40,958 bases of DNA, from positions 1 to 40,958 of the forward strand of contig JAPLHK010000029.1 in NCBI GenBank assembly GCA_026389715.1. Reading direction: 5' to 3'. Positions 1 to 40,958 of the stretch are shown piece after piece. The translations under genes and the position numbers were made by a program. Source of the DNA: Chloroflexota bacterium (lineage in GTDB: Bacteria; Chloroflexota; Dehalococcoidia; GIF9; UBA5629). Position 1 is the stretch's first letter. Every line of letters starts with the position of its first letter. The notes under the pieces are model-generated. The model ran no database searches. It had not been told where the DNA came from and worked only from the letters and a program-made list of their open reading frames with translations.

Positions 1-11
1 AGCCATCAGGT

Positions 12-1553
12 CTATTCATTAATAAACGAGGCGTCCATCTTGTAGAATCCCGTTAGCGCAGGGTAAAGCGTACGATATATCCCGTAGAGGCGCCTGTACC
101 TGTCAACTTCCGCTGAATTGGGCTTCGCAGTGTCTTTTACCCTGATGCATGTTGCGCACGCAGCTTGAATCGACTCATGTATTCCCACGCCGGTCGCCGC
201 CAGCAAGGCTGCACCGTAGGCAGGGCCTTCGTCGCTGCCCGCCCTCGCCACTTCAATCTCAAATATATCGGCGGCCATCTGTTGCCAGAACGCGCTCCTG
301 GCGCCTCCGCCGGAAAGGAATATGCGGGACGCCTGCACTCCGCTCTGCTTTCCTAAATCCAGGCAATCTTTGAGGCTCATGGTTATCCCTTCCATCACCG
401 ACCGTGCCATGTGTGCCCTGGTATGGCGCAGCGACAGTCCCAGGAAAGCACCCCTGGCATCGGCATCAGCATAGGGCGTCCTCTCACCCGCCAGGTAGGG
501 AAGGAAGAACAATCCTTCCGCGCCCGCTGATATCTCCTGCGCCATGCCGCCAATTATTTCATAGGGATCGATACCCTTTATTCGGGCAGCCGCTTTGATA
601 TCCTGGCAAAGGGTATCGCGGAACCAGCGCAGTGAACCCCCGGCAGCCAGTGTAACTCCCATCATATGCCACTTGCCGGGAACAGCATGGCAGAATGAGT
701 GCAGCCTGGCCAGAGGATCGTAAGCAGGTGTATCGCAATGCCAGAAAACAACGCCGCTGGTTCCCAGTACACAGGACGCAACACCTGTATTCACTATGCC
801 GTTCCCCACGGCCCCGGCCGCCTGGTCTCCCCCACCCCCCACGATAGGCGTACCACTGTCGAGGCCGGTTAGCCTGGCAGCGTCCGCACTAACCCGGCTG
901 CTGACTACAGTGGATTCAAAACAATCCGGCAGCCAGTTACCGGGGATTTCGAGCGCGTCAAGCATTTCACCGGACCATTTGCGTTCCCTGACATTGAAAA
1001 GCAATGTCCCCGAGGCGTCGGAGACCTCGGTAGCAAAGACACCGGCCAGCCTGTAGCGTATATAGTCCTTGGGCAACAGGATTTTATTGACCTTAGCATA
1101 CGATTGCGGTTCGTTTTGCTTAAGCCACAATATCTTGGGCGCGGTGAAGCCGGTCAACGCCCGGTTGGAGGTGAGCTCAACCAGCCTTTCCGCGCCGACC
1201 ATAGCTGTGATCTGCCGGCACTGATCAACGGTCCTCTGATCATTCCAGAGGATGGCGGGCCGCAGAACCTCCCCTTTATCACCGAGAAAAACCGAGCCGT
1301 GCATCTGGCCGGAAAGCCCTATCCCGGCCACCTTCACCTCTTTCCCCACGGATGCGCAGGCTTCTGCCAGGCAACTTTTCACGGCTGAAACCGTCGCATC
1401 CCACCAGGCTTCAGCATCCTGCTCGGCCCAGTTAGGCCTGGGCATAAGCAGCGGGTACTCCCCGTTGCCTGATGCGACAACTTCACCCTTTTCCGAGACA
1501 AGGAGGACTTTAACGCCTGTTGTCCCCAGGTCAATGCCCAGCGTGTATTCCAT
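12..1553 (-). CDS. xylB: Xylulokinase / FGGY-family carbohydrate kinase
   Basis: Lies in ORF 12..1649. Carries FGGY motifs GIDLGTTGVK and GGGDQAAGAVG. ATG 1553 gives the family-typical start MEYTLGIDLGTT. The longer ORF starts at GTG 1649 and adds 32 atypical residues. Confidence 0.85.
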   Translation of the reverse strand: MEYTLGIDLGTTGVKVLLVSEKGEVVASGNGEYPLLMPRPNWAEQDAEAWWDATVSAVKSCLAEACASVGKEVKVAGIGLSGQMHGSVFLGDKGEVLRPAILWNDQRTVDQCRQITAMVGAERLVELTSNRALTGFTAPKILWLKQNEPQSYAKVNKILLPKDYIRYRLAGVFATEVSDASGTLLFNVRERKWSGEMLDALEIPGNWLPDCFESTVVSSRVSADAARLTGLDSGTPIVGGGGDQAAGAVGNGIVNTGVASCVLGTSGVVFWHCDTPAYDPLARLHSFCHAVPGKWHMMGVTLAAGGSLRWFRDTLCQDIKAAARIKGIDPYEIIGGMAQEISAGAEGLFFLPYLAGERTPYADADARGAFLGLSLRHTRAHMARSVMEGITMSLKDCLDLGKQSGVQASRIFLSGGGARSAFWQQMAADIFEIEVARAGSDEGPAYGAALLAATGVGIHESIQAACATCIRVKDTAKPNSAEVDRYRRLYGIYRTLYPALTGFYKMDASFINE

Positions 1554-1673
1554 AAGATAATAGTCCGTTATCTCTTCCTGCTCGAGTAAACCTGCCCTAT
1601 AAGCCGCGCCAATAAACCGGCGCCAAACGCTGTTCCCTGTTTTGCTCACGCTGGAAATTTGCGTGTTATATTT

Positions 1674-3077
1674 CTATAGTTCGGGTTTTTTATGGGCCCA
1701 CGGGTGCGCTTTTTCATAAGCCGCGGCAGCGCGCAATACCAGCGCTTCGTCAAACCGCCTGCCGACGATCTGCAGGCCGACAGGCAACCCCTCCGAATTG
1801 AACCCGCAGGGAATTGAAGCTGCCGGCTGACCGAGGAAATTAAATGTGAATGTGAAGCTGACCCAGTTGCTCGGGCTGCCCTCATGGCCATTGATTTTTG
1901 CCGGCCCCAGTGGCCCTGCCTCGAAAGCGGTAACCGCGGTGGTGGGCGTGAGAAGCAGGTCATATTTTTCAAACACCTCAGCTGCCTGACAGGTAAGCTT
2001 CTGGCGGTCAAACTGTACCTGGATCAAGTCGCGGTTAGTAAAGGTCCCTGCAAAATCCATGAAAGGCAGGTAAGGCGGGTAAGCAACGCTCTTATACTTT
2101 TCCATCTGGCTGAATAACGCGGTATATGTTTCCGATAGCACCGTGGTCAGGAACGCTCCTTCCATACTGATCCAGCCCGGCTTAATTTCATCCACATGGC
2201 AGCCCATCTCCCGGAAGCTAAAGGCAGCTTTCATGGTCATCTCCAGCACCTCCCGGTCGACGGGTAAGCCGGCGCCCAAATCCGAGGAGTAAGCGATACG
2301 CATGCCGCGGATATTTCCTTTCATATCCTCCCGGAACTTGCCGGGGTATTCAGGTAATGAATTCTGGTCGTAGATAGATGGCCCGGCCATTACATCCAGC
2401 ATGAGCGCCGCATCCTCTACCGTACGGGTTATGGGTCCTTCGTGGTTAATTGTCTCCCAGCCCGGAATATGCGGGTAATAAGGCACCCTCCCATAGGTGG
2501 GCTTCAGACCAAAGATACCACAGAAGCTGGAAGGAATGCGTATCGATCCGCCGCCATCATTGCCCTGCGCAATCGGGCACAGTCCGGCAGCAACCGCTGC
2601 CGCTGAGCCTCCACTTGAACCGCCAGACGTCCTGCTTAAATTCCATGGGTTGAGTGTTTTGCCAAAGAGGACATTATCCGTAATGCCAACCAGGCCGAAT
2701 TCAGGCAGGTTGGTTTTGCCGAGGATGATCGCACCGGCATCCTTCAGCCTTGAAACCAGTACCGCATCCTCGTCGGGTACAAAATCCTCATAAAGCTTTG
2801 AGCCGTCGGTGGTCCTTATCCCCTTTGTAAACGTATTATCCTTAATAGCTACCGGCACACCATCAAGCGCCCCCGGTACTCCATCCTGGTATCTTTTGGC
2901 GGATTCACGTGCTGCGATCAGGGCGAGATCCGCTACAAGGGTAACGAAGGCATTCAACTTAGGATTAATCCTGGCAATTCGTTCTAGCTGAGACTGCACC
3001 ACTTCCACCGGCGAGAACTTCTTCTTTTTATAAGCATCAATAAGTTCGACTGCAGACAACCAGCAAATTTCAGACAT
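1674..3077 (-). CDS. Amidase (amidase-signature family, GatA-like)
   Basis: Has the amidase signature GGSSGGSAAAVAAG and a Lys in AIKDN. ATG 3077 is preceded by GGAGAGGAGG. The ORF track extends to 3101. Confidence 0.85.
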   Translation of the reverse strand: MSEICWLSAVELIDAYKKKKFSPVEVVQSQLERIARINPKLNAFVTLVADLALIAARESAKRYQDGVPGALDGVPVAIKDNTFTKGIRTTDGSKLYEDFVPDEDAVLVSRLKDAGAIILGKTNLPEFGLVGITDNVLFGKTLNPWNLSRTSGGSSGGSAAAVAAGLCPIAQGNDGGGSIRIPSSFCGIFGLKPTYGRVPYYPHIPGWETINHEGPITRTVEDAALMLDVMAGPSIYDQNSLPEYPGKFREDMKGNIRGMRIAYSSDLGAGLPVDREVLEMTMKAAFSFREMGCHVDEIKPGWISMEGAFLTTVLSETYTALFSQMEKYKSVAYPPYLPFMDFAGTFTNRDLIQVQFDRQKLTCQAAEVFEKYDLLLTPTTAVTAFEAGPLGPAKINGHEGSPSNWVSFTFTFNFLGQPAASIPCGFNSEGLPVGLQIVGRRFDEALVLRAAAAYEKAHPWAHKKPEL

Positions 3078-3175
3078 TTTATAAATACCCCTCCTCTCCA
3101 AAGTATTGATAGGATAAGCCGCCCGTTGCTTGATGTCAATCAGCTTGCGACTGTGTTATAATTTTTCCGTCAGTT

Positions 3176-3808
3176 ATGTTTAAGTTCAACTTGATGCCCC
3201 GCGATGATAAGTTCTTTGACCTTTTCGAGGTCAGCGCCAAGAACATGGTAAGGGCAGCCGAAAGCCTCAAGGATATGATCTACAGCTGGGAATGTTTTGA
3301 TGAGAAATTGGAGGAAATGACCAAGATAGAACACCAGGGCGATACCATTACACACGAGATAATGTTCCAGTTGAACCGCTCTTTTATCACTCCTTTTGAC
3401 CGCGAAGATATCGGCCTGCTGGCACACTCCCTGGACGATGTCACAGATCTCATTCAATCGTCGGCCGATACCATGGTTCTTTACAAGGTCAAAACTCCTG
3501 GCAAACGCGCCCGGGAACTGGCAGACATACTTGTCCAGATCACCACGGAAGTTGAGAATGTGATGCCCAGCCTGCGCCGGCACAATTCGAACCTTGAGAA
3601 AATCTTGAATAGTTGCGTGGAGATAAACCGGCTGGAGAACCTGGCCGATACCATTTACCGCACCGCCCTGACGGAACTTTTTGAGGACGATTCGGACATT
3701 GCCGATATCATTAAATGGCGCGAGATTTACGAGCACATGGAGAGCGCGACGGATATGTGCGAGGACGTGGCCAACGTCCTTGAAAGTGTCGCCCTCAAAC
3801 ACGCGTAG
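3176..3808 (+). CDS. DUF47 family protein (PhoU-like, YkaA type)
   Basis: 210-aa all-helical protein with an N-terminus MFKFNLMPRDDKFFDLFE typical of the DUF47 family. No adjacent Pit phosphate transporter. Confidence 0.7.
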   Translation: MFKFNLMPRDDKFFDLFEVSAKNMVRAAESLKDMIYSWECFDEKLEEMTKIEHQGDTITHEIMFQLNRSFITPFDREDIGLLAHSLDDVTDLIQSSADTMVLYKVKTPGKRARELADILVQITTEVENVMPSLRRHNSNLEKILNSCVEINRLENLADTIYRTALTELFEDDSDIADIIKWREIYEHMESATDMCEDVANVLESVALKHA

Positions 3809-3870
3809 ACGCTAAATATTGACAGGACAGGGCATTCACCACCTTCCAGAGCGGGCACTCAACGATATTA

Positions 3871-4320
3871 TCATCGGTTAGGCAAGGATCCACCGGCCGA
3901 TCCCATCGTTTTTCGCATTTCCAGCCTGTTTCCTTGCTTTACATCGAAACTATACTTTACTTCGTCCATCATCTTCTTCATTATGTATATTCCCAGTCCA
4001 CCTATTTTCCTGTTCTCCAGGTCGGCATTAACATCCGGCTGTGGAACTGAGCCTGGATCGAAGGGTTTTCCACGGTCCTTGATACTGATAACTATATCTT
4101 TGCCTTGAATGTCACATGATATCTCGAAAAACCCCCCCTTCCCTCCGTAAGCATGTTTTATAACGTTGGTGCTTGCTTCATCCACCGCCGTCTCCAGCGG
4201 AAAGGAGTATTTTCCAAGCCCACGGCGTTCCAGCCAACTGACGACAAATTCTATAATGCGGGGTATATCGTCAAGAACGGCAGTTTCTAACGTCATTATC
4301 TGTTTAGCCATATTTTTCAC
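3871..4320 (-). CDS. Anti-sigma regulatory factor, RsbW/SpoIIAB-like serine kinase (HATPase domain)
   Basis: N-box-like EASTNVIKHAY, a G-box-like IKDRGKPFDP, and GGLGIYIMKKMMDEV. Size of 149 aa is typical of the family. Confidence 0.7.
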   Translation of the reverse strand: MKNMAKQIMTLETAVLDDIPRIIEFVVSWLERRGLGKYSFPLETAVDEASTNVIKHAYGGKGGFFEISCDIQGKDIVISIKDRGKPFDPGSVPQPDVNADLENRKIGGLGIYIMKKMMDEVKYSFDVKQGNRLEMRKTMGSAGGSLPNR

Positions 4321-4356
4321 TGTTTACTATGCAAACTCTCAACTATCCCGCCGGGA

Positions 4357-5274
4357 TCAGGCGACATCTGCTGTCGCAGGTGAAACCACGATCTCACTGC
4401 CGTGGATTTTCTTCTCCAGGTTAGCCTTTATAGAACTAATCACCGCCTGAACTTCGGCCATTTTCCTCTCCCCGTCGAATTCCAGGAATATCTCCACATA
4501 CACATTGGCGCCTGACCTTCGCGACCGGATACCATGGATGGCTTCATATTCGTCAAAATAGCCGGCTAATTCACGCAGTATGATTAATTGCAGCGACTCT
4601 TCCAGCGCACGGTCTAATAAGTCGTACACAGACATGGCGCTGATATTATAGATGGACTGTACAATAAAGAGACCGATTAACACGGAGCCCAGGGGGTCAA
4701 CGTATGAGACCCAGGGCTGATCACTGAATATGGCGCTCAGTCCCAGTGAAGCTATGACCAGGATTGAAGCTACAGTTTTAAAACGGTACATCCTCCACAG
4801 CGATTCCAGTACCGGGGAATATTCTTCACTGGAAAGGTGATGGTCATGCCTCCATAGCCAGGCGCTGGTCAACAGTGCAACAGCCGAAAAAACTATCGCG
4901 AGGTCGAGGCCGCCTGAATGCAGCTCCACCGGGTGCTGAAATCTCTCAATTGTATGACCGATGACAATAATCAGTGATATGACCAGCACCACGGCCACGA
5001 TCAAACCTGAGACGCTCTCCAGTTTACCGTAACCGTAGTTATAACCCTCAGTCCGCCCGCGGTTGACCTTCCTTATGCTCAGGTAGGATAAGAAAACAGC
5101 CGTCACCAGCCCGATATTCTTGAGTATCTCAGATTCCAGTGTCAGGGAGTTAGCGATAACAGCAGCGATGATGCCGGTGACAAGCCCGAATATTCCCAAT
5201 ATAAGCCCCAGCATTATGGAATGCTCTTTAGCCTTAGCGTGGTTAATGGGTTTTGATTGGGTGTTTTTCAACAT
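4357..5274 (-). CDS. Cation diffusion facilitator (CDF) family metal efflux transporter
   Basis: About six hydrophobic segments followed by a cytoplasmic C-terminal domain (IHGIRSRRSGANVYVEIFLEF), the usual CDF layout. Confidence 0.75.
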   Translation of the reverse strand: MLKNTQSKPINHAKAKEHSIMLGLILGIFGLVTGIIAAVIANSLTLESEILKNIGLVTAVFLSYLSIRKVNRGRTEGYNYGYGKLESVSGLIVAVVLVISLIIVIGHTIERFQHPVELHSGGLDLAIVFSAVALLTSAWLWRHDHHLSSEEYSPVLESLWRMYRFKTVASILVIASLGLSAIFSDQPWVSYVDPLGSVLIGLFIVQSIYNISAMSVYDLLDRALEESLQLIILRELAGYFDEYEAIHGIRSRRSGANVYVEIFLEFDGERKMAEVQAVISSIKANLEKKIHGSEIVVSPATADVA

Positions 5275-5415
5275 GCTGTTTTTTCTGCATTACTATTTAT
5301 CATCTGTCACGCAGGCACGCATATTTTGTCATGGTTTGGTTATTTATTCAAAAGCGATTGTTGAAACTATGCGTGAGCCGAGGATAACCTTCAGCAGCAG
5401 ATGCGCATAAAACAA

Positions 5416-5445
5416 GGGAGGCCACCTTAAATAAGGTGGCCTCTC
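5416..5445 (-). terminator. Rho-independent terminator of the 5464..6738 gene
   Basis: Perfect 11-bp stem GAGGCCACCTT / AAGGTGGCCTC with a 4-nt loop, extendable to 13 bp. On the minus-strand RNA it is followed by UUGUUUUAU, and it begins 19 nt after the stop codon. Confidence 0.8.
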
Positions 5446-5463
5446 CATATTTATGATATTTTC

Positions 5464-6738
5464 TTAAAACCTGCGCGTCTTGAAAACCAGGAACAGCACA
5501 GCAATCACCAGTACAGTGCCGACGGCGATCAGTACCCAGACCCATATTGGAATTGCGGTTTCCTGCGCAGGTGGTGGAGGTATAGCCGGTACGGCTGCGG
5601 TGGTCAGGCTGAAGGTAGCTGACCAGTCGCTCGGGATATTCTGGCCGTTGACCTCGATGGCCTTCACGCGCCAGAAGTAGTTGCTGCTGTATTCCAGGGC
5701 GTTCTGATATTCATAACCGGTGGTGGTGGTGGTGGCGGTTACAACCAGCGTCTTGAACTCAGGATCCTTGGCGAGGTCGAACTGGTACTTGGTGGCCTCT
5801 TTCCAGGGGCTCCAGGAGAAGGCCAGCGGTTTCGTCCGGCAGCCGGTGCAACCGTTGTTAGGTGAGAGCAATTGAACACCGTAGTATGGTGTGTTGACGA
5901 TGAAGCCTGCCTTCACGGTGAATGAGCGCGCCTCAGACCACGGGCTGGCGGCGATCTGCTTGGTAGCTGATTTCGCGGAGCGAATCCTCCAGTAGTAGAT
6001 GGCGCCGGCTTCAGGCAGCGCGCCCGGGGCTATCCAGGCAGCCGGTGAAGTCATATTGACATCGTCCATCTCAAGCAAAATGGAACCGGTCACGGAACTG
6101 ATCACTGTGGCTCCGTTACCGCCATGCGCCACATCGGGGTTAATCCTGAGATTGAAGGCCGCATCCTTGGCAACCTGTAGCTGGTACCAGGTGCTCAGGC
6201 AGAGCTGCTCCCAGCTCAGGTCTATCTGCTGGTTGCGGCCGGTTACCGGGTCGGCGCCGATCAGGAACTGGTCAGCCGGGCTCTTCAGGACGGGGCCCTT
6301 CTTGGCCAGACAGTCGGTGTAGGCCCAGAGCATGCCCTGGCGGAGAGAGGGGGTATAGCCGGGTGCGGGTGGTGTTTGGAGACCGGCATTCCAGCGGCCG
6401 GTGAGGTTCAAGGCATAGGTGCGACCGGTGGTTGTCCATGTCCAGTTGCCGCTCTGGTCGTCAATGGCGTAGAGGGTGGTGTTGGTGTCCAAAGTGCAGC
6501 ATCCGCAGTATTTGAGCGAGGTCGGTTCAAGTGTGAACTTGATGCCGGTGGTGCTGAGCGGGGCAAAGATGTCGAGACAGGCCCACTGTATGCCCGGCTT
6601 GGGCATGCCGTCGCGTGGTTTGAGTGTGCGGCAGGCCGCGCTGTTAAAGGGGGATACCATAACAGTAGTAGTCCCGGCGGGTGCGGTCGTGACTGAGGTC
6701 AACTGCGTTACATTGTTGGCCAGGCTGGCGCAATCCAT
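5464..6738 (-). CDS. Hypothetical Cys-rich repeat protein with a C-terminal transmembrane anchor (FN3/Ig-like modules)
   Basis: Two modules share the pattern L-SP...FSW/LSW...YQ...AKD..F...YYWR/YFWR...WS..F. A Pro-rich linker PPPP precedes a hydrophobic helix IWVWVLIAVGTVLVIAVLFLVF and a KTRRF tail. No N-terminal signal peptide is visible. Confidence 0.6.
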   Translation of the reverse strand: MDCASLANNVTQLTSVTTAPAGTTTVMVSPFNSAACRTLKPRDGMPKPGIQWACLDIFAPLSTTGIKFTLEPTSLKYCGCCTLDTNTTLYAIDDQSGNWTWTTTGRTYALNLTGRWNAGLQTPPAPGYTPSLRQGMLWAYTDCLAKKGPVLKSPADQFLIGADPVTGRNQQIDLSWEQLCLSTWYQLQVAKDAAFNLRINPDVAHGGNGATVISSVTGSILLEMDDVNMTSPAAWIAPGALPEAGAIYYWRIRSAKSATKQIAASPWSEARSFTVKAGFIVNTPYYGVQLLSPNNGCTGCRTKPLAFSWSPWKEATKYQFDLAKDPEFKTLVVTATTTTTGYEYQNALEYSSNYFWRVKAIEVNGQNIPSDWSATFSLTTAAVPAIPPPPAQETAIPIWVWVLIAVGTVLVIAVLFLVFKTRRF

Positions 6739-7198
6739 GATCTATTCCGAAGGTGGCGTTATAGAATCCAGGGCATACGCGGGCGTTTCATGTATCGGCG
6801 AGATGATCGAACCGGTTGTTTCAAACAAAGCCGTTTATGTGGTGCCGGGCCGGGGCGAGAGGCAAATAGGTATGGCCTCCGACGACGAGATGGCCTTTGC
6901 TTTGCCCATGGCAAAATTGCAGGCCCTTCTTGCAGGTCTCGTGGAAACCGATGAAAATGGTACCAGGTATCCTATCCAGCCCTTCCTCTTCTTCGAACCG
7001 CGCTACAATAAGGCCGTCTCCAAACTTATCAAGAAGATAAAGTTAAGCTGAGGATTATACTGCGAACTATATTTATTTTTGCACCCGATCTCAAAGAAAT
7101 GGAACTCTGAGCGCGGCGTCTCGGACATCCATCCGTGACAGCCATTCCGAAGTGTATAAGCCCCTGGTTGAACCTTTAGATTAAAGTAGGAGGATAGC

Positions 7199-8011
7199 AT
7201 GAAATACGAAACACTGATAGTTGAAAAGTCTGGCGATCTGATGACCGTTATATTCAACCGGCCGAAAATCCTCAATGCGCTGGATAGGAAGACGATGCTT
7301 GAGATAAAGGACCTGCTGGACGCGCTGAGGTCAGACCTGCAGACCCGTTTTGTTATCTTCACCGGCGCAGGCAAGGCCTTCTCATCCGGAGTTGAATTCA
7401 GCAGGCAGGCCATGCAGGAGCATTACGACCCTGAACTGCCCAACGAACGGGTGTGGCAGCTCTTCGGCCAGGATTTCATGCGGGCCATGGAGAGCCTGGA
7501 GCAGGTCACTATTGCTGCTGTTAACGGCCCTTCCGTCGGCGCCGGCATGTGCCTGGCCATGAACTGTGACTTCAGGATACTTTCAGAAAAGGCGTTTTTT
7601 AGCATACCTGAAACTGCGCTGGGCATATTCTTTACCTGGGGCGCCACTCCACGATTAACCTGTCTCATCGGGCCGGCCAAAGCCAAGGAAATGATCATAA
7701 CCTGCGACCCCATTGACGCGCAGGAAGCCTGGCGCATAGGGCTGGCCAATAAAGTGGTACCGCACGACCAACTCATGCCGGCCTGTCTTGAACTTGCGCA
7801 GAAAATACGGACCATGGGACCGCTGGCTATACGCATCTGCAAGAAGCAGGTCAACGCCGCCTCGGTGGCAAAAATGGCCGACCTCTACCCGCTGGAGCCG
7901 GAACTGATGGAATTCGTGATGGCCTCCGGTCAGGCCGAGGAAGGCGGGCGCTCTTTCATCGAAAAGCGTAAGCCTGAATTCAAAAGCCAGCAGACAAATT
8001 TCAAACTGTAA
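7199..8011 (+). CDS. Enoyl-CoA hydratase/isomerase (crotonase) family protein
   Basis: Crotonase motifs FTGAGKAFSSGVE and AAVNGPSVGAGMCLAMNCDFRI. RBS GTAGGAGG lies upstream of the ATG. Confidence 0.85.
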   Translation: MKYETLIVEKSGDLMTVIFNRPKILNALDRKTMLEIKDLLDALRSDLQTRFVIFTGAGKAFSSGVEFSRQAMQEHYDPELPNERVWQLFGQDFMRAMESLEQVTIAAVNGPSVGAGMCLAMNCDFRILSEKAFFSIPETALGIFFTWGATPRLTCLIGPAKAKEMIITCDPIDAQEAWRIGLANKVVPHDQLMPACLELAQKIRTMGPLAIRICKKQVNAASVAKMADLYPLEPELMEFVMASGQAEEGGRSFIEKRKPEFKSQQTNFKL

Positions 8012-8144
8012 AGGGTAACTCCGAAAATGCCTTACTCACGGATGAAATAGAAAATCAAATTAATTCTGAGTATAAATAATTAAAGTCAGTCGCTTAGTTG
8101 AGAATTGCTATGGGGAATATCTAAATAGGTGAAAGGAGATTGTT

Positions 8145-8540
8145 ATGATAGAAAAGCTCAGCAAAGAACAAATCGAAGGTATCCTCGATGCTCTCCCGGT
8201 GGAACTGCTTTTCATCGACGAACACGAGAAGATCCGCTATTGGAACAAGGGGGAAAAGCGCAGCCGGAAAGCCACGGCTGACGATATCGGCAAGGACATA
8301 CGAAGCTGTCACAAGCCGGAGAGTCTGCCCATGCTGGAGGCTTTCATCAATAACCTGAAGAGCGGTAAAAAGGACGAACAGGAGTTCTGGGTGAGCTACA
8401 GCGACAGGCTGCTCAACCGCTTCATAGCCGTCAGGAACGGGGAAGGCAAATACCTGGGGCTAATACAGTACCTGCTGGATTATAAGGCGCTGGAGAAGCT
8501 GGCTGAAGAGAAAAAGGGTGCCTACAAGATATTCCCTTAG
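8145..8540 (+). CDS. Small PAS-domain protein (of the type found at the C-terminus of DUF438 proteins)
   Basis: 131 aa. The segment LPVELLFIDEHEKIRYWNKGEKR...SCHKPES...FWV resembles that PAS subfamily. RBS AAAGGAG is present. Confidence 0.5.
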   Translation: MIEKLSKEQIEGILDALPVELLFIDEHEKIRYWNKGEKRSRKATADDIGKDIRSCHKPESLPMLEAFINNLKSGKKDEQEFWVSYSDRLLNRFIAVRNGEGKYLGLIQYLLDYKALEKLAEEKKGAYKIFP

Positions 8541-8661
8541 CCGTCAGGTGACTGATGCCTGATGTTCAGGCCGTCGTTGCGGATCATCTCCAACCAATTT
8601 TCCAGTTCTGTCGGTTCAGTATACTTGGAAAATAGCTATATCAGTAACAAATGATCCAATA

Positions 8662-8690
8662 TTGACATCGAATATAGAATAGCCTATTGT
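8662..8690 (+). promoter_or_regulatory. Candidate sigma70-type promoter for the HdrD-like gene pair
   Basis: TTGACA (8662..8667), a 17-nt spacer, then TATTGT (8685..8690). It lies about 100 nt upstream of ATG 8794. Confidence 0.4.
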
Positions 8691-8793
8691 GGTGGCAATA
8701 CTAACATGGAGAGTTTCCTGCATCGCTTATCTGCGCCGTTAAAAACCCCATTACCGTACTATAAAACCCTTGCGGGGATATTACCCCATATTG

Positions 8794-10167
8794 ATGTTAG
8801 ATACTACTAAGTTCGATTCTTCCGAGCGCTGTAATCTCTGCGGTACCTGCCTTTCTTCCTGCCCCGTACTCAACTTAGAACAGGATAGGGCGGTAGCAGA
8901 AAAGCAGCGACTGAACAACGGACAGTCAAGCATGGTGCTGGAGAAGTGCACCACCTGCCTTTCCTGTGATTCATATTGTCCCAATGGCTTCGATCCCTAT
9001 GAGCTGATACTACTGCGCTGGAACGAGCGGTACCAAGAAAAAGGGCTCCCGGCGCTGGCGCATATGGTAATGCCCGGAGACCCGGCCTCCATCTGGAGCC
9101 ACCTCTATCCCCTGATGCCGCCGGATGAGCAGGAGCTAATTAAAAACTGGCGCATAAGGAGCGGGAAGTCCGGCAAGGATATACTGCTGACCGGATGCTT
9201 CAGCGCTTTTTCACCCTATCTCACTATGACGCCTTTGCTGGCCGGCCTAACGCCCTACGGAGACGAGCGCAACTGGTGCAGTGGCGGGCACATCTACCAG
9301 CTCGGGCTGCTCGATGTGGTTGACCAGGTTGGATCAAGATTGCAGGACGTTTTCAATGATCTAAGGCCCAAAAGAGTGGTGACCATGATGGCCGCTGAAT
9401 ATGCCATGCTGGGCAAGATCCTGCCGCAGAGGTTTAATACCAGCTTTGACTTCGAGGTCGTGCCACTGGAGCATTACCTCCTGGATATGCTGCACAACGG
9501 CCAATTGAAGTTAAGCTGCCAGGTTAATAAACGCGTAGCAATACATGATAATTGCTTCTCCAAGGCTGCCGGCGATGCCGTCTGGTCGCCCGTGAGGGAG
9601 CTTGTGCAGGCGTGCGGGGTAAAAATAATAGAGATGCAGCATAACAAGGGCGACGCGCTATGCTGCGGTTTCGGCGCCGCGGCGGGACGCTTCGACCTCT
9701 TTGATCTCATAGCGCAGGGCAAAAAACGGCTCGCAGAAGCCGAGGCTACAGGCGCTGACTGCCTGGTGGTTTACTGCGCTGCCTGCTACTTCATCTTCTC
9801 CGTGGTCAGGGAGCTTGTCGGCAGCAAATTGGAGATCTACCATATCCTGGAACTGCTGGACATGGCCGGAGGCAGGCAGCCGCCGCACCGGACGCGCCGG
9901 CGCGCCTTCAATATCATCGCCATCATGTCCGCCAACATCACACGCATGCTTTTGCAAAGTAAAGCCCGGCAACGATTCAAGATCGACCTGGCGTCTATCC
10001 AGGGCGCTCCCGCGCTGGTAGATTTAGATTTCAAGGCTGACCGCCTGTGCGCATTTTACAACGCCTTCTTGAATAACCCGGCAATACAGAATCCTTTTTC
10101 GCTTTCCATATTGACAACGTTGGTGCGGCTGGCGCTGGCCGGCCGGAGGAGTTTTAACCATGGCTGA
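8794..10167 (+). CDS. HdrD/GlpC-like iron-sulfur protein (2x[4Fe-4S] motifs plus CCG domains), paralog 1
   Basis: CNLCGTCLSSCP and CTTCLSCDSYCP ferredoxin motifs, plus CCG-domain motifs HDNCFSKAAG and ALCCGFGAAAG. ATG is at 8794; the track ORF starts at TTG 8770. Confidence 0.75.
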   Translation: MLDTTKFDSSERCNLCGTCLSSCPVLNLEQDRAVAEKQRLNNGQSSMVLEKCTTCLSCDSYCPNGFDPYELILLRWNERYQEKGLPALAHMVMPGDPASIWSHLYPLMPPDEQELIKNWRIRSGKSGKDILLTGCFSAFSPYLTMTPLLAGLTPYGDERNWCSGGHIYQLGLLDVVDQVGSRLQDVFNDLRPKRVVTMMAAEYAMLGKILPQRFNTSFDFEVVPLEHYLLDMLHNGQLKLSCQVNKRVAIHDNCFSKAAGDAVWSPVRELVQACGVKIIEMQHNKGDALCCGFGAAAGRFDLFDLIAQGKKRLAEAEATGADCLVVYCAACYFIFSVVRELVGSKLEIYHILELLDMAGGRQPPHRTRRRAFNIIAIMSANITRMLLQSKARQRFKIDLASIQGAPALVDLDFKADRLCAFYNAFLNNPAIQNPFSLSILTTLVRLALAGRRSFNHG

Positions 10168-11419
10168 TGTTAAAGAATACAGGTTTCATGATGTGCAGAA
10201 GTGCAAGCTCTGTGGCGACTGCCTCTCGAAGTGCCCTGAGATGTCATTGCCGTTGGAGACCGCCCGCAGGGAGAAGGAGAAAATCAACAGGGGCGAGATG
10301 AGCGACAGTGTTTCCCTATCGTGCACCGCGTGCTTTGACTGCGACGATTTCTGCCCCAATGATGCGGCGCCCTGCGAGACCATCATGGACTATTGGCAGC
10401 GCGAGTACCATACGCGCGGATTGCTGGAAAGGGCGCGCTACTTCCTGCCCATGCAGAAGCTCAATTTCCGCAGCTATATATTAGAGAGACTGCCCGCCGA
10501 CGAGAAGGAAATGGTGGCAAAATGGGACGATAAGTCCCCCTGCTCGGAGTTTATTTACCCGGGTTGCAATGTTACCACGGTGCCTTACCTGACGAAAACC
10601 TCACTGTTGCCGCCCATACCGATAAGGGGTGGCCTGGATTGGTGCTGCAGCGAAACTTTTTTCCGCATGGGCTACTACGATCTTGCCGCGGTACAGGGCA
10701 AAAAGATGCAAGCCAGGTTTGCCGAAATGGGTGCACGTGAGATATTAATGATGTGCACTGCAGGCACGTTCTGCTTCACCAAAATGCTGCCGGAAAGGCT
10801 GGGCATTAAGTTCGATGCCAAATTCAAACCCCTGGTACGATACCTCTGGGAGCAACTGGAAAGCGGCCAGATCAAGGTGGTCAACAAGCTTAAACTGCGC
10901 GCCACGGTACAGGATTCCTGCTATTCCAAGTTCCTCGAGCCTGAATATCTCATGTTGCCGCGCAAAATCCTGGAGCATATAGGAGTGGAGGTAGTTGAAA
11001 TGCCGCGCAGCAAGGAGCGCATGGTCTGTTGCGGCATCGGCGCGGGTTTCAGCATGAGAAGTAACTACAATACTGCTCGCATTACACTCTCCACGCTGAA
11101 GAGGATACATGAGGCCAGGAGAACCGGCGCCGACTTGCTGTGTGTTTACTGCGCCGGTTGCATGCAGATGCTCGGCTCGGGCAGCCTTTTCTATCCCAAC
11201 GCTCCCCAAATCTACCACCTGCTTGAGCTGGTGCAAATGGCTGCCGGCGAGCAGCCCCTGCGGCGTATCGGCAGCCGTGTCAAGACCATGCTGAAATGGA
11301 TTATTAATTTCCGGCTTAGATGTGGCCGTCTCAAACGCGTCCGAAAGGCCGCGCCTTCCCTGCGGGCAAAATGCTGCCGAATACCAGTATTAGTAATTCA
11401 ATACGGCTTTAGCTTCTAA
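10160..11419 (+). CDS. HdrD/GlpC-like iron-sulfur protein, paralog 2
   Basis: CKLCGDCLSKCP and CTACFDCDDFCP motifs, plus QDSCYSKF and MVCCGIGAGFS. Its ATG overlaps the stop of paralog 1 (ATGGCTGA). It is collinear with paralog 1 along the whole length. Confidence 0.75.
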   Translation: MADVKEYRFHDVQKCKLCGDCLSKCPEMSLPLETARREKEKINRGEMSDSVSLSCTACFDCDDFCPNDAAPCETIMDYWQREYHTRGLLERARYFLPMQKLNFRSYILERLPADEKEMVAKWDDKSPCSEFIYPGCNVTTVPYLTKTSLLPPIPIRGGLDWCCSETFFRMGYYDLAAVQGKKMQARFAEMGAREILMMCTAGTFCFTKMLPERLGIKFDAKFKPLVRYLWEQLESGQIKVVNKLKLRATVQDSCYSKFLEPEYLMLPRKILEHIGVEVVEMPRSKERMVCCGIGAGFSMRSNYNTARITLSTLKRIHEARRTGADLLCVYCAGCMQMLGSGSLFYPNAPQIYHLLELVQMAAGEQPLRRIGSRVKTMLKWIINFRLRCGRLKRVRKAAPSLRAKCCRIPVLVIQYGFSF

Positions 11420-11752
11420 AACTTCCTGGACCACTTTCCCGGCCTTAACTAACTGCGCCTTTTCAATCAGCAAATCAGGGGTAATCTTCCGGGATTCGAT
11501 ACACGGAATGCATACGAAAATCTGGCCGCCGAACTCGAGGAAGCTGTCAACCAGCTTCTTGACTGAATCAAAACCCGATGCGTAGATGTGATCGTAGCAC
11601 CCTTTTTTAGCCAGCATAACGCCCATTGATTGCAGTATTACAGTTACTTGAACATCCATTGCCAACACGGCATTGCCAACAACAAAGGGCAATGTGGCCA
11701 TCTCCGGGTCTTCGCCTCCATGAGTTGCGAAAATTACAATTTTCTCTGCCAT
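11390..11752 (-). CDS. DsrE/DsrF-like sulfur-relay family protein
   Basis: 120 aa. Has the N-terminal KIVIFATHGGEDPE...PFVVGNAVLAMD pattern and a Cys pair in VCIPC. It is the last gene of the hdr operon. Confidence 0.7.
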   Translation of the reverse strand: MAEKIVIFATHGGEDPEMATLPFVVGNAVLAMDVQVTVILQSMGVMLAKKGCYDHIYASGFDSVKKLVDSFLEFGGQIFVCIPCIESRKITPDLLIEKAQLVKAGKVVQEVLEAKAVLNY

Positions 11753-11848
11753 AGTCTTCTTGTCTCAACCTCCTTAATGTTTTATTTCTTAACCGTAATT
11801 GTGAAGCTGGTTTTATGGACCCCTGCTATTCCGCACTTGCCCTCATTA

Positions 11849-12814
11849 TTAGTCTATCACACAGTAACCGTTAACCAGATGTTCAGATATGTCTTTGATT
11901 TCAATTGTATCATTTGCCGCACGTCTCAAATTGGCCATGCAGATTGGACACATTGTCACAATGCTGTTGCCACATCCGGCTAACTGGGCCACGCGTTTCT
12001 GAGCGACTTCATGGGCCTTGCCGGGGAATAATGATTCCAGAGGTCCGCCGCAACACTGCGTTAACTTTCCGGATAACTCCGGCAGATGAATTGTTGACCC
12101 GGCAGTTTTCAGCAAACGGCGCGGTTCATCCACTATATTTTCGTGCCTTGCATAAACACAAGAATCGTGGATAACAAGTTCCAAAGGAAGCTGCTTTGCA
12201 CATTTCAGGTCTTTTTCTGCAAGTACTTCCAGGTAGCTCCTGGTAATAAGATCATAGCCATCTATAATTTTCGGGTATACGCTCTTCAACATATTGGTGG
12301 TGTGCGGATCCACGGTGATTACCTGTTTCACACCGTTTTCTTTGAATACCCTGTATACTCTCCTGGCATGCTCCGCAAATACCTGATCAAGTCCCTCATC
12401 ATAAACCAATGCTCCTGAGTACAACTCTTTACCATGCAGATAACCGAAATCTACTCCCGCCATTTTCAGTAGGGCTGCGATGTTGCGTAGTATGCCATTG
12501 TACCTCGCCTGTTCCTTTCCATTGCCCCCGGACATAAACCAGGAAATGTTGACAATCCTGTTCAATATACGGCCTACGCCGAAAAACCTGGTTATACTTG
12601 AATTTTCGAATTTGGCCATCAATTGGGACATGGAATCTATTGCCGGCATTAGCTGGTACATCTGGCCTGTATACAAGACAGTTTCACCTCCAAAGGGTAT
12701 ATCCAAGCCCTTTGCCCAGGCGTCAACTTTTCCCGGACTAAGCGGGACCACATACCTTCTAATTCTCAGGTTGTCTGAGAATACCCCTAAAACATCATGT
12801 ATCGGCAGCGGCAT
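11849..12814 (-). CDS. hdrB: Heterodisulfide reductase subunit B-like (two CCG domains)
   Basis: Motifs HDSCVYARH, LTQCCGGP and MCPICMANL. Begins 3 nt after the hdrC stop. Confidence 0.85.
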   Translation of the reverse strand: MPLPIHDVLGVFSDNLRIRRYVVPLSPGKVDAWAKGLDIPFGGETVLYTGQMYQLMPAIDSMSQLMAKFENSSITRFFGVGRILNRIVNISWFMSGGNGKEQARYNGILRNIAALLKMAGVDFGYLHGKELYSGALVYDEGLDQVFAEHARRVYRVFKENGVKQVITVDPHTTNMLKSVYPKIIDGYDLITRSYLEVLAEKDLKCAKQLPLELVIHDSCVYARHENIVDEPRRLLKTAGSTIHLPELSGKLTQCCGGPLESLFPGKAHEVAQKRVAQLAGCGNSIVTMCPICMANLRRAANDTIEIKDISEHLVNGYCVID

Positions 12815-12817
12815 GAT

Positions 12818-13129
12818 CTATCCTCTTGCAAGCCCAAAAACATCGCGGTTGATATAGCTGCGCAAAGACCTGATATTTTCTGCGATGGGAACATCGGCCG
12901 GACAGTTGTCTTCGCACATTTTGCACAAAAGGCATGAGAATATATTAGTGGTATTTTCCAATACCCTATCCCGTGCTCCAATCAACACATAGCGGAAAAG
13001 AGTCCTTGGGTGCAGGTCGATACCCAGCGGACAAAGCGCCGTGCAGGAACCACAGTTAATACAAGCGGAGGCATTAAATTCGGTGCCGGCCTTCATTCGT
13101 TCAGCAAATTTTGCGTTTGCTTTCAACAT
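12818..13129 (-). CDS. hdrC: Heterodisulfide reductase subunit C-like (2x[4Fe-4S] ferredoxin)
   Basis: CINCGSCTALCP and CLLCKMCEDNCP in a 103-aa protein, positioned immediately upstream of hdrB. Confidence 0.8.
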   Translation of the reverse strand: MLKANAKFAERMKAGTEFNASACINCGSCTALCPLGIDLHPRTLFRYVLIGARDRVLENTTNIFSCLLCKMCEDNCPADVPIAENIRSLRSYINRDVFGLARG

Positions 13130-13165
13130 TATTTTTCCTGATCCCGTAGTTTATACTTATAATAG

Positions 13166-13375
13166 TCATCTGCCCTCCTTGGGCATCTCGATAATCAACC
13201 CGTATCTCCTCATGCCCATCACCCATCTAAGCACTTCATCAGGCGGGTAACCAAGTTCACCGGCAATCTCGGTTATCGTCTTTGGGCCTTCGGCCAGTAT
13301 CTTTATGATCTGACCACGCATATACATCTCGTCGCGAAGCACTTCGCCCAGGTTGCGGGAAACCTTCTTTTCCAT
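13166..13375 (-). CDS. Small (69 aa) winged-helix-like protein of unknown function
   Basis: The segment IIKILAEGPKTITEIAGELGYPPDEVLRWVMGMRRYGLI looks like an HTH plus wing. Its ATG shares one nucleotide with the hdrA stop (TGATG), which argues that it is translated. Confidence 0.55.
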   Translation of the reverse strand: MEKKVSRNLGEVLRDEMYMRGQIIKILAEGPKTITEIAGELGYPPDEVLRWVMGMRRYGLIIEMPKEGR

Positions 13376-15108
13376 CAGGCAACCTCCATAGCCAGAGCGT
13401 CAATCATGGCCTCTACCTGGCTATTTGTGTACCCTTCGACTCCGATGGCCTGCTGGGGACAAACGGGCACGCAGCCGCCCTCGCCTTTGCATAGAACAGG
13501 GTTGATCATAGCGATTTCTTTGCCGTCGCAAGTAATGCGCTGTACTGCGCCGTATGGACATGTTTGCTCGCAAGCGCCACACCATGTGCATAGATCTGGG
13601 TCGACTTTGGCCACGAGCGGCTCCAAATCAATATATCCTTTAAGCAGCAGGGCAGCCACTTTAGCAGACGCAGCCATGGAACTGGCCACGCTCTCAGAAA
13701 GTGTCTTGGGGCCCTGCGCTGCCCCGGCTATAAATAGCCCGTCTATTACGGTCTCGACCGGCTTCAGCTTGGGATGGATTTCATTAAAGAAACCATCCTT
13801 GCCTATGGGCAATTTGAGAACGTTTACCAGGGGGGCATTGGCCCTCGGGACCATGCCGGTAACGAGTACCACGAGGTCAGTTTTTATTTCGATTTCCTCT
13901 CCACCTGTGAGACGGTCTTTCACCTTCACTTTCAACCTGCCGTCTTCAGAAGTTACCTGCGGCGGTTCGTTCTCTTCGTAGCGCAGGAATATCGAACCCT
14001 GCTTTAAGGCCTGATCATAAAGCATCTCATATTTGCCATAGGTGCGCATATCCCGGAAAAGGTGAAACTGATGCACACCGGGGTTCAAATCACCGGTACA
14101 CACGGCCGCATGCACAGCGCCGGTGCAGCAATAGCGGGAGCAATACAGGTGGGGATTATCCTCTTTGCAGTGTTCCCTCGATCCAACACAATATATATAA
14201 GCAACTGTTTTGATATCCCGGCCCTTGTATTTGAAGGAGCCGGAGGATTGGGCAAGCAATTCTTCGTATTCCGGCAGTGTTATCACTCCATCCAGCCGGA
14301 AACCAAATTCACCATCTTTTGGGATATAGGGTTCAAAACCCGTGGCCACTATTATGCCACCGACAGTCAGCGAAATAGTCTCTTTGCTATTGACACTTAT
14401 TTTGACCGAGAACTTACCAACATTGCCGCTTTTTTCGATTATGTTGGCATCGGTAAACAGGTTGATGTTTTCCCGCTCACGGACTTTCTTAATCAATGAA
14501 TCAATTATCTCTGAGCCTTTCTTACCGTTGGGGAACATCTTCCCCCATTTACTTATCATTCCACCCGGCTGTCCCGCCCGTTCAATCATATGCACGGATA
14601 TGCCCATATCAGATAGGGCCAGAGCCGCACGCAATCCAGCAACCCCGGCGCCTATAACTAGCGCAGCAGGCGTAGTTTCGACGCGCAGCCGTTTGAGGGG
14701 CATTGACAATCCAGTGCGAGCAATGCCCGCCCGTACCAGTTTGATTGCTTTGTCCGTCGCTGCATCCTTTGAATGAGTGTGGGCCCATGAACACTGCTCG
14801 CGGATGTTTACCTGGGTATATTGATAGGGATTAAGACCCGCACGCTCAGCCATCGCTCTAAATGTATTCAAGTGAAGTTTGGGCGAACACGAAGCTATGA
14901 CGATCCCGTCCAATTTCTTTTCCTGAATTTCTGCGATCATGTCCTGCTGGGTCGCGTCGGAACACGTAAATATGTTGGTCTTGACCGTGACTACAGAAGG
15001 ATCACCCTCGACTACATCTGCTACCCGTTCCACATTCACATAATCGGAAATATTGCCGCCGCAGTGGCAAATGTATACGCCCAGTTTCCTCCCTGGCATT
15101 TCCATCAT
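13375..15108 (-). CDS. hdrA: Heterodisulfide reductase subunit A-like FAD/Fe-S flavoprotein
   Basis: N-terminal YICHCGGNISDYV, FAD fold VIGAGVAGLRAALAL, and HdrA-typical CSRYCC plus C-terminal ferredoxin motifs CTWCGACEQTCP / CKGEGGCVPVCP. ATGA overlap with the upstream gene. Confidence 0.9.
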   Translation of the reverse strand: MMEMPGRKLGVYICHCGGNISDYVNVERVADVVEGDPSVVTVKTNIFTCSDATQQDMIAEIQEKKLDGIVIASCSPKLHLNTFRAMAERAGLNPYQYTQVNIREQCSWAHTHSKDAATDKAIKLVRAGIARTGLSMPLKRLRVETTPAALVIGAGVAGLRAALALSDMGISVHMIERAGQPGGMISKWGKMFPNGKKGSEIIDSLIKKVRERENINLFTDANIIEKSGNVGKFSVKISVNSKETISLTVGGIIVATGFEPYIPKDGEFGFRLDGVITLPEYEELLAQSSGSFKYKGRDIKTVAYIYCVGSREHCKEDNPHLYCSRYCCTGAVHAAVCTGDLNPGVHQFHLFRDMRTYGKYEMLYDQALKQGSIFLRYEENEPPQVTSEDGRLKVKVKDRLTGGEEIEIKTDLVVLVTGMVPRANAPLVNVLKLPIGKDGFFNEIHPKLKPVETVIDGLFIAGAAQGPKTLSESVASSMAASAKVAALLLKGYIDLEPLVAKVDPDLCTWCGACEQTCPYGAVQRITCDGKEIAMINPVLCKGEGGCVPVCPQQAIGVEGYTNSQVEAMIDALAMEVA

Positions 15109-17834
15109 GACGCTTTCCCCGTTTTCTTTAAATAGGCGGCTACCTGCGCTGCAGCGGCATCGGAATGCAGAATAGAATCGGGTATGTCGCGCGCCCCGGC
15201 CGCCGTTCCGGCAACGAAGACGCCGTCAATACTGGTTTTGCCCGGCTCAAGGTCCTCATCTACCTCATCTATATACGAGAATGGATCTGCCTTGAGAGAC
15301 CCGTCCTTGAAGAGGCACAGGGCGCCCTGCGTGGGAAGCACCCCGACTGACAGTACGACAAGATCGTGCTCGGCCCGCCTGGTGCCTCCATTACCTTCGA
15401 TGTCCTCGTAAAATACTCCCAGGTTCTGGTCAGTTGTTTCTTCTATTCTGGCCACCTTGCCTTTGACGAAATAGACCCCCATACCTTTCGCTTGTTCATA
15501 AAACTCGTCGTAACCCTTGCCGAAAGCGCGGATATCGATGTAGTAAATGGTGATGTCTGCGAGGGGCAGGGCGCCCATCAGCAACTGCGCCTGTTTAAGG
15601 GAATACATGCAACATACACGCGAACATATGCGGTTGTTAACCTTTTGGTCCCTGGAGCCGGTGCACAGTACAAAGGCTATATTGCTGGGTGCTTTTCCAT
15701 CCGAGGGACGGATAACCGCATTATACGGCCGGGTAGGGGCCAGGATACGGTCCATCTGCATGGCATTGATAACATTGGGGAACCTCCCACATCCCAATGC
15801 CGGTTTATTGGCGGCATTGAAGATATCGAACCCCGTTGACAGCATTACCGAACCAACCGTTAGGTCCTCTAGTTCTGTGCGCATATCAAAGGATATGGCA
15901 TCGGCAGGGCATGCAGCCACACATTGCCGGCATTGTGAACAGCCACCGCAGTCCAGACAACGGTTGGCACTATAAAGCGCTTCGTTCTCTGTCATAGTGC
16001 TTTCATATTCGCCGAACGAGCGTGCCCACTCGTTAATGGGCTTAAGCTTCAGGGATACAGGTTTTCTATCAGAAATGTCCCCGGGTGTTCGGCTAAGGAC
16101 AGCCTCCCTGTCGACCATGGGCAATCTTTCATCGAAATGGCATGAATTCATCGGCATACCCTGGAGGTAATGGTCTATATAATAGGCGGCCCTTTTGCCC
16201 TGGCTGATGGCCTTTACAATCATTGAGGGCCCGGTCAGGGCGTCTCCCCCCGCAAAAATCCAGGGTTCCGCAGTCTGCAAAGTTTCTTTATCGGCATTAA
16301 TAGTCCCATTGCGGTTGAGCTCAACCTCAGACGAGAATGGAGAAGTATTAGGAAGAAGGCCGACAGCCATGATAACAATATCGGCGTCGAAGGACTTCCT
16401 TTTAGATTCGTCGAATGAAGGGTTGAATTTGCCGCTGGTGTCGAAAACAGACGTGCAGCAAACGAACTCAGCTCCGGTGGCCTTTCCGCCAACGTCACTG
16501 ACCGCTTTCGGCCCCCACGAACAATTAATCGCAACTCCCTCGTCGACCGCCTGCTGAATCTCCCATTTATGGGCCGGCATTTCATCGTTGGACTCAAGGC
16601 AGACAAGCTGTACTTCATTAGCGCCCAGGCGCAGGGCGCTGCGGCCACAGTCTATAGCAACGTTGCCGCCGCCTATTACCACGACCTTTTTCCCATTCAC
16701 GTCCGGCCGGTCATCAGAATTGCAGGACTTAAGGAAATCCATGCAATCAACAATCCCCTCCAGATCCTCTCCCGGGATGGATATGCGGCGCCCTCCGGTG
16801 TTACCAACGGCCATAAATACGGCATCAAAGCCGTCCTCCTTCATCTTTTGCGTGCTACTGACCCTGGTGCCGGTAACAATCTTGACACCGAGTGCCGTGA
16901 TGTTCTTGATATCGCGAGCCAATATATCCTTGGGCAGGCGGTATGACGGTATGCCCCAGCGCATGATGCCACCAGGCTCAGATTCAGACTCAAAGACTGT
17001 GACAGAATACCCTGACCGGGCCAGGAAATAGGCGGCGGACAGGCCGGCCGGCCCCGACCCGACAACGGCCACCCTCTTGACATTCAATTTTTCAGGAATC
17101 CCATATTCGGGCTCGGGGTGTTCGATGTAGTAACGGTCAACCATGAAGCGTTTGATTGCCCTGATAGGGAGTGGGCCTTCGAGTTGCCCCCTTGTGCACT
17201 CGTCCTCACACGGGGCATAGCATGCCCTGCTCAGGCATCCGGGAAGTGGGGCATCCTCCAGGTGCAATCGGAATGCTTCATCATATTTTCCTGCTCTTAC
17301 CAGTGCGATGTATCCGTGGGGTTTTACTCCCGCGGGACAGGTAAATGAGCACGGCGACGTGCCCTTCCGGTCGATTACCGCCTTCTTGGGGACAGCCTGG
17401 GGGAAGGCAATATAAGCTGCCCTGCGAGCTATCAGATCTGAATTGAATTCATCAGCAATTGCTACGGTACAGGCTGTCTCGCATTGAGCACAGCCGGTAC
17501 ACTTGACTGGATCAATGAACTTTGGATTTTTGCGCAAGTTGACCAAGAAGGTGCCGTCCAAGTTTTTACTGACAGCATCGATTTCGGAGAAGGTCAACAC
17601 CTTGATGTTGGGATGGTTGGCTGTGGCCGCCATTTTAGGTGTGGAGATGCAACTCGAGCAGTCAAGTGTTGGAAATACCTTACTCAGCAGGATCATTTTC
17701 CCGCCTATGCTGGATTCCTTTTCCACCAGCAAAACCCTGAATCCCATGTCGCCCAACGTCAGGGCGGATTCCATCCCCGCTATGCCAGCCCCAACAATCA
17801 GGGCATCATAATCTACGTTTGAGTTTCTTCCCAT
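15105..17834 (-). CDS. hdrL: Large HdrA-like flavoprotein with an inserted GltD-like NAD(P)H-binding oxidoreductase module (HdrL type)
   Basis: HdrA N-terminus (LIVGAGIAGMESAL, PTLDCSSC). Residues ~160-558 resemble the glutamate synthase small subunit (CYAPCEDECTRG, VAVVGSGPAGLSAAYFLA, VVVIGGGNVAIDCG, IFAGGDA). The HdrA core then resumes (CLDCGGCSQCRQCVAACP, CSRVCCMYSLK). Confidence 0.85.
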   Translation of the reverse strand: MGRNSNVDYDALIVGAGIAGMESALTLGDMGFRVLLVEKESSIGGKMILLSKVFPTLDCSSCISTPKMAATANHPNIKVLTFSEIDAVSKNLDGTFLVNLRKNPKFIDPVKCTGCAQCETACTVAIADEFNSDLIARRAAYIAFPQAVPKKAVIDRKGTSPCSFTCPAGVKPHGYIALVRAGKYDEAFRLHLEDAPLPGCLSRACYAPCEDECTRGQLEGPLPIRAIKRFMVDRYYIEHPEPEYGIPEKLNVKRVAVVGSGPAGLSAAYFLARSGYSVTVFESESEPGGIMRWGIPSYRLPKDILARDIKNITALGVKIVTGTRVSSTQKMKEDGFDAVFMAVGNTGGRRISIPGEDLEGIVDCMDFLKSCNSDDRPDVNGKKVVVIGGGNVAIDCGRSALRLGANEVQLVCLESNDEMPAHKWEIQQAVDEGVAINCSWGPKAVSDVGGKATGAEFVCCTSVFDTSGKFNPSFDESKRKSFDADIVIMAVGLLPNTSPFSSEVELNRNGTINADKETLQTAEPWIFAGGDALTGPSMIVKAISQGKRAAYYIDHYLQGMPMNSCHFDERLPMVDREAVLSRTPGDISDRKPVSLKLKPINEWARSFGEYESTMTENEALYSANRCLDCGGCSQCRQCVAACPADAISFDMRTELEDLTVGSVMLSTGFDIFNAANKPALGCGRFPNVINAMQMDRILAPTRPYNAVIRPSDGKAPSNIAFVLCTGSRDQKVNNRICSRVCCMYSLKQAQLLMGALPLADITIYYIDIRAFGKGYDEFYEQAKGMGVYFVKGKVARIEETTDQNLGVFYEDIEGNGGTRRAEHDLVVLSVGVLPTQGALCLFKDGSLKADPFSYIDEVDEDLEPGKTSIDGVFVAGTAAGARDIPDSILHSDAAAAQVAAYLKKTGKAS

Positions 17835-17857
17835 GAAAGTTCAGTATCTCTCTCAAC

Positions 17858-18271
17858 TCATGTTTTGAGTTCGCTGAGCGCTTTATTGAATTTCTCCATA
17901 TGCGACACAAAAGACTCGGAGCAGACCGAACAGATGCCGGCCATCTTTACACGTCTGGGGTCAAGGCCACGTTCCTTAATCAAGTCCTGCGCTTTCTGCA
18001 TCACGGCGGCTGTGCGGTCGGTGCAGTCAGGCAGGTAGGCGCAGTCTGTTCCGTCAGCAGCGACGAACACTCCATCAAAGCCTGCTTCAAGGGCATGCAA
18101 TAACCATCTCGGGTTAATCCCGCTGGAACAGGGCAGTGATATGACCTGTACCGATGTTGGATAATTCATATGTGAACTACCGGCCAGGTCGATACCAGGA
18201 TCGGAGATATTGTTTGTTGAGAAAACCAATATCTTGGGGCCGCCACCGTTAGAGGAATCTGATGAAGTCAC
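17858..18271 (-). CDS. mvhD: MvhD/FlpD-like hydrogenase iron-sulfur subunit (HdrA-docking [2Fe-2S] protein)
   Basis: Motifs ILVFSTNN...LPCSSGINP..LL.ALEAGFDGVFVAADGTDC and the C-terminal Cys pair CSVCSE. GTG start shares 1 nt with the tusA stop. Confidence 0.8.
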   Translation of the reverse strand: MTSSDSSNGGGPKILVFSTNNISDPGIDLAGSSHMNYPTSVQVISLPCSSGINPRWLLHALEAGFDGVFVAADGTDCAYLPDCTDRTAAVMQKAQDLIKERGLDPRRVKMAGICSVCSESFVSHMEKFNKALSELKT

Positions 18272-18525
18272 TATTTGCCCTTTTTAACAAATACTTTCCA
18301 GTAACCCGCTTCCTCAATGGTGCCGAGACACTGGTGCCCAACTTTATTGGCCCAGAGAGGAAGATCTTCCGTTGTGCCAATATCAGAGGACAGCACTTCA
18401 AGTATTCCCCCCATGGGAACAGCTGCCATGCCACGTTTAGCTTCCAGAAGGGGACCCGGGCAAGCAGTACCCCGGGCATCTACAGTTTTGTCCACTTTGA
18501 TATTTTTCAGGTCAATTTCGGTCAT
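18271..18525 (-). CDS. tusA: TusA/SirA-family sulfur carrier protein
   Basis: 84 aa with the conserved CPxP motif in DARGTACPGPLLEAKR. GGAGG RBS is present. Confidence 0.85.
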   Translation of the reverse strand: MTEIDLKNIKVDKTVDARGTACPGPLLEAKRGMAAVPMGGILEVLSSDIGTTEDLPLWANKVGHQCLGTIEEAGYWKVFVKKGK

Positions 18526-18546
18526 GCTATTACCTCCAAAGACGAT

Positions 18547-18882
18547 TTAATTCTGATTACTATCATTAATAAGAGCTCTTTTTTTATCCAGTTCTTCCAC
18601 TATGGCCTGCCTGACAAGCTCACAACATTCGGCGAATATCGGCGTCCCAACTTTGTAGTAGACTGCCTGCCCCTCTCTCCTGGAAACCACTATACCGTGA
18701 GCTTTCATAATGCGCAAATGTTGAGACACGTTCTGTAATTCTATGCCGGTCTGAACGGATATTTCTCCGACAGTTTTCTCTACTTTGCCCAGCACCTTCA
18801 AAATCATCAGGCGTTTGGGATTGGAAAGCGCACTCAGCATCTCTGCCTGTAATTCAAAAATATAGTTGGGATTAATTTCCAT
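18547..18882 (-). CDS. ArsR/SmtB-family transcriptional regulator
   Basis: wHTH segment LSNPKRLMILKVLGKVEKTVGEISVQTGIELQNVSQHLRIMKAHGIVVSRREGQAVYY. ATG 18882 has an AGAGGG RBS. The track ORF starts at TTG 18921. Confidence 0.85.
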   Translation of the reverse strand: MEINPNYIFELQAEMLSALSNPKRLMILKVLGKVEKTVGEISVQTGIELQNVSQHLRIMKAHGIVVSRREGQAVYYKVGTPIFAECCELVRQAIVEELDKKRALINDSNQN

Positions 18883-18922
18883 AATAATCGCCCTCTTAGC
18901 AAAAATACAACATGTAATCAAA

Positions 18923-19453
18923 TTATATAAATAAGGTCATATTGCCTTCGTTAGCCGTTGATACGAATGTAGTCACACCGCCGAATTCAACGCCTGGCAT
19001 AAGTTCTTCCTTTTTAATACCCATGATATCCATGGTCATCGTGCAGATTACTAACCTAACACCCTGCTCACGGGCCTCCTCAATCAATTTGGGTAAACTA
19101 TAGACATTCTTTTTTGCCATCTCTTTCTTCAACATCAGTGTACCCATCCCTCCCATATTCATATTGGACAGCACCAGCTTATTGGGCCCCTTGGGCATCA
19201 TCCAACCGAACATACTCTCCATGAATGTTTTTTTCTCCAGCAATTGGACCTGGCCTTCACGCCTCATAATATTAACTCCCCAAAACGTGAAGAACAGGGT
19301 AACCGGAATATCCATGGCGGCAGCACCGTTGGCAACAATAAAAGCTGATAGCGCTTTATCCAGGTCACCGGAGAATATGAGCATGGTCAAACCCTCAATC
19401 CTCTTTTCCTGGACTGCGGATTGTCTTCCGGCAACAGATGCGCCATCAGCCAT
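18923..19453 (-). CDS. DsrE2/DsrE3-like (DrsE_2 type) sulfurtransferase-family protein
   Basis: FSGDLDKALSAFIVANGAAAMDIPVTLFFTFWG plus a conserved Cys in RLVICTMTMD. First gene of the operon, with RBS AGGAGA. Confidence 0.75.
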   Translation of the reverse strand: MADGASVAGRQSAVQEKRIEGLTMLIFSGDLDKALSAFIVANGAAAMDIPVTLFFTFWGVNIMRREGQVQLLEKKTFMESMFGWMMPKGPNKLVLSNMNMGGMGTLMLKKEMAKKNVYSLPKLIEEAREQGVRLVICTMTMDIMGIKKEELMPGVEFGGVTTFVSTANEGNMTLFI

Positions 19454-19501
19454 TTTAATTAATTCTCCTGTTAATATTAGATTTGCGTGAGTGGATAGTT
19501 A

Positions 19502-19530
19502 TTAATATTCATACTTGCAAATCTTTGCAA
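19502..19530 (-). promoter_or_regulatory. Candidate promoter of the dsrE-arsR-tusA-hdr operon
   Basis: On the minus strand: TTGCAA (19530..19525), a 17-nt spacer, then TATTAA (19507..19502). It lies about 49 nt upstream of ATG 19453. Confidence 0.5.
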
Positions 19531-19534
19531 GTAT
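19511..19534. promoter_or_regulatory. Perfect 11-2-11 inverted repeat, candidate ArsR-type operator
   Basis: Sequence is ATACTTGCAAA-TC-TTTGCAAGTAT. It overlaps the -35 element and spacer of the minus-strand promoter and abuts a plus-strand TATAAT (19532..19537). Confidence 0.6.
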
Positions 19535-19658
19535 AATATATCAATCAAGAATAAGTCAAATTATGGCAGACCCGGTATTACTTGTTGAGATAAGGCCTGG
19601 ACATACGGTTTCAGTGGGATACCAGGAAAGCCTGCAGTTACGGTCTGGGACTGGTGGT

Positions 19659-19688
19659 TTGACAGGTCGAAATGGGCACGACTATAAT
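19659..19688 (+). promoter_or_regulatory. Near-consensus sigma70 promoter of the DUF134-NifX gene
   Basis: TTGACA (19659..19664), an 18-nt spacer, then TATAAT (19683..19688). It lies 44 nt upstream of ATG 19732. Confidence 0.6.
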
Positions 19689-19692
19689 AGTT

Positions 19693-19708
19693 ATGAGCAT
19701 ATGCTCAT
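19693..19708. promoter_or_regulatory. Perfect 16-nt palindrome at the predicted transcription start, candidate operator
   Basis: ATGAGCATATGCTCAT begins 4 nt downstream of the TATAAT. Confidence 0.5.
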
Positions 19709-19731
19709 TATTCAGGCAATGAGAAAATAGA

Positions 19732-20469
19732 ATGCCGAGACCGGTTAAATGCCGCAGGGTAGCAGTTATGCCGGGTATTACCTATTACAAGCCGGCAGGT
19801 ATCCCACTGAGATTTCTTGATGAAGTATGCCTATCTATAGACGAACTCGAGGCATTGCGCCTGAAAGACCTTGAGGATTTAGACCAGGAGCAATGCGCCC
19901 GGCAGATGAACATATCGCGGGCCACCTTTCAACGGGTGCTGGAATCAGCCAGGAAAAAGCTGACGGAAGCCCTTCTCAAGGGAAAAGCCATCAGGATAGC
20001 GGGAGGCGCTTACGAATTAGAGTCCGCGCAACCAGCAATAAATAATCTAAATATACGGAGGAAGAACAATATGAAAATCGCAGTGGTTACAGATGACGAG
20101 ATCACAATCAGTCAACATTTCGGGCGCGCATCATTGTACTTGGTAGTCACCACGCAGGACGGCAAAATAACTGGCAAAGAGAAGAGGCCCAAGATGGGGC
20201 ACAGCCATTTTGCGACTGCTGAAGGAGCCCATTCTGAACACAGCGGCCCTCACGGCTTTGATGCCGCGTCTCAGAATAAACACGCAAGCATGGCAGAGGC
20301 TATTAAGGATTGCCAGGTCCTCATTACGGGCGGTATGGGAAGGGGAGCCTACGAAAGCTTGAAAAGCTATAAGATCGAGCCGGTAATAACCGATATAAAG
20401 AACATCGATGAGGCGATTAAACTTCAATTAGCAGGCAATCTGCCCAATCTGGTGGATAAGCTTCATTAA
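19732..20469 (+). CDS. DUF134 (predicted DNA-binding) fused to a NifB/NifX-type Fe-Mo/Fe-S cluster-binding domain
   Basis: N-terminus MPRPVKCRRV...P.GIP......L..DE.EALRL.DLE.L.QE..A..M.ISR.TF.R.L is the DUF134 signature. The C-terminal half, MKIAVVTDDEITISQHFGRA...ITGGMGRGAY, is NifX/NifB-C-like and carries a His-rich insert. Confidence 0.75.
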   Translation: MPRPVKCRRVAVMPGITYYKPAGIPLRFLDEVCLSIDELEALRLKDLEDLDQEQCARQMNISRATFQRVLESARKKLTEALLKGKAIRIAGGAYELESAQPAINNLNIRRKNNMKIAVVTDDEITISQHFGRASLYLVVTTQDGKITGKEKRPKMGHSHFATAEGAHSEHSGPHGFDAASQNKHASMAEAIKDCQVLITGGMGRGAYESLKSYKIEPVITDIKNIDEAIKLQLAGNLPNLVDKLH

Positions 20470-20617
20470 TTTGTCAGTACCCTCCAAATAGGGCAAGGCA
20501 TGGCCGCAAAGACCCATGCTGCATCTTTGACAACTCTGCTATACTTTTATTACTCGCTTCACAGGTATAGTCTGCAACGTTCCCTGCCATATTTTGGATT
20601 GTAGAAAGGAGGTTGTC

Positions 20618-22324
20618 ATGGAAAAGATCTGGATGAAAAATTGGCCCTCGTTTGTTCCTGCAGAAGTAAGCTATCCCAAGGGTAAGAAACCTGTTTTCGA
20701 ATACCTGCGCGATAACGCCAGGGAATTCCCCGACCGCACAGCAATTATCTTCTATGGCAGAGAAGTGACCTACGGCGAATTGGACCGCATGTCCGATATT
20801 TTCGCCAATTTTCTGCTTGATTCCGGTTTCAAGAAGGGTGACTGCATCGCGCTCTTCATGCCCAGTTGCCCCCAATACCACATAGCCCATTATGGTATTA
20901 ATAAGATGGGTGGTGTGATCGCACCCTGCAGTCCCCTCTTTAAGGAATGGGAGCTAACCTATGAATTGAAAGATTCCGGTGCGAAAGCAATACTGACATT
21001 TGACCTTTTGCACTCTGTGGCGGCCGGAGCCTGCAAAGAATGCGGGATCAAGACGGTCATGGTCACCAGCCTTCATGATTTTCTGCCCAAGGAAACCACC
21101 ATGAACCCCGTCCCGATTATGGGCTTCCCCAAGATGACCTATCCTGACACAACTGAATTTATGGATATCCTATCGCGCTATGCTTCTTCACCTGTAAAGG
21201 CCGATGTCGGCCTTGATGACCCCGTGCAGCTTCAATACACGGGCGGCACAACCGGGTTGCCCAAGGGGGCAATCCTGACCCACGGCGCCAAGCTTTTCAA
21301 GGTGGCAGTGCTTATGAATATTATGAAGGCCGATGCAGCGTATGTTGGTTACAAGGAAGCCAATCTCTCCTGTCTTGCCATACTCCCCACCTTCCATATA
21401 GCCGGCATGCTGGGCAGCGTGGATACCATGATCGCGATGGGCAATACCCAGGTTTTGATGGTGATGTTCGACCCGGTTACCGCCATGCAGGCTATCGACC
21501 GCTACAAACTGCAATTCTTCCAGGCGGCGGTCCCCATGAATATAGCCATTATGGACCATCCCGAACGCAAGAAATACGATCTCTCGTCACTCAAGCTGTG
21601 CCTCACTACAAGTTTCGGCGTTCAGTTGACCGAGGAGATAGCCAGGCGCTGGAAAGAGGATACCGGCGGCTGCGTCCTGGCCGAGGCTGCCTACGGCCTG
21701 ACGGAGACGCATACTTTCGACAGCTTCATGCCCCTGGATAAACCGAAATACATACCCGGCTGCCAGGGCATCCCTATACCCGGCCAGAATATCAAGAGAG
21801 TTTCATGGGAAGATAGGACCAAAGAAGTACCTGTTGGAGATATGGGCGAGATCGCCCTGAAAAATCCGGCTGTCATGAAAGGTTATTTGAATAAGCCAAC
21901 TGAAACAAAGAATACGCTCATCGATGGCTGGGTATATACCGGCGATATGGGGAAATTCGATAGCGATGGATACCTCTATTTCCTGGGACGCAAAAAGGAG
22001 ATGATCAAGGTCTCAGGCTTCAGCGTCTTCCCAGAAGAGGTGGAGACATTCCTGCTGCGGCACGAAGCTGTCGACAAGGTCGCTGTCATCGGCGCCCCTG
22101 ACGTAAAAAAGGGAGAGGTTATAAAAGCCTTTATCGTTCCCAAAGCCGAATTCAAAGGCAAGGTCAGAGCCGAGGACATCATCGCCTGGGCTAAAGAGGG
22201 TATCTCATCCTACAAAGTGCCCCAGAGTATTGATTTTCGGGATGAGCTTCCTATGAGCGGTGTGGGTAAGGTTCTCAGGAGAGTACTACTCGAAGAAGAG
22301 CTGAATAAAAACAAGAAAGCCTGA
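20618..22324 (+). CDS. AMP-dependent acyl-CoA synthetase/ligase (long-chain fatty-acid-CoA ligase-like)
   Basis: AMP-binding motif YTGGTTGLPKGA, plus GYGLTE-like AYGLTET and YTGDMGKFDSDGYLYFLGRKKEMIK. ATG 20618 follows AAGGAGG. The track ORF starts 24 nt earlier. Confidence 0.9.
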   Translation: MEKIWMKNWPSFVPAEVSYPKGKKPVFEYLRDNAREFPDRTAIIFYGREVTYGELDRMSDIFANFLLDSGFKKGDCIALFMPSCPQYHIAHYGINKMGGVIAPCSPLFKEWELTYELKDSGAKAILTFDLLHSVAAGACKECGIKTVMVTSLHDFLPKETTMNPVPIMGFPKMTYPDTTEFMDILSRYASSPVKADVGLDDPVQLQYTGGTTGLPKGAILTHGAKLFKVAVLMNIMKADAAYVGYKEANLSCLAILPTFHIAGMLGSVDTMIAMGNTQVLMVMFDPVTAMQAIDRYKLQFFQAAVPMNIAIMDHPERKKYDLSSLKLCLTTSFGVQLTEEIARRWKEDTGGCVLAEAAYGLTETHTFDSFMPLDKPKYIPGCQGIPIPGQNIKRVSWEDRTKEVPVGDMGEIALKNPAVMKGYLNKPTETKNTLIDGWVYTGDMGKFDSDGYLYFLGRKKEMIKVSGFSVFPEEVETFLLRHEAVDKVAVIGAPDVKKGEVIKAFIVPKAEFKGKVRAEDIIAWAKEGISSYKVPQSIDFRDELPMSGVGKVLRRVLLEEELNKNKKA

Positions 22325-22433
22325 CGAATAGCCAGCGCCCAATTAATATATTCGCCTGATAAATACCGCCGTTATTTTAATAAGGGTATTAAATGAACTA
22401 TAAACACCGGCCGGGAAAGTCCTTTTTTCGCCA

Positions 22434-23627
22434 CTATTTAATTAGCTTCCTCGCCTCATCCTCAACCGTCCTGTAAACGTCCCTCAGAGGTACATCTTTC
22501 TCAGACGCGATCTTGCGGCAGTCGTCGTATTCCGGTGAAATACTCAGCACTTCATCCTGGAAGCGCTTGACCTTGACCCTGACCTTTCCGTAAGTGGAAT
22601 CGATTTCGACGATATCGCGGCCGGCGATATGGCGGAAGACGGGGCGTACCCTTATGCCGAGGGTGGAAGTCTCACGCATCACCGTCTCGGCCAGCCTGGA
22701 TTCGGCGTCGCCCGGGGCGAGCACGCTCAACATCACGGCCGGGCGGTTCTTCTTCATCTGGATGTGCGTGAACCAGACGTCCAGCGCGCCCTGCTCAAAT
22801 AGCCGATCCATCACATAATCATATATCTGGGGGTTCATGTCATCGATATTGGTCTCCAACAACACCATGCCCTCATGGCCGTCATGAACGAGGGTCTCTC
22901 CAATCCACAACCGCATGATGTTGGGGTATTCATCGGGGTTTCTGCTGCCGGCTCCGGAGCCTATTTTCTCCAAATTGAGCGGCGGTCTGCTGAATTCGGC
23001 CAACGTTGTCACAATAGCAGCGCCGGTGGGTGTCACCAGCTCCTTTCCCTCCATGGCAACATGGCAAGGACTGACAACAGGAGCATGTTTTTGTGTCACC
23101 AGATCAAGCGTTGCAGGAGCAGGTAGAGGCAAACCGCCATGCCGGCACTCAACGGACCCTCCTCCCACAGGAAACGGTGAGGAATAAAAATCTGTTACGC
23201 CCATCAACCTGAAGCCGATTAGCGCACCTACGATGTCAACTATGGAGTCCACCGCGCCTATCTCGTGGAAATGTACCAGTTCCAGCTTGACGCCGTGTAT
23301 TTTGGCCTCCACCTCACCCAGGCTTCGGAAGATGTCCATGGCCTGTTTCTTAACTTCATCGTCCAGCCTGCTGCCCGCAATCAAATCCACGATATCACTG
23401 TAAGAGCGGTCGGGCTGCTTGACCTTATCGTCGAGTATCACGCGTGCCCTGGTAGCCGTGACCGCGCCCTGCTTGACTTTCTCGGCCGTTACCCTATATC
23501 CATCCAGAGTCAGTTTGCCAAGCTCCTTTTCGAGTTCCGGCAGCGGCAACCCGGCATCCAGCAGCGCGCCCAGGATCATATCGCCGCTGCAGCCGGCGAA
23601 AAGGTCGAAGTAAACTGCCTTTCCCAT
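22434..23627 (-). CDS. larC: LarC, nickel-pincer nucleotide cofactor nickel insertase (DUF111 family)
   Basis: N-terminus YFDLFAGCSGDMILGALLDAGL and HFHEIGAVDSIVDIVG. A single uninterrupted 397-aa ORF. Confidence 0.85.
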   Translation of the reverse strand: MGKAVYFDLFAGCSGDMILGALLDAGLPLPELEKELGKLTLDGYRVTAEKVKQGAVTATRARVILDDKVKQPDRSYSDIVDLIAGSRLDDEVKKQAMDIFRSLGEVEAKIHGVKLELVHFHEIGAVDSIVDIVGALIGFRLMGVTDFYSSPFPVGGGSVECRHGGLPLPAPATLDLVTQKHAPVVSPCHVAMEGKELVTPTGAAIVTTLAEFSRPPLNLEKIGSGAGSRNPDEYPNIMRLWIGETLVHDGHEGMVLLETNIDDMNPQIYDYVMDRLFEQGALDVWFTHIQMKKNRPAVMLSVLAPGDAESRLAETVMRETSTLGIRVRPVFRHIAGRDIVEIDSTYGKVRVKVKRFQDEVLSISPEYDDCRKIASEKDVPLRDVYRTVEDEARKLIK

Positions 23628-23638
23628 AAAATAACCTG

Positions 23639-24463
23639 TTATGGATTCATGCTGCCCATCTGGTATCCGGCCAGGTCGATCGTGACATGCTTATAGCCCA
23701 GCTTCCTGACGGCTTCAACCGCCGCCCGGCGGTTGTCCTTCTTAAGCAGGGTTCTGAAACCGGGCTCATCAACCTCGATCCGGGCGATATCGTCATGATG
23801 CCTCAGCCTGACCTGCCTGACGCCCAGGCTGCGTATAAAGGATTCCCCGGCGGAGACTTTACCCAGGACATGATGGGTGATAGGCGTGTGATGTGGTATA
23901 CGCGTGGCCAGGCACGGCATGGCGGGCTTATCCCAGTTGGGTAGGCCCCTGGTTTTGGCCAGCGACCTTATCTCCTTCTTGGTCAGGAAAGATTCAGCCA
24001 GCGGACTGCGCACACCCAGTTCCGATACCGCTACCAGGCCGGGGCGGTAATCACTGAGGTCGTCATAGTTAGAGCCATCGCATACATACTTGATGCGCCT
24101 CGTCCTGGCCATCTCATTGAGAATCCCCAGCATGGTCAGCTTGCAGTGATAGCAACGGTCCTTGCTGTTGGCGGCAAAATCCGGTACATCGAGCTGGTTG
24201 AAGGCTATTTGCTGCAGGTCGAGGCCGAGCGAGGCGGCCAGCTTGATGGCGTTCTGGAAGTCCTCCCTGTCCATCACCGGTGAATTGGCCAGGACTATCA
24301 GTACCTTCTCTTTCAAAATATCCCTGGCTGTCGCGGCTAAATAGGTACTGTCCACGCCGCCGGAATACGCCACGATGGCCGAACTCATTTTACACAGCAC
24401 ATCATGCAGGTGTGCGGTTTTATTAGCTGTCTTACTTCTAACGTTGAGTTTGTGGTTACTCAC
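23639..24463 (-). CDS. larE: LarE, ATP-dependent sacrificial sulfur transferase (PP-loop ATPase)
   Basis: PP-loop AYSGGVDSTYL and a candidate sacrificial Cys in AMPCLATRI. GTG start overlaps the larB stop (GTGA). Confidence 0.85.
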   Translation of the reverse strand: MSNHKLNVRSKTANKTAHLHDVLCKMSSAIVAYSGGVDSTYLAATARDILKEKVLIVLANSPVMDREDFQNAIKLAASLGLDLQQIAFNQLDVPDFAANSKDRCYHCKLTMLGILNEMARTRRIKYVCDGSNYDDLSDYRPGLVAVSELGVRSPLAESFLTKKEIRSLAKTRGLPNWDKPAMPCLATRIPHHTPITHHVLGKVSAGESFIRSLGVRQVRLRHHDDIARIEVDEPGFRTLLKKDNRRAAVEAVRKLGYKHVTIDLAGYQMGSMNP

Positions 24464-25251
24464 CTGTTTATCAGGCCGGCTAAATATCCGGCATTAAATC
24501 CTCCGTCTATATTTACCACGGCCACACCGGGCGCGCAGCTGTTGAGCATGGTCAGCAAAGGCGCTACGCCTTTGAAATTAGCCCCGTAGCCAACGCTGGT
24601 GGGAACGGCAATGACGGGACAGGTCACCAGTCCACCCACCACGGTGGGCAGCACACCATCCATGCCCGCTACAGCTACCACCACCTTCGCACCCCGTATC
24701 TGCTCAAGATGGTTGAAAAGACGATGTATGCCGGCCACCCCCACGTCAAAGATACGCTGGACCTCGTTGCCCATCAGTTCGGCTGTAACCGCAGCCTCCT
24801 CGGCAACGGGGATATCCGCCGTACCGCCCGTCAGAACTACTATGCCTGCCTTTCCCTTTTTTTTCGCGGCACGGTCGACGATAATAGCACGCGCCGCCTC
24901 GTTATAGCGGGCGTCGGGCAACACGGCTTTAACCGCTTTATAGGCCGCGGCGTCCACCCTGGTAATTAGTACCTTCTGCGAATGGGCAGCCATGCGCTCG
25001 GCTATAACCACGAGCTGCGCGAGTGTCTTACCCTGGCCGAAGATGACCTCGGGGAAACCCGTGCGCAGGCTGCGGTGATGGTCCAGCTTAGCGTGCATGA
25101 GGTCCTCATAAGGCAACACGCTCAGTTCCGCTACGGCTTCCGTCACAGAAATATCGCCGACCTGCACTTTTTTCAGCAGACCGCTAAGCCAGCGCTCATT
25201 GACCACACGGCCGCCTGCTTCATCTTGAGATGCCTTTTTTTCTTTTCTCAT
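24460..25251 (-). CDS. larB: LarB, pyridinium-3,5-biscarboxylic acid mononucleotide synthase (PurE-like)
   Basis: LDHHRSLRTGFPEVIFGQGKT and a PurE-like C-terminal domain (GIVVLTGGTADIPVAEEA, AVAGMDGVLP). Confidence 0.85.
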   Translation of the reverse strand: MRKEKKASQDEAGGRVVNERWLSGLLKKVQVGDISVTEAVAELSVLPYEDLMHAKLDHHRSLRTGFPEVIFGQGKTLAQLVVIAERMAAHSQKVLITRVDAAAYKAVKAVLPDARYNEAARAIIVDRAAKKKGKAGIVVLTGGTADIPVAEEAAVTAELMGNEVQRIFDVGVAGIHRLFNHLEQIRGAKVVVAVAGMDGVLPTVVGGLVTCPVIAVPTSVGYGANFKGVAPLLTMLNSCAPGVAVVNIDGGFNAGYLAGLINR

Positions 25252-25457
25252 CGGTCAGTTTTCACAATATATAGCCGGGTAATGCCCAATTATGGTAAGT
25301 ATAACCCAGCACCAAATTCAGTACAATACAGGCATATTAGCAGTGATGAAACAAATTATACAAAATGGTTGTTTTTTGTAAAGCAGTGTTCTAAAATACG
25401 TCGTACCGCTGACGGTACGGTTAAACAGGCGTAACCGGCGGACAAGGGAGGGTGATT

Positions 25458-26801
25458 ATGAGCATACTGAAGCTGAGTGATGAGAAGTACAGGGAAGTTG
25501 TCGCAGCCTACGAGAAGAAGACCCCCAAATCCAAAAAGCTCAACGAGGAATCGCGCAAATACATAGTGCCGATGGGCGCGCCCGCCTACATGATCTGGCA
25601 CAGGCCATACCCGCTCTTCATCGGTAATGCCCAAGGCTCGAAGCTCTACGACGTTGACGGCAACGAGTACATCGACATGTTTATCGACCAGGGCATCTCG
25701 TATATCGGCCACAAGGCGCCGGCCATACGCAAAGCCATCGATAAGGCCCTGGATAAATACGGCTTCCACCTGGAGATGTGCGAAGAACTTGCCACAAAGT
25801 GGGCGCAGAAGGTGATGCAGCATTACCCTTCCATCAAAAAGATCAAGATAGTCAATTCGGGCAACGAGGCTACCGAACTGGTCTGCCAGATCGCCCGCGC
25901 CTTCACCGGTAAAACCAAGATCATCAAGTTCGCCGGGCACCATCACGGCTGGAACGGGGTGTTGTCATACGACGCGCTGGCGGCCGGCTCCGGCACGCTC
26001 TTTACCCTGGGCATCCCCAATAACCACTGGGATAACCTGATAAACCTGCCGCCCAACGATATCGGTATAGTGGAGAAAGCGCTGAATGATAACAGGGACC
26101 AGGTGGCAGCCGTGGTGCTGGAACCGCTGGGGGCATCGACCGGCGGCACGCCGCTGGCCGAGGGATTCCAGAAACAGTTACGTGAATTGACCACCAAATA
26201 CAACGTGCTGCTGGCTTTCGACGAGGTGGCTACCGGCTTCCGTGTGGCCATCGGCGGGGCGCAGCAGGTACTGGACATAACGCCCGATCTCACCTGCCTG
26301 GGAAAGCCTGCCGGTGGCGGCATGCCCATCGGCGCCGTAGGCGGCCGCGAGGATGTAATGTCCGTGGTGGGCGCCCTGGACCCGCGGGCCGAGCATTTCG
26401 GTCCTCTCTTCCCCATGGGCTCATTCTGCGCACACCCGCTGGCCATGGCGGCCGGCATCGCCTTCATGGAGGAATTAGAGAAGGGTAACTACGTGCAAAA
26501 CTCCATCGACCGTGCGGCGCAGTTAGCCAAAGGCATCAACGAAATAACCGCCAGGCTGAAGTTGGACGTCTCGGCCCACTCTTTGTACAGCATCGTGCAC
26601 TTTGGGCTAAACGGCAAATTCGACATGAGCCAGGTTATGGAGGTCTTCGAGTTCGACCTCATGATCAGGCTGGGCCTGCTGCTGGGCAACCCGGGCGTAG
26701 TGCTGCTGCCCGGCCACGTTTATATGTCGGGCGTGATGACGGAGAAGGACATACATAAGAGCCTGGCTGCTTTTGAGGCCGCCTTCTCAATATATAAATA
26801 A
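25458..26801 (+). CDS. Class-III PLP-dependent aminotransferase/aminomutase (glutamate-1-semialdehyde aminomutase-like, divergent)
   Basis: Motifs VNSGNEATE, FDEVATGFR and CLGKPAGGGMPIGAVGG (PLP lysine context). ATG 25458 lies 5 nt after GGGAGGG. Confidence 0.8.
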   Translation: MSILKLSDEKYREVVAAYEKKTPKSKKLNEESRKYIVPMGAPAYMIWHRPYPLFIGNAQGSKLYDVDGNEYIDMFIDQGISYIGHKAPAIRKAIDKALDKYGFHLEMCEELATKWAQKVMQHYPSIKKIKIVNSGNEATELVCQIARAFTGKTKIIKFAGHHHGWNGVLSYDALAAGSGTLFTLGIPNNHWDNLINLPPNDIGIVEKALNDNRDQVAAVVLEPLGASTGGTPLAEGFQKQLRELTTKYNVLLAFDEVATGFRVAIGGAQQVLDITPDLTCLGKPAGGGMPIGAVGGREDVMSVVGALDPRAEHFGPLFPMGSFCAHPLAMAAGIAFMEELEKGNYVQNSIDRAAQLAKGINEITARLKLDVSAHSLYSIVHFGLNGKFDMSQVMEVFEFDLMIRLGLLLGNPGVVLLPGHVYMSGVMTEKDIHKSLAAFEAAFSIYK

Positions 26802-26922
26802 CCGGAAACTCCAGGCTGATTGACAGCCAGACAGTAAAATGTATAATACGTTTGCATCCTTTCGGTTGTCGGGCTGGTTTGCCGATATTGTATGGTAGAA
26901 CGCAAGGAGGATGATATATAAC

Positions 26923-27957
26923 ATGCCCTATAAAAATATCGTTGTAATAGGTGGAGGAGCTATCGGAGGAATTACAGCAGCCCTGCTGACAAAGAAAGGA
27001 GAGAATGTAGTTGTGCTGGATGCCGACCGCGAACACGTCAAAATGATGAATAAGGGCCTGGAGGTATCCGGATTTACTGAGCTCACCATCCCGGTTAAGT
27101 CTTTAACTCCCGATCAATTCACCGGAAAGGATTATACCGGTTGGGCAGACATCGTATTACTGGCAGTAAAAGGCCTGCATACGGAGAAAGCCCTTACTTC
27201 CATCCTGCCTTACATATCTAAAACAGCGCCTGTGGTTTCCCTGCAGAACGGTATCAATGAGGAAACCATCGCTAAAATCGTGGGGGTCGAGCGCACCATC
27301 GCCTGCAGCATCACCTGGGGCGGAACCAACCAGGGACCGGGCCAGCTAATCCAGACCACGGAAGGCGGATTTATTATCGGCCAGTGGCCTACAGGCAGGA
27401 GCAAGACGGCAGAGGATGTGGTTGATCTGCTCTCCAAAGCCTTCCCGACTGAGATCGCCGATAACATTATCGGCGACCGCTGGACCAAGCTGCTTATCAC
27501 GGTCTCACTGACCGGCGTGGGCACTATCGCCGGGCTTACCTACGGCGGTGTTATAGACAACGAAGCTGCCCGCAAAGTCGCATTGACCGTGATAACCGAG
27601 ACTTACGATGTCGGCATCGCGGCCGGAGTCAATTTCGCGGAGCTTATGGGTGTCTCACCGTCAATTGTGCTGGTGCGCAATAAGGCCGATTTCGATAATG
27701 CTTCTAAATTGCTGGATTTCGCCTTCGCCAAACACCGTCCAACCAAGCCTTCGATGTGGCAGGATATCGAAAAGGGGCGCAAAACGGAGGTTGATTTCGT
27801 CAATGGCTACGTGGTCAGAAAGGGCAAAGAGGTCGGCATGAAAACGCCGGCCAACGAGATGGTCACCAGGATCATCAAGGAGATAGAGGAAGGGACGAGG
27901 AAGCCGGACCCGGCCAACCTGAAGGAATTCACCGGGATCATTGAGTATATCAAATAA
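26923..27957 (+). CDS. Ketopantoate reductase (PanE/ApbA) family NAD(P)-dependent oxidoreductase
   Basis: Rossmann motif VVIGGGAIGG, plus the family C-terminal domain (PSMWQDIEKGRKTEVDFVNGYVV). ATG 26923 is spaced 12 nt from GGAGG. Confidence 0.8.
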   Translation: MPYKNIVVIGGGAIGGITAALLTKKGENVVVLDADREHVKMMNKGLEVSGFTELTIPVKSLTPDQFTGKDYTGWADIVLLAVKGLHTEKALTSILPYISKTAPVVSLQNGINEETIAKIVGVERTIACSITWGGTNQGPGQLIQTTEGGFIIGQWPTGRSKTAEDVVDLLSKAFPTEIADNIIGDRWTKLLITVSLTGVGTIAGLTYGGVIDNEAARKVALTVITETYDVGIAAGVNFAELMGVSPSIVLVRNKADFDNASKLLDFAFAKHRPTKPSMWQDIEKGRKTEVDFVNGYVVRKGKEVGMKTPANEMVTRIIKEIEEGTRKPDPANLKEFTGIIEYIK

Positions 27958-27988
27958 AAAACCATTAATTTAAGGAGGAATTTCACGC

Positions 27989-28912
27989 ATGGCAAAGAAG
28001 CTGATCATCCAGGTAGCACCATTCGGTTCAAACACCCTACATGAAAAAACGCCCAATCTTCCCAACCTGGGCAAAAGGACACCTTACCTGCCCATAACAC
28101 CGGAAGAGGTCGCAGAGGAGGCGCTTCGTTCTTACAATGCGGGCGCCACGCTGTGCCATATCCATGCCAGGGATCCCATACATATGCTGGCCACGCCTGA
28201 CATCAAAGTCTGGGGCGATATCGTCAAGCGCATACGGGAGAAATGCCCTATCGTGATTGAGGCCGGCGGGGGCATAGGCGCCTGGGTTGATACGACTACC
28301 TGGCAGATTATCGCGGCTTCCGAAGAGCAGAAGCTGGCTCTGCTGGACATCAAGCCCGAACCGGACATGCTCACGCTCAATATGGGCACATTTGATATGT
28401 CGATCGGCAAGTACGGTTTTTCCACTTTCAGCAATACGCCTCCCTTCCAGAGAAAGATCATTCAGGGCATCAAGAAAAAGGGATGGGGCATGGAACTCGA
28501 GATCTGGGACATCAGCCACCTGTATAATACGCTGGCCCTCTGCGAAGAAGGCATAATGGATCAGAATGAGGTCTTTCACATCGATTACCCGCTGGGTGTC
28601 GCAGGCGGGCAGCCCGCCACGGCCAAGCAGCTCATGTACATTGCCGAGGAAGGCAAGAGGATGTTCCCCAACTCCAAGTGGCAGGCGCTGGGCATAGGCA
28701 AGGATGAGTTCCCCATGATAACCATGGCCATGCTGCTGGGCGCCGACAGCGTCCGCGTTGGCCTCGAAGATAACATCTATATCTCCCATGGCGAACTGGC
28801 CAAATCCAACGCCGAACTGGTTGAAAAAGCAGTCAGGATAGCCCGAGAGCTGGATTTCGAGATCGCCACGGTGGAAGAAGCCAGGGAAATGCTCCATTTA
28901 AAGAAAAAGTAG
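27989..28912 (+). CDS. Beta-keto acid cleavage enzyme (BKACE / 3-keto-5-aminohexanoate cleavage, DUF849) family
   Basis: TIM-barrel family pattern with an HxH Zn motif in ATLCHIHARDP and an acidic ligand context VRVGLEDN. RBS AAGGAGG is present. Confidence 0.8.
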   Translation: MAKKLIIQVAPFGSNTLHEKTPNLPNLGKRTPYLPITPEEVAEEALRSYNAGATLCHIHARDPIHMLATPDIKVWGDIVKRIREKCPIVIEAGGGIGAWVDTTTWQIIAASEEQKLALLDIKPEPDMLTLNMGTFDMSIGKYGFSTFSNTPPFQRKIIQGIKKKGWGMELEIWDISHLYNTLALCEEGIMDQNEVFHIDYPLGVAGGQPATAKQLMYIAEEGKRMFPNSKWQALGIGKDEFPMITMAMLLGADSVRVGLEDNIYISHGELAKSNAELVEKAVRIARELDFEIATVEEAREMLHLKKK

Positions 28913-29082
28913 CGCAACTCCCGCGTGAAGAAAACAGGCATAAAAACGATAAATATTAAAGGGGCTGACTTATGTGAACTCGCGGCGAGGTAGTAATATC
29001 TTGCCGCGGAAGCCCTTTTAGCCGAGCGGCTAACAATATGTTATTATCCGGTTAAGGCAAATTTTTCGAATAAGGAAAACAT

Positions 29083-30381
29083 ATGTCGAACGAATCGGTA
29101 AAACAGCAATATCAGCTTTCCACCGGGGCGCGTAATTACGTCTTTATTCTCCTTTTCCTTCTCTATTTCTTCGATTACACCGATAGGATGGTAGTGTCTT
29201 CATTGCTTCCTTTTATCCAGAAAGATTGGGGCATAAACGACCAGGAAGGCGCCCTGCTCTTATCGGCGGTTTCCTGGGCTATACTGGTCTTCACATTTCC
29301 CATATCGATTCTGGTTGATAGATGGAGCCGCAGAAAAACGGTCGGAATTATGGCTCTCTTTTGGAGCCTTGCTACGGCTGCCTGCGCATTGATGCCGAAT
29401 TTCAAGGCGCTCTTGTCCACAAGGGCATTAATAGGAGTTGGTGAAGCTGGCTACGCTCCAGGTGGTACTGCTATCTTATCCGGCCTGTATCCCGAGGAGA
29501 AGCGTGCTCGCATGATGGGAATATGGAATGCATCCATTCCACTTGGCAGTGCACTTGGAATTGCTCTGGGTGGGGTGATTGCAACTTACCTGGGCTGGCG
29601 GCACGCCTTCGGCCTTGTAGCTATTCCCGGCTTCCTTGTGGGCATTCTATTTTTCTTTGTTAAAGATTACAAAACAGTGGCACTTACCAGAAATACCGAG
29701 GGCGCAGTAAACGGTCCCCTCAAATCCAGGCCGAGTTTTTCGGAGATTGCAGGCAAGATCGCAAGGACGCCCACCCTCTATTTTACGTATTTTGGTTTTG
29801 CCATGATGGTTTTCGTTACCGCGTCGATGATGATGTTTCTCCCGACCTTCTTTGCAAGGGTGTGGAGGGTTGCACCGGCTCAGGCAGGATTGATGGCAAG
29901 CGCTGTGATGGTACTTGCTGTAGTAGGAGCTCCGCTGGGCGGCTATCTCGCAGACCTCTGGTTGAAGAGAAGGAAAAATGCCAGATTGCTATTCTGCTCT
30001 ATCTCAGCAATTGTGTCTGCCGTGCTTCTTTTTATCTCCATGTATCTTTCCAGTGGAACGTCACAGTATATAGTCCTGCTACTGCTTGGGATCTCAATAA
30101 CGTCCTTTATACCCGGCGTTTCGGCGGCCATGCAGGACATCGTACACCCGGGTCTGCGCGCGATTACATTTGCAATAGCTATAATTATCCAGCACTTGTT
30201 GGGTACTGCATTGGGCCCTATTGTTACAGGAACAATATCGGACGCCTATGGAATTCAGACGGCTTTTATGATACTCCCAGCGTTTTTGATCGCCGCGGCG
30301 GTAATCTTTTTTATCGGCTCTTTCTTTTTCAACAAGGACTATGACAGGGTTGAGAGAGTGGAACTGGTGCTGGAAAAGTAA
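29083..30381 (+). CDS. MFS transporter
   Basis: About 12 hydrophobic segments, with the MFS loop motif LVDRWSRRKT between TM2 and TM3. Confidence 0.85.
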   Translation: MSNESVKQQYQLSTGARNYVFILLFLLYFFDYTDRMVVSSLLPFIQKDWGINDQEGALLLSAVSWAILVFTFPISILVDRWSRRKTVGIMALFWSLATAACALMPNFKALLSTRALIGVGEAGYAPGGTAILSGLYPEEKRARMMGIWNASIPLGSALGIALGGVIATYLGWRHAFGLVAIPGFLVGILFFFVKDYKTVALTRNTEGAVNGPLKSRPSFSEIAGKIARTPTLYFTYFGFAMMVFVTASMMMFLPTFFARVWRVAPAQAGLMASAVMVLAVVGAPLGGYLADLWLKRRKNARLLFCSISAIVSAVLLFISMYLSSGTSQYIVLLLLGISITSFIPGVSAAMQDIVHPGLRAITFAIAIIIQHLLGTALGPIVTGTISDAYGIQTAFMILPAFLIAAAVIFFIGSFFFNKDYDRVERVELVLEK

Positions 30382-30421
30382 CACAAAACATCCAATAGCC
30401 CTCTTTTACCGTCGGCTTTTA

Positions 30422-30450
30422 CCGGCCCGGCCTCGCCGGGCCGGTTCTTC
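30422..30450 (+). terminator. GC-rich hairpin terminator after the MFS gene
   Basis: CCGGCCCGG-CCTCG-CCGGGCCGG forms a 9-bp perfect stem, followed by TTCTTC. It begins 41 nt after the stop codon. Confidence 0.6.
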
Positions 30451-30545
30451 TATGACAACCTGCGAATAGTCTTTTCCCAGGCTTGCTGCCAGTGTGCCCA
30501 TCAGGACAGCCCTCATTATTCGGTCTTATCGACGGCTGTTCCCGT

Positions 30546-30583
30546 ATAAATCTATAAAATATTGGATATTTCTATAGATTTAT
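30546..30583. promoter_or_regulatory. Long AT-rich inverted repeat overlapping the heme-operon promoter, candidate operator
   Basis: ATAAATCTATAAAATAT-tgg-ATATTT(c)TATAGATTTAT gives 17 pairing positions with one bulge. Confidence 0.55.
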
Positions 30584-30590
30584 ATATAAT
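30562..30590 (+). promoter_or_regulatory. Candidate promoter of the regulator-ahb-hem operon
   Basis: TTGGAT (30562..30567), a 17-nt spacer, then TATAAT (30585..30590). It lies 31 nt upstream of ATG 30622. Confidence 0.5.
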
Positions 30591-30621
30591 TTGCACCGGC
30601 AAATAAATAGGGGCTGCATAT

Positions 30622-31287
30622 ATGAAAGATAAGAACCCTGGTGCAGAACGAGAAAAAATAGTCACGATCAGTGAAGCGAGCCAGATGCTGGGCGTCAATG
30701 AGGCCACACTGCGCCAGTGGACGGACGACGGTAAGCTCAAGGCTTTCGTGACTCCCGGGGGCCACCGGCGCTACTCAAAATCCGACCTGAAGAAATTCAG
30801 GGGGTTAAGCCAGAAGGTGCTGGGCGTCCAAGACCTGGTTATCGAACTGGAGGACACAACCAGACAGCACCGTGAGATCGAACGTAGCTTTATCAGCGGC
30901 GCTTCACGAACTGTTAAACCCGATGAAGCGCATCAAAAACAATTGGCCGACCTGGGACGCCGCCTGCTCAACCTTATCAACAGGTATATAAGTGAACCGG
31001 CGCACCGGGAGGAGATACTGACCATGGCCCACGAGGTCGGCAGTGGCTTCGGAAGGGTCCTGGCCGATCTGCAATTGCCCCTGACTGCTTCGGTGGAGGC
31101 GTTCCTGATGCACCGCGCCACCATCATGCAGGCGGCCGCCAACCTGATGGGCAAAAGGGAATCCTACGGTGGGCATATAGCAGAATCCATACCGCTGGCC
31201 AACCGTTTTCTCGACGAAACACTGGTCTCGATGATTGCCTCACACCAGGCGTGTTCAACCGCACCAAAAGAGGGAAACAGGGCATGA
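30622..31287 (+). CDS. HTH (MerR/excisionase-type) DNA-binding protein with a helical C-terminal sensor-like domain
   Basis: The N-terminus VTISEASQMLGVNEATLRQWTDDGKLKAFVTPGGHRRYSKSDL is an excisionase/MerR-like HTH. The ~150-aa helical C-terminal domain is of unknown function. The stop overlaps the ahbC start (ATGA). Confidence 0.7.
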   Translation: MKDKNPGAEREKIVTISEASQMLGVNEATLRQWTDDGKLKAFVTPGGHRRYSKSDLKKFRGLSQKVLGVQDLVIELEDTTRQHREIERSFISGASRTVKPDEAHQKQLADLGRRLLNLINRYISEPAHREEILTMAHEVGSGFGRVLADLQLPLTASVEAFLMHRATIMQAAANLMGKRESYGGHIAESIPLANRFLDETLVSMIASHQACSTAPKEGNRA

Positions 31288-32456
31288 TATCTGTATCACG
31301 CCTGCTCTGCGGCGCCGTCAGCCCGGGAGATGCCCTGCGCTACCGGGATGCCGCTACAACTCCGGGCCACCTGCATCAGCCGGCGCCCGGGCCGGTAGTC
31401 GTCTGGAACTGCACCGGACGTTGCAACCTGCGCTGCATACATTGCTATGCAAGCGCTGCAGATCGGAGCGCCGATGGGCAAATGGATAGTGCAGCAGGCA
31501 TGAAATTTATCACAGACATTGCGGAATTCAAGGTACCGGTTATCCTTTTCTCCGGAGGCGAACCCCTGCTGCGCAAAGATCTATTTAAGCTTGCCGGCTT
31601 TGCTTCCGCCAGGGGTATCAGGGTGGCACTGTCCACCAACGGCACTCTTATAGACGACAAGACGGCCGATGCTATTCAGAAAACCGGCTTTGCCGAGGTG
31701 GGCATCAGTCTCGACGGACTGGAACCTGTTAACGACCATTTCCGCGGGAAAGAGGGCGCCTACAGGGAAGCACTGCGTGGTATACGCAATTGCATAGCCC
31801 GGGGAATACGCGTTTCCCTGCGCCTGACCATTACCATGCATAACCACAGCGAGATACCCGCCATCTTTGACCTGGTCGAAGCGGAAGGCATCGACAGGGT
31901 CTGCTTCTACCACCTGGCTTATTCTGGGCGGGGGGACAACCTGCGCGGGCAGGATGTCACGCATGCCCAGGCACGGCACGCCGTGGACATTATCTGTGAA
32001 CGTACACTGGATATGTACAGGCGCGGCTTGCGCAAAGAAGTATTGACCGTGGGCAATCACGCGGATGGCGTATACCTGTATTTGAAAGTCCTGGCCACTG
32101 ACCACGTCCTTGCCGGCAGTATATTAGAGTTATTGACTTTGAACGGCGGCAACAATTCAGGCCTCAGGATAGGCGCTGTTGATGACCGCGGTAATGTTCA
32201 TCCCGACCAGTTCTGGCAAAGCCGGACGTTAGGCAACGTCACGCGGCGCAAATTCGGCGAGATATGGAGCGACACTTCCCAGCCGCTGCTGCAGGGGTTG
32301 AGAAACCGCAAGAAACTGCTCAAGGGCCGCTGCTCCCGCTGCAAATTCCTCGATATCTGCAACGGCAACCTGCGCGTGCGCGCCGAAGCGGTATACGGCG
32401 ATACCTGGGCAGAGGACCCGGCCTGCTACCTTAGCGAACTGGAGATCGGAGCTTAG
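31284..32456 (+). CDS. ahbC: Radical SAM/SPASM enzyme, NirJ1/AhbC type (Fe-coproporphyrin III synthase)
   Basis: N-terminus ISVSRLLCG...DALRY, then VVWNCTGRCNLRCIHCY (CxxxCxxC) and the C-terminal Cys cluster CSRCKFLDICNG. The AhbC versus AhbD assignment rests on N-terminal family resemblance only. Confidence 0.75.
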   Translation: MISVSRLLCGAVSPGDALRYRDAATTPGHLHQPAPGPVVVWNCTGRCNLRCIHCYASAADRSADGQMDSAAGMKFITDIAEFKVPVILFSGGEPLLRKDLFKLAGFASARGIRVALSTNGTLIDDKTADAIQKTGFAEVGISLDGLEPVNDHFRGKEGAYREALRGIRNCIARGIRVSLRLTITMHNHSEIPAIFDLVEAEGIDRVCFYHLAYSGRGDNLRGQDVTHAQARHAVDIICERTLDMYRRGLRKEVLTVGNHADGVYLYLKVLATDHVLAGSILELLTLNGGNNSGLRIGAVDDRGNVHPDQFWQSRTLGNVTRRKFGEIWSDTSQPLLQGLRNRKKLLKGRCSRCKFLDICNGNLRVRAEAVYGDTWAEDPACYLSELEIGA

Positions 32457-32457
32457 C

Positions 32458-34554
32458 ATGTCACCCGGTTCACCAACTACGATCATTCAGCCCAAATTGC
32501 TACTTGTAGCCTGGGAGGTCACACGGAGCTGCAATTTATTCTGCGCCCATTGCCGGGCCTCAGCGGGCAGCGGTCAATACGATGGGGAATTAGACACGCG
32601 GGATTGCTACGGCATCATCGACCAGATACTCGAGGTGGGAAAACCGGTGCTTATCCTGACCGGTGGCGAGCCGCTGGCCCGCGAGGATATATTTTCCATC
32701 GCTGAATACGCGGTGCGCAGCGGCCTGCGCGTGGTTATGGGCAGCAACGGGACACTGATTTCGCCCGCGATAGCAGCGAAATTAAAGGATATCCCTGTAT
32801 CGCGTGTTTCGGTCAGCCTTGATTTTCCCACCGCTGAATTGCAGGACAGCTTCCGCGGGCAACCGGGCGCCTATGAGGCCGCGCTGGCCGGCATCAGGAA
32901 TCTGCGCCTCGCCGGCGTTGAGGTGCAGGTCAACTGCACCCTGACCAAACTGAATATCGCCTATCTCAACGACCTGATTAATCTCGCCCTGGATGCGGGG
33001 GCCGTCGCCTTTCATCCCTTTTTCCTGGTGCCCACCGGCAGGGGAAAGGGACTTGAACAGGTCGAACTCAGCGCCAATGAATACGAGCAGGCGTTGAACT
33101 GGATATACGATAAACAACTGGAACTGGGCAGCAGCATTTTCTTCAAGCCGACCGATGCCCCGCATTACCTGCGGGTAATGAAACAACGTCAGAAGATAGC
33201 AATACAGGCGCCCCCGCGCGAGACTTCAATCCCCGGGGGTCACGCTGCGATGCATACTATCTCACGGGGATGCCTGGCAGGCACGGGATTCTGTTTCATT
33301 TCACATCGAGGGAAGGTGCAGGGTTGCGGCTATCTTGAAATAGAAGCGGGTGATTTGAGAAAACAGTCTTTCGCACAGGTATGGACTGATTCACCGCTGT
33401 TTGCAAAGCTAAGGGACATTGCCAACCTCAAGGGCAAATGCGGCGCCTGCGAGTATAAGAGGTTGTGCGGAGGTTGCCGCGCCCGCGCCTTTGAAACCAG
33501 CGGAGATTATCTTGAAGCCGAACCCTACTGCCTTTATCAACCGGCCATACCCAACGGAGATGCGTTAAATGTCTGTTCAGCGCTGGATGCCACGTCGCTC
33601 CGCCTGCTCGGCCTGCTGCAGTCGGAGTTTCCCATGACACGTGAACCCTATGCAGACCTGGGCGCCAAGCTGGGAATAGCGGGTGAAGAGGTGATCAGCC
33701 GGATTCAAGAGATGAAGCACGCGGGCATCGTAAGGCAGATCAGCCCGGTACTGGATGCCAGGCGGATCGGCTACCAGAGCACGCTCGTTGCTTTGAAGGT
33801 AAATACGATCAATATGGCGAGGGCAGAACAGGTTATCTCTGCCCACCCGGGCATCAGCCACGGCTACGAGAGGGAGCACGAATTCAATATATGGGTAACG
33901 CTATCGGTCCCGCCCGGCGTTGCCCTGAATACCGAACTCAAAGACCTGTCATTACGCACAGGCGCCGAAGCCATGTTCTCGCTGGCTGCGGTCAGGGTCT
34001 TCAAGCTGCGCACTAATTTCGGCGTTGATGAAGATGCCGGGACGGATTCCGGAATCCATCAAAATAATGACCTGGCGAAACGGACTGTATTATCCCCAGA
34101 GGACCGGGTAATAATTAACCTGCTGCAACAGGACCTCCCGCTATGCTACGATCCGTTTGCACAGATGTCAGCGGGCCTTGCAATGAGCGTGCCGTCCGTA
34201 CTGGGCCATTGTCGTTCGCTGCTTCAGCGTGGTGTTATGCGCCGCTATGGCGCGTCGATAAACCATTACAGGACCGGCTATACTGCTAATGCTATGACCT
34301 GCTGGGCGGTTCCAGCCAGCCGGGTTGAGTTTATGGGCCGCCGTCTGGCAGGACTGAAGCAGGTAAGCCACTGCTACGAGCGGGAAACCAACGAGTTCTG
34401 GCCTTATAACGTGTTTGCTATGTTACACGGCCGGTCCAAAGCAACCTGCAACCAGGTTGCGGACAAAATATCGGAAGATACGGGTATCTGTGACTACGTG
34501 GTACTATTCAGCGCCAGGGAATTTAAGAAAACCAGGATCCTTTACAGGGTATAG
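32458..34554 (+). CDS. ahbD-ahbAB: Fusion protein: radical SAM/SPASM NirJ2/AhbD-type heme synthase (aa ~1-362) plus two Lrp/AsnC-like siroheme decarboxylase modules, AhbA/AhbB (aa ~376-525 and ~544-698)
   Basis: AWEVTRSCNLFCAHCRA and the SPASM motif CGACEYKRLCGGCRARA. These are followed by LRLLGLLQSEFPMTREPY...ISHGYEREHEFNIWVTL and VIINLLQQDLPLCYDPF...VSHCYERETNEFWPYNVFAMLH. It is one uninterrupted 698-aa ORF. Confidence 0.8.
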   Translation: MSPGSPTTIIQPKLLLVAWEVTRSCNLFCAHCRASAGSGQYDGELDTRDCYGIIDQILEVGKPVLILTGGEPLAREDIFSIAEYAVRSGLRVVMGSNGTLISPAIAAKLKDIPVSRVSVSLDFPTAELQDSFRGQPGAYEAALAGIRNLRLAGVEVQVNCTLTKLNIAYLNDLINLALDAGAVAFHPFFLVPTGRGKGLEQVELSANEYEQALNWIYDKQLELGSSIFFKPTDAPHYLRVMKQRQKIAIQAPPRETSIPGGHAAMHTISRGCLAGTGFCFISHRGKVQGCGYLEIEAGDLRKQSFAQVWTDSPLFAKLRDIANLKGKCGACEYKRLCGGCRARAFETSGDYLEAEPYCLYQPAIPNGDALNVCSALDATSLRLLGLLQSEFPMTREPYADLGAKLGIAGEEVISRIQEMKHAGIVRQISPVLDARRIGYQSTLVALKVNTINMARAEQVISAHPGISHGYEREHEFNIWVTLSVPPGVALNTELKDLSLRTGAEAMFSLAAVRVFKLRTNFGVDEDAGTDSGIHQNNDLAKRTVLSPEDRVIINLLQQDLPLCYDPFAQMSAGLAMSVPSVLGHCRSLLQRGVMRRYGASINHYRTGYTANAMTCWAVPASRVEFMGRRLAGLKQVSHCYERETNEFWPYNVFAMLHGRSKATCNQVADKISEDTGICDYVVLFSAREFKKTRILYRV

Positions 34555-34561
34555 TGCGAGC

Positions 34562-35191
34562 ATGAATGCATACTATCCAATCTTTCTTAACCTCGCGGGG
34601 AAGAAATGCGTGGTGATCGGCGGCGGGCAGGTCGCGCTGCGCAAGGTGACAACCCTGCTCGAGTACGGTGCGGAAATAACGGTCATCAGCCCCCGCCTCT
34701 GTAAAGGCCTGCGTGAAGCGGACTGCGAGGGTAAAATACAGGTCAGGCGCCGCGCTTACCAGATAGGAGATTTAGAAGGCGCCTGTATCGCCGTCATTGC
34801 AGCGGGCAACCGCAGCGTTAACCTGCATGCCTCGCTGGAGGCCAGGTGCAATAAGATACCGGTCAACGTAGTGGACGATCCGGGCCTCTCCGATTTCATA
34901 GTGCCCTCGATCGTCCGCCGCGGTAGTATATCAATTGCGATCTCAACGGCCGGTAAAAGCCCGGCCCTGGCCCGCAAGCTGCGCAGCAAACTGGAAGGTG
35001 AGCTGGATGATAAGTATGCGGAATTAGCCCTGTTAATCGAAGGGGTGCGCAGGGAGGTCAAAAACCTTAAGCTAAAAGTCAGCAGTAAACAATGGCAGGA
35101 AGCCATTGATTTAGAACTTATGCTCGACCTGATCAGGCAGGGAAACAGCCAGAAGGCGCGGGCAATTTTACTCGAGAGGCTGAGTAAATAG
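34562..35191 (+). CDS. sirC: Precorrin-2 dehydrogenase / sirohydrochlorin ferrochelatase (SirC / CysG N-terminal / Met8-like)
   Basis: MNAYYPIFLNLAGKKCVVIGGGQVALRK is the family N-terminus. ATG is at 34562. The track ORF extends upstream into the preceding gene. Confidence 0.85.
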   Translation: MNAYYPIFLNLAGKKCVVIGGGQVALRKVTTLLEYGAEITVISPRLCKGLREADCEGKIQVRRRAYQIGDLEGACIAVIAAGNRSVNLHASLEARCNKIPVNVVDDPGLSDFIVPSIVRRGSISIAISTAGKSPALARKLRSKLEGELDDKYAELALLIEGVRREVKNLKLKVSSKQWQEAIDLELMLDLIRQGNSQKARAILLERLSK

Positions 35192-36451
35192 ATGTATTTT
35201 ACCCTTACCGGAATAAACCATCATTCAGCACCGATTGAAGTCCGTGAAAGGGCAGCCATCAATACTGAGGCCCTGCCCGCCGCCTTATTGCGCCTCCGGC
35301 AGTACGCGCCCCACTCGATAATACTATCCACCTGTAACCGCACCGAGATCTATGCAGCGGGACCTCATGCCGCTGATGTCAGCGGTGCATGTACCCGTTA
35401 TCTGAGGGACGCCCTGCAAGTGACGGAGGGCAGCCTGGCGACCTATATTTACACGGCAAGCGGTGAGGCGCTTTTCCGGCATCTCTGCAGCGTAGCCTGC
35501 GGACTCGATTCAATGGTTATCGGTGAATACGAGGTACTGGGCCAGGTCAGGCAGGCATTGACCGCCGCTGAAAAAGCGGGGATGGTCAATCTGCCGCTGC
35601 GCCACCTGTTCGAGGGCGCCATCCGCAGCGGCAGGCGGGCCCGCGAGGAAACCGGCATCAGCAAGAATGCGCTATCCATCAGTTCCATCGCTGTAAATAA
35701 GGCGCTCGCTATCATAACCGATATCAGCAATGCCAAAATCATCATAATAGGAGCGGGGGAAGCCGGCAGGCTGGCACTCAGGATTGCTCGCAGCAGGGGG
35801 GCCGGTGGTCTGGTAGTCGTCAGCCGCACCGAGCAGCGGGCGGTCGGTTTAGCAGTTCAGTACGGGGCCCGGCCGGTCAGCCACGACCAGCTTATAGCTG
35901 AAATGCGCGACGCTGATATCGTTATCACCTGTGCAGCCTCCCCACACCCTGTGCTGCACTACAAGCAGGTCAGTGAAGCCATAGACGGACGCAGCGGGCT
36001 ACCCCTGGTCATACTTGATATCGCCATGCCCAGGAATGTCGAACCATCAGTGCAGGAACTACCCGGCGTGCATCTTTATAACATCGACGACCTTAACCAT
36101 ATAGCCGAGGGACACCGGCTCGAACGTGAAACGGAGGTCCGGGCAGTTGAGAGGATTATAGGGGAAGAGGTTGCCATGCTGCTGAAATGGTGGCAGTCTT
36201 ATAATGCCAGGCCTGTTATTAAGTCGCTGATGCAAAGGGCTGAGCAAATCCGTTCCAAACAATACGGCAGGTCTGTAAAAAAGCTGCCTGCTCTCTCAGG
36301 TGAAGAACGGCAGGCTATTGATTTGCTGACCAGGTCCATAGTGGACAAGATACTCAGAGAGCCGATAATGTTTCTTAAATCAGGCGCGGGCAAAGACGGC
36401 TCAGAAGTTATCAGCCGGCTTTTCGGCCTTGATGATGAAAGCGAACCATGA
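35192..36451 (+). CDS. hemA: Glutamyl-tRNA reductase
   Basis: TGINHHSAPIEVRE, the active-site motif STCNRTEIY, and the NADPH fold IIIGAGEAG. The start codon abuts the sirC stop. Confidence 0.9.
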   Translation: MYFTLTGINHHSAPIEVRERAAINTEALPAALLRLRQYAPHSIILSTCNRTEIYAAGPHAADVSGACTRYLRDALQVTEGSLATYIYTASGEALFRHLCSVACGLDSMVIGEYEVLGQVRQALTAAEKAGMVNLPLRHLFEGAIRSGRRAREETGISKNALSISSIAVNKALAIITDISNAKIIIIGAGEAGRLALRIARSRGAGGLVVVSRTEQRAVGLAVQYGARPVSHDQLIAEMRDADIVITCAASPHPVLHYKQVSEAIDGRSGLPLVILDIAMPRNVEPSVQELPGVHLYNIDDLNHIAEGHRLERETEVRAVERIIGEEVAMLLKWWQSYNARPVIKSLMQRAEQIRSKQYGRSVKKLPALSGEERQAIDLLTRSIVDKILREPIMFLKSGAGKDGSEVISRLFGLDDESEP

Positions 36452-37368
36452 AAAATAAGGTGAGTATCGGGACGAGGGGAAGCAGGCTGGCCATGATACA
36501 GGCCAACATAGTGGCCTCGGCGCTGAAGCGTGCCCACCCCACCATTGAAATAGAGATACGCAGGATAGTGACGGAGGGCGACCGCAACCGCAACATGAGC
36601 ATAGATGATGCAGGCAACACCGGCATCTTCGTCAAGGCGCTGGAAGAAGCCCTGGCAGATAAGCGCGTTGACGTCGCCGTGCACAGCCTCAAGGATATGC
36701 CAACGGAACTTCCCGGCGACATGTGCCTGGCAGCGGTGATGGAAAGGCTTGATCCCCGCGATGCGCTGGTCGCAGTTGCCCGGCTTGGCGAACTCCAGCC
36801 GGGCTCCAGGATAGGCACGGGCAGTCTGCGCCGCACCGCTCAGCTCAAAAATCTGCGCAGTGACCTGCAGGTCATTAATATACGCGGCAACGTGGACAGC
36901 CGCCTGCGCAAAGTGAACTCGGGTGAAATGCAGGGGATTATCGTTGCCGCCGCTGCCATGATAAGGCTTGGCTGGGATGATAAAATAACGGAGTACCTGC
37001 CGCTTGGGTCCTTCCTGCCTGCCGTGGGGCAGGGTGCGCTGGCCGTTGAAGCCAGGAAAGGTGACCGCGTTACACAAGAATATATGACCGTCCTGAATCA
37101 TCTTCCCACCTGGCAGGCGGTGACTGCGGAACGGGCTTTCCTGCATACTGTAGAAGGAGGCTGCCGCGCACCGGTCGCGGCACTGGCCACTGTGAATGGT
37201 CAAATACTGAATATAACCGCCATGGTAGCGGATAAAGCAGGAACAAAGATAATAAAAAAGTCACTCAAGGGTGATGCCCGGCAACCGGAGATCGCGGGAA
37301 TAAAATTGGCACAGATAATGTTGGAAGCAGGCGCAGCCTCATTGATTGCTGAGATAAGATGTCAATAA
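36448..37368 (+). CDS. hemC: Hydroxymethylbilane synthase (porphobilinogen deaminase)
   Basis: IGTRGSRLAMIQA and the cofactor Cys context EGGCRAPVAA. ATGA overlap with hemA. Confidence 0.9.
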   Translation: MKNKVSIGTRGSRLAMIQANIVASALKRAHPTIEIEIRRIVTEGDRNRNMSIDDAGNTGIFVKALEEALADKRVDVAVHSLKDMPTELPGDMCLAAVMERLDPRDALVAVARLGELQPGSRIGTGSLRRTAQLKNLRSDLQVINIRGNVDSRLRKVNSGEMQGIIVAAAAMIRLGWDDKITEYLPLGSFLPAVGQGALAVEARKGDRVTQEYMTVLNHLPTWQAVTAERAFLHTVEGGCRAPVAALATVNGQILNITAMVADKAGTKIIKKSLKGDARQPEIAGIKLAQIMLEAGAASLIAEIRCQ

Positions 37369-38885
37369 CCAAGGGGAAGGTCTACCTGATTGGCGCGGGC
37401 CCGGGCGACCCCGGGCTGATCACCCTGAAGGCTGTAAACTGCCTGGCAAAGGCAGATGTAGTGGTTTACGACTACTTAGTCAGCAGCCTTATACTTGATT
37501 ACGCGCCGGCAGCGGCGGAAAAGATCTATGCCGGTAAGATGGGAGGCAAGCATTTCGCCGAGCAGGATGAGATAAACGGCCTCCTGGTCCGGAAGGCACA
37601 CCAGGGGAAGACCGTCGCCCGGCTCAAGGGGGGCGACCCTTTTGTGCTCGGCCGCGGGGGTGAAGAGGCCGAAGTCCTGCGAAAAAATAATATCCTTTTT
37701 GAGATCGTGCCGGGCGTGACATCGGCCGTGGCCGTACCGGCCTATGCCGGTATACCGGTCACCCACCGCGGGCTGGCGTCTTCCCTGGCCATCATCACCG
37801 GCCATGAAGACCCGTCCAAGAAAAGTTCCAGCATAAGGTGGGACAAGCTGGCCACAGCTACCGACACACTGGTTATACTGATGGGCATGCAAAACCTTGC
37901 CCAGATAACGGCCCGGCTGATGGAACACGGCAGAAAAGCTTCAACCCCGGTTGCGGTAATTAAGGACGGCACGCTTCCATCGCAGGTTTGTATAACGGGC
38001 ACATTGAGAAATATCGCTGGCAGGGTAAGGCAAGCCGGACTTGAAGCTCCGGCAGTCATAGTTGTGGGAGAGGTTGCCAGGCTACGTGAAAGCCTGCGCT
38101 GGTTCGACTCCCTCCCGCTTTTCGGCAAGCGTGTCCTCGTCACCCGTGCCGGCAGCCAGGCCGGCAGCTTTGAAAAACTGCTCGCGGAGCATGGCTCCCT
38201 GCCGGTACGCTTTTCGAGCATAGAGATAAAGCCCATCACAACTTGTAAGAGATTAGACAACGCCCTTGCAAATATAAATAAATACAACTGGATCGCCTTT
38301 ACCAGTGTCAACGGCGTGGAGATATTTTTCAGCCGCCTGCGTGCTCTTGGCCTGGATTCCCGCTGCCTGTCCGGCCTGAAAATCGGCGCAATCGGGCCAA
38401 TGACCGGCCGGGCGCTGCAGAAAATGGGCATTACGCCGGATTACCTGCCTGCCGAATTTACCGGGCGGGGTTTCATCACCGGGCTGAAAAAACGGCAGGT
38501 CGGCGGGCAAATGTTCCTGCTGCCCCGCGCCGAGATAGCCGACGATGAGATATCACGGGGGCTGAAAAAACTGGGGGCTGCGGTCGATGAAATAGCCATC
38601 TACCGCACGGTGCGCCCACGCACCAATAAAAACAGGCTCCGTGAACTGCTGCTGAGGGACGGCATCGACATTGTCACCTTTACCAGTTCCTCAACCGTCA
38701 CCAACCTGCTATCCAGCCTCAGTCAAGGTGAGATCGCAGGGATACGGCCCAAAATCGCCTGCATAGGCCCGAAGACTGCCCGCACCGCTGCCGCGGCAGG
38801 TTTAAAGATAGACATAATTGCCGGGGAGCAGACCATTCCGGGGTTACTGGCAGCGATGGAAGACTATTTCAGGAAGGAGGCTTAA
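37359..38885 (+). CDS. cobA-hemD: Uroporphyrinogen-III C-methyltransferase fused to uroporphyrinogen-III synthase
   Basis: N-terminus VYLIGAGPGDPGLITLKA, plus GGDPFVLGRGGEE. The C-terminal ~250 aa are HemD-like (LFGKRVLVTR...WIAFTSVNGV...IVTFTSSSTV). Confidence 0.9.
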   Translation: MSITKGKVYLIGAGPGDPGLITLKAVNCLAKADVVVYDYLVSSLILDYAPAAAEKIYAGKMGGKHFAEQDEINGLLVRKAHQGKTVARLKGGDPFVLGRGGEEAEVLRKNNILFEIVPGVTSAVAVPAYAGIPVTHRGLASSLAIITGHEDPSKKSSSIRWDKLATATDTLVILMGMQNLAQITARLMEHGRKASTPVAVIKDGTLPSQVCITGTLRNIAGRVRQAGLEAPAVIVVGEVARLRESLRWFDSLPLFGKRVLVTRAGSQAGSFEKLLAEHGSLPVRFSSIEIKPITTCKRLDNALANINKYNWIAFTSVNGVEIFFSRLRALGLDSRCLSGLKIGAIGPMTGRALQKMGITPDYLPAEFTGRGFITGLKKRQVGGQMFLLPRAEIADDEISRGLKKLGAAVDEIAIYRTVRPRTNKNRLRELLLRDGIDIVTFTSSSTVTNLLSSLSQGEIAGIRPKIACIGPKTARTAAAAGLKIDIIAGEQTIPGLLAAMEDYFRKEA

Positions 38886-39869
38886 ATGCCGGATTACCCA
38901 GTGTCACGCTTACGCCGCCTGAGGAAGAGCGAGGCGCTCAGGTCGCTGGTCAGGGAAAACACCGTAGACGCGGGCGATTTCATTTTTCCCCTTTTCATTG
39001 TAGAAGGCAAAGGCGTTAAGAAAGAGATCGATACCATGCCCGGAATTTACCATTTCTCAGTAGATAAGCTGGGCAAAGAGACAGCTGACCTTTTGCGCCT
39101 GAGGATACCCGCGGTACTGCTTTTCGGTGTGGTCAACGCCAAGGACGAGTGGGGATCGGGCGCCTATCACCCCCGGGGAGTGGTGCAGCAGGCCATCCGT
39201 GCCATCAAGAAAGCTGCGCCCGGCTTGCTGGTGATAACAGATGTATGCCTGTGCGAATACACCAGTCACGGCCACTGCGGCGTCATCGAAAACGGTGACG
39301 TGGACAACGACAAGACCCTGCCGCTGCTGGCCAAAATGGCGCTCTCCCATGCTGAAGCGGGGGCAGACATGGTAGCGCCATCCGACATGATGGACGGCCG
39401 TGTAAAAGCCATCCGGGAGGCGCTGGACGGCAATGGATTCAACTCCCTACCCATCATGGCCTACGCTGCGAAATACGCCTCAGCTTTCTACGGTCCATTC
39501 AGGGAAGCTGCCGGCTCGGCGCCGCAGTTCGGCAACCGCAAATCATACCAGATGGACCCGCCCAATGTGCGCGAAGCCCTCAGGGAGATAGAACAGGATA
39601 TACGGGAAGGCGCCGATATCGTTATGGTCAAGCCGGCGCTCGCTTACCTCGACGTCATCCGGCGGGCGCGCGAGACTTTCAACCACCCGCTGGCGGCATA
39701 TAATGTCAGCGGCGAGTACGCCATGGTCAAAGCGGCCGCCTCCCTGGGCTGGATAGATGAAAAACGTATCGTGCTCGAGATACTCACCTCTATCAAAAGA
39801 GCGGGGGCCGATATTATCATTACGTACCACGCCAAAGAAGCCGCAACCTGGCTTGCGGAACAAGGTTAA
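38886..39869 (+). CDS. hemB: Porphobilinogen synthase (ALA dehydratase), Zn/Cys-rich type
   Basis: RLRRLR...PLF, the Cys-rich metal site [14 protein letters not shown], and the active-site context MVKPAL. Confidence 0.9.
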
Positions 39870-39875
39870 ACTGTT

Positions 39876-40958
39876 ATGAAAAAAACGCAGGTATCAAAGC
39901 GGTTATTCAAGGAAGCCCGGCGCGTGCTGCCGGGCGGCGTGGACAGCCCTGTGCGGGCCTACAAGGCGGTCGGCGGCACACCCCGCTTTATCGTCAGGGG
40001 CAGGGGTTCGAAACTTTACGACGCCGACGGAAACCGTTATATCGATTATGTGGGCTCATGGGGTCCGCTCATACTCGGCCACGCTGACAAACGGGTGACC
40101 TCCGCCGTGAAACTCACGGTCATTCGGACAGCCTGCTGGTCAGCGGCGGTTCGGGCATGGCCACGCTGGGCATCCCCGATTCTCCAGGCGTACTCAGGCA
40201 GGCCGCCCGCTATACACTGGTAGCCGCTTATAACGACATACAATCAGTACAGCGCCTGTTTGACGAATATCCTGGTGAAATCGCGGCCGTTATCGTCGAA
40301 CCGGTAGCGGCAAATATGGGAGTCGTCCAACCGGCGAGGGGCTTCCTCGGGAGCCTGCGCAGACTTACCAAAAAATACGGTGCGCTGCTGATCTTCGATG
40401 AGGTGATCACAGGGTTCCGTATCGATTACGGGGGAGCGCAGGGGCTCTTCAGCATAAAGCCCGATATTACCTGCCTGGGTAAAATCATCGGCGGTGGGCT
40501 GCCCGTGGGAGCTTACGGAGGAAGGCGGGACATAATGAAGATGATGGCTCCCGAGGGCCAGGTCTACCAGGCCGGCACTTTGTCCGGCAATCCGCTGGCC
40601 ATGACAGCCGGCATTGAAACGCTGCGCAAACTGAATGATGAGCGGGTTTACCGCCAGTTGGAGGAAAGAACAACCGCCCTGCAGGAGGGAATAGCTGCGG
40701 CAGCCTGCCAGGCCTGCATACCGCTCAGCATAGCGCGGGCAGGTTCGCTACTGACGGTGTTTTTCAGCGGAGGCGAAGTATCGGACTACTCTTCGGCACG
40801 CAGTTGCGATACCGGCCTTTTCGCGAAGTTCTTCAACTCTTTGCTCAACGACGGGATCTACTGGCCGCCATCGCAATTCGAAGCCGCCTTCGTCTCACTG
40901 GCCCACAGCCCGCAGGACATAGAAACTACAATCCGGGCAGCAGGCAAAGCATTTAAGA
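39876..40958 (+). pseudogene. hemL: Glutamate-1-semialdehyde 2,1-aminomutase, disrupted by an internal deletion plus frame change; the 3' end runs off the window
   Basis: Frame A (39876..40223) reads [12 protein letters not shown]...[20 protein letters not shown] and then nonsense to a stop. A second frame, open from 40088, reads [25 protein letters not shown]...DEVITGFR...[17 protein letters not shown]... to the window end. About 66 family-conserved residues between the two parts are absent, including the NSGTEA region. Confidence 0.7.

Follow-up and report, generated by a model that had tools for sequence, protein, structure and literature searches.

The locus analysed here raises the question of which reaction is catalysed by an Hdr-type iron-sulfur flavoprotein whose genes stand together with those of TusA- and DsrE-type sulfur carriers. 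The window, i.e., the whole 40,958-nt stretch of Chloroflexota contig JAPLHK010000029.1 that was analysed, carries ten co-oriented genes on the minus strand between positions 19453 and 11390, in the order DsrE2-like, ArsR, TusA (CPGP), MvhD, HdrL, HdrA, small winged-helix protein, HdrC, HdrB-like protein and DsrE. The explanation proposed here, to which as a whole we give an even chance, is that the operon encodes an NADH-linked sulfane-sulfur reductase complex with dedicated TusA/DsrE carriers.

Organization of the operon

All ORFs were confirmed when the coordinates were re-read, and a Pfam profile search upheld the family calls of the initial annotation, with corrections to the winged-helix ORF and to HdrB. 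The tusA/mvhD and hdrA/winged-helix pairs overlap by 1 nt and hdrL/hdrA by 4 nt. The remaining gaps are 40 nt (dsrE2/arsR, counted from the arsR ATG at 18882), 21 nt (arsR/tusA), 23 nt (mvhD/hdrL), 3 nt (hdrC/hdrB) and 96 nt (hdrB/dsrE), and no terminator-like sites were found between the operon genes on the minus strand. The overlapping or very short junctions and the lack of intergenic terminator-like sites count in favour of the single ten-gene operon proposed here from sequence. As described earlier, lbpA, dsrC, hydrogenase and flxABCD genes were absent among all substantial ORFs scanned in the window.

The small winged-helix gene (13129..13375, minus strand) had been taken for a 69-aa ORF. 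This ORF (13166-13375) is an 82-aa gene shortened by a 2-nt deletion of the contig between 13177 and 13176, where the window reads AAGG--AGGG and L001, an independent but otherwise identical assembly, reads AAGGCCAGGG. The orthologues are 81-84 aa long. Once restored, the frame has its end at TAATG, where it overlaps with the start of hdrC (13129). In 45 loci this gene separates hdrA from hdrC. Its cysteine-free product reached no Pfam family at threshold (sub-threshold matches only). The AlphaFold model (pLDDT 84) is a winged helix made of three helices and two strands, and SmtB/CzrA/MarR-type repressors are its best structural matches, among which DsrD was not found.

Conservation of the cassette

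The order tusA-mvhD-hdrL-hdrA-wHTH-hdrC-hdrB is kept in 57 of the 59 related loci with sufficient upstream flank, and tusA is directly upstream of mvhD also in 57/59. Next to this core, a gene of the DsrE family is found in 49/50 loci, and the small dsrE gene is located downstream of hdrB in 23/50. The presence of tusA and dsrE beside the hdr genes, on which the earlier proposal had been made to depend beforehand, is thus a conserved trait. The cassette is spread over about ten phyla of bacteria and archaea, and its carriers include Chloroflexota, Zixibacteria, Ignavibacteria, Kiritimatiellia, Lentisphaerae, Bacillota, Spirochaetia, Betaproteobacteria and Thermoplasmata. That the sulfur-carrier and hdr genes are adjacent by accident and do not form one functional unit is hardly credible. 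Its sole support is the 96-nt gap between hdrB and dsrE, whereas start and stop codons overlap and the identical order recurs in 57/59 loci from distant phyla of both domains; accidental adjacency was rejected on this recurrence across unrelated genomes.

Unbiased clustering of all flanking ORFs from 80 loci revealed no further widely conserved neighbour, and no sulfur importer (YedE/YeeE) or rhodanese conserved near the cassette. Nor did Rosetta-stone fusions of an Hdr subunit with TusA or DsrE come to light. In the literature, no paper was found that describes or characterises this gene order or provides biochemical, genetic or expression data on it.

Sulfur carriers

The DsrE2-like carrier (176 aa; 18923..19453, minus strand; Pfam DrsE_2, 3.5e-57) is of the soluble DsrE2B-like type. 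Its top PDB match is 3pnx, a "putative sulfurtransferase DsrE" (3e-31), followed by 2qs7, and with 89 bits it stays under the NCBIfam DsrE2 equivalog cut-off of 210 bits. Cys137 is invariant (31 sequences, 100%). In the TusA-family carrier (84 aa; 18271..18525, minus strand; Pfam TusA, 1.9e-20), the active-site Cys22 lies in a CPGP motif present in 58/59 orthologous matches, and the cysteine itself is conserved in 97%. The small DsrE-family protein (120 aa; 11390..11752, minus strand; Pfam DsrE, 1.4e-13) bears a conserved CxPC pair, Cys81 (100%) and Cys84 (96%). Its distant match to the DsrE3A structure 3mc3 (8.5e-5) aligns Cys81 to the DsrE3A cysteine. The conservation of the carrier cysteines, along with that of the cluster ligands in MvhD, HdrC and the HdrB-like protein, counts in favour of the proposed sulfane-sulfur reductase.

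The DsrE3A similarity bears on the form in which sulfur would be carried. In Metallosphaera cuprina, thiosulfonate is found on both DsrE3A and TusA (PMC4175335, PMC11094781). The carriers of this operon might likewise hold Cys-S-SO3-, as the archaeal DsrE3A/TusA do, and the complex might then reductively cleave carrier-bound thiosulfate or tetrathionate-derived sulfur. We consider this very unlikely: DsrE3A provides the most similar structure for the 120-aa DsrE, but the similarity is weak, and Pontiella strains did not reduce thiosulfate (PMC7356697), although strain F21 has the cassette.

The MvhD, HdrL and HdrA subunits

The MvhD/FlpD-like iron-sulfur electron-transfer subunit (137 aa; 17858..18271, minus strand; Pfam FlpD, 8e-30) has five invariant cysteines (48, 77, 83, 114 and 117). 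HdrA (577 aa; 13375..15108, minus strand) is composed of an N-terminal FeS domain, a thioredoxin-reductase-like FAD domain and a C-terminal 2x[4Fe-4S] ferredoxin domain. It matches 5odc_A at 7e-106 and sHdrA (6tjr) at 5e-34, which agrees with the earlier assignment of the Hdr half to the methanogen/MvhD type and not to the sHdr type. Cys14, 16, 49 and 74 are invariant. The inserted ferredoxin domain is missing (5odc residues ~237-313 are unmatched), as is the Cys197 equivalent: FPNGKKGSE aligns with FPTNDCSIC, and 0/60 orthologues have a cysteine there.

HdrL (909 aa; 15105..17834, minus strand; Pfam Fer4_20 and Pyr_redox_2) combines an HdrA flavoprotein core, of which residues 628-904 match 5odc_A/9sfi_A, with an NfnB/GltD-like insert for FAD, NAD(P)H and 2x[4Fe-4S]. 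The insert occupies approximately residues 159-638, is nested within the inserted ferredoxin domain, and matches NfnB-like 9bov/8oh5_C/9n5u/4ylf_B over 159-639. HdrL has neither the N-terminal FeS domain nor the C-terminal ferredoxin domain, and its motif FPTLDC(A/S)SC is invariant (53/53 orthologues). HdrA, with the N-terminal FeS domain, and HdrL, with the Cys197-type cysteine, are complementary, and therefore a heterodimer is predicted. The pattern agrees with earlier descriptions (PMC9012536) of heterodimer logic for tandem HdrA genes and of an NfnB insertion in the HdrA of ANME.

In NfnB and DsrL, NADP(H) is specified by the motif YRR (PMC7596348). In the window HdrL it is replaced by CLE (residues 412-414), and NADH is therefore the predicted cofactor; the orthologues comprise 24 with CLE and 26 with YRR. 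The enzyme had been described as NAD(P)H-linked, a reading that the NfnB-like module supports and that can now be narrowed to a predicted use of NADH.

HdrC and the HdrB-like subunit

The HdrC-like 2x[4Fe-4S] subunit (103 aa; 12818..13129, minus strand; Pfam Fer4_17/Fer4_8) matches the NCBIfam HdrC model weakly (47.7 vs 160 bits). Across 51 sequences it has eight conserved cysteines, seven present in all and Cys69 in 98%. The proposed catalytic subunit (321 aa; 11849..12814, minus strand), initially named HdrB, is a divergent protein with one CCG motif instead of two. The Pfam CCG domain covers residues 214-297 only, with ligands Cys219, 254, 255, 289 and 292 conserved in 64/64 sequences, and the N-terminal half-repeat is degenerate, the CPxC position being DPHTT, invariant in alignment A1. 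The protein showed no sequence match to any HdrB in the PDB and reached no NCBIfam HdrB model. With the AlphaFold model (pLDDT 81, pTM 0.86), Foldseek returned mycobacterial EtfD 9ojn as the best match (TM 0.69) and also LutA, vs a TM of ~0.53 for HdrB 5odc_B. By both sequence and fold, CCG proteins of the EtfD, TfrB and LutA types are nearer to the subunit than HdrB is. Such proteins serve electron transfer from ETF, fumarate reduction and lactate utilisation, not the CoM-CoB heterodisulfide. Given these other redox roles of its relatives, the subunit need not carry out disulfide or persulfide chemistry.

DsrK likewise has a single CCG site, which fits a substrate other than sulfane sulfur on TusA: the disulfide of a low-molecular-weight thiol, or else a disulfide or trisulfide on protein, such as a mixed disulfide of TusA and DsrE or, by analogy with DsrK/DsrC, a DsrC-like trisulfide. 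The complex would then act above all as a bifurcating redox hub, in the way suggested for HdrABC/HdrL in sulfate reducers. The CxPC pair of DsrE could cycle between dithiol and disulfide, a tandem hdrL/hdrA-hdrCB locus is known from Desulfobacterium autotrophicum (PMC2702500), and in Syntrophobacter fumaroxidans HdrABC/HdrL, for which DsrC was the proposed partner, reaches high abundance only with sulfate (PMC5947623). However, dsrC is neither in the window nor conserved nearby, the FdhB-like subunit of the Desulfobacterota HdrABC/HdrL loci is missing here, and the describers of one carrier, Pontiella sulfatireligans, report that it has no genes of the Dsr pathway (PMC7356697). Such a substrate is thus judged unlikely, and the distinction is partial, since a carrier-bound trisulfide is also protein-bound sulfane sulfur.

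Regulation

An AGGAG ribosome-binding site precedes the dsrE2 ATG at 19453. The promoter-like site TTGACT-18 nt-TATACT upstream of it (19530..19559, minus strand) shares 10 of 12 positions with the consensus; this is a consensus match only, and such sites are not enriched over shuffles in the promoter region overall. Overlapping its -10 element is a perfect 11-2-11 inverted repeat, ATACTTGCAAA-TC-TTTGCAAGTAT (= ATACTTGCA-N6-TGCAAGTAT; 19511..19534), a candidate ArsR operator whose half-site has no other mismatch-free copy in the window. The core TTGCA-N6-TGCAA occurs in 10/81 fetched loci, two Dehalococcoidia and eight Thermoplasmata and thus two domains, only ~100-150 bp upstream of dsrE2. 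In this lineage, transcription would start from this promoter, and the palindrome would presumably be bound by the operon's own ArsR-family repressor.

The ArsR/SmtB-family regulator (18547..18882, minus strand; Pfam HTH_20/HTH_5) scores 75.8 bits against the NCBIfam HTH_metalloreg cut-off of 55. Its ORF reaches back to a TTG at 18921, which is probably an over-extension; the orthologues begin at Met14, and this ATG at 18882 is the likely start. Cys100 is conserved in 96% of orthologues. At position 29, a second cysteine is found in 52% and Leu in the window protein, which hence has only one of the two cysteines that make up the persulfide-sensor pattern, the first being absent, and this counts against the proposed sulfane-sulfur reductase. 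An arsR gene is present in 33/50 loci; regulators of the CsoR family or of the sigma-54 type are found at others. In Desulfotruncus alcoholivorax, the regulator adjoining the cassette belongs to the CsoR family, which includes the persulfide sensor CstR, a point in favour of the proposed reductase. Control by ArsR, as initially annotated, is therefore plausible for this lineage, with its conserved operator-like palindrome at the promoter, but not general.

ArsR/CsoR-family repressors are typical of stress and detoxification operons. TusA and DsrE could accordingly serve biosynthetic or maintenance traffic of sulfur or selenium, such as sulfide mobilisation for cofactor and FeS assembly or detoxification of reactive sulfur species, with no role in energy metabolism. 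In the NCBIfam search, scores for TusA were weak not only with the TusA model but also with those of YedF (selenium metabolism) and YeeD, and a role in reactive sulfur species detoxification has been proposed for DsrE4-type proteins (PMC11094781). This reading appears improbable to us. Six subunits with two HdrA-type flavoproteins, three FAD-binding domains and MvhD would be a costly route to biosynthetic sulfide, the complex shows the hallmarks of energy-coupling Hdr enzymes, and the selenium genes selD and yedE were not found nearby.

Proposed function

We infer that the operon products form a soluble cytoplasmic iron-sulfur flavoprotein complex with its own sulfur-carrier proteins. HdrA and HdrL would be an asymmetric heterodimer in which the HdrL cysteine completes an FeS cluster of the HdrA N-terminal domain, and the NfnB-like module of HdrL would provide the pyridine-nucleotide site, predicted to use NADH in this organism. 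The FeS chain and the HdrA-type flavins would conduct electrons to HdrC, from which a single non-cubane-type [4Fe-4S] site in the HdrB-like subunit would receive them. The association of the genes points to TusA-borne sulfane sulfur (persulfide or polysulfide) as the substrate and to reduction as the direction: sulfide would be released at this site and the carrier thiol regenerated, with the DsrE2-like and DsrE proteins loading or relaying sulfur. MvhD, together with the ferredoxin domain at the C terminus of HdrA, may form a second entry or exit port, and therefore ferredoxin-coupled bifurcation or confurcation is possible, as gene association also suggests. With a standard potential of ~ -270 mV, S0 or polysulfide/HS- lies too low for NADH to drive bifurcation to ferredoxin, except where sulfide is held at low levels.

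Most carriers of the cassette belong to lineages known mainly as anaerobes and fermenters. One carrier, Pontiella sulfatireligans F21 (locus L039), reduces elemental sulfur while fermenting; its describers, who detected none of the known genes for sulfur reductases, called the mechanism unclear (PMC7356697). The cassette is a good candidate for the enzyme by which fermenters reduce elemental sulfur.

Comparison with known systems

The sHdr systems suggest the opposite direction, in which sulfane sulfur delivered by TusA/DsrE would be oxidised and NAD+ (and ferredoxin) reduced, and some carriers of the cassette do come from lineages containing sulfur oxidisers (Thiobacillaceae, Rhodocyclaceae and Rhodoferax MAGs). 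Against this stand the prevalence of anaerobic and fermenting carriers, the long methanogen-type HdrA, and a window without lbpA, in a cassette with no extra conserved neighbour across 80 loci. Moreover, conversion of sulfane sulfur to sulfite requires oxygen atoms and six-electron chemistry, and the cassette supplies nothing for either. Oxidation is thus a quite unlikely direction for this complex. In its architecture, the locus differs from sHdr loci in having one HdrCB pair instead of two, whereas the small gene between hdrA and hdrC matches the position of "hyp" in hdrC1B1A-hyp-hdrC2B2. The association of TusA with DsrE-family proteins, a hallmark of shdr clusters (PMC11094781), is common to both.

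Results

The window, a 40,958-bp contig of a Chloroflexota MAG, has its nearest relatives among Dehalococcoidia MAGs from peat and soil. The ten co-oriented minus-strand ORFs that the initial annotation had described between 19453 and 11390 were recovered in the ORF listing and identified with Pfam. They encode a DsrE2-like protein (176 aa, Pfam DrsE_2), an ArsR-type regulator (124 aa as listed, Pfam ArsR-type HTH), TusA (84 aa, Pfam TusA, CPGP motif), MvhD (137 aa, Pfam FlpD/MvhD), HdrL (909 aa, HdrA-like, with Fer4_20 and Pyr_redox_2), HdrA (577 aa, Pfam), a small winged-helix protein (wHTH; 69 aa, wHTH matches sub-threshold only), an HdrC-like di-cluster ferredoxin (103 aa), an HdrB-like protein with one CCG domain (321 aa) and DsrE (120 aa, Pfam DsrE). 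The genes tusA and mvhD overlap by 1 nt, hdrL and hdrA by 4 nt, and hdrA and the wHTH gene by 1 nt; the remaining gaps are of 3 to 40 nt, with the exception of 96 nt ahead of the last gene, dsrE. The orthologues of arsR begin at a position matching the ATG at 18882, which is probably the start codon of this gene. The minus-strand terminator-like matches in the window all lay within coding sequence, and their number equalled the shuffled expectation.

The distribution of the cassette was surveyed in one genome per species (185,579 species), for which conserved HdrB-like peptides served as queries. This search yielded 341 loci, and thus at least 341 species-level genomes from many phyla of both domains. 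The best 80 of the 341 loci were taken with 10-kb flanks, and the ten window proteins were mapped on them by tblastn. The initial annotation had proposed a hybrid of an Hdr module and a sulfur-carrier set, for which conservation of tusA and dsrE beside the hdr genes had been set beforehand as the deciding test. This linkage was confirmed: among the 59 loci having at least 6 kb upstream of hdrB, tusA was present in 57 and mvhD in 56, and a DsrE-family gene stood at one end in 49 of the 50 loci with room on both sides (31 upstream, 23 downstream, 5 both). The gene order in those 59 loci was always tusA-mvhD-hdrL-hdrA-wHTH-hdrC-hdrB. Chance adjacency of the carrier and hdr genes is therefore excluded by synteny. 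An arsR gene accompanied 33 of the 50 loci with room on both sides, and one hdrC and one hdrB-like gene were found in the window and in each of the 80 loci. Unbiased clustering of all flanking ORFs of the 80 loci revealed no further neighbour of wide occurrence, and what appeared were unrelated genes and regulators specific to single lineages; YedE/YeeE, rhodanese, DsrC and LbpA were not found as conserved neighbours, and hydrogenase was likewise not conserved. Together with the conserved order, this indicates that the seven-gene core and a DsrE-family protein form a functional unit. No Rosetta-stone fusion of TusA or DsrE with the HdrB-like protein was detected among the long members of its family, which contained only HdrC-like or TfrB-like fusions.

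Carriers of the cassette in Chloroflexota belong to Dehalococcoidia and Anaerolineae. The other bacterial carriers comprise Zixibacteria, Ignavibacteria, Lentisphaerae, Verrucomicrobiota, Calditrichota, Spirochaetia, Kiritimatiellales (including the isolate Pontiella sulfatireligans F21), Bacillota (including Desulfotruncus alcoholivorax DSM 16058) and MAGs of Rhodocyclaceae, Rhodoferax and Thiobacillaceae, and many Thermoplasmata archaea carry it as well. The carriers come mostly from anaerobic groups. In metagenomes, the HdrB-like family formed 1,712 to 1,975 clusters at 90% identity (stringent E-values) and 186 clusters at 50% identity (E ≤ 1e-30). The hdrL gene was split, or detectable only by its C-terminal third, in four related loci (L013, L030, L056 and L032) from Candidatus Electryonea, Candidatus Hatepunaea, one uncultured bacterium and one Calditrichaeota, the last with about 1.5 kb inserted in hdrL. 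Two of the four lack tusA and mvhD. These loci may represent insertions, misassemblies or a variant without the NfnB module.

The sulfur-carrier proteins of the window belong to their general Pfam families and have conserved cysteines. TusA scored 72.9 bits in Pfam against a cut-off of 28.6, with CPGP present in 58 of 59 matches and its Cys22 conserved at 97%; against the E. coli TusA equivalog of NCBIfam it reached 39.6 of the required 78 bits. The DsrE2-like protein remained below the cut-off of NCBIfam NF047629 (89.1 vs 210 bits), yet it belongs to Pfam DrsE_2, is similar to soluble structures of the DsrE2B type (3pnx, 3e-31; 2qs7) and has a fully conserved Cys137 (100%). In the small DsrE, the cysteines of the CxPC pair are conserved at 100% (Cys81) and 96% (Cys84), and a distant likeness to DsrE3A (3mc3) aligned Cys81 with the cysteine of that protein. 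None of the Hdr, TusA or DsrE proteins of the cassette reached an equivalog cut-off in NCBIfam.

The two HdrA paralogues divide the features of methanogen HdrA between them. HdrA matched methanogen 5odc_A at 7e-106 over the N-terminal FeS, FAD and C-terminal ferredoxin domains, and the short sHdrA 6tjr_A at 5e-34; it has no inserted ferredoxin domain. HdrL has neither the N-terminal FeS nor the C-terminal ferredoxin domain. Both of its ends match the HdrA core, and residues 159-638 match NfnB-like modules (9bov, 2e-93; NfnB 4ylf_B, 2e-69; StnC 8oh5_C; 9n5u). With an FAD/NAD(P)H module, two [4Fe-4S] clusters and the Fer4_20 and Pyr_redox_2 domains, HdrL has the makeup of an HdrA-NfnB/GltD fusion, and its insert separates the two cluster motifs of the inserted ferredoxin domain, as in HdrA9-11 of ANME-1 (PMC9012536). 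Cys14, 16, 49 and 74 of the N-terminal domain of HdrA are invariant. The FPNGKKGSE stretch of HdrA aligns with FPTNDCSIC of 5odc, where Cys197 completes the N-terminal FeS cluster of the partner subunit, and a cysteine occurs there in 0 of 60 orthologues. The corresponding HdrL motif, FPTLDC(A/S)SC, was present in 53 of 53 orthologues. The sequences of HdrA and HdrL thus show the complementary pattern defined for tandem HdrAs of ANME, and tandem genes with a complementary N-terminal domain and Cys197 have been proposed to form heterodimers (PMC9012536). Because this complementarity holds exactly, HdrA and HdrL are predicted to form an obligate heterodimer, joined by a single copy each of MvhD, HdrC and the HdrB-like subunit. 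MvhD matched Pfam FlpD at 8e-30 and has five invariant cysteines.

The nucleotide specificity of HdrL may vary among lineages. NfnB and DsrL hold NADPH by its 2'-phosphate through a YRR motif, and NADH is used by enzymes that lack YRR (PMC7596348). The window HdrL has CLE at this position (residues 412-414, about 16593-16601), and its enzyme is therefore predicted to use NADH. C(L/V)E was found in 26 loci, among them those of the close Dehalococcoidia relatives, of most Thermoplasmata and of Pontiella, and YRR in another 26, including Ignavibacteria, Zixibacteria, Betaproteobacteria and D. alcoholivorax. The split follows taxonomy in part. By their motifs, the former loci are predicted to be of the NADH type and the latter of the NADPH type. 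Two hdrL copies occur in a single Spirochaetia locus (L065), the one with YRR and the other with SLE.

The protein initially annotated as HdrB does not qualify as canonical HdrB. It contains one CCG motif, restricted to the C-terminal half (Cys219, 254, 255, 289 and 292, all present in 64 of 64 sequences); conserved cysteines are missing from the N-terminal half, and VDPHTT, invariant in the alignment of homologues, replaces the equivalent of MCPIC. A sequence search against the PDB returned no HdrB, the sole match being the CCG module of Mycobacterium smegmatis EtfD. The AlphaFold model, a confident one (pLDDT 81, pTM 0.86), was most similar to EtfD (TM 0.69), then to LutA and then to HdrB (TM about 0.53), and in NCBIfam weak matches to TfrB and LdhH-type models were obtained. 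Cys318, close to the C terminus, was dropped as a candidate catalytic residue, since it was invariant in 11 sequences but conserved at only 55% in 64.

The wHTH ORF exists at its annotated place, and its length of 69 aa proved not to be intact: the gene is shortened by a 2-nt deletion in comparison with homologues of 81-84 aa. The deletion removes CC between 13177 and 13176 (window 13166-13180) relative to the otherwise identical L001, an independent assembly of the same sequence (SRR20698650), which reads AAGGCCAGGGCA where the window reads AAGG--AGGGCA. Either the MAG contains an assembly or polishing error here, or the strain has a genuine frameshift. Adding back the two bases gives a product of 82 aa, and the gene then closes with TAATG in overlap with the start of hdrC; translational coupling, or nearly that, would thus hold for all of the central five genes. 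Cysteines are absent from the 82-aa protein. Its AlphaFold model shows a minimal winged-helix fold, with SmtB/CzrA/MarR-type repressors as the nearest structures and only generic ArsR/MarR-like winged helices among the top matches; a DsrD-like identity was rejected because neither Pfam nor the top 50 structural matches contained DsrD. The fixed position and the overlapping start and stop codons suggest that wHTH is a stoichiometric subunit or a tightly co-expressed regulator.

The counts of the promoter and terminator scans equalled the shuffled expectation and are not evidence by themselves; only the conserved palindrome is. A promoter-like site, TTGACT-18-TATACT, lies upstream of dsrE2 (19559-19530) and is overlapped by a perfect 11-2-11 palindrome, ATACTTGCAAA-TC-TTTGCAAGTAT (19511-19534), which can also be written ATACTTGCA-N6-TGCAAGTAT. 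The core TTGCA-N6-TGCAA was found in 10 of the 81 fetched loci, two from Dehalococcoidia and eight from Thermoplasmata, every copy about 100-150 bp upstream of dsrE2 and none elsewhere in about 1.2 Mb. This is good evidence that the palindrome is a conserved operator, which would most simply belong to the operon's own ArsR. Because the core is shared by loci of Dehalococcoidia and Thermoplasmata, it indicates that the cassette has probably moved between domains together with its control region. The ArsR control proposed initially is thus supported in this lineage by a candidate operator and is not general, as other lineages have CsoR-family or PAS-sigma-54 regulators. CsoR/RcnR-family repressors are encoded at L064:3648-4028 (minus strand; D. 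alcoholivorax, adjoining a SulP/STAS permease) and L014:12871-13164 (plus strand; a Chloroflexia MAG). Activators of the PAS-sigma-54 type stand beside the cassette in Ignavibacteria, Zixibacteria and Rhodocyclaceae; the cassette-adjacent regulator genes at L025:2172-3536 and L067:1830-3191 are on the minus strand. The window ArsR scored above the general ArsR/SmtB family cut-off (75.8 vs 55 bits) and below that of the BigR model (44.7 vs 155 bits). Its Cys100 is conserved, and Leu occupies the position of the first cysteine, which is Cys in 52% of orthologues; it therefore lacks the two-cysteine pattern (helix 2 and helix 5) of the persulfide sensors BigR, SqrR and sHdrR. A divergent gene for a DUF134 protein fused to a NifX/NifB-type FeMo-cofactor-binding domain (19659-19760 and 19732-20469, plus strand) is preceded by a promoter-like TTGACA-18-TATAAT (12/12 consensus) and by an 8+8 palindrome, ATGAGCAT/ATGCTCAT (19693-19708). 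The three closest relatives (L002-L004) likewise have, upstream of the cassette, a DUF134 gene and a ATATGCTCAT palindrome of similar kind.

The absence of lbpA, dsrC, hydrogenase and flx genes, stated initially, held across the substantial ORFs of the window: the Pfam scan of these ORFs detected no lipoate-binding LbpA domain, hydrogenase domain or flxABCD. The other substantial ORFs all have unrelated functions, among them FGGY kinase, amidase, cation efflux, enoyl-CoA hydratase, acyl-CoA synthetase, transporters, two HdrD-like proteins, LarBCE-like proteins and a siroheme-dependent haem pathway. The HdrD-like genes (8770-10167 and 10160-11419, plus strand) are tandem, overlapping and convergent on the operon; each product has an N-terminal 4Fe-4S region and one CCG domain, and with 32% mutual identity they are paralogues. 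The second shares 30 nt with the 3' end of dsrE, which leaves no space for a terminator. The pair was rejected as a part of the cassette, being only remotely similar to the HdrB-like protein and not kept beside the cassette in other loci. Three minus-strand genes (22434-25251) resemble LarC (nickel insertion), LarE (NAD synthase-like) and LarB (AIR carboxylase-like), a gene set that makes the nickel-pincer cofactor. A long plus-strand cluster for haem and siroheme biosynthesis (31251-40223) encodes two radical-SAM proteins, precorrin-2 dehydrogenase, HemA, HemC, a fused CobA-HemD, HemB and a HemL-like aminotransferase that is apparently truncated (39876-40223, 115 aa). One of the radical-SAM proteins is fused to NirD/L-like AsnC domains, which suggests a siroheme-dependent alternative haem pathway. 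Coding is ambiguous at 5464-7199 (about 59% GC), where a 424-aa minus-strand ORF without Pfam match lies over plus-strand ORFs that partially match DUF169. At 3170-3808, mirror-image ORFs of 210 aa occur on both strands, only the plus-strand one having a family match (PhoU_div/DUF47).

Discussion

Electron-bifurcating complexes of the Hdr type have a central place in the energy conservation of anaerobes, and their disulfide or sulfur substrates outside methanogens are mostly unknown. Here, the cassette's own gene content points to TusA and DsrE as the likely carriers of the substrate. The cassette, with its gene association, conserved cysteines and Hdr architecture, is best explained as a soluble NADH-dependent reductase of TusA-carried sulfane sulfur, for which we infer the substrate, the direction and the coupling. 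In such an enzyme, the DsrE-family proteins would relay sulfane sulfur carried on TusA, and H2S would be released at the single-cluster HdrB-like site, with NADH as the donor in the window's enzyme and NADPH in other lineages. MvhD, together with the ferredoxin domain at the C terminus of HdrA, would form a second redox port, through which ferredoxin could be coupled in a bifurcating or confurcating reaction. For bifurcation driven by NADH, the standard potential of S0/HS- is low except where sulfide stays at a low level. DsrK has a single site of the non-cubane type and acts on a protein-bound sulfur substrate, and by analogy the HdrB-like site may be in the same situation. The related CCG proteins include enzymes with non-disulfide roles, which is a caveat on the reductase reading, and among the rival explanations the complex may serve as a protein-disulfide or trisulfide redox hub, cleave thiosulfonates, or take part in biosynthetic or detoxifying sulfur handling.

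The reductase reading agrees with the physiology of cultured Kiritimatiellales. During sugar fermentation, elemental sulfur but not thiosulfate is reduced by Pontiella desulfatans, P. sulfatireligans and Kiritimatiella glycovorans; the authors who described them detected neither polysulfide reductase nor other molybdoenzyme or Dsr genes, and regarded the mechanism as unclear (PMC7356697). P. sulfatireligans F21 (locus L039) carries a complete arsR-dsrE2-tusA-mvhD-hdrL-hdrA-wHTH-hdrC-hdrB cassette. We tentatively propose that the cassette may encode an unrecognised cytoplasmic, flavin-based bifurcating or confurcating sulfane-sulfur reductase with persulfurated TusA as its substrate, that it could be the missing enzyme of molybdoenzyme- and Dsr-independent S0 or polysulfide reduction by fermentative anaerobes (candidate groups being Kiritimatiellia, Dehalococcoidia, Ignavibacteria, Zixibacteria and Thermoplasmata), and that cassette and operator have moved horizontally between Bacteria and Archaea; as a whole, this proposal is somewhat less probable than its negation. 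Since at least two carriers are cultured (P. sulfatireligans F21 and D. alcoholivorax DSM 16058), the hypothesis is directly testable. The cassette is widespread and sharply defined, and it bears on the acknowledged gap of Dsr- and molybdoenzyme-independent sulfur reduction. If true, the proposal would supply a mechanism for sulfur reduction in fermenters without any known sulfur reductase, the gap stated for Pontiella and Kiritimatiella, as well as a set of genes by which cryptic sulfur cycling could be traced in sediments, soils and peat and a natural pair of NADH and NADPH enzymes (CLE vs YRR) for bifurcation studies.

In the openly searchable full-text literature, no prior account was found of TusA/DsrE linked to HdrA, HdrL and MvhD with single-CCG and wHTH proteins, nor any functional study of the cassette; tusA/dsrE and mvhD/hdrL/hdrA were only co-mentioned in unrelated contexts. 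The parts are of known kinds, and the combination may have been described earlier.

The cassette shares with the sHdr-LbpA system (hdrC1B1A-hyp-hdrC2B2) the linkage of Hdr-like genes to TusA and DsrE-family sulfur transferases, which is a hallmark of sHdr (PMC11094781), often an ArsR-type regulator, and a small gene between hdrA and hdrC. These likenesses are in line with the rival explanation that the complex runs oxidatively, as sHdr does. In contrast to sHdr, where two HdrCB pairs flank hdrA and sHdrA is short (about 350 aa, without N-terminal or ferredoxin domains), the cassette has one HdrCB pair, a long HdrA of the methanogen type and no LbpA, and membership in sHdr was rejected on these grounds; MvhD and the NfnB-fused HdrL are added, the direction is predicted to be reductive, and the carriers belong mostly to anaerobic groups.

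With MvhAGD-HdrABC, the electron-bifurcating heterodisulfide reductase of methanogens (e.g. PDB 5ODC), the cassette shares MvhD, an HdrC-like protein and the HdrB-like fold (TM about 0.53 to HdrB). It differs in having no MvhA/MvhG [NiFe] hydrogenase, either in the window or conserved in the loci, and in having two distinct paralogues in place of an HdrA homodimer, the features of HdrA being divided between HdrA (without the inserted ferredoxin domain and Cys197) and HdrL. Methanogen HdrB has two CCG motifs and two non-cubane [4Fe-4S] clusters, whereas the HdrB-like protein has one motif, and dedicated TusA and DsrE carriers are found here instead of a CoM/CoB context.

The closest parallels to the Hdr half are the published loci with HdrL or tandem HdrA. 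The name HdrL comes from Desulfobacterium autotrophicum, one locus of which (VIII) has tandem hdrL/hdrA with hdrCB (PMC2702500); HdrABC/HdrL of Syntrophobacter fumaroxidans (Sfum_0819-0824) were produced only with sulfate (PMC5947623); and HdrA-NfnB fusions (HdrA9-11 of ANME-1) and complementary tandem HdrAs (HdrA5/6) were analysed in ANME (PMC9012536). The NfnB insert, the organisation of mvhD with hdrL/hdrA and hdrCB, and the N-terminal/Cys197 complementarity are common to these loci and the cassette. The published HdrL loci, however, carry genes for an FdhB-like FeS subunit or formate dehydrogenase, with DsrC or CoM-S-S-CoB as the proposed partner; none has been reported with TusA, DsrE or a wHTH gene, and none is biochemically characterised.

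FlxABCD-HdrABC of sulfate reducers, which is NADH-dependent and linked to DsrC, resembles the cassette in its pyridine-nucleotide input, MvhD-like connector, HdrABC and protein-bound sulfur or disulfide acceptor. The cassette lacks flxABCD and has the NAD(P)H module fused into HdrL, and its acceptor side is TusA and DsrE instead of DsrC. The YTD cluster of sulfur disproportionators (yedE-tusA-dsrE and conserved hypotheticals) likewise combines TusA and DsrE carriers in anaerobes that handle zero-valent sulfur, but it has no Hdr module, and the cassette has neither the YedE permease nor the YTD hypotheticals. By their defining features, sHdr, Mvh-Hdr and Flx-Hdr are all distinct from the cassette, which joins the TusA/DsrE carriers to MvhD, HdrL and HdrA.

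Follow-up and report, generated by a model that had tools for sequence, protein, structure and literature searches.

This locus raises the question of how the enzymes for the first and last steps of the alternative haem branch came to share one open reading frame, and what their union does. The window, that is, the whole stretch of 40,958 nucleotides analyzed here, is contig JAPLHK010000029.1 of the Chloroflexota bacterium assembly GCA_026389715.1; all features described below lie on the + strand. The first-pass annotation had read positions 32458..34554 as a single polypeptide joining AhbD to AhbA-AhbB. This reading is upheld by the single stop-free frame of 698 aa, by full-length family matches and by a gap-free junction in independent contigs, and the NCBIfam boundaries of the three parts fell within a few codons of those it had given. 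The AhbD domain (32503..33543, residues 16-362) consists of a radical SAM core and a SPASM part. Its best-scoring family was AhbD TIGR04545, with 450 bits over the entire profile (1-339/339), which is below the curated equivalog cut-off of 500 bits; the AhbD domain of the homologue P0011, 63% identical to that of the window, reached 670 bits. The AhbA module (33601..34020, residues 382-521; an HTH and an AsnC-like beta-sheet domain) scored 198 bits with NF040708 (cut-off 140), and the AhbB module (34111..34545, residues 552-696) scored 229 bits with NF040707 (cut-off 125). Pfam matches comprised Radical_SAM (20-176), SPASM (272-331), two NirDL-like HTH domains and two AsnC_trans_reg2 domains.

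We aligned 26 fusion proteins and found that the radical SAM CxxxCxxC motif (C25/C29/C32) and seven cysteines of the SPASM part (C272, C290, C328, C331, C337, C340 and C358) are invariant; such cysteines in the SPASM domain of AhbD are ligands of auxiliary [4Fe-4S] clusters, two of which have been reported for M. barkeri AhbD. The HxYxR motif of siroheme decarboxylase (defined in PMC4145669) occurs as H468-G-Y470-E-R472 in the AhbA module and as H638-C-Y640-E-R642 in the AhbB module, the latter together with K690/K691. These columns were also invariant, and, by homology, the HxYxR residues of both modules would face the inter-subunit cavity. As far as the sequence tells, the catalytic motifs of the fusion are all intact. 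The AhbA and AhbB modules aligned to 4czd_A and 4czd_B, respectively, and residues 382-696 aligned end to end with residues 7-319 of the single-chain NirDL 4ch7 (234 bits). These matches to solved structures are decisive for the predicted fold of the AhbAB part, and the secondary structure of the AF2 model agrees with two AsnC/Lrp-like modules. The model was confident for the AhbD domain apart from loop 249-269; pLDDT fell below 50 at residues 365-370, in the AhbD-AhbA linker (33544..33600, residues 363-381), and at residues 524-536, in the inter-module linker (34021..34110, residues 522-551), the length of which varies across homologues. Both linkers are predicted to be flexible or disordered, and with a pTM of 0.61 the inter-domain geometry of the model is unreliable.

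Hydrogenobacter thermophilus NirDL (4CH7/4CZC) and archaeal fused AhbAB proteins likewise have two AsnC/Lrp-like modules per chain, but they lack the radical SAM domain. The D. desulfuricans AhbA/AhbB heterodimer (4CZD/4UN1) and M. barkeri AhbD share the catalytic motifs of the window protein and the same reactions are expected, yet they are separate polypeptides rather than a single chain. The background given in the first-pass annotation, that the Ahb proteins of Desulfovibrio and Methanosarcina are separate and that AhbAB fusions are known, agrees with PMC4145669 and PMC3942049.

The source genome is a 120-contig MAG with at least one assembly error, a 196-nt deletion in hemL, and an assembly or sequencing artefact could have merged two genes. 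The first-pass annotation had pointed to positions 33540..33590 as the place where a stop codon might have been lost. We examined the junction in Logan contigs from independent assemblies of sequencing runs, at the level of contigs and not of per-read counts. Contigs from three DNA runs of three separate studies (X1, X2 and X5) and one RNA run (X10) spanned the junction with no mismatch and no gap, which places the fused junction in lakes from three studies and in a metatranscriptome. A second species-level MAG, G003, carries the identical 1-nt deletion at the junction. The same runs revealed the hemL deletion of the window, a positive control showing that the junction test was able to detect such errors. 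With four independently assembled data sets and a second genome in agreement, an artefactual merger is ruled out for practical purposes, and we assign it a vanishingly small probability. As the evidence consists of contigs, the population may hold a minority split allele.

The origin of the fusion can be read from close relatives. In congeners with 94-96% DNA identity, ahbD and ahbAB are two genes that overlap by 8 nt (ATGCCTGA). The split state, with the two genes in different frames, is present in the congeners G012, G004, G009, G011 and G016. At the overlap, G012, G004 and G009 read AATGCCTGATTCAG or AATGACTGATGCAG, and the window genome (G000) and G003 read AATGTCTG-TTCAG. The resulting scar, ATGTCTG-T at 33569..33576, marks the loss of the A of the former ahbD stop codon TGA between 33575 and 33576, which both removed the stop and shifted ahbD into the frame of ahbAB. 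Across 3271 nt compared with G012 (95.5% identity) and with G004 (94.0%), no indel other than this 1-nt deletion occurs. Hence, on the evidence of these genomes, the ancestral state in the genus is shown to be a split one, in which ahbD and ahbAB shared an 8-nt overlap, and the fusion must be young, since sister species this similar are still split. By comparison with the split congeners, the AhbD-AhbA linker is made of the old C-terminal tail of AhbD and the old N-terminus of AhbAB. The former ahbAB start codon (ATG, 33569-33571) was considered as an internal start and rejected, because it now lies in another frame, in which reading ends after 22 codons; AhbAB can therefore be made only as part of the fusion. 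The next in-frame methionine after the junction is M393, and a start there would cut away part of the HTH. The junction-spanning tryptic peptide of the fusion is ...NGDALNVCSALDATSLR. The genome encodes no other copy of AhbD or of AhbA/B. Three further genomes with apparently full-length search matches (G021, G029 and G024) have in-frame stops and two ORFs and were not counted as fusions.

The fusion lies within an operon that covers all steps from glutamyl-tRNA to haem. The first gene encodes an HTH protein of the BldC/excisionase type (30622..31287; HTH_BldC of NCBIfam, 44 bits over residues 13-58), and its end overlaps the start of ahbC (31284..32456), which encodes a NirJ1-type radical SAM 12,18-didecarboxysiroheme deacetylase. 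The ahbC product scored 559 bits with NirJ1 TIGR04054, 518 bits with AhbC TIGR04546 (profile 1-387) and 192 bits with AhbD, whereas the N-terminal half of the fusion scored 450 bits with AhbD and 189 bits with AhbC, in line with the assignment of the two radical SAM proteins that the first-pass annotation had made tentatively. The ahbC stop codon (TAG, 32454-32456) is 1 nt ahead of the fusion ATG. A gene for precorrin-2 dehydrogenase / sirohydrochlorin ferrochelatase of the CysG N-terminal type (34562..35191; TIGR01470, 153 bits) has its true start ATG 7 nt past the fusion stop. It is followed by hemA (35192..36451), hemC (36448..37368), a cobA-hemD fusion (37359..38885) and hemB (38886..39869), each with an NCBIfam match above cut-off, and by hemL (39876..40957), which runs past the window end. 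HMM positions 2-98 and 141-420 of hemL fall in different frames; we discarded the idea of a pseudogene in a decaying pathway because independent contigs hold 196 extra letters between 40114 and 40115, identifying the break as an assembly deletion.

A search of the genome for ferrochelatase found none, and the operon is its only visible haem route. A role in haem d1 synthesis (NirJ / NirDLGH) was rejected: the fusion scored 196 bits with NirJ TIGR04051, for which the cut-off is 515 bits, and no match to cytochrome cd1 (Cytochrom_D1) was obtained in the genome. In this respect the protein differs from NirDL, which serves haem d1. As for clients of the haem, searches of the genome found almost no c-type cytochromes and no cytochrome bd, and the only candidates were two weak NarI/DsrM-like dihaem-b domains.

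We also asked how common the architecture is, as the first-pass annotation had held that its claim would be weakened if the architecture proved common and already annotated. It is common: at least 45 of the best 120 database clusters contain full-length D-A-B fusions, from Chloroflexota, Planctomycetota and Eggerthellaceae-like bacteria, and a paper in mSystems in 2024 (PMC11237513) mentions an AhbAB-AhbD gene fusion in five Methanomicrobia assemblies (cluster 36.2). On the AhbD tree, at least 8 changes between the fused and the split state are needed, at least 6 of them on well-supported branches, and several old, deep clades are fused throughout. Among full-coverage tblastn loci with mapped ORFs, only L013, L018 and L048 proved to be true D-A-B fusions, and in L032 and L044 just D and A are joined; many others were dismissed because ORF mapping revealed separate adjacent genes. 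Read-through was considered for ahbD/ahbA pairs with a single in-frame stop and was likewise discarded, as the frequency of about 1/3 corresponds to chance agreement of frames. The gene order ahbD -> ahbA(B) is present in Chloroflexota, Bacillota, Desulfobacterota and Methanolobus, and the M. barkeri genes Mbar_A1458-1460 are in the order D-A-B (PMC3942049). Hence, the fusion is neat but not unprecedented, and by the tree AhbD and AhbAB have become joined on many occasions elsewhere among microbes.

The known fusions differ in their relation to that of the window. Those of P0002-P0010 (Chloroflexota/Dehalococcoidia MAGs), of the P0017 type (Planctomycetota/Anaerolineales) and of the P0037/P0105 type (Eggerthellaceae) have the same domain order, the invariant cysteines and HxYxR, but are just 39-59% identical to the window protein, occupy different branches in the AhbD tree, with split relatives in between, and go by no more specific name than 'radical SAM protein' or 'heme b synthase' in their sources. 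In the Methanomicrobia fusion, too, a single gene encodes both the AdoMet-dependent haem synthase and siroheme decarboxylase, and both fusions are known from sequence. That fusion is archaeal, however, and the paper gives it one sentence that states neither domain order nor origin, whereas the window fusion is bacterial (Chloroflexota-like), independent and recent, and arose through a defined 1-nt deletion.

The account that we consider probable is that the gene encodes a genuine, expressed, trifunctional D-A-B chain whose modules act as they do when separate and which were joined through gene adjacency. The AhbA-AhbB pseudo-heterodimer would fold intramolecularly like NirDL and act as siroheme decarboxylase, converting siroheme to 12,18-didecarboxysiroheme. 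This product would leave for the separate AhbC, encoded immediately upstream, and coproheme from AhbC would go back to the AhbD domain, the predicted radical SAM haem b synthase, which would convert coproheme to haem b and is connected to AhbAB through some 20 flexible residues. Steps 1 and 4 would thus be joined because ahbD and ahbA(B) are neighbours in a widely conserved order, and not out of chemical need. Any benefit would probably lie in a fixed 1:1 stoichiometry, in co-folding or stability of AhbAB, or in co-localization of the enzymes. The persistence of old fused clades shows tolerance or benefit, and the existence of several that are wholly fused suggests that the fusion is tolerated and has been repeatedly retained.

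Alternatively, the fusion could be a neutral or slightly deleterious accident that will be lost again: a recent frameshift that leaves both enzymes usable, without benefit or with an impaired AhbAB. Its youth and its origin by the commonest kind of mutation fit this idea. We nevertheless find it improbable, as the fusion is common to two species-level genomes, is present in lakes from three studies and in RNA, retains its motifs, and is the sole source of AhbAB and AhbD in a genome with this single visible route to haem; moreover, old clades stably keep the same architecture.

A different possibility, related to the substrate channelling or AhbC-recruiting scaffold that the first-pass annotation had suggested, is that the join was selected because the fusion and AhbC form a metabolon or channelling scaffold that passes the reactive iron tetrapyrroles from siroheme through didecarboxysiroheme and coproheme to haem. 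The 1-nt spacing of ahbC and the fusion implies co-expression, fusions of neighbouring AhbC and AhbD also exist (P0011-13), so that every enzyme of the pathway is tethered in some lineage, and fused clades last across deep divergence. The product of AhbA/B binds tightly (PMC4145669), which would favour direct hand-over. The fused domains, however, catalyze non-consecutive steps, split genes serve the closest relatives, the model predicts flexible linkers and has a low pTM, and the choice of fused domains tracks gene order, all of which makes channelling unlikely. Joining branch steps 1 and 4 also sets the protein apart from other cases in which adjacent pathway genes became one protein, such as CobA-HemD (also in the window operon), Cutibacterium acnes HemH-HemQ and AhbC-AhbD, which mostly join consecutive or near-consecutive steps.

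Haem made by AhbD might instead be handed to a haem-binding site on AhbAB, tuning entry into the branch. Preparations of AhbA/B from D. vulgaris and M. barkeri contain co-purified haem b, and regulation by feedback has been suggested (PMC4145669, PMC3942049), but M. barkeri AhbAB was not inhibited in vitro by added haem (PMC3942049) and D. desulfuricans AhbA/B did not have the same haem loading (PMC4145669). We regard such product feedback as very improbable. A functional tether in the broader sense, in which the D-A-B protein either nucleates a complex with AhbC without release of intermediates or delivers freshly made haem to AhbAB at a regulatory site, seems to us unlikely; if it were true, selection for coupling would lie behind the recurrence of independent fusions, of which there are at least 6.

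Overall, the gain for haem biology is minor, as the pathway enzymes are known and the architecture is already in databases, with one mention in print. What this locus adds is a fusion caught just after its birth, with the exact mutation identified and near-identical split relatives. Where stop and start codons overlap, a single deletion suffices to fuse neighbouring genes of an operon, and this accounts for the recurrent origins. Since annotation pipelines name these proteins just 'radical SAM protein', genomes that encode siroheme decarboxylase in this form may be recorded as lacking it. The fused (G000/G003) and split (G012/G004) genomes constitute a natural, almost isogenic pair, suited to asking if the tethering of non-consecutive enzymes alters flux, stability or complex formation.

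AhbD, AhbA and AhbB are joined here in one polypeptide with intact motifs, which is transcribed in situ and is the genome's sole copy of both predicted activities. Its gene occupies window 32458..34554 (+) and reads through 698 codons without interruption. Pfam places a Radical_SAM core at residues 20-176 and a SPASM domain at residues 272-331, followed by two copies each of a NirDL-like HTH domain and an AsnC-type ligand-binding domain. In NCBIfam, the AhbD haem b synthase model TIGR04545 was the best match to residues 16-362, with the profile fully covered at 450 bits, below its curated cut-off of 500 bits; residues 382-521 matched AhbA (198 bits, cut-off 140) and residues 552-696 AhbB (229 bits, cut-off 125). 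NirDL, a siroheme decarboxylase made as a single chain (PDB 4CH7/4CZC), aligned end to end with the last 315 residues (234 bits), and Desulfovibrio desulfuricans AhbA and AhbB (4CZD) aligned module by module with the C-terminal part. Both modules carry the HxYxR motif described for the siroheme decarboxylase family (PMC4145669), as H468/Y470/R472 in the first and H638/Y640/R642 in the second. The radical SAM cysteines C25/C29/C32 are in place as well, as are seven cysteines of the SPASM part; the motif residues and all these cysteines are invariant across 26 aligned fusion proteins. The open frame, domains and motifs bear out the coordinates and content given in the first-pass annotation.

The fused ORF comes third in a compact operon. 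The first gene (30622..31287 (+)) encodes an HTH protein of 221 amino acids with a BldC/excisionase-type HTH at residues 13-58 ahead of an unassigned C-terminal part; it overlaps the start of ahbC and may regulate the operon. The second (31284..32456) is ahbC (NirJ1/AhbC, 559/518 bits), and these gene identities settle which radical SAM protein is AhbC and which AhbD, an assignment previously tentative. Downstream lie a CysG-N-type precorrin-2 dehydrogenase/ferrochelatase gene (34562..35191) and then hemA, hemC, a cobA-hemD fusion, hemB and hemL. The fusion of CobA (uroporphyrinogen-III C-methyltransferase) with HemD (uroporphyrinogen-III synthase) at 37359-38885 is of a known and widespread kind (mentioned in PMC11237513). 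Searching the 2.0-Mb MAG (120 contigs, 93% complete) yielded no second AhbD or AhbA/B copy, no ferrochelatase and no cytochrome cd1. Hence, the operon is the only visible haem route in the genome, and a role in haem d1 synthesis was set aside because cytochrome cd1 was not found. The clients of the haem are not obvious. CxxCH proteins are almost lacking in the genome, only one ORF containing two such motifs, and the genome search returned no cytochrome bd. The search for haem b clients gave just two candidates, large proteins with weak matches to NarI/DsrM-type dihaem-b membrane domains (domains at G000 C58:15448-15858 and C23:31407-31826, inside ORFs of 715 and 660 amino acids).

We asked whether the junction could be an assembly artefact. 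The stretch is fully present in public freshwater/lake metagenome runs from three separate studies, and 89% of its sampled words are present in a lake metatranscriptome. Separately assembled contigs from these runs match the junction without any mismatch or gap, evidence that consists of contigs rather than read counts and is compatible with a minority split allele; an RNA contig spanning 33440-33693 crosses it. Loss of a stop codon by error, a concern of the first-pass annotation, is countered by this ungapped agreement of DNA and RNA. For a control we compared these runs with hemL (39876..40957), which lies in two frames at the window end, pointing to an internal deletion. Between 40114 and 40115, contigs from DNA run X1 and RNA run X10 are longer than the window by 196 letters; the expected ERIIKFEGCY is encoded by loose ends from DNA runs X2 and X5. 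The MAG was misassembled here, which accounts for hemL's apparent internal deletion and frameshift; hemL is most likely intact in the real genome. The method detects the hemL error yet finds the junction clean, and we rejected an artefactual fusion. Two more HemL-like genes (glutamate-1-semialdehyde aminomutase family) are found at G000 C20:14855-16138 (275 bits) and window 25602-26612 (264 bits), both below the hemL cut-off.

The fusion state was compared across 40 related genomes. In the closest congeners (G012, G004, G009, G011 and G016), AhbD and AhbAB are encoded by two adjacent ORFs in different frames. DNA alignment and translations show that ahbD of the congeners ends in ...AAT GCC TGA and that the ahbAB start and ahbD stop together form an 8-base overlap, ATGCCTGA. 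The window reads AATGTCTG-TTCAG, the TGA lacking its A between 33575 and 33576. Deletion of this single A abolishes the ahbD stop and shifts the ribosome into the ahbAB frame, while the old ahbAB ATG (33569-33571) is out of frame and terminates 22 codons on. When the window is aligned along ahbC and the fusion (3271 nt), its identity to G012 is 95.5% and to G004 94.0%; each alignment contains exactly one gap, the 1-nt deletion. G003, another species-level genome within the genus, shares both this deletion and the substitutions flanking it. A transcript of a related strain in the same lake (X10 record 2; window 33300-33557, 17 differences in 258 nt) ends in ...AATGCCTGT and lacks the TGA of the split congeners; this short contig fits either a substitution or the same 1-nt deletion.

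When 114 AhbD domains are placed on a maximum-likelihood tree, the fused state has to change at least 8 times, and well-supported branches alone demand at least 6 of these changes (mean after shuffling, 26.8). Several separate fusion events fall within Chloroflexota, and deep clades of 12 Eggerthellaceae-type and 10 Planctomycetota/Anaerolineales-type sequences are entirely fused. The window groups with split G004 and G012 and fused G003 (98% support, four members). This position among split relatives, with deep fused clades elsewhere, marks the fusion here as a young and independent event and those of other lineages as long kept.

Full-length proteins of the same architecture make up at least 45 of the best 120 clusters in a collection of 5.8 billion proteins. 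They have about 650-840 amino acids, are 39-59% identical to the window's protein, and are named, if at all, only 'radical SAM protein' or 'heme b synthase'. ORF mapping of 80 loci from named species-representative genomes identified single-ORF fusions in Planctomycetota (L013), Anaerolineales (L018) and Phycisphaerales (L048) MAGs. AhbD is fused to a single AhbA-like module, with AhbB separate and downstream, in a 'delta proteobacterium' MAG (L032:5986-7509) and a Planctomycetia MAG (L044:5929-7542). Within this set most Dehalococcoidia have ahbD/ahbAB split yet adjacent (slashes mark gene borders), many Desulfobacterota ahbD/ahbA, and Bacillota and Methanolobus ahbD/ahbA/ahbB; Methanosarcina barkeri has the same gene order (Mbar_A1458/1459/1460; PMC3942049). 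Three metagenome proteins of 766-772 amino acids (P0011, P0012 and P0013) represent another neighbour fusion, AhbC-AhbD, joining consecutive steps (P0011 type: AhbC at residues 2-385, 735 bits; AhbD at 422-761, 670 bits). Stand-alone AhbD homologues, sharing 58-61% identity with the AhbD domain of the window, occur in six Thermoleophilia/Actinomycetes MAGs (L028, L030, L033, L038, L040 and L045) with AhbA/B and AhbC not adjacent. They fit the published idea that AhbD was taken over by some Gram-positive users of the coproporphyrin pathway to decarboxylate coproheme anaerobically. As the first-pass annotation stated, the four Ahb proteins are separate in Desulfovibrio and Methanosarcina and AhbAB fusions are known; most archaea have AhbAB fused (PMC4145669, PMC3942049). 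A fusion of AhbAB with AhbD in one gene was noted in 2024 for five Methanomicrobia assemblies (PMC11237513). The literature searched contained neither biochemical work on an AhbD-AhbAB fusion protein nor mention of bacterial ones, and a 2026 haem biosynthesis review lists other pathway fusions, AhbD-AhbAB not among them.

In the fused protein, the AhbA and AhbB modules would form an intramolecular pair, as in NirDL, that decarboxylates siroheme, a separate AhbC would turn their product into coproheme, and the N-terminal AhbD domain would then make haem b. An AlphaFold2 model from a 26-sequence alignment was confident within domains (mean pLDDT 85; pTM 0.61); in the two linkers pLDDT fell below 50 (365-370 and 524-536). 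The model fits three modules on flexible tethers, its inter-domain geometry being unreliable. The fusing domains are always operon neighbours, and the joined steps are non-consecutive. Therefore, gene order with overlapping stop and start codons is the most economical explanation for joining the first enzyme to the last. Channelling through a complex with AhbC is possible, as is hand-over of product haem to haem-binding AhbAB, although AhbAB of M. barkeri is uninhibited by added haem (PMC3942049). Of the earlier interpretation, the fusion and enzyme assignments stand, while channelling or scaffolding is without support in this analysis. If gene order is its origin, the fusion would bring no more than a general benefit, for example in stoichiometry, AhbAB stability or co-localisation.

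Overall, the window adds to an already known architecture a new case, one that arose independently and very recently. It is of value because its founding mutation has been identified and nature provides near-identical controls with split genes. The label 'radical SAM protein' from annotation pipelines may hide a siroheme decarboxylase.
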